A DNA stretch of 64,000 nt, taken from Cyanobacteria bacterium auto_48_18 (GTDB lineage: Bacteria > Cyanobacteriota > Vampirovibrionia > Obscuribacterales > Obscuribacteraceae). Positions 1-64,000 of this stretch are shown here, one piece after another; position 1 is the stretch's first letter; the number at the start of each line of letters is the position of its first letter. A program made the translations under genes and the position numbers. A model generated the notes under the pieces. That model saw only the letters and a program-made list of their open reading frames with translations, was not told the DNA's origin and did no database searches. The stretch covers positions 264,234 to 328,233 of the forward strand of contig JAVHQC010000035.1 of the NCBI GenBank assembly GCA_036170915.1. Direction: 5' to 3'.

Positions 1-6
1 AGAGGC

Positions 7-74
7 CACCTAGAGATTTTTTACAACCTCTAAGTTGTAAAAATGTACAACTTATGAGTTGTAAAATTTCTTAG
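7..74. repeat. 68-bp dispersed intergenic element, copy 1: TACAAC-N6-GTTGTA-N6-TACAAC-N6-GTTGTA with conserved flanks
   Basis: Matches the reverse complement of 54258-54325 at 49/50 non-spacer positions; the 6-nt spacers differ. Confidence 0.9.
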
Positions 75-127
75 GCGAGCAGATTAGACACCGCCAGGTG
101 TCCACGAGCAAAAATCCAAACAAAACA

Positions 128-715
128 CTACTGTTTATGCGCTGCCACCATAGCAAGAAAGTAACGGTGCACACGCAAATCGCCGGTAATCTCAGGGTGG
201 AAAGCAGTCACCAGCAAATTATTCTGCCTGGCCATGACAATTCCGTCGTCTAATTGCGCCAATATTTCTACATCAGACCCACATTCAGTGATTACAGGCG
301 CACGGATGAAGACTGCGGGGAAAGGTTCTGCACCAAGAGCATCAATGACAAGATCAGCTTCAAAACTGCGACGCTGCGGGCCAAATGCATTGCGCTTGAC
401 CTTGACGTCCATCACGGCCAGACGGCCTTGCTTAGAGCCTTCGATATCTTTGGCAAGAAAAATCGAGCCCATGCAGGTGCCGTAAACCGGAAGTTCTTCT
501 TCGCTAATTTTTCTCTTGATGGCCGAAAAGACAGGTGCACTGCCATCATCAGTCAGCTTATCAACAGCTGTTGATTCACCACCAGGAATAATCAGACCAT
601 CCAGGGCGTCCAGATCTTCGGCATAACGCACAGCTACAGTTTTTACACCGCAGTCCGTAAGCATCTTCATATGCTCGGCGAAATCGCCTTGCAAAGCCAG
701 CACTCCAACAATCAT
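128..715 (-). CDS. pdxT: Pyridoxal 5'-phosphate synthase glutaminase subunit
   Basis: GVLALQGDF, IIPGGEST, GTCMG and FHPE motifs; directly downstream of pdxS. Confidence 0.97.
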   Translation of the reverse strand: MIVGVLALQGDFAEHMKMLTDCGVKTVAVRYAEDLDALDGLIIPGGESTAVDKLTDDGSAPVFSAIKRKISEEELPVYGTCMGSIFLAKDIEGSKQGRLAVMDVKVKRNAFGPQRRSFEADLVIDALGAEPFPAVFIRAPVITECGSDVEILAQLDDGIVMARQNNLLVTAFHPEITGDLRVHRYFLAMVAAHKQ

Positions 716-720
716 AAAAT

Positions 721-1620
721 CTACCAGCCGCGGCTAGCCAGAGTTTCTGCCGGAGCCAGATCACGACAGTTGCGTCCGACCATAGCTTCGCCTAAATTGC
801 GACTTACTTTTGCCAGAACTTCAGGATCTTTATAGAAGGTGGTGGCTTTAACTATGGCTTGAGCGCGCTGCATCGGATTGCCTGATTTGAAAATACCAGA
901 GCCGACAAAGACGCCGTCTACACCAAGTTGCATCATCAAAGCAGCGTCAGCTGGAGTGGCAATGCCGCCGGCGGCGAAATTGACTACAGGTAATTTGCCT
1001 TCAGCTGCAACTTTGACGATTAACTCGTAAGGAGCACCAATATTCTTGGCATAGCTCATTAGTTCTTCTTTGGGCATGGCGGTAAGTCGTCTGATTTCGC
1101 CCAGAATGGCCCGGGCGTGTCGTACGGCTTCAACCACATCACCAGTGCCGGCTTCACCTTTAGTGCGCATCATGGCAGCACCTTCGCCAATGCGCCTCAA
1201 TGCTTCACCAAGATTTTTAGCACCGCAAACAAAAGGAATGGTGAAAGCGTTTTTGTCGATGTGGAATTCTTCATCGGCAGGAGTCAGAACTTCGCTTTCG
1301 TCAACACAGTCAACACCTAGCGATTCAAGAATTTGAGCTTCCACAAAGTGGCCAATTCTTGCTTTCGCCATAACTGGAATTGAAACTGATTCAATAATCT
1401 GAATAATCAATTCAGGGTCACTCATGCGGGCAACACCACCATCGGCGCGAATGTCAGCTGGTACACGCTCAAGAGCCATAACCGCTACTGCACCGGCTTC
1501 TTCTGCAATCTTTGCCTGTTCAGCATTGACCACATCCATAATTACTCCGCCTTTGAGCATTTGTGCCAATGCTTCTTTGACGAGTCTGGTACCTGTTCTT
1601 GGTGTAATTACTGTAGACAT
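721..1620 (-). CDS. pdxS: Pyridoxal 5'-phosphate synthase lyase subunit
   Basis: [30 protein letters not shown] and [18 protein letters not shown] motifs. Confidence 0.98.
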
Positions 1621-1667
1621 GTGAACTCCTGATTAAGTGTGATGATTGTTCGTCGAAAAAACTAGAA

Positions 1668-3302
1668 TTAAATCAATACGTGCTCGTTGTGCCTTTGCCT
1701 GATGGTGTTGGCAGCCCGCTCAAGGTAGTGATGGTCGAGATACTTTGTGATTGCCCGGGTCAATCTTTTGATGCCTTCAACTATGCGCTCGTTGGAATTT
1801 TGAATAAAACAAAGGCGCAAATGATTGAGCGAATTAGAATCAAGGAAACACAAATCGCCAGGCGAAAACACAACTTTTTCAGCCACGGCAAATTCGAGTA
1901 AATCGCGATTTGATACACCCTCAGGCAAAGTCAGCCAGATGAATAAACCGCCTGCTGGTGTGGACCAGCTGATATCAGGATAGTGGCGCAACTCTTGGCT
2001 TAGAGCAGCAATGATTGTATCGCGACGTTCAGCGTAGATTTTGTTGACTTTGCTTAAGTGCTCCTGATAAAGACCACGGTGCAAAAATTCGGTGAGAATA
2101 ACCTGGGCCATAGAATTGGTAGCTAAATCGCTGGTTCTTTTTGCAAAACTCAATTTATCAATTACATCTTGTGGTGCTACCAGCCAGCCAAGCCGAATGC
2201 CAGGGCAGAGGGCCTTGGAGAAAGTACCTTGATAAATGACCATATCTTCGCCGCCAGGCAGCGACCTCAGAGAAGGTAGGGGTTCGCCATCGTAAGCCAG
2301 ATCGCCAGAGTAATCGTCTTCTAAAATAGGAGTTTGGTATTTGCGTGCCAGAGCTAACAGGCCCTTTCGCCTGGCCAGTGACATAGTAATACCGGTGGGA
2401 TTCTGATTGTTAGGCATGACATAAATAAACTTAGGCTGATACCGAATCAGGTGCCCTTCCACAGCTTGCAGTGAAATGCCTTCTTCATCAAGCGGGCAAC
2501 CAATAAGCTGCGCCTGTCTGGCTTTAAAATTAGAAATGGCCCAGAAATATGTGGGCTCTTCTACTAGAACGCAGTCACCCGGATCAATCAGTAAGTTAGC
2601 CACCAGGTCAATACCTTGCTGAGAGCCGCTGAGAATCAGCAGTTCTTGATCGGCAAAGCTCATGCCGCGCAAAGCTAAATGCTTGGTCACCGCCCTGCGC
2701 AAGTCAGGCTCTCCGGCAAAGGGGCTGTAATCAAACATGGTGGCACCACGGCCGTGAGACAAAAGATCAAGAACGATTTTTTCGAACTCATGACTGGGAT
2801 AAGAGTCTTGCGACGGTATGCCACCAGCAAATGAAATGAATGCATCGCCAGAACTTAGCTGGGGCAATTTGTTCATAGAACTTGAGAGGCCATCAGCATA
2901 GCGAGAAAAAATTGCCGGCCACTGAACTTTTTCTTCTGACGTTGATAAGGACAATTGCTTACCGGTACTTGAGCTCAAATTAGAGCGCGCACTGGCAGAA
3001 CTTAAAGAACTGACAGAACTTACAAAAGTCCCGCGACCGACATGCGACTCAATCAATCCAAGCTGCGAGAGTTCAAGGTAAGCTCTAGCTACCGTAGAGC
3101 GATCTATTTTGAGTTCTTGAGCCAGTTCACGATTGGTAGGCAGGCGAACTCCGGCAGCCATTTCGCCAGACTGAATTGCCGCCTTGAGGCTTTCCACCAC
3201 TCGCACATATAAGTGAGAGTTGCTTGGTTTAGCCGCAGATTTGACTGCGATGCTTCTGCTGACTCCAGCCAATTCTTGGGCTAATTTATCCTGCCAATTC
3301 AT
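1668..3302 (-). CDS. pdxR: MocR/GabR-family PLP-dependent transcription regulator (GntR wHTH + aminotransferase class I domain), probable PdxR
   Basis: RLPTNRELAQELKIDRSTVARAY HTH; NPTG, EDDY and GTFSKALCPGIRLGW (PLP lysine); upstream of pdxST. Confidence 0.8.
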   Translation of the reverse strand: MNWQDKLAQELAGVSRSIAVKSAAKPSNSHLYVRVVESLKAAIQSGEMAAGVRLPTNRELAQELKIDRSTVARAYLELSQLGLIESHVGRGTFVSSVSSLSSASARSNLSSSTGKQLSLSTSEEKVQWPAIFSRYADGLSSSMNKLPQLSSGDAFISFAGGIPSQDSYPSHEFEKIVLDLLSHGRGATMFDYSPFAGEPDLRRAVTKHLALRGMSFADQELLILSGSQQGIDLVANLLIDPGDCVLVEEPTYFWAISNFKARQAQLIGCPLDEEGISLQAVEGHLIRYQPKFIYVMPNNQNPTGITMSLARRKGLLALARKYQTPILEDDYSGDLAYDGEPLPSLRSLPGGEDMVIYQGTFSKALCPGIRLGWLVAPQDVIDKLSFAKRTSDLATNSMAQVILTEFLHRGLYQEHLSKVNKIYAERRDTIIAALSQELRHYPDISWSTPAGGLFIWLTLPEGVSNRDLLEFAVAEKVVFSPGDLCFLDSNSLNHLRLCFIQNSNERIVEGIKRLTRAITKYLDHHYLERAANTIRQRHNEHVLI

Positions 3303-3403
3303 TTATAGACCGTTTACAGACCAATTATAGACCATGATTGACCCAATATATACCAGCCATTACTGCCAGGCAATCCAGCCAATGTCATAATTTACCAGCC
3401 AAT
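3303..3403. promoter_or_regulatory. Candidate MocR/PdxR operator: three TTA(T/C)AGACC repeats at 11-bp period plus three CCAGCCA repeats
   Basis: TTATAGACC at 3303, TTACAGACC at 3314, TTATAGACC at 3325; CCAGCCA at 3353, 3375 and 3395; immediately upstream of the regulator start. Confidence 0.55.
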
Positions 3404-3446
3404 TCGATAAAAGGCTTTAAATGGTTTTTACATGGAAGCTAAAAGA

Positions 3447-4280
3447 CTAAATAGCTGAATGATCGGCAGAATCGGCTAATTCAGGATCAAATTCACCAGG
3501 AGATTTTAATTCTCCGTGCGATGCAGCAGCGATGTTGAGTTCTCTTTTTTGATCGAGCACTGAATCAATGTTCACACCAGAAAATGCAGCGAGAAAAGAT
3601 AGCCCCAGGTTGCTTGCAAACATAAGTGACATAGCAACTGACACCATGCCATTGAATGTGGTGACAGATATTGCCAGCATGCAGAGCCAGACCGGCAGAT
3701 GCGCCCACGCTAGAGATCGTGGCAAGACGCGGGTTCTACTCAGACAATGAGTAATCGCTAAACCGGCCAGACCATACAAGGCTGACGAAATCATGAAGGT
3801 CTCAGTAATTGATTGATTGATCAAAGTCCAGCCGATTTGCACCAGTTCGTTGCCCGTGTAGGTACAAATGGCAGTGCCTTGCAGGGCGATATCACTGAAC
3901 AAAACCATCATTCGGCTCACAGCAGCAAGATCTTGCGAACAAGCCAGAACAGCCAAACATACAGCCACGCCGATGATAAAGCGAAATTTCTCTTCTAGTA
4001 TTTCTCGCATGGCGAGAATGAAAACTAGAGTAGAGATACTGGAGCATATTACCGAGAGACAGCAAATTCTCCACAACACAAGATGTCGCGGCACAAATTC
4101 CATCAAACGGGCTGGTGTAAAATCGACGAAATTTCCTTCGCGAAAAGCGTAAACGCAAAGCAGCGTTGCCGCAGTGTGAGCGATGGCGGCAAGCAAGCAA
4201 GTAAGTTGCACAAAGCGGTGGCGCCGCATGGGCGAAGGTGCAGAAACGAGGGCTGTTGTATCTGGCTTAAAATCAGCCAT
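3447..4280 (-). CDS. Hypothetical multi-pass membrane protein
   Basis: About six hydrophobic segments; starts 4 bp after the serS stop. Confidence 0.7.
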   Translation of the reverse strand: MADFKPDTTALVSAPSPMRRHRFVQLTCLLAAIAHTAATLLCVYAFREGNFVDFTPARLMEFVPRHLVLWRICCLSVICSSISTLVFILAMREILEEKFRFIIGVAVCLAVLACSQDLAAVSRMMVLFSDIALQGTAICTYTGNELVQIGWTLINQSITETFMISSALYGLAGLAITHCLSRTRVLPRSLAWAHLPVWLCMLAISVTTFNGMVSVAMSLMFASNLGLSFLAAFSGVNIDSVLDQKRELNIAAASHGELKSPGEFDPELADSADHSAI

Positions 4281-4284
4281 TGAC

Positions 4285-5568
4285 TCAAGTAACTGCTGCT
4301 AGTTTGGCTGCAATGACGCTGACACCCATGTATGGTTGCAACACAGTGGGCACTCTCACAGAACCGTCGGGCTGTTGATTGTTTTCCAGAATGGCTGCCA
4401 TGGCCCTACCAATCGCTAAACCAGAGCCGTTGATGGTATGCAAATATTTCGCTTTGCCACCATCAGTGGGTTTGTAGCGCAGATTGGCACGGCGCGCCTG
4501 GAAGTCACCAAAGACTGAGCAAGAGCTGATTTCACGATACTTATCTTGAGCAGGGAACCAAACTTCCAGGTCATAACACTTGGAGGCACAAAAACCCATG
4601 TCACCGCTGCAAAGCAGCATGCGTCGATAAGGTAATTCAAGAGCTTCTAAAATAAGTTCGGCGTCCCGTGTCAATTTTTCATGTTCTTCAGCACTGGTTT
4701 CGGGAGTGCAAAATTTAACCAGTTCGACTTTATTGAACTGATGCTGGCGAATGTATCCGCGAGTGTCTTTACCAGCGCTGCCTGCTTCTCGTCTAAAATT
4801 AGGCGTATACGCGCAATGATTAATGGGCAAATCGGCTTCGTCAATTACTTCTTCTCGATAGAGATTGGTAATCGGCACTTCCGCCGTTGGCACCAGATAT
4901 AGTTCGTCATCAGCGCACTTGTAAAAGTCATCGGCAAATTTAGGTAACTGGCCTGTGCCCACTAAACAATTTCGATTTACCAAAATTGGGGGAAAGACTT
5001 CGCTATAGCCCCGCTTAGAATGGCTATCGAGCATGAAATTCATCAATGCTCGCTCCATTTTTGCGCCCCAGTTCATCAGAACTGTGAAGCGCGACTCGGC
5101 AATTTTTACGCCGCGTTCAAAATCGAAGATGCCTAATTCAGCACCGATATCATAGTGATGGCGCGGATTTTTGATACCAGGGATGGTGCCCCAGGTAGAG
5201 ATAATTTTGTTTTCTTCTTCATTTTTACCATCAGGCACGTCGGCGCCGGGCATGTTGGGAATAGCAAGAGCGAGCTGAGTTCTTTGCCCCTCGAGCACTC
5301 TCTTTTCTTCCTCGACTTCACCCTGTCGACTTTTAATTTCTTTGGTCTCGCTCTTAAAGCTCTCTTTTTCAGGGCCGGAAAGCTTACCAGACTTAAATAA
5401 CTCAGAAATTTCATTGCTGCGGCAGTTTAATGCTTCCCATTCAGACTGCACTTTGCGCAACCTGGCGTCGATTTCTACCAGTTCTTTTATGGAAAAACCG
5501 CCGTGACGGCGTGCAAGCGCAGCTTCTACGGCGTCTGGATTTTCTCTGATCAATTTAAGGTCTAACAT
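4285..5568 (-). CDS. serS: Serine--tRNA ligase
   Basis: MLDLKLIRENP start; PTAEVP, FRREAGSAGKDTRGYIRQHQFNKVE and EISSCS motifs. Confidence 0.97.
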   Translation of the reverse strand: MLDLKLIRENPDAVEAALARRHGGFSIKELVEIDARLRKVQSEWEALNCRSNEISELFKSGKLSGPEKESFKSETKEIKSRQGEVEEEKRVLEGQRTQLALAIPNMPGADVPDGKNEEENKIISTWGTIPGIKNPRHHYDIGAELGIFDFERGVKIAESRFTVLMNWGAKMERALMNFMLDSHSKRGYSEVFPPILVNRNCLVGTGQLPKFADDFYKCADDELYLVPTAEVPITNLYREEVIDEADLPINHCAYTPNFRREAGSAGKDTRGYIRQHQFNKVELVKFCTPETSAEEHEKLTRDAELILEALELPYRRMLLCSGDMGFCASKCYDLEVWFPAQDKYREISSCSVFGDFQARRANLRYKPTDGGKAKYLHTINGSGLAIGRAMAAILENNQQPDGSVRVPTVLQPYMGVSVIAAKLAAVT

Positions 5569-5660
5569 TTTGAACTTCTTTGTGAGCGATGACGTTATAG
5601 GAAGTAGGGCCGGAATTTTCACCCGGTTCCAGATTATAGCTTTTGAGGAGGGGCAATGCC

Positions 5661-6170
5661 ATGGAACTGACAGCTAATACTAAGAAGTGGAGACAAACTC
5701 TAGGCACATTAGGTGAACAAATAGCCTCTGAGTATCTGGCAGAGCAGGGTTTTCAATTGCTGGCGCAAAACTATAGAGCCGGTCGCAGCGGTGAAATTGA
5801 CTTGATTGCCTTGAAAGACCTGCAGCCTGAGCGCAAAAAGCTGATTATGTTCGCAGAAGTCAAAACCAGACTGGAAGACAGCCCTGGCTGTGGTCTTGCA
5901 CAAACTGGGCAAATGTCTATCGACTTGCGCAAGCAGAAAAAGATCATCACTACTGCTTTACATTTTCTCGGGCAAGCTAAACAGGTGGGCTCAAAAGTCT
6001 ACATGCCGCAGTTGTCTGGCTCACGCACACTACAATTTGATGTGATTTTGATTAACTATCAGCTCAGCCGCAACCAGATACTGGCACTTCTGTTTGCAGG
6101 TGACCTGGTAACCCTGAGAAACAACGCCAGCGTCATTCATCTCATGGAGGCATTTGGGCGCTTTCAATAA
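5661..6170 (+). CDS. yraN: YraN/UPF0102-family putative endonuclease
   Basis: G-x2-GE-x2-A-x2-YL, NYR, GEIDLIA, F-x-EVKTR and FDVI motifs; GAGGAG RBS upstream. Confidence 0.85.
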   Translation: MELTANTKKWRQTLGTLGEQIASEYLAEQGFQLLAQNYRAGRSGEIDLIALKDLQPERKKLIMFAEVKTRLEDSPGCGLAQTGQMSIDLRKQKKIITTALHFLGQAKQVGSKVYMPQLSGSRTLQFDVILINYQLSRNQILALLFAGDLVTLRNNASVIHLMEAFGRFQ

Positions 6171-6287
6171 ATTAATTTCAAAGTATATACTCAAAGGCCC
6201 TGGCTAATTACAGGCAGGGCCTTGGTATGTCAATATGGCAAGCGCAGGGAACAGATATCAGACTGAAGTGTTTTGAGGATTTAAATC

Positions 6288-7238
6288 ATGTTTTCTTGGA
6301 AAGACAAGCGCTCACAAGCAGAACAAGCGCAAATGCTCAAAGACACCATCAGCAATCACAAAGGGCTGAATAAGCGCGCTGTGGGCCTTTTTCCACAACC
6401 AAAAGATGAGCGCCCCAGCGACATTGATCTCTCCAGCCATGTCAAATTTCACAATCTTCTCGTTGCCATTGAAGGCAGAGAAGAAACCTGCGTTATTCGC
6501 ATGATTTCACCTGGTCAAAAGTGCCGGGCCGCCGCTCTGGTTTTTCGCGGCCGGGTGCTTGCCTGCGTCTACGGTCGAGAAGACAGCGAAACCCAGTTGC
6601 TCGGTCAAGAAGCATTCAATCAAGCCAAACTGCAAATGCTAGCCAGCGATGCCATTGTTGATACTTATAAAATCGATGACAAAACTGCTATCGCCGCATC
6701 ATCCATGTTTCATGGCGAGCTCTATGATCCGCAATGCATGATGACACCACAAGACGTTTTACATTTTTCACTCGAACATTTGCTTGAAAGCAACGCTCCA
6801 GGCACCATTGTCATCAACGAAGGCGACGGCACCAAAGCAATAATCTACACTTTTAAAGGGAAAGTACATGGTATTTTCTCCTTCAAAGACGGCTGGATTG
6901 AACCATCGATTGATAATGCCAGGGGAATTCTACACGGAATTTATAACGCCAATATTTCAGCGTCGAAACTGCGCCTTTGCAATATCTGGGAACTGAAGCC
7001 ATTTACTTTCTCCCTCACTGGTTTAGAAGAGCAGTTGTCTTCAGGCAAGCAATACGCTTCACTAAGCCTCGACTACTCTGAGTTGAAAAAAGTTGAGCAG
7101 AAGCACAAAGACGGCCTGGGTACTGCATTACATGCAGACAGAGAAGAACAATTCAAAGCTGCTCACCCTGAGAATGCCCCCAAAAGTAGCGGCAACCCAT
7201 GGAAAAGTGCCCGCGGCAATAAAATCGGCGGAAACTAA
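6288..7238 (+). CDS. Hypothetical protein with two DUF4388/PATAN-like repeats
   Basis: Two segments of the type 'G/C-x-I-x-I...A-x-I/L-x-F-x-G-x-V' (VFRGRVLAC; TFKGKVHGI); ends 9 bp before lysA. Confidence 0.55.
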   Translation: MFSWKDKRSQAEQAQMLKDTISNHKGLNKRAVGLFPQPKDERPSDIDLSSHVKFHNLLVAIEGREETCVIRMISPGQKCRAAALVFRGRVLACVYGREDSETQLLGQEAFNQAKLQMLASDAIVDTYKIDDKTAIAASSMFHGELYDPQCMMTPQDVLHFSLEHLLESNAPGTIVINEGDGTKAIIYTFKGKVHGIFSFKDGWIEPSIDNARGILHGIYNANISASKLRLCNIWELKPFTFSLTGLEEQLSSGKQYASLSLDYSELKKVEQKHKDGLGTALHADREEQFKAAHPENAPKSSGNPWKSARGNKIGGN

Positions 7239-7247
7239 AATTTACCA

Positions 7248-8588
7248 ATGACGGCTGAAAAAATAAAAACCGAAAGTCCAAATCAGAGCATCATGCCGGT
7301 GACGGCCGCGATTAACGAGCACAATCACCTCACTGTGGGTGGCATCGACGTGGTTGACCTGGTGCAAGAATTTGGCAGCCCGCTCTGGATTGTGTGCGAA
7401 GAAACTATTCGCCAATCTGCCGAGGCCGTCAAACTCGGATTGAGCAATTATGGTCAGGCCCTGCCATGTTATGCCGGTAAGGCATTTTTGTGCCTGGCAC
7501 TAGTAAAGCTAATTGCAGATCTCGATTTTGGCCTTGACGTTGTCTCAGAAGGCGAATTATTCACAGCACTGAAAGCCGGTTTTCCTGCTGAGAAAATTTT
7601 CTTTCATGGAAACAACAAAAGCGATCGCGAATTAAAAATGGCTCTCAATGCCGCAATTAAAATCGTTGTCGACAACGAAAGTGAGTTAGCGACTCTCATC
7701 GCTTTAGCTAAACCGCTGAGAAGAAAAGTAGAAATTCTCCTGCGCATTATTCCTGGTATAGAACTTGACACCCACGACCATATTAAAACCGGCCACGATA
7801 AAAGCAAATTTGGTATTCCCTTAGATCAACTGGGCGCCGCCATTGAACTGATTGCCAGCCAGAAGAATGTTGAATTACTGGGGCTGCATGCTCATATCGG
7901 CAGCCAGGGTATGGACCTTGAGCCTTTTCTCGAAAGTGTGGACGTATTTGCCGAGCTCTATGCCAATCTAAAAGACAAATACAATCTCACACTGCCGCAT
8001 CTAGACGTGGGCGGCGGCCTGGGCATTGCCTACACAGCCGATGATCATCCTCTGGCACTGCAAAGCTGGGCTCGAGCGCTAAGCGTAAAAGTCAAAGAAG
8101 CTTTCAACGCTAGAAATTTGCCCATCCCCGAACTTTCTGTCGAACCAGGACGCGCAATTGTCGGCACCTCAGGGGTAACCGTTTATCAGAGTGGCCACTT
8201 AAAAGAATTGCCAGGAATAAACTACCTGGCTGTAGACGGCGGCATGGCCGACAACCCTCGGCCGATTACCTATCAAGCAAAATATACCGCTGCAGTAGCC
8301 AATCGCATGGTCGGCGAGCATGACAAAATCAAGCCCTGGTCAATCGTTGGCAGATATTGCGAATCGGGCGACATAATTGTAGAAGAAGCAAAATTGGACG
8401 CCCGGGAGGGTGATTTGATTGCTGTATTTGCCACAGGTGCATACAATTACAGTATGTCATCCAATTACAATCGCACAGCCAGACCAGCCTGCGTGCTGGT
8501 GAAAAACGGCCGGGCCGAAATAATTCTGGAGCGCGAGACACTTAAAGATTTAGTCAGCCACGACCGTATTCCCAGTTGGCTAACTTGA
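7248..8588 (+). CDS. lysA: Diaminopimelate decarboxylase
   Basis: YAGKAF (PLP Lys), HAHIGSQ, DVGGGLG, EPGR, CESGD and GAYNYSM motifs. Confidence 0.96.
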   Translation: MTAEKIKTESPNQSIMPVTAAINEHNHLTVGGIDVVDLVQEFGSPLWIVCEETIRQSAEAVKLGLSNYGQALPCYAGKAFLCLALVKLIADLDFGLDVVSEGELFTALKAGFPAEKIFFHGNNKSDRELKMALNAAIKIVVDNESELATLIALAKPLRRKVEILLRIIPGIELDTHDHIKTGHDKSKFGIPLDQLGAAIELIASQKNVELLGLHAHIGSQGMDLEPFLESVDVFAELYANLKDKYNLTLPHLDVGGGLGIAYTADDHPLALQSWARALSVKVKEAFNARNLPIPELSVEPGRAIVGTSGVTVYQSGHLKELPGINYLAVDGGMADNPRPITYQAKYTAAVANRMVGEHDKIKPWSIVGRYCESGDIIVEEAKLDAREGDLIAVFATGAYNYSMSSNYNRTARPACVLVKNGRAEIILERETLKDLVSHDRIPSWLT

Positions 8589-8614
8589 AACCAGGCAGTT
8601 CAATTTGAGGTTTC

Positions 8615-9505
8615 ATGCCAGATCTGAGCGATTTCATCAAACAAATTGATTTGCTCACATGGGGCAAAACACTGCTGCAAGTGCTGATTGTATTTTACGC
8701 AGTGCTTTGGGTCTGGCGACGTATTGTCGGCACGCACGCAGAGCGTCTGGTCAAGGGTTTGCTGGTGCTGGCAGCCATCAGCCTGGCTTCCTCGTGGCTG
8801 CAGCTTACTTTGATCACTTCAATTTTGCATCATCTAATTCCGGCGGCAGCTCTGGCACTGGTTATGGTTTTCCAGCCGGAAATCAGGCGGGGTCTAGGCT
8901 ACCTTGGCCGCGTGCAAACCTTCAAATTTGATCTTTCACTGACCAATAGCGATGCTACTCGCACCAGTCGTGATATCACTCAAATAATTCAAGCAGTCAC
9001 CGAATTATCGCGCACCAAAACCGGTGCCCTGATAGTAATTGAACCTCCAGAAGGAGAACGCGATTATTTGAGCCCCGGCACACCAGTCAATGCTGATATT
9101 TCAGCCACTCTACTGCTGGCTTTGTTCTTTCCTAAATCGCCCCTGCATGATGGCGCGGTGGTGATTCGCAAGCAAAAGATTGTGGCCGCTGGTGTGATTT
9201 TGCCCATGACCGACAATGCGAAACTATCATACAAGTATGGCACCAGACACCGGGCGGCCATAGGCCTGTCAGAAACCTACGACGGTCTTTGTATAGTGGT
9301 GTCTGAAGAAACCGGCGCGATTTCGGCAGCCAGCCGGGGCATGCTGGCTAGCTATGCTACTGCCGAAGACCTTACAGATCCTATTGCTTACCTTTACTAT
9401 CAGGGCAGCGAAGAACAGCATACAAGCCCGCTCAACTCATTCATGTCGCTTTTTGGACGGGGCAAAAATGAAGCGGTGCCGGCAAGCAAATCTTCAGAAG
9501 TTTAA
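8615..9505 (+). CDS. cdaA: Diadenylate cyclase (membrane-bound CdaA)
   Basis: N-terminal TM helices; FQPEIRR, PLHDGA, GTRHRAA and VSEETG DAC motifs. Confidence 0.93.
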   Translation: MPDLSDFIKQIDLLTWGKTLLQVLIVFYAVLWVWRRIVGTHAERLVKGLLVLAAISLASSWLQLTLITSILHHLIPAAALALVMVFQPEIRRGLGYLGRVQTFKFDLSLTNSDATRTSRDITQIIQAVTELSRTKTGALIVIEPPEGERDYLSPGTPVNADISATLLLALFFPKSPLHDGAVVIRKQKIVAAGVILPMTDNAKLSYKYGTRHRAAIGLSETYDGLCIVVSEETGAISAASRGMLASYATAEDLTDPIAYLYYQGSEEQHTSPLNSFMSLFGRGKNEAVPASKSSEV

Positions 9506-10287
9506 ACAACAGCCAACTCTTCTACAATCAGGCGGGCAGCAGCTTTGCGATCTTTGGCCTTAACAATAGGTCGACCGACAACAATATAATCGGCACCACG
9601 GGCAATGGCATCTCCAGGCGTAACAATACGTGATTGATCATTTGCTTCCGCCCATTTTGGTCTGATACCCGGCGTGACAATAAGAAAATCATCGCCGCAT
9701 GCCTCTCTAATTGCCGCTGCTTCTTGAGCCGATGCCACCACCCCGTCAAGGCCACACCGTTGTGCCATCTTAGCCAGATAGGGCACCATTTGCGGCAGTG
9801 GCAATTGTACTTTCAACTCGTCTTCTAGAGCTCGGCCGTCCATGCTGGTTAAAATAGTGACGGCAATTAAAGCTGGTCTATTTGCCAAAGCCGCGGGTGT
9901 AAGCGACCCGCTTGCTTTCAATTCGCCGTAGGCTTCAGCACTGGCTCTGGCTGCCGCTTCCATCATGGCTACGCCGCCCATGGCGTGGAGATTGAATATA
10001 TCTACCGATTGCCTTACCGCCGCCTTGCAAGCATGAGCCACGGTATTGGGAATGTCGTGAAATTTACCGTCAAAGAACAATTTCACGCCATATTCTTTAG
10101 CCAGTGCAAATAAAGTGGTGCCGCAAGCAGTGAACAATTCAAGACCACACTTGAAGACGCCCACATCATCTTTCAGTTCTTCAATCAGAGCCCGCGCCTC
10201 TGCCTCAGACGAAACATCAAGGGCCACAATCAATCTGTCTTTAGGGGTCAGTTGCCTTTTCACGCCGTCATCCTTATATACTTGCAT
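9502..10287 (-). CDS. pyrF: Orotidine-5'-phosphate decarboxylase
   Basis: LIVALD, DGKFHDIPNT, VTPGIRP and IVVGRPI motifs. Confidence 0.96.
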   Translation of the reverse strand: MQVYKDDGVKRQLTPKDRLIVALDVSSEAEARALIEELKDDVGVFKCGLELFTACGTTLFALAKEYGVKLFFDGKFHDIPNTVAHACKAAVRQSVDIFNLHAMGGVAMMEAAARASAEAYGELKASGSLTPAALANRPALIAVTILTSMDGRALEDELKVQLPLPQMVPYLAKMAQRCGLDGVVASAQEAAAIREACGDDFLIVTPGIRPKWAEANDQSRIVTPGDAIARGADYIVVGRPIVKAKDRKAAARLIVEELAVV

Positions 10288-10324
10288 GGCATTGTACTAT
10301 TAGAACTTTAGTAGGAACACACTG

Positions 10325-11374
10325 GTGCATTCGACTATTTTTATTGCCAGAGCTTGTTTTGTCACAATGTTTCTGCTGGTCTTATCTTTAAGCCAGGGCC
10401 ACTTGCAGCCCGCGGTGGCCGTCAATGCATCTCAGTTTAACCAGAACCTGGGCACAGGTATAAATCTCGGTAACGCTCTTGACGCACCCAAAGAGGGGGA
10501 ATGGGGCGTAACTCTAGAAGCGGATTATTTTCGCCTGATAAAAGAAGCAGGGTTCAGCCATGTGCGCCTGCCCGTGCGCTGGTCAAGTCATGCCGACCAA
10601 CAAGCCCCGTACAAAATAGACCCGAGCTTTATTGCCCGGGTACGTTGGGCGATTAAACAAGCAGGCCAGAATAATCTTAAAGTCGTGCTCAACATGCACC
10701 ATTACGAAGAATTCGAGCTTGATCCGGATGCTCATAGAGAGCGCTTTTTGGCACTATGGAAACAAATTAGCGAAGAATTCAAAAACGAGTCAATCGATCA
10801 AGTTGCTTTTGAAATTTACAATGAGCCGGCAAAAAAAATCAACGCCGCTTTCTGGAATAAATTGTTTGCTGAGGCACTAGCCATGGTGCGTAAGAATAAT
10901 CGTGAGCGAATTATCGTTGTCGGCCCTGTGCAATGGAATAGCGTCACCGCGCTCGACACTTTGCAATTGCCTGATGACAAAAACCTGCTGGTTACTATCC
11001 ACTACTACGAACCATTCCACTTCACTCACCAGGGCGCAGAGTGGGTAGGAGCAGAGAGTAAAAACTGGCTGGGCACAACCTGGTCTGGCGACGCAGCACA
11101 AATGGCCGCAGTGGAAAGCGATTTCAACAAAGCGCAGAAGTGGGCTGCCGCTCGTGAGCGCCCCATTTATCTTGGTGAATTCGGCGCTTACAGCAAAGCC
11201 GACATGCCTTCTAGAGCTAAGTACACTCAGGCAGTGCGAGAAACAGCTATCAAGCATGGCTTTTCAGCGGCCTACTGGGAGTTCTGTTCAGGATTTGGCG
11301 CTTACGACACAACCAGCCGCAGCTGGCGTAAGCCACTCTGGGACGCGCTCATACCGACAAAAGCTGGCCATTGA
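10325..11374 (+). CDS. Secreted glycoside hydrolase family 5 (endoglucanase/cellulase-like)
   Basis: Signal peptide; GINLGNALDAP, HVRLPVRW, catalytic NEP and GEFG motifs. Confidence 0.92.
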   Translation: MHSTIFIARACFVTMFLLVLSLSQGHLQPAVAVNASQFNQNLGTGINLGNALDAPKEGEWGVTLEADYFRLIKEAGFSHVRLPVRWSSHADQQAPYKIDPSFIARVRWAIKQAGQNNLKVVLNMHHYEEFELDPDAHRERFLALWKQISEEFKNESIDQVAFEIYNEPAKKINAAFWNKLFAEALAMVRKNNRERIIVVGPVQWNSVTALDTLQLPDDKNLLVTIHYYEPFHFTHQGAEWVGAESKNWLGTTWSGDAAQMAAVESDFNKAQKWAAARERPIYLGEFGAYSKADMPSRAKYTQAVRETAIKHGFSAAYWEFCSGFGAYDTTSRSWRKPLWDALIPTKAGH

Positions 11375-11488
11375 AATAGAACCATTGACCAGGCAACCGC
11401 TGAACATGAAAAGAGACCTGGCAACTAATCAATTGCCAAGTCGTCTTAAAAATAAATCACAAATAGCTTATCGCTTTGACACTAGAAA

Positions 11489-11713
11489 CTAAGGTGCAGC
11501 TGTAGTGGCTGCTCCATCGCGTTTGTAGCGCTTCATAAAGCGGTCTACACGACCTTCTGTGTCAACAATTTTTTGTTGACCGGTATAGAAGGGGTGACAG
11601 GCGCTGCAAATTTCAACGCGAATCGCTTGTTTTGTGGAACCCAGCTTTACAGCATTACCGCAGACACAGGTCGCGATAACTTCTGAATACTTGGGATGAA
11701 TTCCTTCCTTCAT
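11489..11713 (-). CDS. rpmE: 50S ribosomal protein L31 (Zn-binding type)
   Basis: [24 protein letters not shown] and GRVDRF motifs. Confidence 0.96.
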
Positions 11714-11844
11714 GATGACACCCTGAATTTTTAGAATAAGGCAAAAGATACCACGCATTGAAAGGCCATGCCGCTCCTCTCAACATTATCGTAAGGTCCC
11801 TTAACAGAAAACCTGAAAAGACTTCAATATCTATATTAGCGGAT

Positions 11845-12444
11845 CTACTGATTTATTGGTTGGGCCACGTCAATTCCATCGCCTGTGGCCTGTGACACCC
11901 GCTCACCTTCGACATTGAGAAAGACTTTCGCCTTACCGGCCGCTGGCGCCACCTCTTCCACTGTGCGCTTGAGTTGATTCATGCGCATTTCAAAAGAATC
12001 AGCCCCACTACCAGCGAGAAAACGTTTTGAAAGATTGAGAGCAATGCCTTCGCCTTTGGCTTTCGTCACTGAGATGAGAACAGTTCCTTTTGGAATTTCG
12101 CTGCCCAGGCCTTGCGCTTCTTCTTCAGCCTCTGGCCCTTTAACGAGCTCAGAGACTGCGCTCTCAAGCATTTGCATGATTGGAGTTTGACCAGCCTCTG
12201 CACTGCCTGACAGTCGTAAATTGCGTTTGACCGGAACGATTTCAAATTTGTCGTCGGCGCTTTTTATAAACCAGACGTGACTTTGGCCACAACGCGGATC
12301 GCCTACCGGTGAATTGCCGCTCACCAGGCTGCCGCTTACCTTCTTCTTCTCTTGCAAAATCGTACGTTGACCGGCACACTGACTCAAAAGCGGAATTAAA
12401 CTCACAAGCAGCATGAGCTGCACCAGCCTATTTCTATTTGTCAT
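11845..12444 (-). CDS. GerMN-domain lipoprotein
   Basis: Lipobox LSQC after a hydrophobic stretch; ELVKGP-x3-E...SEIPKGT...NLSKRF GerMN pattern; start moved to MTNRNRL. Confidence 0.75.
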   Translation of the reverse strand: MTNRNRLVQLMLLVSLIPLLSQCAGQRTILQEKKKVSGSLVSGNSPVGDPRCGQSHVWFIKSADDKFEIVPVKRNLRLSGSAEAGQTPIMQMLESAVSELVKGPEAEEEAQGLGSEIPKGTVLISVTKAKGEGIALNLSKRFLAGSGADSFEMRMNQLKRTVEEVAPAAGKAKVFLNVEGERVSQATGDGIDVAQPINQ

Positions 12445-12551
12445 AAGTTTCCAATTTTTTGATTCCTTATCGAGTCGAGTCTTCTCATTTTTTGACATCA
12501 ATAATTTGTTTAACAGTGCCACGAAAATACTGCCCAACGTCAAACTCTTCA

Positions 12552-15500
12552 TCATGTATTTGCACTCGCAGCCGCAGCGTCATGTTTTTGTCTTTTCATC
12601 GTGAAGCGAGCTAAAAGCGGTACGAATATAAGTGTAAACAAAGTGGAGAGAGAAAGTCCGCCGATGACTGTTATGGCGAGCGGTCGATGCAATTCTGACC
12701 CGGCTCCGTGACTAAGCCACAACGGTGTCAGAGCAAGCAAGGTGCAAAGCGTTGTCATCAGTATTGGTCGCAATCGAATAATGCCTGCTTCTACTAAGGC
12801 TTCTTCAGGTGATAGTCCCTGATCTTGCAGACGGTTTGCGTATTCCAGTAAAATAATTCCGTTCTTTACAACAAGCCCTACAAGCAGTATCAGTCCCATG
12901 AACGAAGAAACATTCAATGGCGTGCCAGTTCCAAGAAGAGCCAAACCAACACCAAGCATGCCGAGAGGTAAGACGAGCAGTATGGAAAGCGGCTGCAGGA
13001 ATGAACGGAACTGAATGATCATCATGAGGTAAACAAGCGCGGTGGCAAGCAACAACACGAGCAATAGCTGCTGAAAGCTTTCTTGTTGACTCAGGTATAT
13101 GCCACCGATGTTTACTGAAACACCCGTAGGAAGCGACATCGGTTTTAAAATGGTCCGAATTTCTTCAACCGTGGAACCAAGATCACGCCCTTCTATACTG
13201 GCTTCAACAGACACATATCGTTGTTGGTGCTCTCGCAAAATTTCAACTTCGGAGTTAATCTGCGATATGGTGGCTATGGAATTGAGTGGAAGCACAGAGC
13301 CATTTTTGCCTAGTATCTGCAACTGACCAATCATGTCAGGATTGAACCGAACTTTGTCAGGAAACCTAACACGCACATCAACAAATTTGTCTCCTTGCCT
13401 CATCTGTGTTGCAACTTGGCCTAAAAATGCCGCTTTTACTTGATCTGTTACGTCGAGCGGTGTAAGTAAAAGCCGTCCAGCGCGTAGTGGATCCACTTGT
13501 ATGTCGAACTGTGGAGCGCTGTCCTGGCTAGTTAAGGCAAGGTCGACCAAACCGTGAATTTTTTTCAGTTTTGCTTCAATCGTCTCTGCAACGGATCTTA
13601 TGGCTTCGCGATTCTCGCCGAAAACGCGTATCTCAACTGGATTTCCGGCACCGGCTAAGTCATTGAGCTGATCGGCCAGAATCGGGTGAAACTCGGTTTC
13701 AACCTGTGGAATTCGCTCAGCAATCTTGCTGCGCTGCTCGTCCATAACATCCGACGTTGAACGTTTACGTTGATCGTGTGGCCTCAGAACGACAAGAATG
13801 TCGCCGGTGTTCGGTTGAGTAGCAAATAATCCGAGCTCAGCGCCGGTTCTCCGTGTCCATGCCATTACTTCTGGAGTTTCACCCAATATTTTTTCAATTT
13901 GTTGGCAAATTTGATCGGTATGGGGTAAGGAAGTTCCGGCAGGCATCAAATAGTCCAGAACATAGCTGCCTTCGTCCATCTCTGGCAAAAAGTCAGTGCC
14001 TATTATTGTAAACAAAAAGTATGAGGTAACAAGGATTACGACGGCGAACAAACCAGCGGCCAGAGGATGACAAAGCGATGTTTTCAATACTCGACGGTAC
14101 CAATCCCCTTTTTGATTGCTTGCCTCTTCTTTCTCTTTTGCATGGTGGCTTTGTTGTTTCATAACTTGCGCGCAAAAAATGGGCACGACGAACAAGGCGA
14201 GGAACAATGAAAAGGCAACAGCGCTGGCAAGCGTGATAGTGAGGGCAGTGAAAAACTGACCGGCTACCCCTGAGATGAATCCCAACGGCAGAAAAACAAC
14301 TAGAGTGGTGGCAGTCGAACTGGTTACAGGACCGGCTAACTCTTGGACAGCAGCAATTACGGCTTGATCTGAGGTTAGTCCTTTCTGTAGCTGCCGGTGG
14401 ATGTTCTCAACAATGACAATCGCGTCGTCTATTACTAAGCCTAATGCAATGGCTAAGCCGCCTAGCGACATCAGGTTAAGGCTTTGGTGCATCAATGCCA
14501 TGGTCGCGAAAGCTGCGGCGGCGCATAACGGAATCGTAAGAGCCGCTATCAGAGTGCTTTTCCAAGAACGTAAAAAAGCAAACAGAATCGCGATTATAAA
14601 AACAATTCCAATGGCGATCTCTTGGAGGATTGAAGCCAATGCCTGGCGCACTAGCCTCGATTGATCGTAAGCCTTGCTTATTTTCACGCCACTAGGGAGT
14701 GTGGTTTTGATGCGCTCTATTTCTGCAGCAACTCCGTCAGAGACAGCCACGACATTACTACTTGGCTGTCGGAAAATGTTGACGACAATACCCTCTTTCC
14801 CGTCTGCACTGATCACACTGAGCGGATCACGGAATGAATTTGCAATAGTGGCGATGTCTTTCAAGTAAATCGGTTCGCTGCCGGAACGCGCTATGACTAA
14901 GTCGTAAAGCTGCTCGGGCTTAACTGACTCACCTGGCCCGACGATCAAGTTTTGCTTGTATCGATCGTCAACTCGTCCCAAGACTTCAATTTGATTCGTC
15001 CTAGTAAGTGCTGTCGCCACATCCACAATACTGATTTTGTAAGCGGCGAGTTTTGCGGGATCAACCTGCACAGCCACTTCGGGTATTTTTCCAGCTTGAG
15101 TTATTGCTCGTGCTACTCCAGGAACTTGCAGCAAGCGTGGTTCTATTTCGTATCTCACTGTGTTGTACAAGTCAGAATCAGGCACAGTATCAGACGTTAT
15201 GTTGTAATTGAGGACGGGGAAAATCGCCGGTGTCACTGGCTCTACAATAAGAGAGGCCGAAGCAGGCAAGCTGGCTCGAATTTCCGCTATCCTTGCTTGC
15301 ACTTGCTGCCAGGCAAAATTCATGTCTGTACCCGGCTGGAACTCTATGGACAGCTCGCTGGCCCCTCGAATCGTTTTTGAGCGAATCCACCTGACGCGAT
15401 AGGCCTGACTGGCAGCTTCTTCCATGGGTCGGGTCACGGTCAAAAGAACACGATCCGGTGCAATATCACCGACGGCACCGATAACGGCAATACGGGGGAA

Positions 15501-15629
15501 GGCTAGTTCGGGATATACATCACTAGGAAGAGATTGAAACGACAGCACGCCAGCGATTGTAATGAGCACGATGAGAAAGTATAGAGCGCGGCTCTGCTTC
15601 AGTAAGTACTGAAGTATTTGGGTGATCAT
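12552..15629 (-). CDS. RND efflux permease (CusA/CzcA/AcrB family)
   Basis: 1025 aa; LNLMSLGG, GLVIDDAIVIVEN, GLVVKNGI and RLRPILMTT motifs. Confidence 0.93.
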   Translation of the reverse strand: MITQILQYLLKQSRALYFLIVLITIAGVLSFQSLPSDVYPELAFPRIAVIGAVGDIAPDRVLLTVTRPMEEAASQAYRVRWIRSKTIRGASELSIEFQPGTDMNFAWQQVQARIAEIRASLPASASLIVEPVTPAIFPVLNYNITSDTVPDSDLYNTVRYEIEPRLLQVPGVARAITQAGKIPEVAVQVDPAKLAAYKISIVDVATALTRTNQIEVLGRVDDRYKQNLIVGPGESVKPEQLYDLVIARSGSEPIYLKDIATIANSFRDPLSVISADGKEGIVVNIFRQPSSNVVAVSDGVAAEIERIKTTLPSGVKISKAYDQSRLVRQALASILQEIAIGIVFIIAILFAFLRSWKSTLIAALTIPLCAAAAFATMALMHQSLNLMSLGGLAIALGLVIDDAIVIVENIHRQLQKGLTSDQAVIAAVQELAGPVTSSTATTLVVFLPLGFISGVAGQFFTALTITLASAVAFSLFLALFVVPIFCAQVMKQQSHHAKEKEEASNQKGDWYRRVLKTSLCHPLAAGLFAVVILVTSYFLFTIIGTDFLPEMDEGSYVLDYLMPAGTSLPHTDQICQQIEKILGETPEVMAWTRRTGAELGLFATQPNTGDILVVLRPHDQRKRSTSDVMDEQRSKIAERIPQVETEFHPILADQLNDLAGAGNPVEIRVFGENREAIRSVAETIEAKLKKIHGLVDLALTSQDSAPQFDIQVDPLRAGRLLLTPLDVTDQVKAAFLGQVATQMRQGDKFVDVRVRFPDKVRFNPDMIGQLQILGKNGSVLPLNSIATISQINSEVEILREHQQRYVSVEASIEGRDLGSTVEEIRTILKPMSLPTGVSVNIGGIYLSQQESFQQLLLVLLLATALVYLMMIIQFRSFLQPLSILLVLPLGMLGVGLALLGTGTPLNVSSFMGLILLVGLVVKNGIILLEYANRLQDQGLSPEEALVEAGIIRLRPILMTTLCTLLALTPLWLSHGAGSELHRPLAITVIGGLSLSTLFTLIFVPLLARFTMKRQKHDAAAASANT

Positions 15630-16774
15630 TTTGGTGGCGCTCCTCGTTCCAGTATGGTTCCATCAACCACACCATAGCCACCTGATGTAACTACTTCATC
15701 GCCACTGGACAAGCCTTCAAATACAGGTACCAAGCCATCTTGAGCATCGCCGACCGTAACCTTTGTAAGCTTTAGCTTGCCGTTGCGAACAACATAAACG
15801 AAGTGCTCTGCAGGATCATCTGCGCCAGGAACGAAAGATGTTTGTGGAACAAGCGCCGCTCTGCTTGCCACTGTTGCAATGGCGACATTGACTTGTTGTC
15901 CTTCTTTAAGTCTTCCTTGATCATTGTTACAGAGTAATTGAATCGAAGACGTATTCTTTACGGTATCAACAATCGGACTAATCGCGGTTACTCTCGCATT
16001 GTATTTGATTCCGGGTAGTGCAACGGTGGTGATGATGGCCGTCTGGCCAACTCTAGGATCAGCGGGGGAATCCGCAGGCATGTTTGCATCAACAATTACC
16101 GAACTTAAGTTGACTACGTGCGCAATCGGTTTGCTGGGATCGGTCATGTCACCAACGTTCAAAAACCGTTGAGCAATAACGCCAGCGATGGGGGATACAA
16201 CCTTTGTCCATGCCAGTTGAGTAGAAACATTCAATGGTGCGGCCTTTGCTTCTGCTACTCGGGCTTGAGCAGCTTCCACCTGGGCTTTCAACAAGTCAAC
16301 CTGGCTCTGGGCAGCAATTACATCCTTTTCCGCAATGATATCTTTGGTAAATAAAGCCTCGGATCGACTGAGGTTTTTTTGCGCAAGATCAAGTGCAATC
16401 TTTGCCTGCTCAACCTGACTGAGAGCAGTGCGTTGGGGCGCCGTTGACTGTTGAAGTTGCGCCACTAACTGCTGGTCGTCCAGCACTGCAACAAGCTGGC
16501 CTTTTGAAACTTTTTGTCCTGGCACCACAAGAACTTTGTTTATTTTTCCTGCGATGTTAGGTGTTATAGAAACTGAATGATCTGGCAAAGCAGTTATCGT
16601 TCCCGGGAATGTAAGGCGCTTCTGAACTAAGACTATGCTTATGCGCATTGTCGGAAGGGATACCCGGTGTACCGCTTCAGTTTCTTCCTCATGTTTGGCT
16701 GCTTCTGGTTTTGTGCATCCTTGTAGCAAAAAAGCGAATCCTAGTGTCACAAAAATTTTCGTAGACTTCATCAT
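15626..16774 (-). CDS. RND membrane-fusion (periplasmic adaptor) lipoprotein
   Basis: Lipobox LQGC; lipoyl half-motifs (GQKVSKGQLV; SPIAGVI) flanking a coiled coil. Confidence 0.92.
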   Translation of the reverse strand: MMKSTKIFVTLGFAFLLQGCTKPEAAKHEEETEAVHRVSLPTMRISIVLVQKRLTFPGTITALPDHSVSITPNIAGKINKVLVVPGQKVSKGQLVAVLDDQQLVAQLQQSTAPQRTALSQVEQAKIALDLAQKNLSRSEALFTKDIIAEKDVIAAQSQVDLLKAQVEAAQARVAEAKAAPLNVSTQLAWTKVVSPIAGVIAQRFLNVGDMTDPSKPIAHVVNLSSVIVDANMPADSPADPRVGQTAIITTVALPGIKYNARVTAISPIVDTVKNTSSIQLLCNNDQGRLKEGQQVNVAIATVASRAALVPQTSFVPGADDPAEHFVYVVRNGKLKLTKVTVGDAQDGLVPVFEGLSSGDEVVTSGGYGVVDGTILERGAPPK

Positions 16775-18129
16775 AAGAGTGGGTGTCCTACAGACTGTTC
16801 AAGGTCATTTAACGCAAGTTGGTATTCCAATATTGATTGGAGATATTGAGTGCGAAGAAGATTATTGCGTTGTTGAACATCAAGCACTGCGTTTATATCA
16901 GTGTGTCCCAATTTATAGCCGACATCGGTACTAACGACCAATTGCTCCGAAGTGGGAATTGCTTCTTTTATATATCGACGTATTTTTGCACGCGACATTT
17001 CTACACGGCGATAGGCCAATGCAACTTCAGATTCTATGATATTTCGCTGGCCTATTTCTGCCTTACTCCATTGATTGATTTCAGCCTTTGCTTTAGCTAT
17101 TCGGCCTTGCTGTCGATCAAAAACCGGCAAGAACACTTGTGTTTGAACGTAGGGAACTTTTCGTAACTGTGGTCCGTTTATCCGATCTTCGATCATCAAT
17201 CCAGCGTTAACTAATCCACGTGGAAAGTTATCGCCTCTTGCCACTTTCAATTGCGCCCTTGCCACTTCAGCGGCTTGCTGAGCCACTTTAAGCTCGAATC
17301 TACTTTGAAATGCTTCTTCAACTAATTTTTGCCTGGGCGGCATCTCGGTCGAGAAATTTGGCAGAAGTCCAAAAGTGGTAGCCACGCTTTGCTCGTGCAG
17401 TAGTGAAGGCAGATTCATAGGACCATCAGCAGGTCTACCGATAAAAATATTTAGCTGTTCTCGATTGCGATCAATCATTATGTGCGCCTGTTCCGAATCT
17501 AATTCAGCTTGAATGACAGCCAGCTTCGCGCGATGAACATCAATCTTTGGCACATCGCCACTTTCAAATCTGTTCTCCGCATTTGCATACAATCTTTTAG
17601 TGAGCGCCACCAGCTCATCTTGAGTAGCAGCTAGTTCCGAAGCCATTATCAATTCAGCGTACAGACGCCTTGCTTGACCTCGAAAATTCCACAGAACTTT
17701 GGCAAGCTCAAGATCGGCCTGCTCAACTTGCTTACGTGCGGCCATAAGGCGGAAAAGAATTAGCCATGGCGCTTCAAATTGAATCATGCCCCCAAATTTA
17801 TAAGTGAACTGAACTTGTAGATCAGTCATAACACCCGGATTGGGAAAGACCGTGGCTTGCTTGAGAGCTGACTTAGCTAAAGGTATTTGAGAGCGGGCCT
17901 GCTCAAGTCTTGGACTATTACTAAGACCTTCGTTCATTACCTGGTGAACAGTGACTATGCTGGAGCGCAGCAAGACAGTGTCTTGTTGCGGGGTCGACAA
18001 GGGCGGCTGCGGCACGGTTGCCGCATGCAACTTCCCATCTGGGCTTCCATAAATTAAGAGCACTAAAAGCAGACCGGTAATTGCTTGGCCACGTCTTTTT
18101 TTAGAAATCCATCTGGCCATGAGAGTCAT
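16771..18129 (-). CDS. TolC-family outer membrane efflux protein
   Basis: Repeated OEP pattern (RFESGDVPKID; GYKLGHTDINAVLD); in operon with MFP and RND. Confidence 0.9.
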   Translation of the reverse strand: MTLMARWISKKRRGQAITGLLLVLLIYGSPDGKLHAATVPQPPLSTPQQDTVLLRSSIVTVHQVMNEGLSNSPRLEQARSQIPLAKSALKQATVFPNPGVMTDLQVQFTYKFGGMIQFEAPWLILFRLMAARKQVEQADLELAKVLWNFRGQARRLYAELIMASELAATQDELVALTKRLYANAENRFESGDVPKIDVHRAKLAVIQAELDSEQAHIMIDRNREQLNIFIGRPADGPMNLPSLLHEQSVATTFGLLPNFSTEMPPRQKLVEEAFQSRFELKVAQQAAEVARAQLKVARGDNFPRGLVNAGLMIEDRINGPQLRKVPYVQTQVFLPVFDRQQGRIAKAKAEINQWSKAEIGQRNIIESEVALAYRRVEMSRAKIRRYIKEAIPTSEQLVVSTDVGYKLGHTDINAVLDVQQRNNLLRTQYLQSILEYQLALNDLEQSVGHPLL

Positions 18130-19415
18130 TCGTTCCTGCCAATAGATGTACTTCGTGCGCCTTTAACATCGACCTTAAATGAAGTATGTTTTCCGGGCTC
18201 ACTAATCACCCCTATGGTGCCTTCATATTTTTCAACGATTGCCTTGACAATAGGCAGACCTAAACCATTGCCACCATTGTGGTAAGAGCGGGCTTGGTCT
18301 GCTCGCCAGAAACGCTCAAAAACCTTCGGAAGGTCGTCTGCATTTATCCCGATTCCTGAATCGGTTACGGTAATACGAATGCCTGCGTTAGTGACGGAAG
18401 CGGATATAGAGATAGTTCCAGCTTCTGGTGTGTACTTGATCGCATTGTCCAAAAGGTTTCTGAGAACGCAGTCTAGATCATCATTGTCCATGTACACATA
18501 AAGATGTTCAGGTACTTCAACTTGAAATTTCAAGTTCTTTCGGCCAGCACCAGGAGCAGCTTTTTCAAGAGCCGACTGAACTTGCTGACTTAGTTCAAGT
18601 TGAAAGGGGCAAGGACCCAATTTGGGTTTCTCTGCAAACTGCTCGGTTCTCGCTAGCATTAGCAAGTCTTCTGTTAGCTTTTCTATTTGCAGAGCGCCGC
18701 TGGCAATTGACTCAAACTTATCTTTATCTGTTAATCGCATGCCATCGGCATGACGCAATGCCACATTTGAGTTGGTGCGAATAGCAGTGATTGGCGTGCG
18801 CAATTCGTGCGCAGCGTCTGCACAAAATTGCTGCAAGAGTTGGATGTTTTCTTCGATTGGCCGAAGTGATTGCCGTACTAATAAAAACACGCCGACACTA
18901 CTAGCAGTGACTGCTACCAGCGCTCCGAGGATCAGACACTGAAGTAATAACGCTTTTTGGTTTTCAATGGCAACAAGGGGATGCCCTACCCTGACGTACC
19001 CTAAAAGCTTTCCGTTTGCTATTGCGGGTTTGGTAAAAACTAAAGCACGAGGAATTGGTTGCCATTGATACGATTCTCTGCGCTCAAGTGATACGGTTAA
19101 GGGCATAGCGCCCTTCTCGATATCGAGTTTGCCGTGTGGGTCAAACCATTGGATTCTCATACTCTTGAGAGTCGGTGCCGCCTCATCCGGAAGCGCAGAA
19201 ACAATCAAATCCGGTTTTCCATTGTGGTCTTTGCCGTAATCATCAAAATCAATGGAAGAAATTGCAGAGTCTGCAATAGAGCGTAGTTTATCCTTCAGCT
19301 GGACATCAAAAGCTGAACATCCGAAGCAATAGACCGCTCCACAAAATATGGCAAGAACGGTGACGAACACTACGATGTTCATAAACAATAAACGCTTTTG
19401 CCACTTCTCAAACAT
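18126..19415 (-). CDS. Sensor histidine kinase (OmpR-family partner)
   Basis: Two TMs; H-box DAAHELRTP, N-box NLLDNAIKYT, G boxes DSGIGI and GNGLGL. Confidence 0.95.
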   Translation of the reverse strand: MFEKWQKRLLFMNIVVFVTVLAIFCGAVYCFGCSAFDVQLKDKLRSIADSAISSIDFDDYGKDHNGKPDLIVSALPDEAAPTLKSMRIQWFDPHGKLDIEKGAMPLTVSLERRESYQWQPIPRALVFTKPAIANGKLLGYVRVGHPLVAIENQKALLLQCLILGALVAVTASSVGVFLLVRQSLRPIEENIQLLQQFCADAAHELRTPITAIRTNSNVALRHADGMRLTDKDKFESIASGALQIEKLTEDLLMLARTEQFAEKPKLGPCPFQLELSQQVQSALEKAAPGAGRKNLKFQVEVPEHLYVYMDNDDLDCVLRNLLDNAIKYTPEAGTISISASVTNAGIRITVTDSGIGINADDLPKVFERFWRADQARSYHNGGNGLGLPIVKAIVEKYEGTIGVISEPGKHTSFKVDVKGARSTSIGRNE

Positions 19416-20088
19416 CGCTTCTTAATCTATAGCCAAAACCATAAACAGTCTCTATCACTTGCTCGCTTACGCCGACAGCAGCAATTTTCTTTCGCAATGT
19501 TTTTATATGCGTCTTGATTGTTTCTCTTCCCCCGACAGATTCTGGAGACCAGAGTTTATGGAGAAGTTCCTCGCCTCTGAAAATAGCTGTTGGATTATGT
19601 GCAAAATGCATGAGGAGTCGATACTCTGTCGGTGTCACGTCTATGACATTTCCCAGATAGGTTACGAGACAAGAAACTGTGTTTATTTGCAGGGGGCCAC
19701 ATGAGATTACTGATGAACGGCTGTGGGCGACTGAGCGTCGAAATAGCGCACGTACTCTTGCAGACAACTCGTCCAAGTCGAATGGCTTTGTCACAAAGTC
19801 ATCAGCACCACAATCTAACCCGACAACCTTGTCCACTTTGCCGGATCTAGCAGTGAGCATCAAAATTGCGCAAGAATTGCCGCTCTCTCGTAGCTGCTTG
19901 CAAACGCTAAAACCACTTAGCTTTGGAAGCATAAGATCAAGCAGAACAACATCATACTGACCTGCTTTAGCCATTTCGAGCCCTTGCAAACCATCATGAG
20001 CAACGTCAACCACATAATTTTGATGTTGCAATTCTTCCTTAAGTGGAACAGCTATGCGCTTATCGTCTTCAACTATTAGGATCTTCAT
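19408..20088 (-). CDS. OmpR/PhoB-family response regulator
   Basis: KILIVEDD, LLDLMLP, GADDFVTKPF; wHTH ending IETVYGFGYRL. Confidence 0.95.
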   Translation of the reverse strand: MKILIVEDDKRIAVPLKEELQHQNYVVDVAHDGLQGLEMAKAGQYDVVLLDLMLPKLSGFSVCKQLRESGNSCAILMLTARSGKVDKVVGLDCGADDFVTKPFDLDELSARVRALFRRSVAHSRSSVISCGPLQINTVSCLVTYLGNVIDVTPTEYRLLMHFAHNPTAIFRGEELLHKLWSPESVGGRETIKTHIKTLRKKIAAVGVSEQVIETVYGFGYRLRSDV

Positions 20089-20130
20089 GTAGCTCGTCAA
20101 TTACGTATTCGTCGAGTTTAAGGCAGGGCA

Positions 20131-20151
20131 GGTGAAGATCTGGTGAAGATC
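20131..20151. promoter_or_regulatory. Perfect 10-bp direct repeat GGTGAAGATC-t-GGTGAAGATC, candidate OmpR-family operator
   Basis: 11-bp period, about 45 bp upstream of the response regulator ATG; a TAAACT -10-like hexamer lies between them on the minus strand. Confidence 0.65.
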
Positions 20152-20227
20152 GACATTATGGATGTCTTTAATTTGATTCTCGAGACTGCAAATTCACTAA
20201 AACATGCACACCTCGAACCTAGCAAAC

Positions 20228-21340
20228 TCAGATACGGCCTTCGTCCGGTCGTCTAAAAGTAGATACCGGAGCAGCAACTGGCGCAGAAACCGGTTGAAGT
20301 TCTGGTTGAGCTTCGGGGGCAGGTGCAACTACCGGAGCTACTGGAGCTACTGGAATTACTGGTGTTATTGGAGCTTTTGGTACCAGAAGCAGTTTACCAT
20401 CACCGGCGATACCACCACCAGAAACATTTAAACCGGCCATGCGGAAAGCATGATCGCGTCTATCTAAGCGACTAAAATCAATCAGCGGGTTGAGTAGTTC
20501 TTGAGCGAATCGAGCAAACTTCTCCGGCTCTACAATATCTGGGCCTTCAACCTGCAAGTCTTGCAAAATAATCTTACTGTCGCCCACGAGCTCAGGGCGG
20601 GCAGTAATCTTAATAGGTACGCCAGATTCAATAGTGCCGCCCTTGGTGACAAGCACTGCTTCTAAAATAATTTTGTCGCCTACAATTTGCACTTTAGGAT
20701 TAAGCGGTTCAAGCTGCTCTCCACCCAGGCCGGGCAAGTCTAACTTCAGACCACTGAGTGACGCGGTTAAGCGAGGGCTCTTAAGCGACTGAGCCAATTG
20801 CTCTTGATTTATGTTAGCGCTAATAAGCATCATAGTTGGTGCCTTAAAACCAGGGCGCTCGCCATTTTTCTTATTTCGATAATTGACCCAAATCGGATTC
20901 TGCGAAGCCATTTTCACCTGACCAAGCTTCATGCCTTTCATCTCAGGATCATCTACTTGCACTGCCACAGATTTGACTTTACCGGCAATTAAATCAGTCA
21001 GGCTGTACGTTTTGACTTTTACTTTGACCTTGCCACCAGTTTTTTTGCGCACTGCAGCTTTGGCCACCTGGCTAGCCACCACTTCAGTGACAAAGTTGAT
21101 ACCGGTAACGGTTTGCAGGGTGCGAGAAAACTTTGAGCCGATTTTAAAAGTAGGTTTTGGTGTGGCTGTCTTAATTTCAGGCCTCTCAGCATGAATCAGT
21201 GAGTTTGCTGAATCTGCTGACTTTCCTGAATCAGCTGACTTGGCCGATGCGTCTAAAGCTGCCTGCTCGGCCTGAGCACTGGGCATCATGGCCAAAAGTG
21301 TGAGAGCAATTAAAATTTTGATGTTAGTTGATTTCGGCAA
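20228..21340 (-). CDS. LmeA/DUF2993-like exported phospholipid-binding protein
   Basis: Signal peptide ending AQA; DLIAGKVKSV-x-V pattern; Pro/Val/Ala-rich tail. Confidence 0.6.
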   Translation of the reverse strand: MPKSTNIKILIALTLLAMMPSAQAEQAALDASAKSADSGKSADSANSLIHAERPEIKTATPKPTFKIGSKFSRTLQTVTGINFVTEVVASQVAKAAVRKKTGGKVKVKVKTYSLTDLIAGKVKSVAVQVDDPEMKGMKLGQVKMASQNPIWVNYRNKKNGERPGFKAPTMMLISANINQEQLAQSLKSPRLTASLSGLKLDLPGLGGEQLEPLNPKVQIVGDKIILEAVLVTKGGTIESGVPIKITARPELVGDSKIILQDLQVEGPDIVEPEKFARFAQELLNPLIDFSRLDRRDHAFRMAGLNVSGGGIAGDGKLLLVPKAPITPVIPVAPVAPVVAPAPEAQPELQPVSAPVAAPVSTFRRPDEGRI

Positions 21341-21432
21341 AATGTCACCAACAGGCAGAAACAGGCGTGTTTATATCTACGCCACCGGCTGCACTATAGC
21401 AAAACCGCAAAACCATTACCAAGAGGAAGATT

Positions 21433-22305
21433 TTAAAGGTTGTGTGGCGGCTGAGGTTGCTGCGGCTGTTGTGGCGGTTGCGGCGGATTCATTTTATTCT
21501 GCAAAGCATCTTTGAGCATTTCGTTCTGGCGCAAGAGCGCCTTCAAGTGTTCATTGGCTATAGCCAACTCAGCCTGCAGCTCAGCTACAGTTTGCTCGTG
21601 CGAGACACCAGTCACAGGGTCACGTCCGGGCATCTTAGGCAGCAGCACATAACCCAATTGAACAGCCTTCAATGCCGCCGCAGTTCGCGTAGGCACTTTG
21701 AGCTTGGCCAGAATGCACTCAATATGTTTTTCTACTGTGCGCAGCTTCATGTCGAGCTCTTCGGCAATTTCTTTGTTGCGCAAATCAAGACGAATCAGCA
21801 CTTCAATCTCTCTATCGGTGAGATTGCAGTTAGGCATATTTGTAGTCGGGGCTTGCTTAACCAGTTGCGTAATCTTGGGATCGCAATAAGGCAAACCACG
21901 TGTAATTTGTTCGATAGCTTCAAAGAGTGTGCGCGGTCCTGAGCTCTTGAGGCAAAATCCGCGGGCGCCGGCGCGCATCAGTTGATTGTGATATTTAGTG
22001 GCATGGTAAGAATCGGTCAGTACCAGCACATTGGCATTAGGCAGTTCCATGCTGACTCTGCGGCATACTTCCACGCCATTGAGAACGTCCAGATCAACAT
22101 CGAGAATGACAAAATCTGGCCTTAATCTGCGAATCATTTCAGTGGCGGCCATACCATCGGCAGCCTCACCGACAATCTCTACAACTTCAGAAACTACTCG
22201 TTTGAGACCAAAACGAATTAATTCGTGTCTCTCACAGAGCACTGTTCGAGGCCGAAAAATTGAGGGTCTTTGCGTTGAATCCAAGAGTGTCTCCCGTCTA
22301 TCCAT
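21433..22305 (-). CDS. NarL/LuxR-family response regulator with atypical acidic pocket and Pro/Gln-rich tail
   Basis: Receiver VGEAADG...ILDVDL...NGVE...K; HTH LTDREIEVL...NKEIAEEL...TVEKHI. Confidence 0.88.
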   Translation of the reverse strand: MDRRETLLDSTQRPSIFRPRTVLCERHELIRFGLKRVVSEVVEIVGEAADGMAATEMIRRLRPDFVILDVDLDVLNGVEVCRRVSMELPNANVLVLTDSYHATKYHNQLMRAGARGFCLKSSGPRTLFEAIEQITRGLPYCDPKITQLVKQAPTTNMPNCNLTDREIEVLIRLDLRNKEIAEELDMKLRTVEKHIECILAKLKVPTRTAAALKAVQLGYVLLPKMPGRDPVTGVSHEQTVAELQAELAIANEHLKALLRQNEMLKDALQNKMNPPQPPQQPQQPQPPHNL

Positions 22306-22832
22306 CTGCCCTTTGAGAACTCCATGGCTTCGCCTATTGCAGCTCGGAATTATTGTAACAGCGTGGGCAGTCCTGTCACCATCAGGGCAGTAACTTCTTT
22401 ATATACCCTATATTCTCTACGATCTAATCCTTTACTCATTTGAACGAACCCTGAGCCCCTGGGCCTTTGCGGGCGGATGGAGAAACTCACTCCACAACTA
22501 TCAATGATGAAAAGGGGCATTATCAGACGCCACCAGCGATAACGCGCAAACACACCGCATATTCAGCATATATCATCTGCAACATACTTCTGCCGGACGA
22601 GCAGAATTTTGTCTTCGCCAGCAAAATAATCTATATGGGCGCTCAAGAGATAAACTAGTAGTATCTTTCTGCTTCGCGCTAGCTAAAGCAGCTGTGTTTG
22701 GGGGAATCTTACGAGAAGCATGGGAAAAATCCCAGTAGCAGGCTATTCTTTAAATGGTTAAGCTGACCTCATAATATTTATTCCAGGCACTGATAAATGG
22801 CCACAGACCGGCGTTCTTGAATTTTCAAAGAA

Positions 22833-24941
22833 GTGATGACAACTACAGGATTTAAAATCGAAAAAAAATTTCGCGACCTGGTAATTACAACTGGCCTTGT
22901 ATTTTCCATCGCCCCTATTGTCTCGCTGACAACAGCCGCCCCCGCCCAGGCCACCAAACTCAACGCCGCACCGCTTCCCCATCGTGGAGAAGCTAATTCT
23001 GACAACCAGAATAATTGGGGCAGGCCTACCAAAAACTTTTCACAGTCGCCCGAGCGCACAGCCTTGCCTCCATCTATGTGGGAGGGAAGGCGACCTGATT
23101 ATCGCGATGAAGAAAAGCGTAAAAAACTGGAAGAAGCTGCCAATGCCGTCAAAGCAGCTGCAGAAGCGAAAAAAGCACAAGAAGCTGTCAGGCGTGCAGA
23201 ACTTGACCGCATTAATGCCGGCAAGCAATATCAACAAACCGCCATCGATGCCAATAATCGAGGTGTGGCTCTTGGCCGTCAGGGTCGCATGAATGAAGCG
23301 ATTGCGCAGCATGAGCTGGCTTGCAAATATGATCCCGGCAACAAGATGTTTCGCACTAACCTGACCAGCGCCCGCACCATTTATGGTCAGCAGCGCATGG
23401 CGCAAAAGGATTATACGGGAGCCGCTCACCTTTTTCGCAAAGCACTGACCGCCGCTCAAGACAATTCGCTGGCGGCAAAATTATTGAATGAATCAATTCA
23501 AAAAACCGGCCTTGATCCCACACTTTCTGATAATCGTGTGGGAATAGGCGATCAGTTAGCGGCATCAGGTGATCTTGATGGCGCCATGATTGAGTATCAG
23601 CAAGCCATGCAGCTTGACCCCAGCGCCCGAACCTACGTCAAAATGGGCGATATGATGTTGCGTTATGGCCAGGCACCAAATGCTTTAAGCTGGTATCGCA
23701 ACGCTGTGGTTAAAGATACAAACTATGGCCCGGCTCACAGGCAGCTCGGCATGATGTATATGATGCAGAAAGATTATGCCTCCGCGGCAGCGTCTTTGCG
23801 AAAAGCGGTAATTCTTGATTCGAAAGATGCGGCAGCTGGTCAGGCTTTAATTGATATCTGGCGCAAACAGGTCTCTATCAATCCTGAGCTGGCTGAAAAT
23901 CACCTTGGCCTGGCTGGTGCCTTTCAGCTCACAGGCGATTTTCAATCGGCCGCCGGTGAATATTTGCAAGTTGAACAGCTTGACCCGGGCAACGCAAGAC
24001 TGGCTCCAGGGCGAGAAAGTTTGCAGAGGGCAATGAAGCATACAACAGCCGAAAAACACCGAGCTGCTGCCGAAGTATTTATCAGTCAGGGTCTGGCCCG
24101 CGACGCTCTGGCTGAAATTAGTCAGGCTGTCACTGTCGAACCGCGCAATGCCCGCTATCAATTTTTAATGGGCGAAGCATTAGAAAGCGGCGGAGATGTT
24201 CAAGGGGCATTGCGAGCCTATCACACTTCAGTTTTGATCGACCCTGAAAACAACCAGGAAGCAGCAGCAAGAATGCGCGATTTGCAATCAAAGATCAATG
24301 CTGGTGCCGGTTCTAACAATAGTAATGCTGGCGCCAACAACCCAGCTAATAAAAGAAGTGCTCGCACTCTTTATGAAGGCGTGCCGCCTCAATCTAATAG
24401 TAATGCTAGTGGCGGTGGTGGTGGCGCAGCAATAAGAGAAGCCAGGCAAGAAACACCGTTTACCGGCAGCTTCCGCACTCACGACGAGTCCGGAAACCCT
24501 GTACAGATGACTAATCCAGGTGTAGGTGCCGGCGCAGGTCAGCGAACCGAAAACGCAGTCCCTCAATCATCTCCACCACCACAAGCCCGTGCTGAGAGGC
24601 CGGCCCCTGCCAATGATAAACAGACTCGCGACAGCCAAACTACAGCTACGCTTAAAGCCTGCGATGAAATGGAAATGCGCCGAGATTTTCAGGGCGCTGC
24701 CAATTTATTGCGAGAAGCACTCTCCAATAATTTGCAAAATGCTGACATTCACCACCGCCTCGGTCTGAATTTACTCAGTTCAGGTCAACTTTCCGAGTCT
24801 GTCTCTGAGCTGCGCATTGCCAGCGCGCTTTCGCCCAGCAACAAAGTATTTGTGGCTGACCTGGCTAGAGCACTGAATATACACAAACGTTCTCTTTCAT
24901 CTGATTCAGATCACGTGCAAGGAGCCAATCCCGCTCAATGA
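22833..24941 (+). CDS. Exported multi-TPR protein
   Basis: Signal-like segment ending APAQA; many TPR units (e.g. AHRQLGMMY, NHLGLAGAF, IHHRLGLNL); stop overlaps the next start (ATGA). Confidence 0.85.
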   Translation: MMTTTGFKIEKKFRDLVITTGLVFSIAPIVSLTTAAPAQATKLNAAPLPHRGEANSDNQNNWGRPTKNFSQSPERTALPPSMWEGRRPDYRDEEKRKKLEEAANAVKAAAEAKKAQEAVRRAELDRINAGKQYQQTAIDANNRGVALGRQGRMNEAIAQHELACKYDPGNKMFRTNLTSARTIYGQQRMAQKDYTGAAHLFRKALTAAQDNSLAAKLLNESIQKTGLDPTLSDNRVGIGDQLAASGDLDGAMIEYQQAMQLDPSARTYVKMGDMMLRYGQAPNALSWYRNAVVKDTNYGPAHRQLGMMYMMQKDYASAAASLRKAVILDSKDAAAGQALIDIWRKQVSINPELAENHLGLAGAFQLTGDFQSAAGEYLQVEQLDPGNARLAPGRESLQRAMKHTTAEKHRAAAEVFISQGLARDALAEISQAVTVEPRNARYQFLMGEALESGGDVQGALRAYHTSVLIDPENNQEAAARMRDLQSKINAGAGSNNSNAGANNPANKRSARTLYEGVPPQSNSNASGGGGGAAIREARQETPFTGSFRTHDESGNPVQMTNPGVGAGAGQRTENAVPQSSPPPQARAERPAPANDKQTRDSQTTATLKACDEMEMRRDFQGAANLLREALSNNLQNADIHHRLGLNLLSSGQLSESVSELRIASALSPSNKVFVADLARALNIHKRSLSSDSDHVQGANPAQ

Positions 24942-27900
24942 GTTTTTATTTTCAGGCACCAGACTTAGCTGAATTTCCACGTCGCTCTTACAGGCGTTTC
25001 CTGGAAGAAACCATCGGCAATTTATTTTCCGAAATTTCGCCTGTAGCGAGTGAATATTCCGCTCGCTTCGAACTCACTTTCATTGGCCCAGACGGTAAAG
25101 TGCACTGGCGTTTTGAAGATTATGCGCCTGATTCGGGCTATCCGACGTCGCCTGAACAAGCTCGCAAATCAAACATGACGCACTCTAAACGCATGATGAT
25201 GGAAGTGTGGTTGCGCGATACCTTGACCGGCGAATTGCGCAAATCAACCGCTTACGTAACCGACGTACCGGTGATTACAGACCGTGGTACTTTTGTTATT
25301 AACGGCTCTGAGCGCGTGGTGTTAGGTCAACTGGTGCGCGCCCCGGGCGTCTATTTCAGCCAGGGTGGTCAGACCAGCTACAAAGCGCTTTTGCTGGCAG
25401 AAATGGGTGCACCCATTGCTTTTGAATTAGAACTCGACGCTAGCGGTGGCAAAACCAGCCGGGCAAAATGCCGCATCAAATTACCTAAAAGAAGTTGGGT
25501 AGCTGCCACCACAGTACTAGCGGCGATGGGCGTCGACGCCCAAGATTTGCAAAAACGCATCGGTAGTTTGCTCGAACGCAATCGCATCGACTTTAAACCA
25601 TTAACTCAAACTGAAGCATTAGCCGTTGTTGGCCGCTCGTGGAAACCTGATGGTGGTGGTGGCGCATCTGGTGGCGCTACTGCCCTGAAAGAATTGACTG
25701 ACAGGCGCCGCTATTCCCTGGGCACTCTCGGTCGCAAACGTGTCAACGCCAAACTAGGTATTGAAGAACTATCACAGCAACTGAGTGCCGACGACATTCT
25801 GGCAGCAGTGGAATATTTACTCGGCTTACCGCTGGACATGGGCCGCACCGATAATATCGACAGTTTAGAAAATCGCCACTTGCGTGGTGTAGGCGAAACT
25901 CTCACAAAGGCTGTGAGGCCAGCACTCGGCCAAATGACCCGCTCTATTCGCACGCGCCTTGAGATGAATGAAGATGAAGAAATAGGCTCACCTAACGAGT
26001 TGCTCGATATTCGCCCCTTCTCAAATGCGCTCAATAAATATTTTGTCGGCAACCCTCTGGTACAGTATCTCGACCAACAAAACCCGCTCTCAGAGCTATC
26101 TCACAGGCGCAGAATCACGTCATTCGGACCAGGTGGTATCGACCCCAATGCAGCACCTGTAGAAATGCGCGACGTGCACCCGTCTCAAATTGGTCGCGTT
26201 TGCCTGGTAGAGTCTCCCGAAGGTAAGAATTGCGGCATGGTCTCTTATATGGCCACTTACTGCCGTATTGACGACGACGGTTTCATGACTGTGCCCTATA
26301 GAAAAGTATTCAATGGCCTGGTATCAGATGAGGTGCAATTCCTCACCCCAGCTGATGACAAACGCTTTACTCTGGCACCACCTGATACCAAGGTGGTTGA
26401 AAACAAAATTTCAGGTCCGATGGTGGCGGCCAGGCGGGGCGAGAACTTCATTGAAGTAACACCCGAAGAAGTAGACATGATCGGTATTGCCCCGCAAGGC
26501 TTCATATCGGTAGGCTCCGGGCTGATTCCTTTCTTAGAACACGACGACGCCAACCGCGCCCTCATGGGTGGTGGCATGATGCGCCAAACTCTGCCTCTGA
26601 TTCGGCCAGAGCGGCCGCGAGTAGGCACAGGTATGGAGCGTATCGTTGCTCGCTCCAGCGGACATTCCATTATTGCCAGACGAGCAGGAACGGTGACGAA
26701 AGTAACCGGCCGAGAAATTGTGGTGGCACAGTCGTCCGGCGAATCACGTTCTTATAATTTGACTAGATTTGATCGCACCAATCAGAACACCATTTTAGAC
26801 CAGAGACCGTCGGTGCAGGTAGGACAGCAGGTAGAAACAGGTCAAATTATTGCTGACGGACCAGCCATTGACTCTGGCGAACTGGCTCTGGGACGCAATC
26901 TATTGATTGCTTTCATGCCCTGGTATGGCTATAACTTTGAAGACGCTATTGTGGTGCGTGAGGGCCTGGTAAAAGATCAAAAACTAACCCACATTGAAAT
27001 TGAGAAACATTCTTGCGGCGTGCACCAAACTTTGCGTGGCCCAGAAATTCTTACCCCTGAACTGCCTAACGTCACAGCTAAAGATCTTGAGCACCTGGAT
27101 GACCGCGGCATCGCGAAAATCGGCTGTTATGTGAATCCTGGCGATATTCTTGTGGCAAAATTATCACCTAAAGAGGCTAAAGCTCTTTCAGCTGAAGAAG
27201 AATTGCTGCAAGCAATTTTCGGCAAAGTGGCTGAAGAAATGGGTGATACCAGTTTGCGTGTGCCGCACGGCTCAGGTGGCCGAGTGATTGACGTGCGCAT
27301 TTTCACACCAGAGACCACCCCTGAACTGAAGGCCGGTATCATCTGCGATATCGAAGTCTTAATCGCCCGCATGTGCCCTGTTGAAGTGGGCGACAAATTA
27401 GCTGGACGCCACGGCAATAAAGGTATTGTTTCAATTATCGTGCCCGATTGCGACATGCCCTTCATGCCCGACGGTACGCCTGTAGATATCTGTCTAAACG
27501 CCCTCGGTGTTCCCAGCCGTATGAATGTAGGCCAGGTTTTCGATACTCAACTTGGATATTACGCCAGCATTCTCAACCGCTACTACCGCATTCACCAGTT
27601 TGACGAATCGATTGCACCAGATGCATCATTCAGACTGGTTACAGACGCTCTTAAAGAAGTGCGCAAAGTGCCAGGCTATGAATGGATGGGTGAAGACGGC
27701 AAAGTAGTCTTGACTGACGGCCGCACTGGCGAGAGATTTGACCGCCCTGTGCTGGTAGGTCGGCAGTATATGCTCAAATTAAATCAGCTGGTTCTGCACA
27801 AAATTAATGCTCGCTCTGGTTTGGGTGGCCCGTATGCCGCAGTCACACAGCAACCGGTGGGCGGAAAAGCCAATCATGGCGGCCAGCGTATGGGAGAAAT

Positions 27901-28771
27901 GGAAGTCTGGGGCATTCAAGCCTATGGCGCGGCCAATATTCTGCACGAAATGATGACCATTAAGGCTGACGACATTCAAGGCAGGCACCAGTCATATGCT
28001 GACATGGTGCAAGGCAACCCACTTACGCCAGGTGGTCGCACAGCCGCTTTTGACGGTCTCTGCTGCGAAATTCGCGGCCTTGGCATGGAGATGACCCTGG
28101 GCAAGGTAATTGACTCCTTCGAACCCATTGAAGACCGCTCCTGCGCAGTACCAAATGGGACTTCTACGAAAACTCTGGAAGAGAAATATCAGGTCTCATC
28201 AGTACAGCAAATGGAGAATAACGAAGGCCAGAAAGTGCTGGAGATCCCTGCTGGGGACTTCGTTCCGGTCTCCAAGCCACCCGCCTTACCGATCATAACT
28301 TCGATGACTAGCGGAAAACACGGTGGGAAACCACGTATTGAAATGTCCCAGGAACCGTTGTTTGATGACATAGACGAAAGCGCGCAGGCGCCAGGTGATT
28401 CTTCCGCCACCGACGATTTCATCGAAAGGCTATTAAGAGAAGAAGAAGAGGAAGAGCGAAAAGCAAAGGAAACCAAAGACGGTCCGGCAAACTATCTGGC
28501 AGAAGTTCTCACCAGGGAATTAGGTGCGCAATCACCACTCAAAACTTTCCCCTCACTGAGCGAACTGTCCACACTAGCCCAACAGCTGGTGCTTGTTTCT
28601 CAAAAAGATAGCCACCCGCAAACTAATCTAGACGACCAAATCAGCGAACTTAGCGAATTCACAGAGCTAAGCGGCTACTTCAAAAAAGCAGCACAAAAAA
28701 CCACAAGTTCAACTTCAACCTTAAATACAACTGAATCGCAAGCGATTCACCAAGAAGACGACTCAAGTTAA
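24938..28771 (+). CDS. rpoB: Divergent orphan DNA-directed RNA polymerase beta subunit homolog (probable RpoB paralog) with acidic C-terminal extension
   Basis: GTFVINGSERV, DQQNPLSELSHRRR, EHDDANRALM, GYNFEDA, GDKLAGRHGNKG, GVPSRMNVGQ and GGQRMGEME motifs in canonical order; no rpoC adjacent. Confidence 0.92.
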   Translation: MSFYFQAPDLAEFPRRSYRRFLEETIGNLFSEISPVASEYSARFELTFIGPDGKVHWRFEDYAPDSGYPTSPEQARKSNMTHSKRMMMEVWLRDTLTGELRKSTAYVTDVPVITDRGTFVINGSERVVLGQLVRAPGVYFSQGGQTSYKALLLAEMGAPIAFELELDASGGKTSRAKCRIKLPKRSWVAATTVLAAMGVDAQDLQKRIGSLLERNRIDFKPLTQTEALAVVGRSWKPDGGGGASGGATALKELTDRRRYSLGTLGRKRVNAKLGIEELSQQLSADDILAAVEYLLGLPLDMGRTDNIDSLENRHLRGVGETLTKAVRPALGQMTRSIRTRLEMNEDEEIGSPNELLDIRPFSNALNKYFVGNPLVQYLDQQNPLSELSHRRRITSFGPGGIDPNAAPVEMRDVHPSQIGRVCLVESPEGKNCGMVSYMATYCRIDDDGFMTVPYRKVFNGLVSDEVQFLTPADDKRFTLAPPDTKVVENKISGPMVAARRGENFIEVTPEEVDMIGIAPQGFISVGSGLIPFLEHDDANRALMGGGMMRQTLPLIRPERPRVGTGMERIVARSSGHSIIARRAGTVTKVTGREIVVAQSSGESRSYNLTRFDRTNQNTILDQRPSVQVGQQVETGQIIADGPAIDSGELALGRNLLIAFMPWYGYNFEDAIVVREGLVKDQKLTHIEIEKHSCGVHQTLRGPEILTPELPNVTAKDLEHLDDRGIAKIGCYVNPGDILVAKLSPKEAKALSAEEELLQAIFGKVAEEMGDTSLRVPHGSGGRVIDVRIFTPETTPELKAGIICDIEVLIARMCPVEVGDKLAGRHGNKGIVSIIVPDCDMPFMPDGTPVDICLNALGVPSRMNVGQVFDTQLGYYASILNRYYRIHQFDESIAPDASFRLVTDALKEVRKVPGYEWMGEDGKVVLTDGRTGERFDRPVLVGRQYMLKLNQLVLHKINARSGLGGPYAAVTQQPVGGKANHGGQRMGEMEVWGIQAYGAANILHEMMTIKADDIQGRHQSYADMVQGNPLTPGGRTAAFDGLCCEIRGLGMEMTLGKVIDSFEPIEDRSCAVPNGTSTKTLEEKYQVSSVQQMENNEGQKVLEIPAGDFVPVSKPPALPIITSMTSGKHGGKPRIEMSQEPLFDDIDESAQAPGDSSATDDFIERLLREEEEEERKAKETKDGPANYLAEVLTRELGAQSPLKTFPSLSELSTLAQQLVLVSQKDSHPQTNLDDQISELSEFTELSGYFKKAAQKTTSSTSTLNTTESQAIHQEDDSS

Positions 28772-28781
28772 ATAGAGCAGG

Positions 28782-29738
28782 ATGAAAACCATGACAGGCG
28801 CCGGGAAAAGTCAGCTAAACAGCAAAAGCAGTTTCTGCTTGACCAACCTTCTAAGCGCCTTTTTGTTTGCTGCAGTGATTGCCCTCACTTCATCAGTCAG
28901 TGCTCAAGCCCAGTTTGGTGGCGCTCAACCACCACCCGTAGGTGACGGCAGCACTCCTGCCCCGGTCACCCCTGGCGATACTTCTGGTGGTGCCGCCGCT
29001 CCGTCGAACAGCGCTGATGCAGGCCCCGGCACAAACAATGCCATCGGCACAGGCCGCGACCGCACTGTGGTTCGCATATTCAAGCAATCGGCAGGTCGTG
29101 GCGCACGCATGGTGCAAACTTTGCGCCCTGATACTCTTTCTGATGAAGCTAGAGCCAGAATCGACGGCATTCTCGGTATCAACATGTTGTCCGGCGAACA
29201 AGCCATCGACATCACCGCTACCGATGCCCAGATTGAACAAATTCAAGAAGCGCTGGCAGCTTATCCACAGACCAGTAACAATGCCGGCCGCAAGACTATT
29301 ACTGGTGACAATCCAGCTGCTGGTTATCCAAGGCCAGGCCGCAACAGCATTTATCGCTTCGATAATCAGTTGCCTACAGTGGCCACCTTCTCTCGTTATT
29401 TAGTTATTTTAGGCGTAGTCTCGGCCACAGTATTTATGGCTCTAGCAGCCTATTCTGTGGTGATGGGTAACCCTTATGGTGGTGCCAGGGTAATTGGCGC
29501 AGCATCTGGTTTGCTCTTCTTAATGGCCGCTTACACAATCTGGAAAATTGTCACCATGAATACTTTCGGTGCCAATTCACCAGACACTGCTAGAGCTCAA
29601 AATCGAACTCAGCAAGGTCTTGTACAAGACGCCTTCATGACCAGGCCGCTCACGCCGGTGACACCTAACGGTGGTGTCAATGGTGGTGCTGCCAGAGGCG
29701 GAGTGCCGGTGCAACCATTCGGCAACGCAGGCAACTAG
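28782..29738 (+). CDS. Exported protein with C-terminal two-TM TrbC/VirB2 pilin-like segment
   Basis: Signal peptide ending AQA; YLVILGVVSATVFMALAAYSVVMG...ARVIGAASGLLFLMAAYTIW hydrophobic hairpin. Confidence 0.55.
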   Translation: MKTMTGAGKSQLNSKSSFCLTNLLSAFLFAAVIALTSSVSAQAQFGGAQPPPVGDGSTPAPVTPGDTSGGAAAPSNSADAGPGTNNAIGTGRDRTVVRIFKQSAGRGARMVQTLRPDTLSDEARARIDGILGINMLSGEQAIDITATDAQIEQIQEALAAYPQTSNNAGRKTITGDNPAAGYPRPGRNSIYRFDNQLPTVATFSRYLVILGVVSATVFMALAAYSVVMGNPYGGARVIGAASGLLFLMAAYTIWKIVTMNTFGANSPDTARAQNRTQQGLVQDAFMTRPLTPVTPNGGVNGGAARGGVPVQPFGNAGN

Positions 29739-29774
29739 TTTTAGATCGAATCATTTAAAAGGACCCGGAAGAAA

Positions 29775-30482
29775 GTGAAAAGAGTGGACACCACAAAACT
29801 GTTGAAGAGATTGAATATCTCTCTGATAGTGGCCGCCCTAGCCGGCGTGCAAGTGGCAAGCGCTCAACCTAAAAATGAATTTTTCGGCGGCAATTCCAGC
29901 ACTCCTGCACAAAAAGGTTATTCCAATTTTCAGGGTCCTGCGCCAAAAGGTCCGGCCAACGGTGTCACCGCCAAAGGTGCCGGAGCGATGGATTCTGACG
30001 CGAGCCCAGAGCTAACCTGGTTTGAAAAATTCGATGGCATTAGTTATCACGGCCGACCTACCGACTCTGAAAGAATCATTTTGAACATGCCCTTTAACCA
30101 GGAGGCAGAGCGTGTACAAAGATGGACAGCAGCTGCAAGTGCTGTTGCTAAAAGATATCGCGAAACTTCGAAAGCGCTGAAGACTCTACACGCACCTCGC
30201 GGAAGAGCTGATTTGGATGATCTCTGTTATGCACGAATTAACTGGTTTAACGATGCAGCTTTAGTTTACGAGGAGATGATTCGGCCAAGAAATCCTGCTC
30301 AAACCATTGAAGAATTGAACGACCAGTTAAGACAGGTGAAAGACCAAGCTGGTGCACTAAAAAATCAAAATGTGACAATCTTGGCCTCTGACCGAAAATT
30401 GAGGCGATTTTATCGAGTTCATGCACCAAAAGAAACCGACGCCCTTACCGGATACATCAACGGCCAATACAAAAAGAATTAG
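29775..30482 (+). CDS. Hypothetical exported alpha-helical protein
   Basis: Signal peptide ending ASA; co-oriented, 36 bp after the previous gene. Confidence 0.7.
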   Translation: MKRVDTTKLLKRLNISLIVAALAGVQVASAQPKNEFFGGNSSTPAQKGYSNFQGPAPKGPANGVTAKGAGAMDSDASPELTWFEKFDGISYHGRPTDSERIILNMPFNQEAERVQRWTAAASAVAKRYRETSKALKTLHAPRGRADLDDLCYARINWFNDAALVYEEMIRPRNPAQTIEELNDQLRQVKDQAGALKNQNVTILASDRKLRRFYRVHAPKETDALTGYINGQYKKN

Positions 30483-30565
30483 ATCACAGTTACGCAGCTA
30501 GCTACCCCACGTCCAAGCACCGCAGACCACAGCAAACCACCCCAAAACATCCGAGGACCTCTTAA

Positions 30566-31327
30566 ATGGCTATTCAGTTAAATGACAGAGACCATCTTAT
30601 TTTCAAACTAATTGATGAGCATGAGGTCTTACTTGAGAAACATATTTCGTGGTTTATTGCTGGTGAAGAAAAACCAGTCTTGATTAGAGATCGGCTGCGC
30701 AAGCTCTTCTATCTTGATTATTTGCTTTGTCATCGTCATGGCAGCAAATTGCCATGGTGGACAACTCCCACCAAGCCACTGGTTTACATGCTCTCTCCTT
30801 TAACGAGAACCATCGCTGGTGCTCCTGAAGCAGACGACACCATGCTCGATAATGAGTTCCAACGGCACCACCTCGAGGTCGCCAATCTGCGCATGCTTTA
30901 CCTGGTTGCACAAAAAGACGGCCAAATAAGTGCATTTCAGTGGACAACTTGTAAGCAAGCCAAAAACGCTGAAACAGGACTTGACGCCAAAGTCGAATTT
31001 CGCAATGGCACATCGACAACCAAAGTCGGTCTGGTCAACAATCTCGCCCTTGACCAAGCAAGTATCACCAAACTGACTCAATCTCTCGCCACTGAAGAAA
31101 TCGATTCATTGCTGCTTATCTCTCGTGATGACCTGGCGCAAAAAGCATTGCAACAACTGGTTGCTCAAGCTGGCGGAGAACTGGCCAAACGGGCATTGTT
31201 CTCGACTCACCAGGAGTTATATAGAGACGGCATTGTCGCTACCCGCTGGCAATCAGTAGCCGGCGCTGCAACGCTTAAGCCAGAAGTTGCATATATAGGA
31301 ACGATGGCTCAGCCGATTGCCGTATAG
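30566..31327 (+). CDS. Replication-relaxation (Replic_Relax)-like protein, probably degenerate
   Basis: N-terminal LNDRDHLIFKLIDEH...RDRLRKL..LDYL wHTH pattern, VYMLS and HHLEVANL motifs; GAGGA RBS. Confidence 0.55.
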   Translation: MAIQLNDRDHLIFKLIDEHEVLLEKHISWFIAGEEKPVLIRDRLRKLFYLDYLLCHRHGSKLPWWTTPTKPLVYMLSPLTRTIAGAPEADDTMLDNEFQRHHLEVANLRMLYLVAQKDGQISAFQWTTCKQAKNAETGLDAKVEFRNGTSTTKVGLVNNLALDQASITKLTQSLATEEIDSLLLISRDDLAQKALQQLVAQAGGELAKRALFSTHQELYRDGIVATRWQSVAGAATLKPEVAYIGTMAQPIAV

Positions 31328-31412
31328 CCTATTTATAGATGGCCTGAGATTTAATCTAACGCCAAGAACATTAAGCAGGGCTCATTTAAACTGAACAACA
31401 AAAGCTGTGGGA

Positions 31413-31476
31413 GAAGGCTAGCATGGGGATGCTGGCCTTCGTGCTTAGGCCTTAGCCTGGCGGCTTCCAGGCTGAG
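31413..31476. other. Two adjacent strong hairpins in the intergenic region upstream of a TadG-like gene
   Basis: GAAGGCTAGCAT-GGGG-ATGCTGGCCTTC and CTTAGCCTGG-CGGCTT-CCAGGCTGAG, each with one G-U pair; no U-tract. Confidence 0.5.
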
Positions 31477-31569
31477 TGCTTATTGACAGCAGAGATGGGG
31501 AATACTAGGATTAGATTATTAGTAGCATTTAAGCAAAGCAATAGTTTTGTGCAGGCTGGGGGTTGAAGC

Positions 31570-33633
31570 ATGACTAAAAATCAGAGAAATCTGATCAAAC
31601 GCAGGCAACGAGGCAATATGCTCGTCTTTGCCACTGCCATAACGGTCTTTCTTGTGGCCGTTCTAGCCTTCTTCAGTCTCGGTTATGTGAGACTGCTGGG
31701 CAGCAATAGCGAACAACGAAACGCGATTGAAGCGGCGTCGCTAGCAGCTGCTCGAGATTTGAGCATGATCGCAGTAGATACCGATGAGTATGGTTGGGTC
31801 TCAGTATCCGACGCGGCACCAACAGGCTCGGTAACCACAGCCAATGATGCGTACAACGTGCCAGTCAGAGGCATTAACAGCATCATCGGTACAATTCGCC
31901 TCGACTTAATTATTGCCAATGAGCTGGCCGATGCCAATCTCAAACAAATTATCAAAGCTGATTTAGTCAAGGCTAAAGCAGCCCAAGCCAAATTAGCTAC
32001 TGAACTGAAAAAAGCAATTGTGCCAGGCTATATAGCCAAAGACATTAACAATCAAAATATCAACGTATACAAAGATGCGGAAGATGCTTATACCGCTAAT
32101 CAAATTCGCATGACCGGCTCGTCTAACTATGTCAAAAATTCCCTCAAGCTGTCTCTGGGCAGTATCGCCAATGGTGGTGGCGTCACCAACACTCCGCTGC
32201 CCCGCCCCATTTCCAAAGCCAGCGTTCCAAGCGGCGGATCGCAGAATAATTTTTACCGCTCATACTTCAATCAGACTTTCGACGGAGAAGATTTTGTCTT
32301 CGCCGGCATTGGTGATGCCATCAAACTGATTGATGTAAAAAACTGGACCCCCTCTGTAGCCTCACTGCCATATCAGATGCAGACTGTTGTTAAAGCTGAG
32401 GCCGACCAACAAATGAATAATGGTCAAAGTGGACAGACTTATACCATTCATGCCATCGCATGCGCCCAGCCTGCCAACGTGGCTGATCCAAAACCAGCAC
32501 CTGGTGCACTAAGCTTCAGCTTCCCAGACGGCATACCACCTGAAATTACAAAGCCCATAGATATGTTTACCGATGCTCAACTGAACAGTGGTAATAACTG
32601 CAATGTGCAAACTTCCAAAAATGGTGACTATCCAATTGGCAAACCCACCACACAAATCGTCGATATTACCTGGCCATATCCTTCTCTAGCTGAGAGCACT
32701 GGTAATGTCTTCCGTCTAGCCCTGTTCGACTGGTGGAAAAGAGCCGGGACTAAACTGAACATTGATTCGGCAGTAACGATGATGACCGACCCCAAATACA
32801 ATTTCAACACTCCGGTGCCGGACAAAATCGATTGGAAAACTCCTGCCAAACTCGGCGACAAAACCATCTACAACTTGGGTCCTATCCCCAACGGCAACAT
32901 CCATATTTATCGAATTGATCCTGCCAGTGGTCAAATCAGCTATCAAGACAAATCACTAGCTCCAGTGCAATATAGTGTGGCCGGCAACCAACAACTGTAT
33001 TCAGAGAATATTGACGCTATCACAAAAAGCAAAGTTGGTACTCAGACTGTAGGACCATTCGAGTTTCCTAATACCGGCTATCTCGTTGATACGGTTTATT
33101 TGAAGCCAGTCTATGACGTTTATATACGTGACCAGGTACATCAACCTGGCAAAGCGCTGGGAGGTGACCACGCCGGAGAGCCGATGGATTATCCGCTAGT
33201 TTCGCAAGCCACCACCGGCAGAGATCTAGGTGGTGCCGGATTTGGTGCAGCTAAGCCACCACCCATTGACCAAAGGGCCAAGGGTTTGCCTCCAGCAATC
33301 ACTAACCAGTCAGACTTCGCTGAAACCGCTGGTTTCCCTATGAATTCGAGCTTTTACAATAACTACTCAGCTGGCCCTGGTGTGAAAAATATGCGGCCTA
33401 CTTATCAGAAAAACGGTATGGCTGTTGATGTTCGCTTTAGAAGGCAGGTTGATACAGGCACGTTCAAAGATAGTCTCGGTTTTAGCATAGGCTATGTAGG
33501 CGAAAAATATCCGCCTGGCACACCGGCGATGACTGGCATTCCGTATGTGCCACCACCCCCACCTACACCACCTGTTCCAGATCCGGCAGCGCCAGCTGAT
33601 CCAGCAGCGCCACCGGCAACACCGACACCATAA
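31570..33633 (+). CDS. Large TadG-like (Tad pilus) protein
   Basis: RRQRG followed by a hydrophobic helix, then EQRNAIEAASLAAARDL (Tad 'LQ-A-DAAALAA' pattern); Pro-rich C-terminus. Confidence 0.7.
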   Translation: MTKNQRNLIKRRQRGNMLVFATAITVFLVAVLAFFSLGYVRLLGSNSEQRNAIEAASLAAARDLSMIAVDTDEYGWVSVSDAAPTGSVTTANDAYNVPVRGINSIIGTIRLDLIIANELADANLKQIIKADLVKAKAAQAKLATELKKAIVPGYIAKDINNQNINVYKDAEDAYTANQIRMTGSSNYVKNSLKLSLGSIANGGGVTNTPLPRPISKASVPSGGSQNNFYRSYFNQTFDGEDFVFAGIGDAIKLIDVKNWTPSVASLPYQMQTVVKAEADQQMNNGQSGQTYTIHAIACAQPANVADPKPAPGALSFSFPDGIPPEITKPIDMFTDAQLNSGNNCNVQTSKNGDYPIGKPTTQIVDITWPYPSLAESTGNVFRLALFDWWKRAGTKLNIDSAVTMMTDPKYNFNTPVPDKIDWKTPAKLGDKTIYNLGPIPNGNIHIYRIDPASGQISYQDKSLAPVQYSVAGNQQLYSENIDAITKSKVGTQTVGPFEFPNTGYLVDTVYLKPVYDVYIRDQVHQPGKALGGDHAGEPMDYPLVSQATTGRDLGGAGFGAAKPPPIDQRAKGLPPAITNQSDFAETAGFPMNSSFYNNYSAGPGVKNMRPTYQKNGMAVDVRFRRQVDTGTFKDSLGFSIGYVGEKYPPGTPAMTGIPYVPPPPPTPPVPDPAAPADPAAPPATPTP

Positions 33634-33644
33634 CAAGTTCGCCT

Positions 33645-34193
33645 CTAGGGCATTGAAGAGCCACCAGTCTTATTGACGGGTGGCTTTTCTAATTCTCCAC
33701 TTAAGTCTTTCTGTACTTCCTGTACTTTTTGTACTTCCTTTACTTCTTGCTCCACAGTTGGTCCGGTCAAGGCTTTGACAGTTTGAATGCGCAGCATGCG
33801 TGAGCCGCCGAGATCACCAACCCATCCAGTCACTGTTACTTTTTCGCCCACGTAAGGCAACAATAATTCCTGGCAACCTTTAAACCCTCTGTACTTTGCC
33901 GCGATAAATAAAATATTGGTGCCATCTTCCAAAATACCGACACTGACACCACCATGAATGCAATTGAGTGCGCACGCCCTATGACCAGGTCCGCGGCCCG
34001 GGCCCATGGTTTGCGAAGCATAACACCAGGCGTCCACCACTTCACCAGTAATGGTGACAGGCTTAATTGTAGCCACCGTTTTAGTCGGCCGATAATGGGG
34101 GCGTTTCCATAAATAAACTAATCCTGATGCCAGAATTACAATCACAAGCAGTGAGAGAATTATTCTCAAATTTCTATCAGAAATTTTCGTCAT
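33645..34193 (-). CDS. Membrane-anchored hypothetical protein with Cys/His cluster
   Basis: N-terminal TM; GEVVDAWCY...HRACALNCIHGG motif. Confidence 0.65.
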   Translation of the reverse strand: MTKISDRNLRIILSLLVIVILASGLVYLWKRPHYRPTKTVATIKPVTITGEVVDAWCYASQTMGPGRGPGHRACALNCIHGGVSVGILEDGTNILFIAAKYRGFKGCQELLLPYVGEKVTVTGWVGDLGGSRMLRIQTVKALTGPTVEQEVKEVQKVQEVQKDLSGELEKPPVNKTGGSSMP

Positions 34194-34207
34194 TTAACTC
34201 CCGCACT

Positions 34208-35371
34208 TTATTTAGACTTAGCAGCCATTTTCTTTTCCAAGTCTTTGAGACTGTTAGCAATCTCTCGATCTTTTTTCTCTACATCTAAGGCGCTGGCTCG
34301 TTTATACGCTGCAAGCGCACCTTTGAAATCTTTGCGATGGCGCTCGAGATCTTGGCCAAGTCGCATATGGCCTCGCGCAAACTTTTCATTCAACCTTAAG
34401 CCATCCTGATATTGCTTGATGGCCTGCTCACGCATTTCTTTGCGGTCATAAACGTCACCAAGAGCAAAATGCAATCTTGCTTTGATATCCTTTCCACTGA
34501 GGCGATTTTCAGCAGCAGCAATAATGGGGCCAGCGTCAGGGGGGAGCTGGCCAAGCAAATTAGTGCTGCGAATTTTAGCCGATTCCATTTCTTTACCCGC
34601 ACCATTGGCAAGCAGGCAGAGAGCCACTTCCAGTGCTTTAGCTTTTTTGCCTCTGGCTGCCAGTGTGGTGGCATACAATTTATTGCTGGGAAAATTCGCG
34701 GGATCGCTGACAAAGTTTTTGTCTAATTCAACTAAGGCTTCATCAACTCTCTTAAGGGCCAGTAGCACTTTTGCTTTCTCGTAAATACTAAGTACATTGG
34801 GTTTGCTCAATTTTTCAAAGCGCTGAATTTCCAACAAGGCCTGATCTGGTTTTTGCATAGCTGCAAGAACGTCGGCCATGGCCAGACAAATTTGGGCGTC
34901 ACCAGGTTTAGCCGCTCTTGCTCGTTGATACATATTGAGCGCCGCTGACAGCTTATTTTGATTATGCAAAACATAACCGGCCGTAAGCAGCATGCCGTAG
35001 TCGTTAGGAAAAAGCCTCAGACCATCAGTAGCCGCTTTTTCGGCTTTTGGATAGTCACTGGAGCGCAGAGCTAATTGAGCTAGTCTTTTGTAGCCGTCAG
35101 GTCGACTGGAGGGAAATGACACTGCCTTTTTGTATTCTTCTTGGGCCTCGCTATAAAATCCGCGTGACTCATACAAACGCCCGGCCGCGTAATGAGCCTC
35201 ATAACTCTTGGGTTGTTTTTTTAAAAGCTCGGCTACTTGAGTCTCAGTAGGAATATCAGGTTTCCCACTGCTGGTAGCAGCAGGGCCAGCCAGGGCAGCC
35301 GGCCATGAAGAATTTAAACAGACAGCCAAACAAAAAACTGCTTGTCGCCAGATATTTTTTTGATTGAACAT
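34208..35371 (-). CDS. Exported TPR protein
   Basis: Signal peptide ending ALA; TPR repeats (AHYAAGRLY, LHFALGDVY). Confidence 0.85.
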   Translation of the reverse strand: MFNQKNIWRQAVFCLAVCLNSSWPAALAGPAATSSGKPDIPTETQVAELLKKQPKSYEAHYAAGRLYESRGFYSEAQEEYKKAVSFPSSRPDGYKRLAQLALRSSDYPKAEKAATDGLRLFPNDYGMLLTAGYVLHNQNKLSAALNMYQRARAAKPGDAQICLAMADVLAAMQKPDQALLEIQRFEKLSKPNVLSIYEKAKVLLALKRVDEALVELDKNFVSDPANFPSNKLYATTLAARGKKAKALEVALCLLANGAGKEMESAKIRSTNLLGQLPPDAGPIIAAAENRLSGKDIKARLHFALGDVYDRKEMREQAIKQYQDGLRLNEKFARGHMRLGQDLERHRKDFKGALAAYKRASALDVEKKDREIANSLKDLEKKMAAKSK

Positions 35372-35377
35372 GGTGCC

Positions 35378-35956
35378 CTAACGGTCAGTATAGGAAATAG
35401 TTACAGACGTGCGGTCTTTAGCCGAAATCGGCGCAATGACATTGATTGAACAACTGACACCATTTCTGGTGGCAGAAATTGACGACACGGTTCGACCGGC
35501 CACACTACTCATTTCTTTAACGGTCCAACCAGCGCTTTCCAAACTGCGTTTGTACCAGTCAAGCACGGTAGCCGCCGGGTTTACTGTAGTCAGGCGCAGC
35601 ATGGTCATGCTTTTGGTGCTGATATATTGACTCTGATAACCAGCAACAAATTTTGCATCAGGCGGCAATGGTATCGGCACAGTGTTAGGCCATGTAGTCA
35701 AAGGACGATGAACGCTCTCAACCGGTGCAGGTCTGCGCGCGCGTGCTGCCGGCTGACCCGCAGCCTGAGGCTGCGCATACTGCTGCCGCACTTGCTGCTG
35801 GGCTTGTGCTGGTGAATTGCACGTAACTGTACCTATAGCCGCTATAGCCGCTATGGCAACCGCAAGCATTGAACAAGTAAGTAAACAACATGACAGCCGT
35901 ATTTTGAATCTCTCAATCAGACGTGTCTGACCAGAAGAATACATATCAGTCATCAA
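35378..35956 (-). CDS. Hypothetical exported protein
   Basis: Hydrophobic signal ending AQA; WP-x2-VP-x-PP and VLDWYKRSLESAGW pattern. Confidence 0.65.
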   Translation of the reverse strand: MMTDMYSSGQTRLIERFKIRLSCCLLTCSMLAVAIAAIAAIGTVTCNSPAQAQQQVRQQYAQPQAAGQPAARARRPAPVESVHRPLTTWPNTVPIPLPPDAKFVAGYQSQYISTKSMTMLRLTTVNPAATVLDWYKRSLESAGWTVKEMSSVAGRTVSSISATRNGVSCSINVIAPISAKDRTSVTISYTDR

Positions 35957-36001
35957 TTGTTCCTTTCGGTTCCGTTCAGTTCAGTAGCAGTATTCGCTGG
36001 T

Positions 36002-38278
36002 TTAGCAGGGCCCGGTGGAGTCGCAAGTAGTTGTAGGAGGGCAAGCGCATCCAGGTGGCATGGTTAGAGTATCACCACCACTGCTGTAATTGATAGCGAA
36101 GGCACCAGAACCTGTTGATCCCTCAGGGCAGCAGCTCGTGCTGATAGCACCAAGGTTGATTTGACCAAGCAAATTGTTCCAGCCGCTGGCAGGTGTGAAA
36201 GAGAACCAGTTCATCAAACAAATTTTGCCCGGATAATCATAAGGCTGAGGATAGCCCCAATCTCCGGCAACGTTGATTTGAGTGAAAGGCATAAGCTCAA
36301 ATTGCCTGGTTTCGGTTGGTGAACTTGGGCTCTTAGCATCAGGCAATTGCCCGATGAAGTCACTTAACCAAGGCGAATCAGCTAATGCAGCAGATTCTGA
36401 TTTGAGCACAAGGCCGCCTTTGCCGCCATTGGCATTTGCGCTCATGTAAATATAGCCGCGACCTCCCATAGGCACCATATTCTGACTGAGAATATAATCA
36501 AGAGGACGATTTTCACTGGCGTAGATGCCAGTGTTGGCGTATTTTAGCCACTCCGGATCAATCTGATACATGCGCTGGGTCAAATAATTCCACATTGGAC
36601 CGTTCAGACTGATACCTTCTGTACTTTTGCTATCAAGGCGAACACCTTGATCGGTAGTGATGCGGAAATCAGGAGCACTGAGCACGGGACGAGTTTGTGG
36701 CACACGAGCGATACCAGACTGGTAAGTACCAGGGTGGAAATCATAACCTTCAGCCCGCTGAGTGAGCAATTGCAAGTTGACAATGTCTGCTACGTTGACA
36801 CTGGCACCGTTGCTGCCTGTAGGAGTAGGAGGCTGAATATTGTAGGCCGCTTCCAGAACAGGACGGGCCCACAAACTGCGGTTGTCAGACGAGTTGTACG
36901 CGTTCATATCTTTATTGATTTTGGCACTTGGAGTATTGAGCGCAATATTGTCTACGCCACTACCACCGATACCACCAATGTTATTGCAATTTGCTTGCGA
37001 AACTCCGCCCAGGCCAAGGCTGTCACCAGCAAGTGCATAGCCAACGCTAAGACCTGAACAATTTGGTGTTTTACCATCTTTGATATCTTGCACAATCTTG
37101 TTGAGGTAATCTTGGCCGTTGGCGGCACCACCTGGTAGCGGCGAATCATTCATACCAACGAAATATGGCAGCGGCTTGCCGTTGATGTCGGAAGGGTAGG
37201 CCTGCGGATTGTTCATGGTGTAGACAAAAACATCAGCACTGTTATTGCCGGCTACACCTGTTGTAGGCGACGCAGCACCATTTTGAATGCGGATGAAGCC
37301 GTGCGGCAAAGCTGCAGCGAAACCGACTGGATCAATGGGTTCAACCAGAGCATATGCATTGAAGCCGCCGTTATATCCTTGTGTCGATTTAGCCTGGGCC
37401 CTCAATGAAAGGGCATTGGGCACTGGCTTTGTCCAGCTAAAGGCATTGGCGCCGACTGAGGCTTTGTCATTTTGATCAAAAGCCAATTGAGGCACCAGGT
37501 GCGGTTTGGCACCAGGCTTGAGAGGAACAAAATAAGTATTGGCAAAATTGGCCGCAGGAGCCATACCTTCAAGGTAACCCTTCAAATAATTGTGAGGTGT
37601 ACCGCTCGAGTCAAGATGGGAGTTTACAGGTAAAACCCAGCCACTGACCTTGTCGTTGTAGATTTTGGAACTTTTAGTGGTGAAGTTATAGTCTGGCATC
37701 GCTGAAGCAGAAATGTAGACGTTGGAAGGCTGAGTGCGGTCCATATAAGAGAATGTCGGCGCACCTAAAGGAGCAATGTCTTCGCTGCCGAATTGTTTAG
37801 TCGGATTGAGTTTGGCTATGGAGCTGAAGAAGACCTGCACTGACGATGGCTTGGCCAGCTCATCACTAAGCGATTTACCTAGTTGCTGAGACACTGTCGT
37901 AATTTGGGCGGCGTGAGAGTTGGCACCTTGATCAAGACCATCAGCAGCAATCTTGTGAGCATTGAAATTGATGATCAGAGCCTGCGCCATCACCCTGTTG
38001 ATGTTGCGCAAGTTGATGACACCATGCGCGCCCATTGTGTGATCACTGACACCGTTAAATTGAACTTGATCGCCAGTGTTGGCCAGTGGCACTGCCACTT
38101 TTACCAGTACAGAGCGGGCGAGAGAAAGGTTACCGGCATCGGTAGCACGCTGCATCTGCTGGCCACCACCAAGCAAGTTAATCAGCGCAATTGCCGCCAC
38201 GATAATGACAGTTAGAGCCAGTATAAAAGCTGTTATCAGCACCAATGATGCTGCACGCTGCTTTCTCTTCCGTTCCAT
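36002..38278 (-). CDS. Large TadG-like protein with Cys-rich C-terminus
   Basis: RKQRAA + hydrophobic helix + QMQRATDAGNLSLA; AGGT RBS-like sequence upstream. Confidence 0.7.
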   Translation of the reverse strand: MERKRKQRAASLVLITAFILALTVIIVAAIALINLLGGGQQMQRATDAGNLSLARSVLVKVAVPLANTGDQVQFNGVSDHTMGAHGVINLRNINRVMAQALIINFNAHKIAADGLDQGANSHAAQITTVSQQLGKSLSDELAKPSSVQVFFSSIAKLNPTKQFGSEDIAPLGAPTFSYMDRTQPSNVYISASAMPDYNFTTKSSKIYNDKVSGWVLPVNSHLDSSGTPHNYLKGYLEGMAPAANFANTYFVPLKPGAKPHLVPQLAFDQNDKASVGANAFSWTKPVPNALSLRAQAKSTQGYNGGFNAYALVEPIDPVGFAAALPHGFIRIQNGAASPTTGVAGNNSADVFVYTMNNPQAYPSDINGKPLPYFVGMNDSPLPGGAANGQDYLNKIVQDIKDGKTPNCSGLSVGYALAGDSLGLGGVSQANCNNIGGIGGSGVDNIALNTPSAKINKDMNAYNSSDNRSLWARPVLEAAYNIQPPTPTGSNGASVNVADIVNLQLLTQRAEGYDFHPGTYQSGIARVPQTRPVLSAPDFRITTDQGVRLDSKSTEGISLNGPMWNYLTQRMYQIDPEWLKYANTGIYASENRPLDYILSQNMVPMGGRGYIYMSANANGGKGGLVLKSESAALADSPWLSDFIGQLPDAKSPSSPTETRQFELMPFTQINVAGDWGYPQPYDYPGKICLMNWFSFTPASGWNNLLGQINLGAISTSCCPEGSTGSGAFAINYSSGGDTLTMPPGCACPPTTTCDSTGPC

Positions 38279-38603
38279 CTTAAGGACCTCGCCTTTGGTT
38301 TAACCGTAAGCACCACTTATATGGATGCAAGTTAGTAATTCTTCCCAAGCCGTAACAGCCTGAGTTTATACTGTTTGTTCAACACTCAAACGGCACAGAG
38401 AAGCTGAAGAGCGCGTTTGGCCTGATTATTATAGCAGTTTAATAATCTTTGACAAGAAAAATTTGCTTCATCTAGCCAGTTTTATGGTAAGAGCCCCACG
38501 TAAGACGGGCAACTATAGGCGATCGAGACAATAAAACGTTGCACGGTAGCCAGATAGGGGCATAATCTATCGTAGTAAGTTTAGTGACGGATTAGATCGA
38601 CTT

Positions 38604-39125
38604 ATGAAACGTTCGCCCAGGCAAACCCGTTCGAGACACCACAGAGGAAGCGTAATTGCCGAATTCGGTCCGGCAATTTTCATTTTTGTTATGGTGGTTT
38701 TTTTCCCATTTCTGAACATGATTGGAATGGCCATCTCTTATGCTGATTGTCTCTACTTAAATACTTTGCTATTGCGTCAGGCAGCGTTAGAAAATGTGCT
38801 CGTGTTAGATAACAGCACCAACCCTGCATCACTTCAAACAGATCTAACATGTAGTACAGATGCTAATGGCGCCTTGAATATGATCATCAAAAATTGGCAG
38901 CAAATGGGATTAGGTCAATTTGCCAGCACAAGCTCTATGCCCAAACAAACTTGCTATATTGATTTGACGGAAGGCACACCCAAGGTCAAATTTATTCACC
39001 TAGATTTACTAGTTCAGTGCAAACCGTTTTTGCAAATACCATTTTTCCTTCAAGTGCCCGGCATCAATCAACCCGTCACTTTTAAATTTAGTGGGCGATC
39101 GGTAATCGAAAACATACCCAGTTAA
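38604..39125 (+). CDS. TadE-like pseudopilin
   Basis: Prepilin motif RG-SVIAEF (Glu+5) followed by a TM helix. Confidence 0.75.
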   Translation: MKRSPRQTRSRHHRGSVIAEFGPAIFIFVMVVFFPFLNMIGMAISYADCLYLNTLLLRQAALENVLVLDNSTNPASLQTDLTCSTDANGALNMIIKNWQQMGLGQFASTSSMPKQTCYIDLTEGTPKVKFIHLDLLVQCKPFLQIPFFLQVPGINQPVTFKFSGRSVIENIPS

Positions 39126-39142
39126 AATAGCCAGGTGCACCA

Positions 39143-39586
39143 GTGACGGATCGTATTTTCTTGAAGAGAGGTTCAACTAGGCGGCCTACCGGCCAAAATC
39201 TGGTGGAAATTTTAGTGGGCTCCATTGTACTGGTGCCCATTGTGCTGGCCATCATCGACCTCGCTGTGGTGGTTATCGGCGGTGATATCTGCAATGATCT
39301 GGCTAAACAAGCCGCCCGTGCCGCCGCCAATTCTTCTAGCCTGGCTGAAGCAACTGCAGCTGTGGCTGACGTAGAAGCCAACTTTACTAAATCACCCACC
39401 TATCAGGGTCTGGTGCTGAAACTAGATAAATATGACGGCACTGCAGACGGACTTGCCAGTGTGCAATGCAGTGTAGTTATCGTCATGCCTGTACCTGTGC
39501 CGTTTTTAAATGTCGGCCCGACAATGAACGTAAAAACTCAGGCTTCTGAGCCTATTGTTGGTATTGCACCACCGCGCCCAACCTGA
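39143..39586 (+). CDS. TadE-like pseudopilin
   Basis: G-QNLVEI (Glu+5), TM helix, LAKQAARAAA TadE pattern. Confidence 0.8.
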   Translation: MTDRIFLKRGSTRRPTGQNLVEILVGSIVLVPIVLAIIDLAVVVIGGDICNDLAKQAARAAANSSSLAEATAAVADVEANFTKSPTYQGLVLKLDKYDGTADGLASVQCSVVIVMPVPVPFLNVGPTMNVKTQASEPIVGIAPPRPT

Positions 39587-39600
39587 CTTGACCCGCCAGT

Positions 39601-40053
39601 TTACTTGGGCAAAATCGACACGCCGGTGACCAATAACATGATCATTTTGGCATTGAATGCCAAATAGGTGCCCAACAAAAATGATCCTAGTATCAGCTGC
39701 CAGGCTAATACAGCCTGCCTTGGCTTGAGCGTGCGTAAAACGCCGAAGCGCACGGCAATAAAAAACAACAAAATTACCAGCATCAAACCGTCGGCAAGAA
39801 TAGTGCAAAGCTCCCTCTGTTGGGGCATCAGTTGAGCTGCCACCACAATCAATAGTGCCACCACAAGCAGTATCTGAGTGACCTTGTCGCTCTTGCGCAA
39901 TTTGATAAAACCGGTTTCGGCGTGCGCACTCTGCAAATATTTGACGGAAGAAAAAAGACCTTCAACGACGTTGTCGCGGTTCTGGTGATTCTCTAGATTT
40001 CCCGACTCTGATTCCGCTTTTCGAATAGCGCTAAGGTCATCATCATCAGCCAT
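39601..40053 (-). CDS. Hypothetical membrane protein (3 TM)
   Basis: GGGAGA RBS before MADDDD; three hydrophobic segments. Confidence 0.65.
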   Translation of the reverse strand: MADDDDLSAIRKAESESGNLENHQNRDNVVEGLFSSVKYLQSAHAETGFIKLRKSDKVTQILLVVALLIVVAAQLMPQQRELCTILADGLMLVILLFFIAVRFGVLRTLKPRQAVLAWQLILGSFLLGTYLAFNAKMIMLLVTGVSILPK

Positions 40054-40063
40054 TAATCTCTCC

Positions 40064-40408
40064 CTACTTGTATAGAGGCAAAAGCAAAACCGGCACTTCG
40101 GCAATTTCATGATCGACTACTTTTACCGCTGTGGCATTCTCTGCAGCAAAAACTTTGGCAAGGTCTTTCATTGATGTCTTGGCATTGTCGTAAACCACGA
40201 TGGCAGCGTATGGTCGGTAAACTGAAACCATTGCTTTGAGCACACCAGGCCTGGCTTTAAGCTTTTTCTCAATGCGAATTAAACAGGCCGCACAACTACT
40301 ACCGGCCACAACCATATCTGCGCGCTTAAGGGAAGCGCTTACGGGTTGCGGTGTCAGCCAGGCACTGACAATCGAGGTGAACAATAGGACTTGGAGCAGT
40401 TTTCTCAT
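40064..40408 (-). CDS. Exported heavy-metal-associated (HMA) domain protein
   Basis: Signal peptide; GSSCAACLIRIEKKL...PGV HMA motif; start uncertain. Confidence 0.75.
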   Translation of the reverse strand: MRKLLQVLLFTSIVSAWLTPQPVSASLKRADMVVAGSSCAACLIRIEKKLKARPGVLKAMVSVYRPYAAIVVYDNAKTSMKDLAKVFAAENATAVKVVDHEIAEVPVLLLPLYK

Positions 40409-40589
40409 ATATCTGTAGTGTAATGCCATTTTCAAATCAGCGTTTCCAAGCTTGAATATGCCCATTTTGCTCTAAGCGGTTTAACACAGTTAAAACAGTG
40501 GCCGGTTGCCAAGCATCAGAAGGTCGAGATTGGCGCAATCAGTTTAAACGCTGCTAAAATACCTGCTCATGCACATGACTGAATAGAGA

Positions 40590-41927
40590 ATGGACTTTTC
40601 CAGTGAGGATAATATAGTGTCGCGAAGAGTTAGTAATAGAAGTAACTTATTAGCCCTGGCTGCTCTAGCATCGCTGGGCTTTTCATCTATGCCCACCGCA
40701 GCAGAGGCGGCGCTTTCGGCAGGTCAGATTATCACCGCTGTGGAACAAGGAAAGATTCTTGCTAACGGTACTCGAGTCAATGCTGCAGTAAACGGCGCTG
40801 AAGCTTACGTTTCTACCTATCGCAATGCCCGCGCCAATGACAATGACTGCAAAATCGAAGCGGTACTGGTAGCAAAAACCGTCATTGATCTGGCTCCTAC
40901 TGACATTAGTCGAGTGACTGTTTACTTTTACAGCTCGGCCAATCTGAACAAAAGAAAAGTAGTTTCAGTCACAGTGGGTGACGTAAAAGCCTTTGGTGCC
41001 GGTCAGTTAGGTAGAGAGCAGTTGCTCGCTTCTCTGAACATAAAAGATGATGATGTTAGCGACCCGGCCAGCAGACTTTCAGCTTATTTGCAAAACAGAG
41101 AATCGGCACGCAGCCGCAAGCGCATCGACACAATCATGGTGGGCGATACACTTGAAGTAACCGCTGATCTTGATACCGACATGACCGATCGCGATATGAA
41201 ATTCGAAGCTTTAAAAATTGGTGAAAAAGCCATCGAAACCGCCGGTCAAGCCGCAAAGAGAGTGCGCATTAGCTTCTCTGACCCGGCCGCTAAAGGCACT
41301 TTCCGCCAGATAGAGTTTGAATCTTCGCAATTGCGCAGTTTAGACAGCAGCTTGCAATCGGCCTTAAGCAATGTACAAATTGCATCCATCAACGCTAAAG
41401 TCGACGTGCAAAGTCTTAGCACCGCAGACGGTGCCGACAAAGATTTGCGTGACAAAGCTCTCAGTCGCCTCAAAGATTTCGATAGCAAAGGAGTCGGGGT
41501 CGGTCCTTTTCTCAAATCGTTCTTCGCCATTGAACAGTTGATCTCACTTGGCAGTGACGAACAGGCTCACGCCGCCATTCTAAAACTAAACACGGCGCTA
41601 GACGAGCAGGCCGAACGAGCCAAGAATGCTAAAGAAATTAAGCCGGTGAAAACAGCAACAACCGCAGTAGTTGATAAATCGGCACCTGTAGCCAAAAACA
41701 CAAAAAATCGCTTTGGTGGCACAGCTCTTTTGTCTGACAGCGAAATTATGACCGACCCAGAACGAGTTCTAAAATCGCAAGAGACAGAATTAGGTGACCC
41801 CTATAGCCCAAGAATTGTGGCAGTTTACACTCGTATTATCGAAGTGCTGACTGCAGCCAATCGCACCGACGATGCTCGCAAATTTACCGACAAGCTAAAT
41901 TCGGTCAAGTCTAGGCTGACCAAATAA
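40590..41927 (+). CDS. Hypothetical exported protein
   Basis: Long ORF; signal peptide ending AEA; start uncertain. Confidence 0.7.
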   Translation: MDFSSEDNIVSRRVSNRSNLLALAALASLGFSSMPTAAEAALSAGQIITAVEQGKILANGTRVNAAVNGAEAYVSTYRNARANDNDCKIEAVLVAKTVIDLAPTDISRVTVYFYSSANLNKRKVVSVTVGDVKAFGAGQLGREQLLASLNIKDDDVSDPASRLSAYLQNRESARSRKRIDTIMVGDTLEVTADLDTDMTDRDMKFEALKIGEKAIETAGQAAKRVRISFSDPAAKGTFRQIEFESSQLRSLDSSLQSALSNVQIASINAKVDVQSLSTADGADKDLRDKALSRLKDFDSKGVGVGPFLKSFFAIEQLISLGSDEQAHAAILKLNTALDEQAERAKNAKEIKPVKTATTAVVDKSAPVAKNTKNRFGGTALLSDSEIMTDPERVLKSQETELGDPYSPRIVAVYTRIIEVLTAANRTDDARKFTDKLNSVKSRLTK

Positions 41928-41928
41928 A

Positions 41929-42654
41929 CTAATAAATAAACACTCTGCTGCCGACGATTTGTTTGAAAGAATGTTCGGCCATAGTTTGTTGTGACGTTTC
42001 AGATTGATTCGAAATTGCTTGACGACACTGGTCGTCATACAACTGTGAGATTTCATCACAAAGGTCGACAATCTTGGCTTGAAATACTGCAGCGACATCA
42101 GCTTCAGCCTGTTGTAGTGCCATTTTTCGAGCCTGCGACAAATTTGCACCCATGCCGTTATAACTTTTGCCAAGGACGCTGCCACCAGCAAGGCGCGCGG
42201 CAGCAGGTGCCATTTCGTAAACTTTGCGGCAAATATAAACATGCCCATCTTCATGAGCTCGAGTGAGCGCAGAGGCTTTTTTTTCCATCCAGATATTGAT
42301 AGGACAGCTGAGCCGCATTTGCACACCTTTGACTTTTACTCTTAAAGTAGAAGCACCTGCTGTATCGTCAAACTCTTGATCTTCTAACTGAAAATCAGCA
42401 AAGCAGTGGAAAAACCACAATGTGTAAGCTTCGAAGTTCGGATCTTTTTCCACGCTGGGCAGTAAATCTCGCACACCAAAATAGTTTTTATGCATCGCCA
42501 GCGGTGCACACTCGACCCGCACCTCCCTGGCGGCGTTAGCTGTGATTTGCTCATCATTTAGCAAGGTCGGCTTGCCCCCGGTGCAGGCAGAGCAGACGCT
42601 GAGGCATAGAAGTTGAGCGATTATAAGCTGCCAGCGGCTCATGAGGCTGCTCAT
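41929..42654 (-). CDS. Lipoprotein with HExxH motif (DUF922-like putative Zn-metallopeptidase)
   Basis: Lipobox CSAC; AHEDGHVYI motif. Confidence 0.6.
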   Translation of the reverse strand: MSSLMSRWQLIIAQLLCLSVCSACTGGKPTLLNDEQITANAAREVRVECAPLAMHKNYFGVRDLLPSVEKDPNFEAYTLWFFHCFADFQLEDQEFDDTAGASTLRVKVKGVQMRLSCPINIWMEKKASALTRAHEDGHVYICRKVYEMAPAAARLAGGSVLGKSYNGMGANLSQARKMALQQAEADVAAVFQAKIVDLCDEISQLYDDQCRQAISNQSETSQQTMAEHSFKQIVGSRVFIY

Positions 42655-44387
42655 GAAACTACCTTATTGACCTTGTGCTCGAGAATGACCTTACGAGTTA
42701 TATCTGAGCTAATGGAAAGCTGCCTGATTGTCTTTTCTTGAAAAGATCCCGCTTGCGGAGGAATGAATTTAAAAGTGTAGACACCTGAAGGCAAAGTTAA
42801 TCGGCAAATGCCTTGATCGCCTGTGAGCACATAGCCGTAAGGCAGACTCATGGCGCTTCCTGAGGCGGCATTGACACTTTCTTCAGCATCACTTTCACTG
42901 CCGTAAGGATGGTAAAAGACCTGACAGCGAGGCACGGTCTGATCATCATCGCCGAAAACTTCGAACTTAATGCGCGACCAGCCGTGCCAGATAATATCTT
43001 CTTTGACAGGCTCACTGCCTATTTCAATGCGTCTGGCACTGCTAAAGTCTTTATGAACAACAAGCCAGTAGGCACCCGGTGAGAGAAAGAGGCAATAATT
43101 GCCTTCACCATCAGTAATACCATACACCAGAGCACTGCTGGTCAAATCAGGAGCAGCGCCTTGATCGACGAAGGCCGAGACCCGCACACTAGGCCGTGCC
43201 TGGCCTGAATCATCACAAATGCGCCCTTGCAGAGCCGTACCTTCAGTTAGGCGAATGGCTACGTGTGTATCGGCGCCCACCACCACATTGCGCGACCATG
43301 GTGCCAGACTGCTATATTCACAACCATCAATCACTATCGGCGGCGCATCTTTTGGATGAGCCTGCGCCACCAGCTTATAACTTCCTCCCGGCACCGAAAG
43401 CGAGAAGTTGCCTTCATTGTCGGTGCGAGTAATATATTCTTGCTTGCTCTCAAGGCTTTGCACACGAATCAAACTTTGCGATAAAGACGCACTTTCAAAC
43501 ATTACTTGTCCACGCAAGCGATGGCCCTCAGCAAGTGTGAAGCGCTGCTCCGTATTTTCCATCACTGCCAGATCTGTTTGCTGGGCGCCAAACAAAATCG
43601 AACCTGGTGGTGCTTCAATGACTAGATCATAAGAACCAGGCTCAAGCGCTAGTTCAAATCTTCCACTGTTGTCGCTGTATGTCTGGGCGCCAAAACTAAG
43701 TTCATTCAATAGCAAGCTGCGCCTCGAGGCCGCAGGTGAAATTCTTATCTGCGCCTTTTCAACAGGCTGACCAAATACATCTACAATTTCGCCTTTGAAA
43801 GAGAGTAAATCAGGCCATTCCAGCGCCAGATCCACATCTCTATCAACAGTTAAAACATCGCTGTGAGTGGTAATTATTTTGGCATTGTCGGAGTTATCAT
43901 CTGCCGAGCAGCGCAGGGCGATATGATATTTTCCTCTTGGTACACACAAACTGAACTGGCCGTCTGCGTCTACAGCACTAACTTGTTTGTATGATGAAGG
44001 TTCAATTCCTAGTGCCACCACCTCAGTGCCCGCCACCATTTCGGCTGTAACTTGCTTAATCGTGCCAGAGACTATAGAACCTGTACTGAGGCTAATGTTG
44101 AGATTAGTGTTGGTAATCACTTTTACTTCAGGCACAGAGTGCTTAAGAATGCGAGTGGTGGCATCGGGAACCACGTCAATTCGATATACACCAATTTTCA
44201 CCGAAAAGGAAAAATCACCTTTCGCACCGGTTTTGACTTCTTTGAGCGGCACCTGCCCATCCAGATCTTCATTGCTGAACAAATCGAAAAGCTGAACACT
44301 AACTCCTGCTAGCGCCAAACCCTGATGCCTGACGTGACCGGCAAGATTGAAAAAATGGTCGTTAATGGCGAACACTCCGGCTAACAA
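42651..44387 (-). CDS. Protein with tandem carboxypeptidase-regulatory-like beta-sandwich repeats
   Basis: About six repeats of G-x-V...T/D-x2-G-x-F-x-L-x-L/V-x-PG-x-Y. Confidence 0.75.
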   Translation of the reverse strand: MLAGVFAINDHFFNLAGHVRHQGLALAGVSVQLFDLFSNEDLDGQVPLKEVKTGAKGDFSFSVKIGVYRIDVVPDATTRILKHSVPEVKVITNTNLNISLSTGSIVSGTIKQVTAEMVAGTEVVALGIEPSSYKQVSAVDADGQFSLCVPRGKYHIALRCSADDNSDNAKIITTHSDVLTVDRDVDLALEWPDLLSFKGEIVDVFGQPVEKAQIRISPAASRRSLLLNELSFGAQTYSDNSGRFELALEPGSYDLVIEAPPGSILFGAQQTDLAVMENTEQRFTLAEGHRLRGQVMFESASLSQSLIRVQSLESKQEYITRTDNEGNFSLSVPGGSYKLVAQAHPKDAPPIVIDGCEYSSLAPWSRNVVVGADTHVAIRLTEGTALQGRICDDSGQARPSVRVSAFVDQGAAPDLTSSALVYGITDGEGNYCLFLSPGAYWLVVHKDFSSARRIEIGSEPVKEDIIWHGWSRIKFEVFGDDDQTVPRCQVFYHPYGSESDAEESVNAASGSAMSLPYGYVLTGDQGICRLTLPSGVYTFKFIPPQAGSFQEKTIRQLSISSDITRKVILEHKVNKVVS

Positions 44388-44411
44388 GAACTCATTTTAC
44401 CCTAGATCTAA

Positions 44412-45806
44412 TCAGCACTCTGGCCCAAAAAACTTAATGGCCTCGCGTATCGTGGCAAAAGAGCCTGTGGCAACTAAATATGGGGCCCATTTTGATTTAG
44501 CGGGCTCCTGTTCAATTGTATGCCGCCCAATTTTCACCGCCTGCTCAAAATTCTCAGCCACTATGGCTTGAGCACCTAAAGCACGCCCGATATCAGCCAG
44601 TTGCTCTGGTCTATACATATTTCTCTCACTTGCCTGGGCGGCAAAAGTAAGCAGTAAATCGCCTTTTGTCAAAAGCGCTTTAAGCAACTCTTCGGCATTC
44701 TTGTTTTCAAAACAGGTCAATATAAAAATCATTTTTTTGTCAGAGCCAAATTTATCAAGCAGTGAAGCACGTAAGGCTGTTGCTCCATGCGGATTATGGG
44801 CACCGTCTAAAATAAACTTTTTGCTTTCCAAAATTTCAAAGCGGCCGGGCCAATTGGCTTTGCTTAAGCCGCGCTTTAAGCTGGCAAGAGTGTGTGCGCT
44901 ATCAGCACTGATTAACGGTCGAGCAATGCCGCTCACTCCAAGAGCCATAAGCGCCGTTAGAACATTGACTCGCTGGTAAGCACCATTTAGACCCGAGGCA
45001 AAATCGTCTGTTAAAAACAGCTCTTTCAACAAGGCCACAAACTCTTCCACATAATGAAAATCGTATTCAGGAGTTAAATATTCGATGGCAAAAAGACGAA
45101 AAATATCGTTGCTGCTGGCCCCCAGAGAAACATTTTTTATGGCGTACAGAGGGCAGCCTACAGCTATTGCGCGCTCGCGTATTACTTCTAGAGCGTCGCC
45201 ATCACAGGTGGTGAGTACGGGAACACCAGTTTTCAGAATTCCGGCTTTCTCAAAAGCGATTTTTGCTCTGGTGTCACCAAGAAACTGCATATGATCAAGA
45301 TCTACATTGGTAATCACCGACACCAAGACATTGTTTAGAACGTTGGTAGCATCAAAGCGGCCACCAAGGCCGACTTCAAAAACACAAAAGTCGACCTCGC
45401 TCTCACCGTAATATGCAACAGCCATGGCCATGAGAAATTCAAACCATGTGAGCTTACCTAAATCTTCACGCTCTCTACTGAAAGCGAGCGATTGTTGATG
45501 AACGAGCGTGGCGATGCGAGCAAAAGAGATATCGTCGATAGCCTTGCCGTCTACTACAAAGCGTTCGTTGAAGGCAATTAAGTGCGGGCCTGTAAATTTG
45601 CCGCAGCGGTAACCGAGCTCACTCAACATTGAGGCGAGCAGAGTGCTTACTGAACCTTTACCGTTGGTACCACCAACATGAAACGCCTTTAGCTGGTTTT
45701 GCGGATTGCCGCGAGCAGCAAAAAAGCTCTCCACGCGCGTTAAGCTTGGACGCTCAAGAGTCGGCACAAGCGATTTTATGTAGTCAAGACTTTCCTGGTA
45801 ATTCAA
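44412..45806 (-). CDS. folC: Folylpolyglutamate synthase/dihydrofolate synthase
   Basis: HVGGTNGKGS, EVGLGGRFDATN, DHMQFLG, WPGRFE and LDGAHNP motifs. Confidence 0.95.
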   Translation of the reverse strand: MNYQESLDYIKSLVPTLERPSLTRVESFFAARGNPQNQLKAFHVGGTNGKGSVSTLLASMLSELGYRCGKFTGPHLIAFNERFVVDGKAIDDISFARIATLVHQQSLAFSREREDLGKLTWFEFLMAMAVAYYGESEVDFCVFEVGLGGRFDATNVLNNVLVSVITNVDLDHMQFLGDTRAKIAFEKAGILKTGVPVLTTCDGDALEVIRERAIAVGCPLYAIKNVSLGASSNDIFRLFAIEYLTPEYDFHYVEEFVALLKELFLTDDFASGLNGAYQRVNVLTALMALGVSGIARPLISADSAHTLASLKRGLSKANWPGRFEILESKKFILDGAHNPHGATALRASLLDKFGSDKKMIFILTCFENKNAEELLKALLTKGDLLLTFAAQASERNMYRPEQLADIGRALGAQAIVAENFEQAVKIGRHTIEQEPAKSKWAPYLVATGSFATIREAIKFFGPEC

Positions 45807-45847
45807 AAGATACTTTACTGCGGCGACTGAAACTGAATTTTAATTGA

Positions 45848-46483
45848 TTGTGGCTCTCATTTCTTTGCTTTACCATAGACCGTAACTCACTCTTACTTAT
45901 AGATAGCGACAAAATCGAGGCCAAATTGTTATTTACCAGGAAACACTGCACGTCGAGCAAGAGGCTCTGGGAAGGCGGCATTATCAAACTGCGCGTTGAT
46001 ACTCTTAATTCTGAGGGTCACGAGACCATAAGAGAAGTTGTTGAGCACAACGGCGGAGTTGTGATCGCGGGCTGTAATAGCGAAGGCAAGGTTTTACTGG
46101 TCAGACAATATCGATATTCACTTGACCAGGATTTACTTGAATTGCCCGCCGGGCGCATCGAAGCTGGAGAAGACCCGCTACCGGCCGCCCAACGGGAACT
46201 GACGGAAGAGACCGGATATAGCGCCGAAAGCTGGAGTGAGCTATCGCGCATGTTTACAGCACCAGGCTTCTGCAATGAGGTTCTGTATCTCTACCATGCA
46301 CAAAATCTGAGCTTTAAGGGCAAAAATCTTGATTTCGACGAAGAAACCGAGGTGCTTGAACTCACACTCGAAGAGGCCTGGCAAATGGTTCAAGAGGGTA
46401 AAATTCAAGATGCTAAGACCATCGCCGGTCTCGGTCTATTGAGTCGCCTGGCAACGACTGCGCAAGCAGCATTGCCATTATGA
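45848..46483 (+). CDS. NUDIX hydrolase (ADP-ribose pyrophosphatase-like)
   Basis: VRQYRY and the Nudix box ELPAGRIEAGEDPLPAAQRELTEETGY; IQDAKT; true start probably downstream. Confidence 0.9.
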   Translation: MWLSFLCFTIDRNSLLLIDSDKIEAKLLFTRKHCTSSKRLWEGGIIKLRVDTLNSEGHETIREVVEHNGGVVIAGCNSEGKVLLVRQYRYSLDQDLLELPAGRIEAGEDPLPAAQRELTEETGYSAESWSELSRMFTAPGFCNEVLYLYHAQNLSFKGKNLDFDEETEVLELTLEEAWQMVQEGKIQDAKTIAGLGLLSRLATTAQAALPL

Positions 46484-46599
46484 AATTCTTTGAAGCAAAT
46501 TTACCTCTGTAAAGGTCCCTTTAAACCTGCTTTGACCCGAGTGCTACGGTGCTACAATTTGAGACAGTTCAGGAAGTTCGAGTTATCAGGTAGAAAAAT

Positions 46600-46848
46600 A
46601 TGAGTACTCAGAAAAACACCGGCGCATCATTCCCAATCGCAGCGATGTTTATTATCAGCATCATTTCAGCGCTTGTGGTGGCCGGTTCGTTCGAAGTGAT
46701 CAAGGTCTGGCCACTACCTGCCAGTATCGTTCCAATGTTTGCCTGGCGCGGTGGCCTCGGCTGGGGGCTGATTGTTGGCGCAGTCAGTGGTCTCGTTCTC
46801 GGCTTTCTTACTGATGACAAGCATTTTGACGAGCCAAGTGAAGCCTGA
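46600..46848 (+). CDS. Small two-TM membrane protein
   Basis: 82 aa with two hydrophobic helices; AGGT RBS-like sequence upstream. Confidence 0.65.
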   Translation: MSTQKNTGASFPIAAMFIISIISALVVAGSFEVIKVWPLPASIVPMFAWRGGLGWGLIVGAVSGLVLGFLTDDKHFDEPSEA

Positions 46849-46969
46849 TTTCGCCCGCTCGTATTGCAATCTTCTATAATTGGAAAACTATTACAGATTG
46901 GGTATGAACCCAATGTGTATAACTTCAATGTGAACCAATTGAATTTGAAGACCAGCAATTCAGGCCAGT

Positions 46970-49333
46970 GTGACGGACATGCAGAGCGATAACTTTCGAA
47001 TGCCCGCCCAGACTGCCGCCAATAATTTGCAGCAAGCTGAATGGCTGGCTAAAGAAGGCCGCCTGGAAGAGGCAATTCCCTTATATGAAAGTGCCCTGGC
47101 CAATTTAGAGCGCACCAACGGTATGGAAGCGCCTGAACTGGCGGAATGTTTGCAAAATCTGGCGGAAGCTTATCAGTCTGTGGCGAGATACGAAGATTCG
47201 CTGCGCACAAACTGGCGACTGGTAAGAATCGGCGAAAAAATATTAGGACGCGTGCATCCTGATATGGTGAGCATGCTGCTCAAAATTGCCCAGACCAATG
47301 AAATGATGGGCAAGACTGAAGACGCTCTGCACATTGTCGAATCAGCTATTGCCACAGCAAAACAATGCATGCAGAGTGATAATCCGCTGGCGGTGAAACT
47401 GATTGAGCGGCACACTTATTTAGTTAACTTGCTGCGCAATCAAGGCGCTTCTAAATCTCAATACGACGATCCCAGTCTTTATCAGGGAAATTCAGCTCAG
47501 TTACCGCCGCAACCGCAGATTCACAATCCAAATCCAAATCAGAATCAAGGCGCCAATACACCGCAAAACCAGGTGCAGATTCCTTCTCAGTTGCATCAAC
47601 AAATGATGCAGTACGAGGTACCGCAACCACAAGCTGCGGCTCCCAACGGTGCTTATCAGCATCCAGCCCAAGTACCCGTGCAAAAAATATCTGTGCAGCC
47701 GCATCCGATGGAAATTTCTATGGGCCATTCGGACATGCAAAACTTTGCCCGCGAAATGCTTAAAGATATGCCGGGCCCCCCTGGCAGCAAATCCCCTTTC
47801 AGCCAATCAGTTAACTTAGGCAATGCCAGTGGTGTCAACTACGAAGAAGTAACCAACCCGCAAGAAGCACTTGCTCTTGATCCTCGCATTGCGCCGATGC
47901 CGTTACCTCCACAGCGTCCTCAGGGTCTGGAAAAACAAGCCAGTTACGGTAATGCCCTGGCGCAGAGACCTTCGCAAGATTTTGATAGTGGCGAAGAAGA
48001 AGAAGAGCCCTATACGGCAGAAGCAATTGCCAGTCTCACCAATCGCAATAAACCGAGCACACGCTCCAACGCTAAAGGTCGGCGACTATCAGATAGTGAG
48101 CAAAGTCGCATTCGCGTTGGTCGCGTTCTTAAAGATTTTGGTCTGCCTCTGGTGGCGCTGATTGTGCTGGTGGGCATGGTCTTTTATATTTTTAAATCAT
48201 CCAAACCGGCGGCACCAGTTAAGCCTGCCACCGCAGCTGTTCCTCGTGGTCAATTGACCCTATTCGAGGGCCCCGACGGAAAAAAGCAGTTAAGACTTCT
48301 GGGAACGGAAGTCGCCTACCTCGTCAGTCAAAACGCCGCCACTAAAGTACCTTACAAACGAATCGGCAATAACTGGAGCGATTATTTCGCCATCACTTTT
48401 GGTTCGCTGACAGAGAAACAATTGTGGTTCGAAGAAGAAAAATCAAGTTTAAAGGGTGAAGACGGTTCAATTTATTATGGCGTAGACGGCCCGGAAAATA
48501 TTGTTCTAGAAAAAATGCGCGATCTTGGCGGATTTGCCCAGAGTTATTTTTTACGCACTGGTGAATACCCCAAAATGGTGCCGCCAGGTGCAGATTTTGC
48601 TTTCTCTTATATAAGCCCCTACAGTGGCAAAGGCTTAAGCATTCCAATCAGAACCGTCAGAGCAAAAGAAAAAGATTGCTCTGATGTTTTGTCTACTTTG
48701 GAAGGCGGTAACTATTTAGGTAACGAAGAAACGGCCACACCAGGTTATATCTGTGCCTATGCCGCTACTTATGGCGACAATGCCACCGACACAATGAAAT
48801 GCGTGAAATTTTTTGTGCGTGGCTGCAGGAAAGACGGCCGCTTTTTGATGACCGATCACGACAAAATTTTTGTACTCACCGCTGACAATAGTTTTCTAAA
48901 ACAGCTAGCGCCATCTGTTGTAGATAAGAAAGCAGACAAAGTGCCTTTGCGCACCAGCGTTCGCAATCGCAAATCAAAAAAAGCCGCCCCGCCAGTGGTG
49001 GCAGCAGCCAAAAACTTTGAGATTCCAAAAGCCAAATCGCAAACTACGACGGCCATAGATCAGGCGGTTTATTCAAGAGCAGAACCGCCCGAGAAACCCA
49101 CGCAGATGTATTTGATCATGAATCCACCAGTGCCCTTGGGCGTGCTCCATCACCTCGTACCCTTGCTTCTACTGCTTCTCACTTTTGCCGCTTTCATTCG
49201 TTCTCAAATGGTCGGTTTTGATATTAAGGGCCAAGCTGTTTCTACCGGTTCCAATGCCGCTGTCCTAGTGGCCGGAATAAGCTTCTTGCTACTGGCAGTG
49301 TCGGTTTTGATTCAGTTTGCCATCTTCCGCTAA
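46970..49333 (+). CDS. Membrane protein: cytoplasmic TPR + Pro/Gln-rich linker + TM + extracytoplasmic domain + two C-terminal TMs
   Basis: Kinesin-light-chain-like TPR at the N-terminus (LGRVHPDMV); hydrophobic segments near aa 390 and at the C-terminus. Confidence 0.7.
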   Translation: MTDMQSDNFRMPAQTAANNLQQAEWLAKEGRLEEAIPLYESALANLERTNGMEAPELAECLQNLAEAYQSVARYEDSLRTNWRLVRIGEKILGRVHPDMVSMLLKIAQTNEMMGKTEDALHIVESAIATAKQCMQSDNPLAVKLIERHTYLVNLLRNQGASKSQYDDPSLYQGNSAQLPPQPQIHNPNPNQNQGANTPQNQVQIPSQLHQQMMQYEVPQPQAAAPNGAYQHPAQVPVQKISVQPHPMEISMGHSDMQNFAREMLKDMPGPPGSKSPFSQSVNLGNASGVNYEEVTNPQEALALDPRIAPMPLPPQRPQGLEKQASYGNALAQRPSQDFDSGEEEEEPYTAEAIASLTNRNKPSTRSNAKGRRLSDSEQSRIRVGRVLKDFGLPLVALIVLVGMVFYIFKSSKPAAPVKPATAAVPRGQLTLFEGPDGKKQLRLLGTEVAYLVSQNAATKVPYKRIGNNWSDYFAITFGSLTEKQLWFEEEKSSLKGEDGSIYYGVDGPENIVLEKMRDLGGFAQSYFLRTGEYPKMVPPGADFAFSYISPYSGKGLSIPIRTVRAKEKDCSDVLSTLEGGNYLGNEETATPGYICAYAATYGDNATDTMKCVKFFVRGCRKDGRFLMTDHDKIFVLTADNSFLKQLAPSVVDKKADKVPLRTSVRNRKSKKAAPPVVAAAKNFEIPKAKSQTTTAIDQAVYSRAEPPEKPTQMYLIMNPPVPLGVLHHLVPLLLLLLTFAAFIRSQMVGFDIKGQAVSTGSNAAVLVAGISFLLLAVSVLIQFAIFR

Positions 49334-49351
49334 GTCGTATTTTCCATAAAC

Positions 49352-50056
49352 TCAAAGCAAAGCTTCGGCAAGAAAGTAAGCGGCCACACCAAAAGCCACC
49401 GAGGCATTGAGCGATTCTTTCTCACCACGCATACTGAGGTGACAAACATGATCGGCCAGCACCAGTGCTTCAGGCGAAACTCCTTGCACTTCATTGCCTA
49501 AAATTAGACAGATTGGCAGCGATAATTTTTTGCCGGTAAGCTCAGTATACAAAGACTTCGACGAAGCATTTTTTTCAAGTGCCACTATTGAGTAGCCTTG
49601 CATTTTCAGCGGCAAAATAATGTCAGGCAAAAATGAAAAATATGAAAAAGCAATCCAGTCTTCAGCACCGAGGCTTACTTTAGCTATTTGTTTGCGAGGC
49701 GGCACACCGGTGATTCCCGCCAGATAAACATGTGAAAAACCGGCAGCATCAGCAGTGCGAAAGACAGCGCCAACATTGTGCAAACTGCGAATGTCGTCAA
49801 GCACCACCACTAATTGATTTTGCCCGGCATCAAGCACAGGCGAAGCCACTGTCTGTGGTGCGTCAAATTGAGATGAATCTAGCTCTGGTTTGGTATTTTT
49901 AGCAGCCAGTTGTTCAATCAACTCTGCCGGTCGCGCCAGACACGGCCGCGAGCAGTGCGGGCAATCAGTGCCGCCGAAGCGGTCGGTCAAATTAAACTGC
50001 GCCCCTTCTACCTCAAAGCCCTTGCGGCAATCAGGATAAGGACAAATGGAAAGCAC
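49352..50056 (-). CDS. TrmH/SpoU-family RNA methyltransferase with N-terminal Cys cluster
   Basis: VLDDIRSLHNVGAVFRTADA, LGNEVQGVS and ESLNASVA SPOUT motifs. Confidence 0.9.
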   Translation of the reverse strand: MLSICPYPDCRKGFEVEGAQFNLTDRFGGTDCPHCSRPCLARPAELIEQLAAKNTKPELDSSQFDAPQTVASPVLDAGQNQLVVVLDDIRSLHNVGAVFRTADAAGFSHVYLAGITGVPPRKQIAKVSLGAEDWIAFSYFSFLPDIILPLKMQGYSIVALEKNASSKSLYTELTGKKLSLPICLILGNEVQGVSPEALVLADHVCHLSMRGEKESLNASVAFGVAAYFLAEALL

Positions 50057-50062
50057 AGCGCT

Positions 50063-50686
50063 TTAGGCCCTTAACTTGGCTTCGATACCACCAGCAAATT
50101 GTTCCATCTGGGCAGCGATGGAATCGCGAGAAGTCTTACGCAATAAATGAGCGTAGTTGCGCAGCAAGTTGATCAAATCTGGATGGTTGTTTCCAAGAGA
50201 CTTGTTTTTAATATCGAGAGCTTTGCGATAATGACCGTCGGCTTCATCATACTTTTGTTGAGCGTGGCAAACCAGAGCCAGGTGATAAAGCGATTTGCCC
50301 ACTTCTAAATGCTCAGCCGGAAAAGACTTGCGACGCATGGCCAGCGAACGCTCAAAATGACTCATGGCATCTTTATAAAAGCCACGCTTGAAATAAACGG
50401 CGCCCATATTGTTGAGTACCGTGGCAATGTCTTGATGATCGTTGCCCTGAGCACTTTCGCGCAGACTCAATGCTCGCTTGTAAAGCGATTCGGCCTCAGC
50501 ATAATTGCCTTTGACAAATTGCACTTGAGCCAAACCTTCTATTGAAGTCACCAGACGACCGTCGCCTTTGGCAAACTTCTCAGCTTCTTCCAGCGCGGCT
50601 TGCCAATCTTTCACGGCATTCTCCAGATCCTTCGCTTCCAGGGCTTTGTATGCTGAATCTTTCAGATCGGTCCAGACTTGAGACAT
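50063..50686 (-). CDS. TPR protein
   Basis: YAEAESLYKRAL, HQDIATVLNNMG and LGNNHPDL repeats. Confidence 0.88.
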   Translation of the reverse strand: MSQVWTDLKDSAYKALEAKDLENAVKDWQAALEEAEKFAKGDGRLVTSIEGLAQVQFVKGNYAEAESLYKRALSLRESAQGNDHQDIATVLNNMGAVYFKRGFYKDAMSHFERSLAMRRKSFPAEHLEVGKSLYHLALVCHAQQKYDEADGHYRKALDIKNKSLGNNHPDLINLLRNYAHLLRKTSRDSIAAQMEQFAGGIEAKLRA

Positions 50687-50860
50687 TTGCTCTTTGCTCC
50701 CTGCTTATCATGTTTGAGATTGACTCTCGGGCTTTTCAATATGTACCCGCTCAGGCATTTAATTCCATTTTTAATTCTACAAGAGTTACACTAACGCAAA
50801 CAAAAAGCACAGGCCTCAGCAGTCGGTGCATTCCTGCGTAATTGCACTTTGGAGGAATTT

Positions 50861-52675
50861 ATGAAGGTCGTCGAGACGAATCCTAAAGAGTCAGGCAAAG
50901 CTCATGCCAAGCCTGAAAAACAATCGCACCATACTCCAAAGGGTGCCAAAAGGGAACTGATTAAAAAATTCCCTGTGAGATGCAATCTTGAAGATTACGA
51001 TACCGCCTATAACGAATTTACCTGGGATGACGGCAGAAAGGAAATTTCGTATTTCGCCGGCGGAAAAGTTAACGCTGCTTACAATGCCATAGACAGGCAT
51101 CTTGTAGACGGCCGCAAAAATAAGGTTGCGCTATACACGGTTGGTGCGGATGGCACACTGAACAAGCTGACTTTCCTCGAAATTTATGAAGCGGCCAATC
51201 GTCTCGGCAACGCCCTGAAGGCCATTGGCATCAAAAAAGGCGATCGCGTATTTGTCTTCCTGCCCCGTGTGGCTGAACTGTATATTGCCACTATTGCCAT
51301 TGCTAAAATTGGAGCCATTGCCGGCCCGCTCTTTTCGGCCTTCGGTCCAGACGCACTGCGCGATCGCTTGCAAGATTCTGAAGCTAAGGTGGTAATAACC
51401 AACCCTGCTTTAAAGGACAAAATTCATAGCATCAAGAAAGATTTACCTGACCTTGAGCACATCATCGTTACCGAAACGGACGATAAAGCCCTGCTCAAAA
51501 ATGAACTGTCATACCGTGCCCTTGTGGCCAATGAATCTACCGAACTCAAGTGTGAGCCCATGGATCCTGAAGATCCACTTTATCTGCTCTACACCTCTGG
51601 CACTACCGGTAAACCTAAAGGTGTGATTCACGTGCACGAAGATATTGTTGGTCATCACATGACCAGCAAATGGGTGCTCGATTTAAAAGATGACGATATC
51701 TACTGGTGCACAGCCGATCCGGGCTGGGTCACCGGCACCGTATATGGTATCTTCGGCCCCTGGTCACTGGGTGCATCATGTGTTAGCTATGAAGGACGCT
51801 TCGACGCTGCCAGCTGGTATCAATTAATTGACAGACTGAAGGTGACTGTCTGGTACACCGCACCAACTGCTCTGCGCATGTTGATGAAAGCTGGTGACGA
51901 TGTGGTTTATCAACATAGCTTGAACAGCCTGCGTCATGTGCTTTCAGTCGGTGAACCGCTCAATCCGGAAGTGGTACGCTGGGGTATGAAAGTGTATGGC
52001 CTGCCGATTCACGACAACTGGTGGCAAACCGAAACCGGCATGCAATTGATTGCCAATCTTCCTTGCAATGGCATCAAACCAGGCTCAATGGGCAAACCAC
52101 TGCCAGGAGTCTACGCTGCCATTGTCGATGATGACGGCGAAGAGCTTGAAGCAGGCGAACTTGGTCGGCTTGTCGTAAAGCCAGGCTGGCCTGCCATGCT
52201 GCGCACCGTATGGCGCAACGAACCGAAGTTTCATGAATATTTCAAAATTCCCGGCTGGTATTTCTCAGGCGACAATGCCTGGAAAGACGAAGATGGCTAC
52301 TTCTGGTTTGTGGGCCGAGCCGATGATGTAATCAATACTTCAGGCCACCGGGTAGGACCATTCGAAGTCGAATCGGCTTTAGTGGAGCACCCAGCTGTGG
52401 CGGAAGCAGGCGTAATCGGTAAACCAGACAAGGAACGCGGCGAAATCATCAAAGCATTCATAGTTATGGCAAACGACACTGCCCCTTCTGATGCTTTGAT
52501 GGAAGAAATCAAAGAACACTGCAAGAAGACACTGGCTGCCCACGCTTATCCTCGTGAGATAGAAGTAAAGGACAGCTTGCCTAAAACTCGGTCGGGCAAG
52601 ATTATGCGCCGCTTACTGAAAGCCTGGGAGCTTGGCCTGCCAACAGGAGATATGTCTTCTTTAGATGACGATTGA
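50861..52675 (+). CDS. acsA: Acetate--CoA ligase (acetyl-CoA synthetase)
   Basis: YTSGTTGKPKG, ADPGWVTG, WWQTETG and LPKTRSGKIMRRLL motifs; GGAGG RBS. Confidence 0.93.
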   Translation: MKVVETNPKESGKAHAKPEKQSHHTPKGAKRELIKKFPVRCNLEDYDTAYNEFTWDDGRKEISYFAGGKVNAAYNAIDRHLVDGRKNKVALYTVGADGTLNKLTFLEIYEAANRLGNALKAIGIKKGDRVFVFLPRVAELYIATIAIAKIGAIAGPLFSAFGPDALRDRLQDSEAKVVITNPALKDKIHSIKKDLPDLEHIIVTETDDKALLKNELSYRALVANESTELKCEPMDPEDPLYLLYTSGTTGKPKGVIHVHEDIVGHHMTSKWVLDLKDDDIYWCTADPGWVTGTVYGIFGPWSLGASCVSYEGRFDAASWYQLIDRLKVTVWYTAPTALRMLMKAGDDVVYQHSLNSLRHVLSVGEPLNPEVVRWGMKVYGLPIHDNWWQTETGMQLIANLPCNGIKPGSMGKPLPGVYAAIVDDDGEELEAGELGRLVVKPGWPAMLRTVWRNEPKFHEYFKIPGWYFSGDNAWKDEDGYFWFVGRADDVINTSGHRVGPFEVESALVEHPAVAEAGVIGKPDKERGEIIKAFIVMANDTAPSDALMEEIKEHCKKTLAAHAYPREIEVKDSLPKTRSGKIMRRLLKAWELGLPTGDMSSLDDD

Positions 52676-52722
52676 GAAAGGCTACTAATAAATAATTTGC
52701 TTGACGGCAAATTTTGACTATA

Positions 52723-52765
52723 TAGAGGCCCTGCCGTGGTGCAGGGCCTCTAATATTTATTTTGT
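52723..52765 (+). terminator. Probable intrinsic terminator after acsA
   Basis: 12-bp perfect stem TAGAGGCCCTGC/GCAGGGCCTCTA followed by a T-rich tract. Confidence 0.6.
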
Positions 52766-52835
52766 TTTCGCTGCCGAAGCCAACTAACTGCCTGGCTTCA
52801 GGCTAAACTTGGAAGAAACAAATAAGCGGGTATCA

Positions 52836-54215
52836 ATGGCTGCAGAACTCTCACCAATGACCGATTCTTCAATGGAAAGATTGCCGCCGCAGTCTTTAGA
52901 TGCGGAGCAGGCGGTGCTGGGCGCTCTTTTGGTAAGCGGAGATGGTGTTTCGCGGGTAGTGGACGTACTGGAGCCCGAGTATTTTTATCGCAAAGCGCAC
53001 CAGGTGATATACGCTGCCGCCTTGGACCTTTATGAAAAAAATGAACCCATTGATATCGTCACCATATCGGCTTTTCTTCAAGATCAAGGCAAACTCGATT
53101 TAGTTGGTGGTCGCCTCTATATCACTGACCTCTCGCGCTCTGTGGCTACTACGGCCAATCTTGAGTATTATGCCAAGCTGGTACAAGAAAAAGCATTACT
53201 GCGCAGCTTGATTAAAGCCGGTACTGAAATTGTCGGCAGCTGCTACGAAGAAACAGATGCAGACACGGCTTTAGACAAAGCCGAACACATGATTTTCAAT
53301 CTCGCTCAGCGTCGCAATATGCAGCAGATGGTGCACATCAAACATATTGTTGAAGCCTCTTTTCAAAAAATCGAAGAGCGCTACGAAAACAAAGACACGC
53401 TTTCAGGCACGCCGTCTGGTTTCTATGATCTTGACGCTATGACTTCCGGTTTTCAACCTTCTGATCTGGTTATTATTGCTGCTCGTCCTTCCATGGGTAA
53501 AACCGCATTCGTACTCAATATTGCTCAGGCCTGTGCCGTTGAACATAATGTACCTTGCGCAATCTTCTCACTAGAAATGTCAAAAGAATCGCTGGTACAG
53601 AGAATGCTCTGCGCCGAAGCAAAAATAGACTCGAACCGCTTGCGCACAGGGCACCTGCATACAAACGACTGGCAGGCACTGGCTATGGCCATGGGACGCC
53701 TGGGTGAAGCGCCCATATTTATTGACGACTCCGCCATGGTCAACGTGCTCGAAATTCGCGCTAAATGCCGCCGTCTTAAGGCTGAAAATAAAGCTCTCGG
53801 CATGATTATCATTGACTACATTCAGCTTCTGCAAGGCCGCAAACAGACCGACAACAGAGTGCAGGAAGTTTCGGAAATATCGCGGTCGCTCAAGACATTA
53901 GCAAGAGAATTAGCAGTGCCGGTGATTGCTCTTTCTCAGCTCTCACGCGCTGTAGAAGCTCGTCAAAACAAAAGACCGATGCTTTCAGACTTAAGAGAAT
54001 CTGGCTCCATTGAGCAAGACGCCGACCTGGTAATGTTCATTTATCGCGATGAATACTACAACGCTGATACTGAGCAAAGAGGCGAGGCCGAAATTATTAT
54101 CGCTAAACAGAGAAATGGCCCCACGGGCACCGTTGATTTGCTCTATCAAGGCAGCATCACCAGATTTCTCAATAAAGTGCATACTGACGGTGCGCCCAAT
54201 CCGAATCGGGATTGA
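52836..54215 (+). CDS. dnaB: Replicative DNA helicase
   Basis: PPQSLDAEQAVLG, AARPSMGKT, FSLEM, IDYIQL, SQLSR, LRESGSIEQDAD and KQRNGP motifs; no intein. Confidence 0.97.
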   Translation: MAAELSPMTDSSMERLPPQSLDAEQAVLGALLVSGDGVSRVVDVLEPEYFYRKAHQVIYAAALDLYEKNEPIDIVTISAFLQDQGKLDLVGGRLYITDLSRSVATTANLEYYAKLVQEKALLRSLIKAGTEIVGSCYEETDADTALDKAEHMIFNLAQRRNMQQMVHIKHIVEASFQKIEERYENKDTLSGTPSGFYDLDAMTSGFQPSDLVIIAARPSMGKTAFVLNIAQACAVEHNVPCAIFSLEMSKESLVQRMLCAEAKIDSNRLRTGHLHTNDWQALAMAMGRLGEAPIFIDDSAMVNVLEIRAKCRRLKAENKALGMIIIDYIQLLQGRKQTDNRVQEVSEISRSLKTLARELAVPVIALSQLSRAVEARQNKRPMLSDLRESGSIEQDADLVMFIYRDEYYNADTEQRGEAEIIIAKQRNGPTGTVDLLYQGSITRFLNKVHTDGAPNPNRD

Positions 54216-54257
54216 TTGAGCGGTTTTTGGCCTGGCAGGGGTATCTGTTTTCAAAGT

Positions 54258-54325
54258 CTAAGAAATTTTACAACCGATAAGTTGTATGCCGCTACAACCC
54301 ACGAGTTGTAAAAAAACTCTAGGTG
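54258..54325. repeat. 68-bp dispersed intergenic element, copy 2 (inverted relative to 7-74)
   Basis: CTAAGAAATTT-TACAAC-cgataa-GTTGTA-tgccgc-TACAAC-ccacga-GTTGTA-AAAAAACTCTAGGTG. Confidence 0.9.
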
Positions 54326-54356
54326 AGCAAAAGCGATCATCCCAGGTGACGAGAGC

Positions 54357-55835
54357 CTATTCGATAGGCGCCCAGATAATTTCATCAGAAGTCTGATTAA
54401 TGACAGGCTGTGCTTCAAATTCACCACTGACGGTATCGAGCACACCAAAGGCAGTTGTGGTGGCACTGGAGACAATTAATTTCTTACCGTCAGGTGTAAG
54501 AGTGATGTTGCCAGGAAAATCAATATCTAATGGCAATTTGATTTGCTTGACCGAGCTTCTGCTAGCGGTATCAAAAACAGCAATAATATTGTCTTTGGCC
54601 ACCGCATTATAGAGTGTTGCTCCATCAGCCGAAAGAGCAAGGCCAGTGGGTCCGTTGCCAGTTTTCAAATTAGCTAGAATGCCGCGTCTGGGAATATCAA
54701 TTATGGCAATGCGATTGGCGGTGCCGCGGCAAGAAACATAACCAGTTTTTCCATCAGGTGAAATTACTACAGACGAAGGATTGGCACCGACAGTAACAAC
54801 ACCCAAAACTTTCTGATTCAGTGTAGAGATAAAAGTCACCTGACCGGTGGCTGAATTGAGCACAAGAATAGTATTGCCGTTAGGAGTGATGGCCATGTGA
54901 GCAGGGCCAGGACCTACTTTAGTGCGCAAGAGCACCCTGGCAGTATCAACTTCGATAATGGCGACGTCAGCGCTACCGCTTTCAGAAACATAGAGCATTT
55001 TGCCGTTGGGTAAAGCGAGCACCGCTTTTGGTGCCGACTTGGGAAGCAAATCAATCTGACCAACAAAGCGTTTTCCCACCGGATCAAGAATAAGTACGCG
55101 ACCGCGACTCTGGTCGGCAATGTAGATGCGGCCATTGACATAAACCATTCCTGCCGGAGTGCCTTCAGTGGGAAACTCGCAAATCTTTTTCCAGGTTTTA
55201 TCATCAACCAGAGTGATAATTCCTGAATTGCGCGATGTGAGAAAAATGCCGCCGTGTTTAGCTGTGGCGGCAGCCGCAGTTATTTCAGGTCTAGTGCTTG
55301 CCTGTGTGCCTGTGTGAGTTCCCGCAGCCGCGTGAGCACCACTTTCGAGATGCACTGCAGTCTGGCCCACCACTGGCTTCCATACTGCCGCTAGGCTAAA
55401 ATTCTCGGGCACAATTAAATCTTCGGCTAAGTGACCGGCAAGTATGGCTTTGCGCAATTTCTCACTGCATGCTGAAATTGCAGGAAAGCTTTTACCTTTG
55501 CCTGCGGCAATCACTTTGACAAAAGCGACACCATTGTCAAAAAGCAAAATCTCTGGTTTCGGCGACTTCTTCTGAGCAGTAAAACTCTCCAGCAAAATTA
55601 CTTTTGCTTTTTTTGCTTGGCTTGGTGGCAGAATAGGCAAATACAATTCGCCCCCGCTTTCCAGCGCTCCATCTAAACGAAACCGCATATCAGGGAAAAT
55701 GGTCTTAACAGCGAGAGCAAGCTCGGCAGCTTGCCTTGTGGCATGAGCCGGCAGACAATGGCCCGCAATAATCAAAGCCATGAGCGCGACTAAGCTCGCA
55801 CTAGTAATTTTGCTGTTAGTACTCTTAATAGTCAT
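54357..55835 (-). CDS. Exported YncE/YVTN-type beta-propeller protein
   Basis: Signal peptide ending AHA; repeated P-x3-A-x-SPDG/TPNG-x2-LYV blades. Confidence 0.85.
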   Translation of the reverse strand: MTIKSTNSKITSASLVALMALIIAGHCLPAHATRQAAELALAVKTIFPDMRFRLDGALESGGELYLPILPPSQAKKAKVILLESFTAQKKSPKPEILLFDNGVAFVKVIAAGKGKSFPAISACSEKLRKAILAGHLAEDLIVPENFSLAAVWKPVVGQTAVHLESGAHAAAGTHTGTQASTRPEITAAAATAKHGGIFLTSRNSGIITLVDDKTWKKICEFPTEGTPAGMVYVNGRIYIADQSRGRVLILDPVGKRFVGQIDLLPKSAPKAVLALPNGKMLYVSESGSADVAIIEVDTARVLLRTKVGPGPAHMAITPNGNTILVLNSATGQVTFISTLNQKVLGVVTVGANPSSVVISPDGKTGYVSCRGTANRIAIIDIPRRGILANLKTGNGPTGLALSADGATLYNAVAKDNIIAVFDTASRSSVKQIKLPLDIDFPGNITLTPDGKKLIVSSATTTAFGVLDTVSGEFEAQPVINQTSDEIIWAPIE

Positions 55836-55849
55836 TCACTGGCAAGCAT

Positions 55850-57154
55850 TTACTCTTTCGGTCTAAACACGTCCACGATTTTATCCAGAATACCTTTGTC
55901 TTCTGATTCAGCGCTTTCGTTTTTTCCCTGATGCTTTTTTTTCTTATTCGTAGAGCCACCGTCAGCTTTGGCAGTCTCAGTTTGACTCTCAGACTTAGCA
56001 TTGGTTTTTTCTTCAGCATCGAAAAAATCTTCGCCCTTGGCTTGTGCTGGAGCCGCGACCTTGAGTTTTTCTTTGCGAATTTCAGCAAGTTGCTCGAGCA
56101 ATTTGCGCTCTTCGCTGCTGATTTTGGTGGGGGTCTCTACGATAACGTGCACCACATGATCGCCGCGACGGGATGGATTATTCAGGTATGGAACACCTAA
56201 ATCACGCATGACCAGCTGGCTGCTTGACTGAGTGCCAGCCGGAATTTTCAAAACTTTTGCGCCTTCAACTGTAGGCACTAAAATTTCTGCACCGAGAGCC
56301 GCCATGGAAAAACTAATAGGTTGTTTGACGTGAATGGTAAAACCTTCGCGAATAAACTGTGAATGGTCTTTCACATTTAGAACTACGAATAGATCACCAA
56401 ACACTCCACCCCGAGGGCCTTTATCACCACCTTGAGCAAGCTTGAGGCGGTCGCCGTCTTTAACTCCCGCTGGCACTTTAACTTCAAAATCGCGAGACTT
56501 TCTAGTTTGACCTGAGCCGCGACAATCACGACAAGGTTTTTCTATTTTCTTACCTGAGCCCGAACAATCGGGGCAAGAAATTACCTGGTAGCTTTGCATG
56601 AAGAGCATGTTGACCAGTTGTTTGACCTGGCCTTGACCCTGGCAAGTGGCACAAGTGCTCACTTTGCTATCAGGTGCGGCACCAACGCCACTGCAAGTGT
56701 CGCAATCTTCCAGTCTCTTAACTGTGATTTTTTTCTCGAGACCGAAAACAGCATCGAGAAATTCAAGATCAAGATCGTAACGCAAATGGGCACCCTGACG
56801 AGGTCCCGAGCGGCTTGACTGACCACCGCCGAATCCACCCCGAGCACCTCCACCAAAAAGTGCATCAATAATGTCTTCCATGCCGAAGCCCTGGAACGAA
56901 CTAAAATCTACATTATCAAAGTCGCGGGTAGAACCCTTAACGCCTTCGTGTCCGTAACGATCATAAGAAACTTTCTTCTGCTCGTCCGAAAGCACTTCGT
57001 AGGCTTCTGCCAGTTCTTTAAAAGCAGCTTCGTCACCACTTTCTTTGTTATCAGGGTGCAGTTGTCTGGCTTTGTTGCGGAAAGATTTTTTGATCTCGTC
57101 CGCTGAGGCTCCGCGAGCCAGACCTAGAATGTCGTAATAATCACGTTTTGTCAT
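55850..57154 (-). CDS. dnaJ: Molecular chaperone DnaJ (class A)
   Basis: DYYDILG, HPD, G/F-rich region, four CxxCxGxG repeats. Confidence 0.95.
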
Positions 57155-57189
57155 AGTTTCCAAGAGTGCACCTTTGTAACGCCTGTCTA

Positions 57190-59124
57190 TTAATCCAACC
57201 CTTCACCGATCTCCAGTGGCTGAGTTGGAGTTCTTTCTTCTTTTTCAATCTCTATTTTCACTTCGCCTGAAATTTTGTTGCCCGCCTGACCCAGTTCAAT
57301 GGGTAGCTCATCGGCATAAGTCTGTTTTTTCTTCCCATTACCAGCACCAGCAGATTTATCTTCGCGCCTTGGCTGTGCCTGACGGTTGCCTGAGTGAATT
57401 ACTCGGCCTAAATCTAGCAATGAAACGTCTAAGCCCGCCACCAGCTGCTTTAAGTCAGGTGAGTCTTCTTCCGCCAATGCTTCTTTGACTGCTTCCACAG
57501 CCTTCATCACTTTTTCCACATGTACTTTGTCGACCCTGTCGCCATATTTAGTGACGGTGCGCTCAGCTTCGGCACACATAGACTCAGCATGCACCCTGGT
57601 AGTGATTCTATCGCGCACTTGCTTATCTTGCTCGGCAAACTTCTCAGCTTCACTTTGCAGATTCTCTACTTCTTCAGGGCTGAGACCGGTTGTGCGTTGA
57701 ATGGTGACCGAATGTTTAATGCCCGAGCCATGGTCTCTGGCCGAGCAGTGCACGATGCCGTCAGCGTCGATGTCAAATGTAACTTCAATTTTAGGCACTC
57801 CCCGTGGTGCCCCAGGAATGCCAGCTAGGTGAAACTTAGCCAGTGATTTGTTGTCTGATGCCAGCTCGCGCTCGCCCTGCAAGGCGTGCACTTCAACCGA
57901 TGTTTGCGCATCTTCTGTGGTTGTAAAAGTCATTGTACGACTGGTAGGAATAGTAGTGTTGCGCTCGATGATTCTGGTGAACAAGCCGCCCGCCGTCTCA
58001 ATTCCAAGCGAGAGGGGAATAACATCAAGCAAAAGCACATCTTGCAGATCGCCTGCCAAAATCGAAGCCTGAATAGCCGCACCCAGTGCCACTGCTTCAT
58101 CAGGATTAACCGACTTAGATGGTTCTTTCTGGAAAAAGCGACGAATCATGTCTTGCACAGCTGGAATGCGAGTGGAACCGCCTACCAGAATAATGTGCTC
58201 GATATCTTGCGGGTTGAGCCCTGAATCTTCCAGAGCCTGTTGCAGTGGGCCGATTGTAGCTTCGACCAGATGAGAGGTAATTTCGTTAAATTGCGAACGG
58301 GATATTTTTGTCTCTAGATGCTTAGGACCACTCTGGTCTGCAGTTAAAAAGGGCAAATGCACTTCTGAAACCAGGGCCGAAGAAAGTTCGATTTTAGTTT
58401 TCTCGGCAGTTTCTTTAAGCCGCTGCACCGCCATCAAATCGCCGGCGATATCAAGGCCGCTTTGGGCCTTAAACTCTTGCACGAGAAAATCGATAATCGC
58501 CTGGTCAAAGTCGTCACCGCCTAGGCGGTTGTTGCCGCTCGTTGCTTGCACTTCGAAAACACCATCGGTTATTTCGAGAATGCTGACATCAAAAGTGCCA
58601 CCACCAAGATCAAATACCAGCACTACAGCTTGCTCGCCAAGCTTGTTTAAACCATAAGCCAGGGCACTGGCGGTTGGTTCGTTGATGATGCGCATTACTT
58701 CCAGACCGGCAATCTGACCGGCATCACGAGTAGCCTGTCTTTGCGCGTCGTTGAAATAAGCAGGCACGGTAATTACCGCGCGAGTGACTTTTTCGCCCAG
58801 ATAAGCTTCAGCATCGGTTTTGATTTTCTGCAAAACCATGGCCGAAATTTGTTCAGGGCTATGCGAAACAGACTCAAATTGCACTCTGTAGTTGCTGCCC
58901 ATCTCGCGCTTAATTGATTGCACAGTGCGGGCAGGATTAGTCACAGCTTGACGCTTAGCCAACTGGCCAACGAGCCGCTCTCCGCCTTTGGTAAATGCCA
59001 CTACTGACGGTGTAGTGCGAGCACCTTCTGAATTCTCGATAATGACCGGCTTCCCGCCTTCCATGATCGCCACACAAGAATAGGTGGTGCCAAGGTCAAT
59101 ACCAATTATTTTGTCTTCACTCAT
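57190..59124 (-). CDS. dnaK: Molecular chaperone DnaK (Hsp70)
   Basis: [35 protein letters not shown] and DVLLLDV linker. Confidence 0.96.
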
Positions 59125-59159
59125 CTCAGTCCAGAATCCAATATTGCCATTGGACTTGA

Positions 59160-60179
59160 TTACTCAACGTCAGTCAAATCGTAGACTTTAGGCTCAGATT
59201 CTTTTTCAGAATTCTCACCTTCTCCATTTTGTCCTGCGCTATTTGCCAGTGCTTGATCATTTGCTGTAATAGATGCTTCTACAGCGGCCTTAACTTCTTC
59301 AAAAGGAATGTCTTGAGTAGATCTTTCATCGCTAATTGATTCAAGACTTTCAGAAGTTTCAGTGCCCGCTCTCACCTCTCTGTCGTCGACGGCCGAGCCT
59401 GCGTCAGTGCTTGAAGTAGTTGAAGTATCACTACTTGAAGTATCGTCAAGGGCAGCAATGGCAGCAGCTTTGGCCGCTTTGTCGCGCTCATAAGCTTCTG
59501 CCGCTTCGCCGGACAAAGCCACGGCTACGTTGACCAGAGCCGGTCTCAAAACTTTCTCTCGGAACATATAGCCATTGCGCAACTGGTGCGCTACGGCACC
59601 ATCAGGCACATCATTGGTAGGTACTTCTTGAACCGGCTCGTGATACATGGGGTCAAAAGTTTCGCCCACTACCTGCATTTGCTTAATGCCTACCGACTCG
59701 AGGCAGCGACCAAATCTGGTGCAAACCATTTTTAAGCTGTCGAGCATCACTTTGGGCTCGGTCTTTTCATTCAACTTCGACTGCGCCATATCGAGATCGT
59801 CTAAAGCCGGCAAAATTGCTTCAAGAGCTTTTTGCATGCCCACGGCTTGAAACTCTTCCCGCTCGCGGTCAATGCGTTTGCGGTAGTTTTCAAAATCGGC
59901 CGCCAGCCTCTTATAAGAATTTTCCCATTCAGCGGCCTTGCCTTCCGCGTCGCGCAGAGCATTTTCAAGATTGTTGATAGCCAGCTGAGCGCCTTTGTCA
60001 TTTTGACCGGCAGGCTGTTTCGTGCCCAGATCAAGACCAAAGGTTTCAGGGTCAGGCGCATCGCCACCGGCATACATGGCACGGTAGAAGGCCTTCGCCT
60101 TGGACTGGCGATCTTCTTTTTCTTTGGGTGACTCTTCAGCAGGTGGAGGAGTCTGGGCGTCGTTATCGTCTATAGCCAT
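59160..60179 (-). CDS. grpE: Nucleotide exchange factor GrpE with long acidic C-terminal extension
   Basis: [19 protein letters not shown] and [14 protein letters not shown] motifs; start moved to MAIDDND. Confidence 0.92.
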
Positions 60180-60443
60180 GTTGACTGAAAGGTCTCCAAC
60201 AAATCCTGGCAACTGCCAGGGGGTACTTTCCCTAGGTCTAATTTTAAACAGTTTGAGCCAAAGCAGGGCCAATTAACCAAAGGTTCAACTTTATCAATGA
60301 GCAAATTGACACAATAAAGTAGCCCACTTGCTCACCTCGTGCCGATTTAGCCAGAAATTTCGTCTACACCACCAGCAGAAATTTCCCTTTATAATTCTAA
60401 AGCCTTTGGCAAGTATTAAAGCTAAATAGACGGTCGTTAAATC

Positions 60444-61535
60444 ATGTACATCGAAGAAACCGCGCGATTGGCCCTCTACGCTCCCGGAGAATTTGGCCAG
60501 GGGAGTTCTAAAACCGCCGAGGGCGTGCTCCGCTACGGCAAAAATCCAATTGCCTGCGTAATTGATGAAAAGCAAAAGGGACGCACAATCAAGAGTGTGG
60601 TGGGAATTGACGTGGACGCGCCAATTGTCGCCACAATTGACGAAGCCCTTGCTCTGGGGGCAGACGCGCTACTTTTGGGCACGGCCTGGAATGGCGGCCG
60701 CATGCCAGACCGCTGGCGCGCTGACATTGTTGCTGCTATCGAAGGCGGCATGGACGTCATAAACGGGCTTCATGACTTCCTCGAAGACGATGCCAATATT
60801 GTGGCTGCGGCCCGTGCTCATGGCAAGCGCCTATTTGACGTACGCAAATCGCCAGAAAACTTGCCTGTTGCGGCCGCACGGGTGCTCGATGCAGATGTCA
60901 GAAAAACTCACGTAATTCTGACAGTGGGTTCAGATTGTTCTGTAGGCAAAATGACAACAGCATTGGAAATCCAAAAAGTGGCCGATGCCCAGGGAGCTCG
61001 CACGGCATTTGTAGCCACTGGCCAAACCGGAATCATGATTTGCGGCCGCGGCATCGCTATAGATAGAGTGATAGGAGACTTTATGGCTGGAGCCACAGAG
61101 ATGATGGTGGTGGAAGCGGCTAAAGACGCAGACTATGTTTTTGTAGAAGGCCAGGGCTCTCTAGCTCATCCAGGATTTTCGGGTGTGACTCTGGCTCTTG
61201 TGCACGGCTCCTGTCCCCAGGGCATGATTCTCTGCCATAAACCCTCGCGCACTAAAATCAAAAATACAGAAATCGAAATTGCTGATTTAAATAAACTGAT
61301 TGCCACATACGAAGCAATGACAACATATCTGCGCCCCGGTAAAGTGTTGGCTGTAGCACTTAACACCAGCGATCTGACGGAAGACGAAGCACAATCAGCT
61401 ATCAGTCAAGTGCAAAAACACACCGGCTTGCCAACTTGCGATCCGGTCAGATTCTCGGCCAAAATTCTCTGGCAAACCATTGAAGAAAGTTCAAAATTAC
61501 TCACGACAAGGAGCATCAGTGAAAACCGCCGCTAA
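60444..61535 (+). CDS. DUF1611-family protein (DgcN-like N-acetyltransferase)
   Basis: SKTAEG, NGLH, VGSDCSVGKMT, ATGQTG, DFMAGATE and VEGQGSL motifs. Confidence 0.85.
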   Translation: MYIEETARLALYAPGEFGQGSSKTAEGVLRYGKNPIACVIDEKQKGRTIKSVVGIDVDAPIVATIDEALALGADALLLGTAWNGGRMPDRWRADIVAAIEGGMDVINGLHDFLEDDANIVAAARAHGKRLFDVRKSPENLPVAAARVLDADVRKTHVILTVGSDCSVGKMTTALEIQKVADAQGARTAFVATGQTGIMICGRGIAIDRVIGDFMAGATEMMVVEAAKDADYVFVEGQGSLAHPGFSGVTLALVHGSCPQGMILCHKPSRTKIKNTEIEIADLNKLIATYEAMTTYLRPGKVLAVALNTSDLTEDEAQSAISQVQKHTGLPTCDPVRFSAKILWQTIEESSKLLTTRSISENRR

Positions 61536-62586
61536 TACAAAGTCTATTGCAATCAGCTTTGAAAGGTTGACTCTTACTCTGGCCTATCCATTTGGCATCT
61601 CTTACGGCACAGCCGACGAGTCGCACAATATTCTTGTCAAACTTAATTATGAAGGTCATGAAGGATTAGGTGAAGCTTCTCCCGCCAGCTATCACAACGA
61701 GACACCAGATACGGTGCTGGCGGTCTTAGAAGAAATTGCCTCAAAGCAAGTTGAAATTTTAGGCGATGATCCTTTTGCCGCGACAGAAGTGGCCAGGCGC
61801 ATGGATCTTATGGTCTCAGGCAACTACGCTGCTAAATCAGCAATTGAAATGGCCATGCACGATTTAGCAGGAAAGATTTGTCAGCAACCAACATATAAAA
61901 TGCTCGGACTTTCCGGCCACAAATATCCCATGACAGATTTTACTATCGGCATTGACTCACCAGAGATGATCGAGCGTAAGACAAAAGAGGCTGTAGAAGC
62001 CGGTTACAAGATGCTCAAGGTCAAACAGGGCACGTCATACGATCGCGAAATTATCAAATGTGTGCGCAAGCATGCTCCAAATTTACCGTTGCGAGTTGAT
62101 GCCAATGGTGGCTGGAATGTCAAACAAGCAATCGAAATGTCTAAGTTTTTGGCCGAACACGGTGTCGAATTTATCGAGCAGCCATTGCCCAAAAACGCTC
62201 TGGTAGAAGACTTTCGACTGGTGCGGCAGAACGCCGCCATACCAATATTTGCCGATGAGAGTGTTTGCCGCAGTGTAGACGTTGCCAGGTTGGCCGGTGC
62301 GGTGGACGGTGTGGTGGTAAAGCTGGCAAAATGTGGTGGACTCTCAGAAGCCATTCGCGTTATTGCCGCAGCCAGGGCTCATGGCATGCAGGTGATGTTC
62401 GGTATGATGATTGAATCATCAATCGGAGTTACAGCTGCAGCACAACTTTCGAGTCTATGCGATTATCTCGATCTTGATGGTGCCTTACTGCTTAAAGACG
62501 ACCCATATGAAGGTGCCGAATATGATGACGGTTATATGAGATTGCCTGAGCGCCCTGGTCTTGGCGTACAGTTGCGCAAAAAGTAA
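61519..62586 (+). CDS. Enolase-superfamily dipeptide epimerase (L-Ala-D/L-Glu epimerase / DgcA-like racemase)
   Basis: KVK, VDANGGW, EQP, ADES, KLAKCGG and DLDG motifs; AAGGAG RBS before GTG. Confidence 0.88.
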   Translation: MKTAANTKSIAISFERLTLTLAYPFGISYGTADESHNILVKLNYEGHEGLGEASPASYHNETPDTVLAVLEEIASKQVEILGDDPFAATEVARRMDLMVSGNYAAKSAIEMAMHDLAGKICQQPTYKMLGLSGHKYPMTDFTIGIDSPEMIERKTKEAVEAGYKMLKVKQGTSYDREIIKCVRKHAPNLPLRVDANGGWNVKQAIEMSKFLAEHGVEFIEQPLPKNALVEDFRLVRQNAAIPIFADESVCRSVDVARLAGAVDGVVVKLAKCGGLSEAIRVIAAARAHGMQVMFGMMIESSIGVTAAAQLSSLCDYLDLDGALLLKDDPYEGAEYDDGYMRLPERPGLGVQLRKK

Positions 62587-62602
62587 GACCAGAAACAACT
62601 AA

Positions 62603-63523
62603 TTAGCCCCACTTACTCAAGCGTTCTTGAATGCGCTCGATAGTAGTGGGCGAATAAAGAGTGAACACTTTCAGTTTGTTGTCCGGTACCAGCGTTTTCA
62701 TTTTAGTTTCGCTGAGGCTATCGCAAACAAATAGATTGGCGTGTTTGACTATGTATTTAAGCTCTTGATCATCGTCTCTATCGATGGTGCGAATGGCAAT
62801 GTCTTCGCCTCGCATGGCCGCCACCAGATTTGATGCCATGTGCAATAGTGTAGGTGAAACCGAGACAAAAACGACCAGGCTATTTTTCGGCAGATTCGCC
62901 ACCGCCTCCATCTCTAAGCGCGCTGGCTCAATATTACAAGCCACAAGCCTGGTCAAGTCGCTGACGTGTTTTTGAAAAGTAAACAGATGGTAGAGACTGG
63001 TCACCACCAGTGACTCTTTCATTTGATCAAGGTCAGCAGATAACTCGGTGGGCGTAATTGTCTCAATTGGTATGGCAAAATGTGGTGCCAGCTCACCCAC
63101 AATGACTTTATGAAAATCTTTATTGGCGTCGACGGCTAAAATGCGACGCACCGATTTGCGCTTTTTAAGAGTCTCAAAGCAGCTTTCCACCTGTTTAGTG
63201 GAATAACCGCGCTCGGCTGCCCGGGCAACAAATTCGCTAAACATTTCATCAAGATTGAGGGCCGCATCGCTCTCGGTTTTACGCCCGCTGGAAGCCACTC
63301 GCACACCACTACCCTGGCGCACTTCTAGAAGACCAACATCAGCCATGTGATTGTAAGCCGCGGTAATAGTGCTGTAATGCACGCCCAGACGCTCAGCTAG
63401 AGCACGAATACTGGGAAGCTTTTCATGGGCGGCAAGCGATCCAGAGGCAATTTGCAGGCCCAGTTGTTCAATCAACTGATCGCGAATAGGAACGGCGCTT
63501 TCTTTGTTGATACTGATTTTCAA
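62603..63523 (-). CDS. GntR-family regulator, PlmA-like architecture
   Basis: KLPSIRALAERLGVHYST wHTH; C-terminal domain with VVTSLYH, VSVSPTLL and MRGED resembling cyanobacterial PlmA. Confidence 0.75.
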   Translation of the reverse strand: MKISINKESAVPIRDQLIEQLGLQIASGSLAAHEKLPSIRALAERLGVHYSTITAAYNHMADVGLLEVRQGSGVRVASSGRKTESDAALNLDEMFSEFVARAAERGYSTKQVESCFETLKKRKSVRRILAVDANKDFHKVIVGELAPHFAIPIETITPTELSADLDQMKESLVVTSLYHLFTFQKHVSDLTRLVACNIEPARLEMEAVANLPKNSLVVFVSVSPTLLHMASNLVAAMRGEDIAIRTIDRDDDQELKYIVKHANLFVCDSLSETKMKTLVPDNKLKVFTLYSPTTIERIQERLSKWG

Positions 63524-63549
63524 GTGGTTGCCGCCATCTATTTAGGGTT

Positions 63550-63999
63550 TTATGGCCCTAGTCCAGAACCGGTTAGGGGCCGAACTTGTTCAAAGAAGAT
63601 TATAAGCGAGGGAGCAAGAACCAGTACCATTAAAGTGGGCATAATGCAGAACCAGAGCGGAAATGCCATGAGCACAGGCAGCCTGGCGGCCTTTTCCTCA
63701 GCCTTTTGGCTCAATTTATTTCGCAAAAAATCAGCCTGATTGCGCAGCACTTTGGAAATACTGATGCCAAGTTGAGCACTTTGGTTAAGCGACGCAGAAA
63801 GCGAACGCAATTCATCAACACCAGTGCGGTTATACAGTTCCTGATAAGCTTTCTCGCGATTCATTCCGAGAAGCACATCTCGACTTAAAGTTAGAAGTTC
63901 ATCGTTAATCACAGACGATACCGAAGTGCGCTCCGCAGCTACTCTTTGAATAGTGGCATCAAGCCCAAGCCCAGCATCAACGCACAAAACCATCAAGTC
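63550..63999 (-). CDS. tadC: Type II secretion system F-family / TadC protein (5' truncated by the window edge)
   Basis: DLMVLCVDAGLGLD, LGISISKVLRNQA and AEEKAARLPVLMAFPL motifs. Confidence 0.85.
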   Translation of the reverse strand, partial: DLMVLCVDAGLGLDATIQRVAAERTSVSSVINDELLTLSRDVLLGMNREKAYQELYNRTGVDELRSLSASLNQSAQLGISISKVLRNQADFLRNKLSQKAEEKAARLPVLMAFPLWFCIMPTLMVLVLAPSLIIFFEQVRPLTGSGLGP

Positions 64000-64000
64000 G

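Follow-up and report, generated by a model that had tools for sequence, protein, structure and literature searches.

A second RNA polymerase beta subunit, core to the Obscuribacteraceae, is encoded in a conserved operon that shares an upstream box with a T4SS-like locus

Bacteria are thought to retune a single core RNA polymerase by sigma swapping, and the known rpoB duplicates differ at a few residues. Among eukaryotes, plant Pol IV and Pol V have both large subunits duplicated and act in RNA silencing; their second-largest subunit was duplicated and diverged fast, with catalysis kept and DNA-facing elements lost, and it resembles the protein described here (beta2) by analogy only. Two rpoB genes per genome occur in Nonomuraea gerenzanensis (rpoB(S)/rpoB(R)) and Nocardia farcinica (rpoB2), and the available excerpt of that report proposes that the second rpoB forms an alternative RNA polymerase which shifts the transcription programme (PMC5431353). 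The genome studied here shares with them the two rpoB genes and a proposed alternative polymerase. As excerpted, the actinomycete duplicate carries five substitutions with H526N as the central one (PMC5431353), whereas beta2 is 43% identical to the canonical copy and keeps H526; unlike the duplicates described there, beta2 is a core gene throughout a family and lies in an envelope operon with a T4SS-linked box. Our literature search found no described system with this architecture.

The window, a stretch of 64,000 nucleotides from Cyanobacteria bacterium auto_48_18 (genome G000), had been proposed in a first-pass annotation to hold five co-oriented genes, in which the stop codon of a TPR gene overlaps the start of an RpoB homologue (ATGA), followed by gaps of 10 bp between rpoB2 and gene 3 and 36 bp between genes 3 and 4. 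All of this was borne out by the open reading frames (Table 1). In a check set beforehand, the complete order TPR-rpoB2-gene 3-gene 4-gene 5 was found in 32 of 37 loci among relatives; four of the other five loci are broken by contig ends and one (G050) is without gene 3. The ATGA overlap recurs in 27/36 loci, and the TPR stop lies at most 4 bases from the rpoB2 start in 35/36. We concluded that the five-gene operon is confirmed as real and that its synteny is beyond chance. An N-terminal hydrophobic stretch is present in 33/37 TPR orthologues, and profile and family searches matched gene 4 to no known family. Inclusion of the Tad genes in the unit was not supported: the Tad-like gene, with a Pfam Tad match below cut-off (E 0.003), is found in 9/37 loci only, and a promoter-like site of its own follows the stem-loop.

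Table 1. Features of the operon and its flanks (positions in the window)
Feature	Position	Strand	Basis
NarL/LuxR-type response regulator, divergent	21433..22305	-	Pfam Response_reg and GerE
Putative tandem operator: two 14-bp imperfect palindromes TGGGA-N4-(TACGA / YCCCA), 20-bp period	22701..22734	+	Conservation and genome scan
Predicted sigma70-type promoter abutting the operator: -35 at 22736-22741 (family consensus TAGACT), 17 bp, -10 TAAGCT at 22759-22764	22736..22764	+	Upstream-region alignment
Five-gene operon	22833..31327	+	Open reading frames
TPR protein, 702 aa, exported; stop overlaps rpoB2 start	22833..24941	+	Pfam TPR families
Second RNA polymerase beta subunit (beta2), 1277 aa: ~1060-aa core and variable tail	24938..28771	+	Pfam, NCBIfam, alignment
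Gene 3: signal-peptide protein with a small alpha/beta domain and a conserved hairpin of hydrophobic helices	28782..29738	+	Alignment; AF2 model (pLDDT 56)
Gene 4: exported, probably helical protein	29775..30482	+	Sequence; hydrophobic N-terminus in 32/35
Gene 5: near-invariant winged helix and PD-(D/E)xK-like domain without ExD motif	30566..31327	+	77-homologue alignment, fold matches
Stem-loop 3' of gene 5, likely unit end	31451..31476	+	Consensus scan only
Promoter-like site for Tad-like gene, after stem-loop	31483-31511	+	Consensus scan only
Tad-like ORF	31570 (start)		

A separate canonical locus, rpoB-rpoC1-rpoC2, was sought by prior design and found on contig C16, giving this genome two rpoB genes. 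The C16 copy holds the housekeeping place directly before rpoC, and rpoB2 is not next to rpoC. A search for matching rpoA and rpoC paralogues did not produce them: one rpoA and one rpoC1 were found in G000, and one rpoC1 in each of five near-complete relatives (5/5); the sigmas number 12. Beta2 contains six RNA_pol_Rpb2 Pfam domains, five of them above cut-off, and passes both NCBIfam rpoB models (TIGR02013, 1013 bits, cut-off 801; NF001616, 1057 bits, cut-off 896); a protein that clears these annotation cut-offs can introduce errors into trees and marker counts based on rpoB. It was detected in 77/83 Obscuribacteraceae genomes and in 0/231 genomes of other orders, and is a core gene of the family. 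Neither beta2 nor gene 5 was found in G025 (94% complete) or G026 (88%). The dN/dS ratio was 0.018-0.10 for beta2 (10 pairs) and 0.017-0.076 for the canonical copy (5 pairs); beta2 is under strong purifying selection. Its stem branch in the beta tree is very long (4.45 changes per column), and this, the relaxase-like neighbour and damaged-looking copies in G050 and G052 would fit a mobile-element remnant in decay, the cargo of such an element, or an artefact of binning. Such an origin is extremely improbable and already largely refuted by distribution, synteny and selection; the promoter is also conserved, the window's contig is 328 kb long with genome-like GC, and the locus is present in the single-contig genomes G003 and G041. 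As to ancestry, the tree placed beta2 at the base of the phylum, a long-branch position that we did not trust, and a sister relationship to the order's canonical copy was not rejected (p-AU 0.51). A phage or plasmid source was discarded, the best matches in phage and plasmid collections being ordinary host rpoB (~40%).

Next, we examined the residues of 17 beta2 sequences and counted changes at positions that do not vary among 42 canonical betas. Beta2 has the domain set, the insertion-free architecture and the catalytic residues of canonical cyanobacterial-type RpoB (best PDB match 8syi_C, 891 bits), but departs from it in the lobe, the gate loop, fork loop 2 and the flap tip, all of them rebuilt. 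E813, D814, K1065, K1073, R1106 and Q688, which we take to be catalytic and RNA-binding residues, are kept in 17/17 sequences, as are Q513, R529, E565 and R1269; the CRE pocket (R151, D446, R451) is intact as well, and the flap tip retains its hydrophobic face. All 17 carry W183P, Q510P, K900E, R903Q, E908K, K909V and H1237Q, have lost R540 and R542, and possess a glycine-rich gate loop. Altogether 77/240 invariant positions are altered, and 44 universally invariant ones have fixed changes. The altered positions amount to 37/78 in the lobe and fork regions versus 11/70 in two catalytic-barrel regions, and in segment 1058-1240, 31/37 invariant positions are kept. Fixed changes occur at the sites through which beta holds the non-template DNA and sigma. 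A family-wide beta at 43% identity with dozens of universally invariant sites changed is a natural experiment on what in the enzyme determines promoter opening and the choice of sigma; it is open to in vitro study with cyanobacterial-type subunits.

Further changes are D1240L, D1241H, H1244N, N684G, Q686M and T563S, together with a reworked C-terminal clamp segment. Judging from the residues, H1237Q, D1240L, D1241H, H1244N, N684G, Q686M and the clamp changes could impair catalysis or beta-prime binding. A non-productive decoy, which would bind up alpha, beta-prime or sigma and turn off housekeeping transcription in its own or a target cell while the programme runs, would be in line with the large share of altered invariant positions and with the replacement, in every copy, of universally invariant residues close to the RNA and the active site (H1237Q, T563S, N684G, Q510P). 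A mere decoy should lose its catalytic residues, however, and those that bind metal, NTP and the RNA 3' end are kept in 17/17, as is most of segment 1058-1240; we regard a decoy as quite unlikely. S512V, S531T, L533F and I572V are also fixed, presumably at rifamycin-pocket positions, and Q513, D516, H526 (17/17) and R529 are kept. The pocket changes would suit a rifamycin-resistance or stress copy like Nocardia rpoB2 or Nonomuraea rpoB(R), a role described for duplicated rpoB in the excerpted report (PMC5431353). This is very improbable given the four kept residues, the spread of changes over the whole protein at 43% identity, the family-wide core status of the gene, and operon partners and a box-linked T4SS that are unconnected with drug resistance.

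Upstream of the TPR gene, at least the downstream box of the tandem operator is present in 35/36 loci. The operon box had the best score of the genome scan, a score that no site reached in 2 shuffles. The operon promoter was not picked up by a generic promoter scan, which found 10 sites versus 9.0 expected and so performed at chance level. The box pattern, which was defined after inspection of the sites in G000 and counted in genomes that are kin, occurs 1-6 times per genome in 37/37 family genomes (reversed control, 0) and was absent in 9 genomes of other orders. Its other sites lie at a T4SS-like chromosomal locus and 5' of a conserved 78-aa gene, and in 29/37 genomes one is found within 16 kb upstream of a VirB4-like gene. 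As far as a shared motif can, the common box shows co-regulation of the operon and the T4SS-like locus, and it is not proof that beta2 transcribes those genes. It reveals a core secretion/transfer programme, so far undescribed, in a sister lineage of the cyanobacteria that is uncultured, and gives a clue to the lifestyle of that lineage. The NarL-type regulator is present and divergent in 32/37 loci (83-96% identity) and, as a candidate, is most likely the activator of the operon. In G026 it is not linked to the operon, and G025 gave no match for it.

The T4SS-like locus lies on contig C33, outside the 64-kb window. A virB4/virD4 search set beforehand found a VirB4-like gene (P-loop_TraG, E 4e-16) and a coupling-protein gene (T4SS-DNA_transf, E 4e-18) there, and the locus also carries a true Replic_Relax gene with the acidic ExD/ExE motif. 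The labels VirB6-, PrgI- and pilin-like were given by sequence appearance only, with no Pfam hit, and the VirB8-like gene matched TraE at E 0.02. The PF03135 profile detected no VirB4 in 5/5 genomes, and two VirB4-like genes were later found by context. A VirB4-like gene is present in 67/67 family genomes (0/231 in other orders) and a true Replic_Relax gene in 43/44 (0/105 in other orders). Conjugative ICE and plasmid T4SS modules (VirB4, VirB6, PrgI/VirB3, VirB8, VirD4, relaxase) have VirB4-like, coupling-protein and Replic_Relax genes in common with C33; unlike them, the C33 locus is chromosomal, syntenic, core across the order and apparently co-regulated with an RNA polymerase subunit. By its appearance, the machinery derives from a conjugative system by domestication. 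This agrees with half of an earlier suggestion, a domesticated conjugative remnant; a remnant it is not (dN/dS about 0.02-0.04). G025 and G026 retain VirB4 and the box with no beta2 detected, so the T4SS may work without beta2. A paralogue of the TPR gene adjoins a second T4SS-like locus on contig C1.

The T4SS-linked control signal and the altered beta together suggest a dedicated polymerase for a contact programme. The first-pass annotation had raised a subunit-swap polymerase for a contact or developmental programme, and the common upstream box, which ties the operon to the T4SS-like locus, speaks for it. We put at roughly even odds that the alternative beta subunit is inducible and forms part of a second RNA polymerase serving a contact/transfer programme. 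The divergent NarL-type regulator, as the most likely activator, would bind the tandem box beside the -35 element and turn on the operon, the chromosomal conjugation-like T4SS locus and two further genes. Consistent with the observed gene order and overlap, beta2 would be produced along with a winged-helix pseudo-relaxase and three proteins of the envelope. Since the cell has one alpha and one beta-prime, beta2 would assemble with them into a second core enzyme. This enzyme would be catalytic, and the rebuilding of its lobe, gate loop, fork loop 2 and flap tip would alter promoter opening and sigma/cofactor choice; it would transcribe a programme-specific gene set at cell contact.

Gene 5 had been called Replic_Relax-like, which stands as a remote fold likeness and is not supported as to an active relaxase. 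Its fold matches by VIA are modest (R.BspD6I2, Z 8.3, rmsd 4.0, 125 aligned; FokI, Z 8.0; winged helix RosR, Z 7.6), and it was placed in an ESM Atlas Replic_Relax cluster (0.94). PF13814 was above cut-off in 0/77 members, one distant member reaching 20 bits (cut-off 25.3). On the second core strand the consensus GIxNH replaces the acidic ExD/ExE motif, which we take to be the Replic_Relax/MOBC catalytic motif and which P0148 and the C33 protein have. Gene 5 is probably a nuclease-dead remote relative of Replic_Relax. According to the excerpted source, MOBC/Replic_Relax relaxases such as pAD1 TraX combine a winged helix at the N-terminus with a restriction-endonuclease-like fold (PMC12857230), as in gene 5. 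Unlike these PF13814 proteins, gene 5 is without a Pfam hit (77/77) and has the ExD replaced, and the true member sits at the C33 T4SS locus.

Certain plasmid primases travel during conjugation. The beta2 enzyme might serve transferred DNA by priming or transcribing the single strand that the T4SS moves, and beta2 may likewise pass to the partner cell, gene 5 acting as its adaptor, a reading that we hold to be unlikely. It is in keeping with the clustering of changes in non-template-strand holders while RNA-facing and catalytic residues are kept, with VirB4-like, coupling-protein and Replic_Relax genes at the co-regulated locus, and with a relaxase-like fold lacking the nuclease motif in gene 5. 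Primase domains needed for transfer are present in some relaxases, as the excerpted source states (PMC12857230). Against it, the kept CRE pocket and flap-tip hydrophobic face fit double-stranded promoters and sigma use, and no secretion signal was identified for such transfer. Speculatively, and with equally low expectation, Obscuribacterales may have a domesticated chromosomal conjugation-like programme with its own RNA polymerase, in which the activator would switch on the T4SS and the alternative beta, and the second enzyme with its rebuilt non-template-strand grips would transcribe or prime the transferred single-stranded DNA, possibly after beta2 enters the partner cell.

For gene 3, the signal peptide and hydrophobic hairpin of the proposed VirB2/TrbC-like protein were found, and its identity as a VirB2/TrbC pilin was not upheld. 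PF04956 and PF18895 matched 0/9 sequences at E up to 10, and in 5 genomes the organism's own pilin-like family gave no match at E up to 1 (hhalign probability 0.5%). No family or fold match was obtained; the low-confidence model (pLDDT 56) returned generic hairpin matches only. The N-terminal part of gene 3 is weakly similar to two genes at the T4SS locus on C33 (E 6e-6 and 8e-5).

The region upstream of the five-gene operon (TPR gene, beta2, genes 3 to 5) carries a tandem palindromic box (TGGGA-N4-TACGA and TGGGA-N4-CCCCA, 20 bp apart) with TAGACT-N16/17-TAAGCT directly 3' of it, and at least the second box was present in 35/36 loci. A scan of intergenic DNA in the genome under study (G000) found four sites (Table), compared with none in two shuffles. 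The box pattern, written from the G000 sites, matched 1-6 times in each of 37/37 Obscuribacteraceae genomes (reversed control, 0) and in 0/9 genomes of other orders. In 29 of the 37 Obscuribacteraceae genomes a box precedes VirB4 at a distance of ≤16 kb; in six a site of this type is on a different contig, and two lack a site of this type. This regulon, with one box common to the operon and the T4SS locus, is the main new result. Among 22 further box sites, 17 precede a conserved 78-aa gene, four a helical protein and one something else. The protein of 78-79 aa is highly conserved, belongs to no Pfam family, stands behind the box in 17 genomes examined and was also found in 5/5 genomes of a further check; shorter relatives (341-346 aa) of the helical protein occur in two genomes (G080 and G084). 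The NarL-type regulator, encoded divergently to the operon in 32/37 loci (83-96% identity), would bind the box. The binder may instead be gene 5 or the relaxase, in the way that TraX recognises direct repeats.

The first-pass annotation had suggested a search for virB4 and virD4; genes for a VirB4-like ATPase and a coupling protein lie on contig C33 near a box site. The same stretch encodes a VirB8-like protein, exported proteins, four tandem near-identical pilin-like genes, and VirB6-like and PrgI-like proteins (the pilin, VirB6 and PrgI labels being by appearance only), and a true Replic_Relax gene lies at 212 kb. The gene order upstream of VirB4 was retained in 17/18 relatives' loci examined; G025 differs. 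The VirB4-like gene was detected in 67/67 Obscuribacteraceae, 2/2 genomes of the second family of the order and 0/231 others, and the Replic_Relax relaxase in 43/44, 1/1 and 0/105, respectively. This is a chromosomal conjugation-like T4SS locus, core in the order. In G000 a serpin gene directly follows the coupling-protein gene.

Features of G000 and related genomes, with coordinates
Feature	Location	Remark
Large Tad/TadG-like proteins	window 31570-33633, 36002-38278
LmeA-like gene	window 20228-21340	behind regulator
Box site	window operon, upstream of TPR gene	score ≥18
Box site	C33:173955	score ≥18
Box site	C16:104588	score ≥18
Box site	C20:148779	score ≥18
T4SS-like locus	C33:172000-196400 (L086/L087)
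Replic_Relax gene	L092:2293-3054	C33
Serpin gene	L087:6475-7611
78-79-aa protein	L089:3289-3525	C16
Helical protein, 893 aa	L088:2993-5671	C20, behind box
Second T4SS-like locus	L091:1086-18162	C1
Apparently interrupted beta2, G052	C254:80831-82635

An ORF check of the window agreed with the annotation: five ORFs, an overlap as ATGA, and gaps of 10 bp and 36 bp. The order was conserved in full in 32 of 37 fetched loci (out of ~80 known); four loci end at contig edges, and the G050 locus lacks gene 3. The TPR stop and beta2 start overlap as ATGA in 27/36 loci, and the operon would form one transcript. The Tad genes described behind the operon are present in the window, but a Tad-like gene comes next in only 9/37 loci. 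In a simple hydropathy test a hydrophobic N-terminus was seen in the TPR protein (33/37), gene 3 (33/34) and gene 4 (32/35), and in neither gene 5 (0/35) nor beta2 (0/38). G000 encodes four or more paralogues of the large Tad/TadG-like proteins, several relatives have tandem copies of them, and the LmeA-like gene keeps its synteny in most loci.

The proposal that gene 3 is a VirB2/TrbC-like pilin gained no support beyond the signal peptide and hydrophobic hairpin, and gene 4 matched no known family. Gene 5 combines a near-invariant winged helix with a restriction-endonuclease-like domain, the architecture of MOBC relaxases (PMC12857230). Its reading as Replic_Relax-like holds for this architecture and for remote Replic_Relax links, but unlike those relaxases it lacks the ExD motif. 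Gene 5 belongs to a small family of 28 clusters (50% identity), one of which is a true Replic_Relax.

The source names recorded for close homologues assign G000 to Candidatus Obscuribacterales. A separate canonical rpoB-rpoC1-rpoC2 locus, which the annotation had wanted confirmed, is located on C16. G000 contains two full rpoB genes; beta2 is intact and 43% identical to the canonical copy over 1059 columns. The search for matching rpoC and rpoA paralogs showed a single rpoA and a single rpoC1 in G000; since G000 is 86% complete, the single-copy rpoC1 point rests on 5/5 near-complete relatives, each with one rpoC1. Twelve sigma-70 region-2 matches in G000 (six of group 1/2 by appearance, two SigF type and four ECF type; C22, C35, C36, C16, C30, C6) are candidate partners of beta2.

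Ten sequence pairs gave a beta2 dN/dS of 0.018-0.10, with 0.018-0.031 for the least saturated ones, similar to the canonical copy; that beta2 is a remnant is hardly credible. Codon adaptation (81st percentile vs 96-99 for housekeeping subunits) hints at lower expression. We compared 17 beta2 sequences (E. coli numbering). All retain E813, D814, K1065, K1073, R1106, Q688, Q513, D516, H526, R529, E565, R151, D446, R451 and R1269, a set that includes catalytic residues; a drug-resistance copy is very improbable. All 17 have W183P, Q510P, S512V, S531T, L533F, T563S, N684G, Q686M and, towards the C-terminus, H1237Q, D1240L, D1241H and H1244N, together with a glycine-rich gate loop, a fork loop 2 without R540 and R542, and a flap tip changed in charge (K900E, R903Q, E908K, K909V) with its hydrophobic face retained; D199P, which adjoins an insertion, is less certain. 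Forty-two canonical betas agree at 240 positions; in 10 beta2 sequences 163 of these are retained, 44 carry a common new residue and 33 are variable. Of these invariant positions, 37/78 are altered in the lobe and fork regions vs 11/70 in segments 591-830 and 1058-1240. W183 is the residue that unstacks the non-template base at +1, and the flap tip serves as a binding site for sigma 4 (PMC5101437); with W183A the half-life of promoter complexes falls to 0.19 times the wild-type value, elongation being unchanged (PMC4499132). The pattern is that of a working enzyme with altered promoter handling, although H1237Q and the reworked clamp end count against sure activity. A decoy beta subunit is distinctly doubtful, and action of beta2 with transferred single-stranded DNA is unlikely. 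We suggest that beta2 would assemble into an active RNA polymerase transcribing a presumed set of programme-specific genes, and there is about an even chance that it is an alternative polymerase for a contact programme.

A search with the N-terminal 600 residues listed beta2 matches of ≥71% identity in 77/83 Obscuribacteraceae and 0/2 genomes of the second family; G009, among the six misses, carries a fragment at a contig edge (98%). A stricter search, its E-value limit chosen by us so that canonical copies drop out, gave 63/67, 0/2 and 0/231 genomes of other orders. Across 120 additional genomes of the phylum, matches reached 45% identity at best, and six genomes gave none. In the second family, G027 contains beta2 along with gene 4, gene 5 and the box. 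From these counts and G027, we concluded that beta2 is a core gene of Obscuribacteraceae and probably dates back to the ancestor of the order. Searches for beta2 and gene 5 in G025 and G026 found neither, and both genomes retain VirB4 and the box, which argues against a tight beta2-T4SS link.

Like the cyanobacterial-lineage beta, beta2 lacks the lineage insertions of outgroup betas; among solved structures its best relative is cyanobacterial-type. In a tree of 27 rows (from 52 sequences) it groups with Cyanobacteriota (SH-aLRT 97), its stem branch being very long, and a tree with beta2 sister to the order's own canonical copy was not rejected (p-AU 0.51). It has 10/27 class-specific, 0/30 Cyanobacteriia-like, 7/32 outgroup-specific and 1/12 order-specific residues, with group labels that we guessed from the tree topology. 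Beta2 probably arose by a duplication inside the lineage and then changed in a burst.

Among precedents the actinomycete rpoB duplicate (PMC5431353) comes closest, and beta2 is set apart from it by divergence and H526. The titles and abstract openings listed, outside subscription journals, on rpoB duplication and on polymerase or type IV secretion of Obscuribacterales and kin gave no description, and 12 of the 20 RpoB passages of PMC8047818 mention neither such a paralogue nor the name Obscuribacter. Read as an alternative core subunit tied to a domesticated transfer system, beta2 has no counterpart in the literature searched; if beta2 were only a generic alternative beta, the finding would drop to the actinomycete kind.

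G020 (8% contamination) has two beta2 loci (L005, L006), both accompanied by a regulator, box and TPR gene, from duplication or a mixed bin. In G050 (L067) and G052 beta2 is apparently interrupted, by decay or assembly error. The second core T4SS-like locus encodes a VirB4-like protein of 936 aa and two large membrane proteins; the G000 box scan gave no site there, and its divergent TPR gene resembles that of the operon.

Follow-up and report, generated by a model that had tools for sequence, protein, structure and literature searches.

To our knowledge, textbook accounts give bacteria a single core RNA polymerase (RNAP), redirected by sigma factors, and the only exceptions described are rpoB duplicates that are near-identical and drug-resistant. 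In plants, NRPD/E2 of Pol IV/Pol V is a duplicated core catalytic subunit that passed through a burst of change and then constraint, with the metal site kept and fork-loop and DNA-path residues altered. Phage multisubunit RNAPs of the phiKZ/AR9 type bring their own beta-prime part. In the actinomycetes Nonomuraea gerenzanensis (rpoB(R)) and Nocardia farcinica (rpoB2), two rpoB genes share the other subunits, and the second, which carries five substitutions, six deleted residues and H526N, reshapes the transcriptome through its regulated expression, as described in the consulted sections of PMC5431353.

Obscuribacterales are uncultured, non-photosynthetic relatives of cyanobacteria. In the window analyzed here, a stretch of 64,000 nucleotides from one genome of this order, a second rpoB gene (rpoB2) lies within a conserved five-gene operon in which a TPR gene comes first. 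The features of the locus are as follows:

21433..22305, minus strand: LuxR/NarL-type response regulator, divergent gene, candidate activator
22352..22379, minus strand: sigma70-like promoter for the regulator gene (TG + TACAAT), retained in 9/9 aligned regions
22701..22734, plus strand: conserved double-box element, likely activator site (upstream-region alignments and genome counts)
22736..22764, plus strand: putative -35 TAGCAG (most relatives have TAGACT) and -10 TAAGCT, 17-18 bp spacing
22833..24941, plus strand: TPR protein, 702 aa, operon gene 1, N-terminal stretch resembling a signal peptide by eye
24920..24924, plus strand: Shine-Dalgarno-like AGGAG within the end of the TPR gene
24938..28771, plus strand: rpoB2, divergent RNA polymerase beta paralog, 1277 aa (ORF, domain, alignment and fold evidence)
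28782..29738, plus strand: protein of 318 aa, exported or in the membrane, with two hydrophobic helices on its C-terminal side and without a Pfam family
29775..30482, plus strand: 235-aa protein, signal-peptide-like start, no Pfam family
30566..31327, plus strand: 253-aa cytoplasmic protein, N-terminal 78 aa nearly invariant, winged-helix-like by eye
31451..31476, plus strand: hairpin, possible operon end, weak T tail

The original prediction of one open frame with the beta blocks in order was confirmed, and the gene encodes an intact bacterial RpoB, the second copy in its genome. The frame is uninterrupted over all 1277 aa, and the Pfam Rpb2 domains 1, 2, 3, 45, 6, and 7 follow one another along it, domain 1 scoring below the cut-off. 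The protein passed both NCBIfam rpoB equivalog models (1057 bits against a cut-off of 896, and 1013 against 801), on which the ordinary rpoB scored 1613 and 1653 bits. Since it passes the TIGR02013 cut-off, rpoB2 could be taken for the marker gene and counted as contamination in these genomes. The beta core occupies about aa 1 to 1060, ending near 28117, and is followed by an acidic, variable tail of ~215 aa with short conserved motifs (mean D+E content 20% in 55 paralog tails). Identity to the ordinary RpoB of the same genome is 43%, with 57% of the core different; the divergence is distributed across all protein regions, and the C-terminal, beta-prime-facing region is only 34% identical. An AlphaFold2 model built from a 76-row alignment (pLDDT 75.4, pTM 0.65) has the beta fold and was used in place of a single-sequence fold, which was useless at pLDDT 33; Foldseek aligned the model to cyanobacterial beta with a TM score of 0.77-0.79, and to 8gzh_C with 0.79. 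The TPR stop and the rpoB2 start overlap (ATGA), an arrangement conserved among relatives, and a purine-rich GGAG/GGTG-type site precedes rpoB2 in most relatives examined.

The ordinary rpoB adjoins the only rpoC1 and rpoC2 of the genome in an rpoB-rpoC1-rpoC2 operon on a different contig (C16). As had been noted from the sequence, no rpoC or ribosomal protein gene lies near rpoB2 among 30 neighboring ORFs scanned, and the neighbors (pyrF, dacA, lysA-like) are conventional, with ordinary Pfam matches. Family searches found a single rpoC1 in each of nine genomes (including G000, G003, G007, G019, G020, G023, G041, and G055; two single-contig) and a single rpoA in each of five; no second rpoA or rpoC turned up in these searches or in a motif scan of the own genome, which held no second NADFDGD-type motif. 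Likewise, no sigma factor confined to paralog carriers was found among 51 sigma proteins from seven genomes, the sets of G003 and G028 being incomplete.

The description of the gene as an orphan holds at the locus only, as rpoB2 belongs to the order's core genes and is stably and vertically inherited. It was present in 92 of the 107 Obscuribacterales genomes (order by record titles) and in 36/39 of the high-quality ones, as scored by a paralog-specific lobe piece in which no match contained a stop codon; no genome sampled elsewhere in the phylum contained it. Two reduced sister-family genomes have no cassette in their assemblies, and the cassette may thus be dispensable. The chromosomal neighborhood is the same across the order, single-contig genomes included. 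Selection on rpoB2 is strong: dN/dS was 0.004-0.020 within the genus and 0.058-0.086 in three unsaturated deeper pairs from G016, far below 1, and core frameshifts amounted to three in total among the 92 carriers, from 13 short or odd loci checked.

In phylogenetic trees, the paralogs group apart as a clade of their own, whose stem measures 4.55 changes per site. FastTree placed this clade at the base of the phylum, while a mixture-model tree placed it inside the same-class clade; for speed, 23 of 68 rows were removed before the former and 26 rows were used in the latter. AU tests rejected neither a placement with the order's own RpoB as its sister (p 0.053) nor one with the non-phylum outgroups (p 0.21). 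With its own clade on a long stem, and with the ordinary operon on C16, rpoB2 was rejected as the lineage's housekeeping, single-copy RpoB. These results show an old paralog under selection, as originally proposed; the term subfunctionalized in that proposal is less apt than neofunctionalized, because constraint returned, on new residues, after the very long stem.

To locate the changes, we mapped the paralog rows onto E. coli RpoB, whose residue numbers are used here. E668/D669 of rpoB2 correspond to E813/D814, K820/K828 to K1065/K1073, and R861 to R1106, and the flap tip is aa 753-762; these motifs and the altered stretches ALMGGGMMRQ, HPSQIGR, and TAAFDGL were all present and mapped as the original prediction had claimed. 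At 366 otherwise universal RpoB positions, the paralog keeps 236 and is fixed at a new residue in 86. E813, D814, R678, Q688, K1065, K1073, R1106, E565, G566, Q513, and R529 are invariant in 101/101 paralog rows; H526 is also retained in all 101, and D516 is kept. Given the established RNAP architecture, such kept catalytic residues are sensible only with a beta-prime partner. H1237, N684, R540, R542, Q510, and W183 are missing from nearly all rows, with Gln at 1237 in 101/101 and Gly at 684 in 100/101. Since H1237 and the RNA-path residues N684, R540, and Q510 are lost, initiation by beta2 could be weak. Not mentioned originally were H1237Q, D1240L/D1241H/H1244N, W183P, D199P, R540P/R542A, S574Y, a glycine-rich gate loop, and the acidic tail.

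Arranged by function, 13/15 residues are kept in the catalytic/RNA set, 7/7 in the switch-3 template set, and 4/4 in the flap-tip hydrophobic set, which is the docking site of sigma region 4, against 0/4 flap-tip charges and 7/20 non-template or bubble residues; the sets were picked, in part from papers, after the alignment had been seen and change is spread over all regions, so the contrast between them is only descriptive. The changed regions are the non-template-DNA path (lobe, gate loop, fork loop 2), the flap-tip charges, and the rifampicin pocket, where 7/17 positions are kept and 10/17 changed, including S531T, L533F, and S574Y. Changes also affect N684, 544-545, E1279, and S1322, which we take to be sites of other RNAP inhibitors. 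In the portions of the sources consulted, W183, D199, R542, R371, and R470 are non-template or fork contacts (PMC11001881), H1237 is a ligand of the primer or initiating-nucleotide phosphate (bioRxiv 2021.04.06.438613), and S531, L533, and S574Y are involved in E. coli rifampicin resistance (PMC7073797).

Upstream of the operon is a newly seen promoter element. Its first box, (T/G)GGGA-N4-TACGA, lies at 22701-22714 and its second, TGGGA-N4-TCCCA, at 22721-22734, 20 bp apart, and the putative -35 region of the operon abuts the second box. The element occurs in 31/35 operon upstream regions and in 89 of 107 genomes (reversed control, 0), and it is also found upstream of other targets, a small regulon. 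A simple palindrome, GGGA-N4-TCCC, matched just 8/35 regions and was set aside for the double-box pattern. No Rfam match for an RNA element was found within 22200-23000, and a generic promoter scan (10 sites versus 8.6 expected) was uninformative. Copies of the divergent response regulator share 82-97% identity order-wide.

Most operon partners look exported, with no obvious fit with a transcription role. The 318-aa protein resembles TrbC/VirB2 pilins (Atlas 0.79), a weak lead only. The 253-aa protein had a distant match (Atlas 0.94) to a cluster that is 64% PF13814 (Replic_Relax), while 0/27 members matched Pfam PF13814 itself; a profile search with this family gave 28 matches, nearly all from the same family, and in the genomes tested the protein occurs only where the cassette is present. 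HMM searches of these two partners against Pfam and PDB profiles returned nothing significant.

We propose that the product of rpoB2 is probably an alternative, inducible beta subunit; incorporated into the host core, it would yield a second RNA polymerase whose promoter behavior differs. An activator would bind the double box beside the -35 region under some inducing condition and turn on the TPR-rpoB2 operon and the small regulon. Once translated, beta2 would replace the ordinary beta in a core built from the host's only alpha, its only (split) beta-prime, and omega, and the resulting second polymerase would be catalytically competent. This enzyme would differ in promoter opening, escape, and pausing, would prefer other sigma factors or regulators, and would thereby adapt the transcription program to a particular life stage or condition. 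The different promoter behavior is suggested by the kept active-centre residues, while the non-template grip and the flap-tip charges are rebuilt. The rebuilt non-template-gripping surfaces are the lobe, the gate loop, the rim of the core-recognition pocket, and fork loop 2. In a fuller form, to which we give slightly less than even weight, Obscuribacterales would have two core RNAPs switched by beta exchange, one for housekeeping and one that is ancient and inducible. The latter would have promoter-opening rules and a gene set of its own, would be turned on within a small regulon, and might be guided by the co-encoded winged-helix protein.

The same residues can be read in other ways. The loss of H1237, N684, R540, R542, Q510, and W183 in nearly all rows, a long acidic tail that could mimic nucleic acid, and a single beta-prime to compete for would suit a regulator, in which beta2 forms a poorly initiating or idle core with beta-prime (and sigma) and throttles or stores the machinery, for example at entry into dormancy. 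We consider this unlikely, as a decoy should lose the metal and NTP residues, yet these are invariant in 101/101 rows although the stem is several changes per site long, and the replacement residues are invariant too. It is more improbable that beta2 serves as a back-up subunit under RNAP-targeting antibiotics or phage inhibitors, like Nocardia rpoB2, a role that would fit the rifampicin pocket (S531T, L533F, and S574Y among its changes) and the other, presumed inhibitor sites. The actinomycete precedent (PMC5431353, in the sections consulted) speaks for it as well, but that copy needs five substitutions and six deleted residues, whereas in beta2 57% of the core is different and the 86 refixed universal positions are scattered over the whole protein. 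Moreover, H526 and D516 are kept, and stable vertical inheritance with low dN/dS gives no sign of an arms race.

The operon partners raise a further reading, that of a specialized polymerase serving some DNA process linked to the envelope (uptake, transfer, or host-cell attack); it would act on unusual templates, perhaps without sigma, guided by the 253-aa winged-helix/Replic_Relax-like protein, and make primers or short RNAs rather than mRNA. Its appeal lies in the exported, (weakly) pilin-like and Replic_Relax-like partners, in the near-invariant N-terminus of the cassette-bound 253-aa protein, and in the lost contacts being those of the non-template strand; as neither partner matches Pfam or PDB by HMM and the sigma-docking flap-tip hydrophobics are kept, we hold it about as improbable as the back-up reading. 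Gene order around the operon is also conserved, so linkage alone proves little. Contamination, a prophage gene, or a decaying pseudogene might be suspected from metagenome bins with 1-12% estimated contamination and from single core frameshifts in 3/13 loci checked, but such an artefact has a negligible probability and is refuted by order-wide synteny and selection, with GC3 also native (0.49 versus 0.48 for the genome) and no viral locus of 56 above 44% over full length.

Taken together, the alternative-beta reading would make a 43%-identical beta under strong order-wide selection a second enzyme obtained by subunit exchange, and it is open to recombinant reconstitution without culturing the organism. 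As a natural experiment with 86 evolution-tested changes, the paralog also bears on which of the "invariant" residues (H1237, N684, W183, R540, R542, the gate loop) catalysis can spare, and the regulon, marked by a clear DNA element, offers a handle on the Obscuribacterales life cycle. Literature searches, with supplements and subscription journals outside their coverage, found no published account of rpoB2; it is not mentioned in the consulted parts of PMC8047818 or PMC4040986, the main text of the latter having 0 matches for rpoB or RNA polymerase.

Compared with cyanobacterial/melainabacterial RpoB (TIGR02013, PRK00405; PDB 8syi, 8gzg), rpoB2 has the same domain order, fold, and catalytic residues, and both are without the large E. 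coli inserts, but rpoB2 lies away from rpoC in its own operon with its own upstream element and has the long acidic tail and the 86/366 refixed universal positions. With the actinomycete second rpoB, as far as the sections consulted describe it, it has in common two rpoB genes with shared other subunits and changes in the rifampicin pocket and fork; that copy is near-identical and carries H526N, whereas ours, 43% identical with H526 kept 101/101, is no near-identical duplicate of that type and is ancient, fixed across a whole order, and in another phylum. Phage multisubunit RNAPs likewise represent a second two-barrel polymerase gene in the cell, but rpoB2 is a full-length cellular beta alone, chromosomal, and without a viral member among 56 loci; single rpoC1/C2 genes in the genomes searched and conserved synteny also led us to reject a phage or mobile-element origin. 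The likeness to plant NRPD/E2, an analogy and not a kinship, lies in a duplicate core subunit that changed in a burst before constraint resumed, kept the metal site but altered the fork loop and DNA path, and shares other subunits with the ordinary enzyme, although Pol IV/V are eukaryotic and have both large subunits duplicated, while no second beta-prime was found here in the genomes searched. A heavily remodeled yet strongly conserved second beta gene, maintained order-wide behind an upstream element of its own, suggests that these bacteria could assemble another, specialized polymerase. Two core enzymes switched by beta exchange, if real, would add a level of bacterial transcription control on top of sigma switching, a counterpart of the specialized eukaryotic polymerases.

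The divergent second RpoB gene of the window, rpoB2, is located as follows.

24938 to 28771, plus strand: rpoB2, a single open frame of 1277 amino acids

Pfam places the Rpb2 domains in order along the product (beta2), and the gene exceeds both NCBIfam rpoB cut-offs while scoring about 600 bits under the ordinary copy. The RpoB motifs listed in the original prediction were all found, at the claimed positions on E. coli RpoB, whose numbering we use. The claim that rpoB2 is a paralog distinct from the ordinary rpoB also held: tblastn with rpoB2 returned two matches in its own genome, the gene itself and, at 43% identity, C16:70506-73628 on contig C16, the first gene of the ordinary rpoB-rpoC1-rpoC2 operon. 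The GC content (about 0.51 versus 0.46-0.51 across the window) and GC3 (0.49 versus 0.48 for the genome's long ORFs) are near native values, so recent import is not apparent. A single rpoC1 per genome was found in the relatives G003, G007, G019, G020, and G023, and a second check of G003, G019, G023, G041, and G055 likewise gave one each (the assemblies of G003 and G041 each consist of one contig). In each of five genomes one rpoA exceeded the cut-off, and a catalytic NADFDGD-type motif occurs just once in the own genome, which is 86% complete. Therefore, in the genomes examined, beta is the sole duplicated core subunit.

We compared 366 columns, conserved in 29 ordinary RpoBs of the class and 22 from outside it, with 101 paralog rows; 236 were kept, 86 were fixed at a different residue, and 44 were variable. 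Kept residues include E813, D814, R678, Q688, K1065, K1073, R1106, E565, G566, Q513, and R529, together with D516, H526, D446, R151, R1269, and the flap-tip hydrophobics L901, L902, I905 (V in 24 rows), and F906. Refixed were W183P, D199P, R470Q, R540P, R542A, G544P, and V547M; the gate loop (R371K/G373D, then glycines); the flap-tip charges (K900E, R903Q, E908K, K909V); Q510P, S512V, S531T, L533F, S574Y, N684G, and Q686M; and H1237Q, D1241H, H1244N, E1321A, and S1322A. PMC11001881 describes W183 as stacking, together with D199/R200, on bases of the non-template strand and assigns R542 to the downstream fork; it also places R371 and R470 along the path of that strand and has NusA binding to the flap tip. 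In bioRxiv 2021.04.06.438613, H1237, K1065, and K1073 hold the primer phosphate. When residues were grouped into functional sets, which were picked after the alignment was seen, the kept fractions were 13/15 (catalytic), 7/7 (switch 3), 7/20 (non-template path), 0/4 (flap-tip charges), and 7/17 (rifampicin pocket). Change occurs in every region, with 18-76% identity to the ordinary copy by region. An alignment-based model of beta2 is a normal beta (pLDDT 75.4; TM 0.77-0.79 versus cyanobacterial beta), with low pLDDT in loops packing on other subunits and nucleic acid. The acidic tail carries the short, conserved motifs LEI.AG.[YF] (45/55 tails) and FPS[LF].[ED]L (34/55).

The gene had been proposed to be still under selection, and pairwise Nei-Gojobori estimates over the beta core agree: dN/dS was far below 1, ranging over 0.004-0.020 inside the genus; three deeper pairs that were not saturated gave 0.058-0.086, and most pairs across genera were saturated. 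The ordinary copy gave 0-0.047 and the rpoB2 tail 0.15-0.27, and dN of rpoB2 was about twice that of the ordinary copy. Within the genus, rpoB2 exceeded the ordinary copy 2- to 10-fold in dS, which lower expression would fit, but the gap is absent in deeper pairs. Among 13 short or odd loci inspected, G049, G055, and G058 have one core frameshift each, possibly a sequencing error; two have tail-only breaks, one ends normally, and the others are contig ends.

A paralog-specific lobe piece (aa 142-261) matched 92 of the 107 genomes of the order, including 90 of the 103 others in the same family, one of three in the sister family, and 36 of 39 high-quality genomes; none of the matches contains stop codons. 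In two high-quality misses (G063, G066), the TPR gene reaches the contig end and the 253-aa gene is still there. The third, G025, is without every cassette gene tested and also without the response regulator, so it may reflect a binning gap. G026 (88% complete) retains the regulator beside a different neighbor and lacks the cassette, which looks like true loss or rearrangement. All 13 class genomes outside the order gave a single match only (42-45%), and 70 more genomes of the phylum gave no paralog-level match, with ordinary-level matches in 66 and none in four. Over aa 30-330, a protein search scoring 8000 candidates was bimodal (99 proteins at 60-96%, 21 at 28-40%). Two of the 99 are labeled Planktothrix sp. 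and are probably mislabeled bins. G020, a bin with 8% contamination, holds two complete cassettes (L059, L056) whose flanking genes are the same; mixing of genomes in the bin is the probable cause, not a third copy.

Rather than branching as the lineage's ordinary RpoB, the paralogs form a single clade with a very long stem (LG+C20, 4.55 changes per site). The clade lies within same-class RpoBs in the LG+C20 tree and at the phylum base in FastTree; the AU test rejected neither sisterhood with the order's own RpoB (p 0.053) nor placement with outside outgroups (p 0.21). Near aa 60 the paralogs carry a short insert that also occurs in the ordinary RpoB of the order and of five other class genomes; four other class genomes do not have it, and three outside proteins have an insert of their own at this site. 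The likeliest history, judging from these sequences, would be duplication within the class and then a burst of change.

In nearly all sufficiently long loci (48 tabulated, some redundant), a divergent LuxR/NarL-type response regulator precedes the order TPR, rpoB2, 318-aa, 235-aa, and 253-aa gene; one tabulated locus has no 318-aa match. The rpoB2 start overlaps the TPR stop or directly adjoins it, and is preceded by an SD-like site. Thirteen other-order class genomes and four other phylum genomes gave no match to the 253-aa protein; its residues 1-78 are nearly invariant (27 rows), and it has an Atlas likeness to Replic_Relax, a match that HMMs do not give. The regulator (21433-22305, minus strand; 82-97% identical across the order) has an atypical receiver start, LCERH, where receiver domains usually carry the acidic pair; its phospho-acceptor position is E in G026. 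Downstream, 31570-33633 (plus strand) encodes a 687-aa protein without a Pfam match whose N-terminal hydrophobic stretch looks Tad/pilin-like by eye, and such genes follow the operon as tandem copies in several same-genus genomes. At 11845-20100 (minus strand), a two-component pair and RND efflux genes (12552-20100) lie between GerMN and LmeA-like genes; because the latter adjoin in relatives, we read the block as a lineage-specific insertion.

A motif search of 31 regions upstream of the operon gave 22.9 bits versus 11 for shuffles. The full element reads TGGGA-N4-TACG(A); 20 bp on, TGGGA-N4-(C/T)CCCA; then TAGACT, 17-18 bp, and TAAGCT. This double box occurs in 31/35 operon upstream regions and has no Rfam match. 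Its strict form is present in 89/107 genomes of the order at 1-3 per genome (reversed control 0), counts that measure conservation rather than statistics as kin are not independent; a looser form did not occur in G025, G026, or three other-order genomes. Of 25 sites located elsewhere than at rpoB2, 16 lie upstream of one 76-79-aa protein, eight lie upstream of large proteins, and one has no ORF under the filter used; the large proteins with an own-genome match hit an 893-aa gene. The two genes downstream of the double box are listed below.

C16:104288-104524 in the own genome; 4286-4525, minus strand, in relatives' locus L214: gene for the 78-aa protein
C20:145989-148670 in the own genome; 11990-14671, minus strand, in relatives' locus L200: gene for the 893-aa protein

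The 78-aa protein was found in 11/11 genomes of the order and 0/50 others; its identity among members of the order is 58-95%, and it belongs to no Pfam family. In the own genome its gene and the ordinary rpoB are about 30 kb apart. The 893-aa protein has glycine-rich hydrophobic N-terminal helices, a coiled/low-complexity middle, and no Pfam family. Exported proteins of unknown family flank a degenerate double box (L215:3956-3990; own genome C33:173955), which may mark a further regulon member. Activator-dependent promoters have this layout of dyad boxes abutting the -35, and the obvious candidate for the activator is the divergent LuxR-type regulator. The own genome has 12 sigma factors, six of them group 1/2-like; four lineages of these also occur in the order's reduced genomes.

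We hypothesize that an activator would switch on the double-box regulon, that beta2 would be produced coupled to the TPR protein, and that it would join the only alpha and beta-prime to form a second polymerase in which the catalytic centre is intact and the surfaces for DNA opening and factor docking are rebuilt; these surfaces would therefore bring another promoter set or other kinetics. An induced alternative subunit of this kind is, from the sequence comparisons, the reading we hold to be rather probable. Beta2 might instead form an idle or decoy core, which we think unlikely. An inhibitor-proof back-up seems less likely still, and we give marginally less credence to a special-template enzyme tied to an envelope or DNA process. 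That rpoB2 is an artefact is very improbable.

By profile and fold, rpoB2 is a member of the RpoB family and not the housekeeping copy. Identity as a phage or mini single-chain polymerase was rejected, as beta alone is duplicated in the genomes examined and no paralog occurs among 56 viral loci. Bacteria with two rpoB genes are already known. No description of rpoB2 was found in the open-access main texts searched, including term look-ups in PMC8047818 and PMC4040986. The actinomycete rpoB2, as described in PMC5431353, has five substitutions, six deleted residues, and H526N, whereas H526 is kept in the paralogs; thus beta2 is not of the actinomycete type. If beta2 has its own promoter set, it would be categorically new; as a gene, rpoB2 lies at the far edge of the known two-rpoB class.
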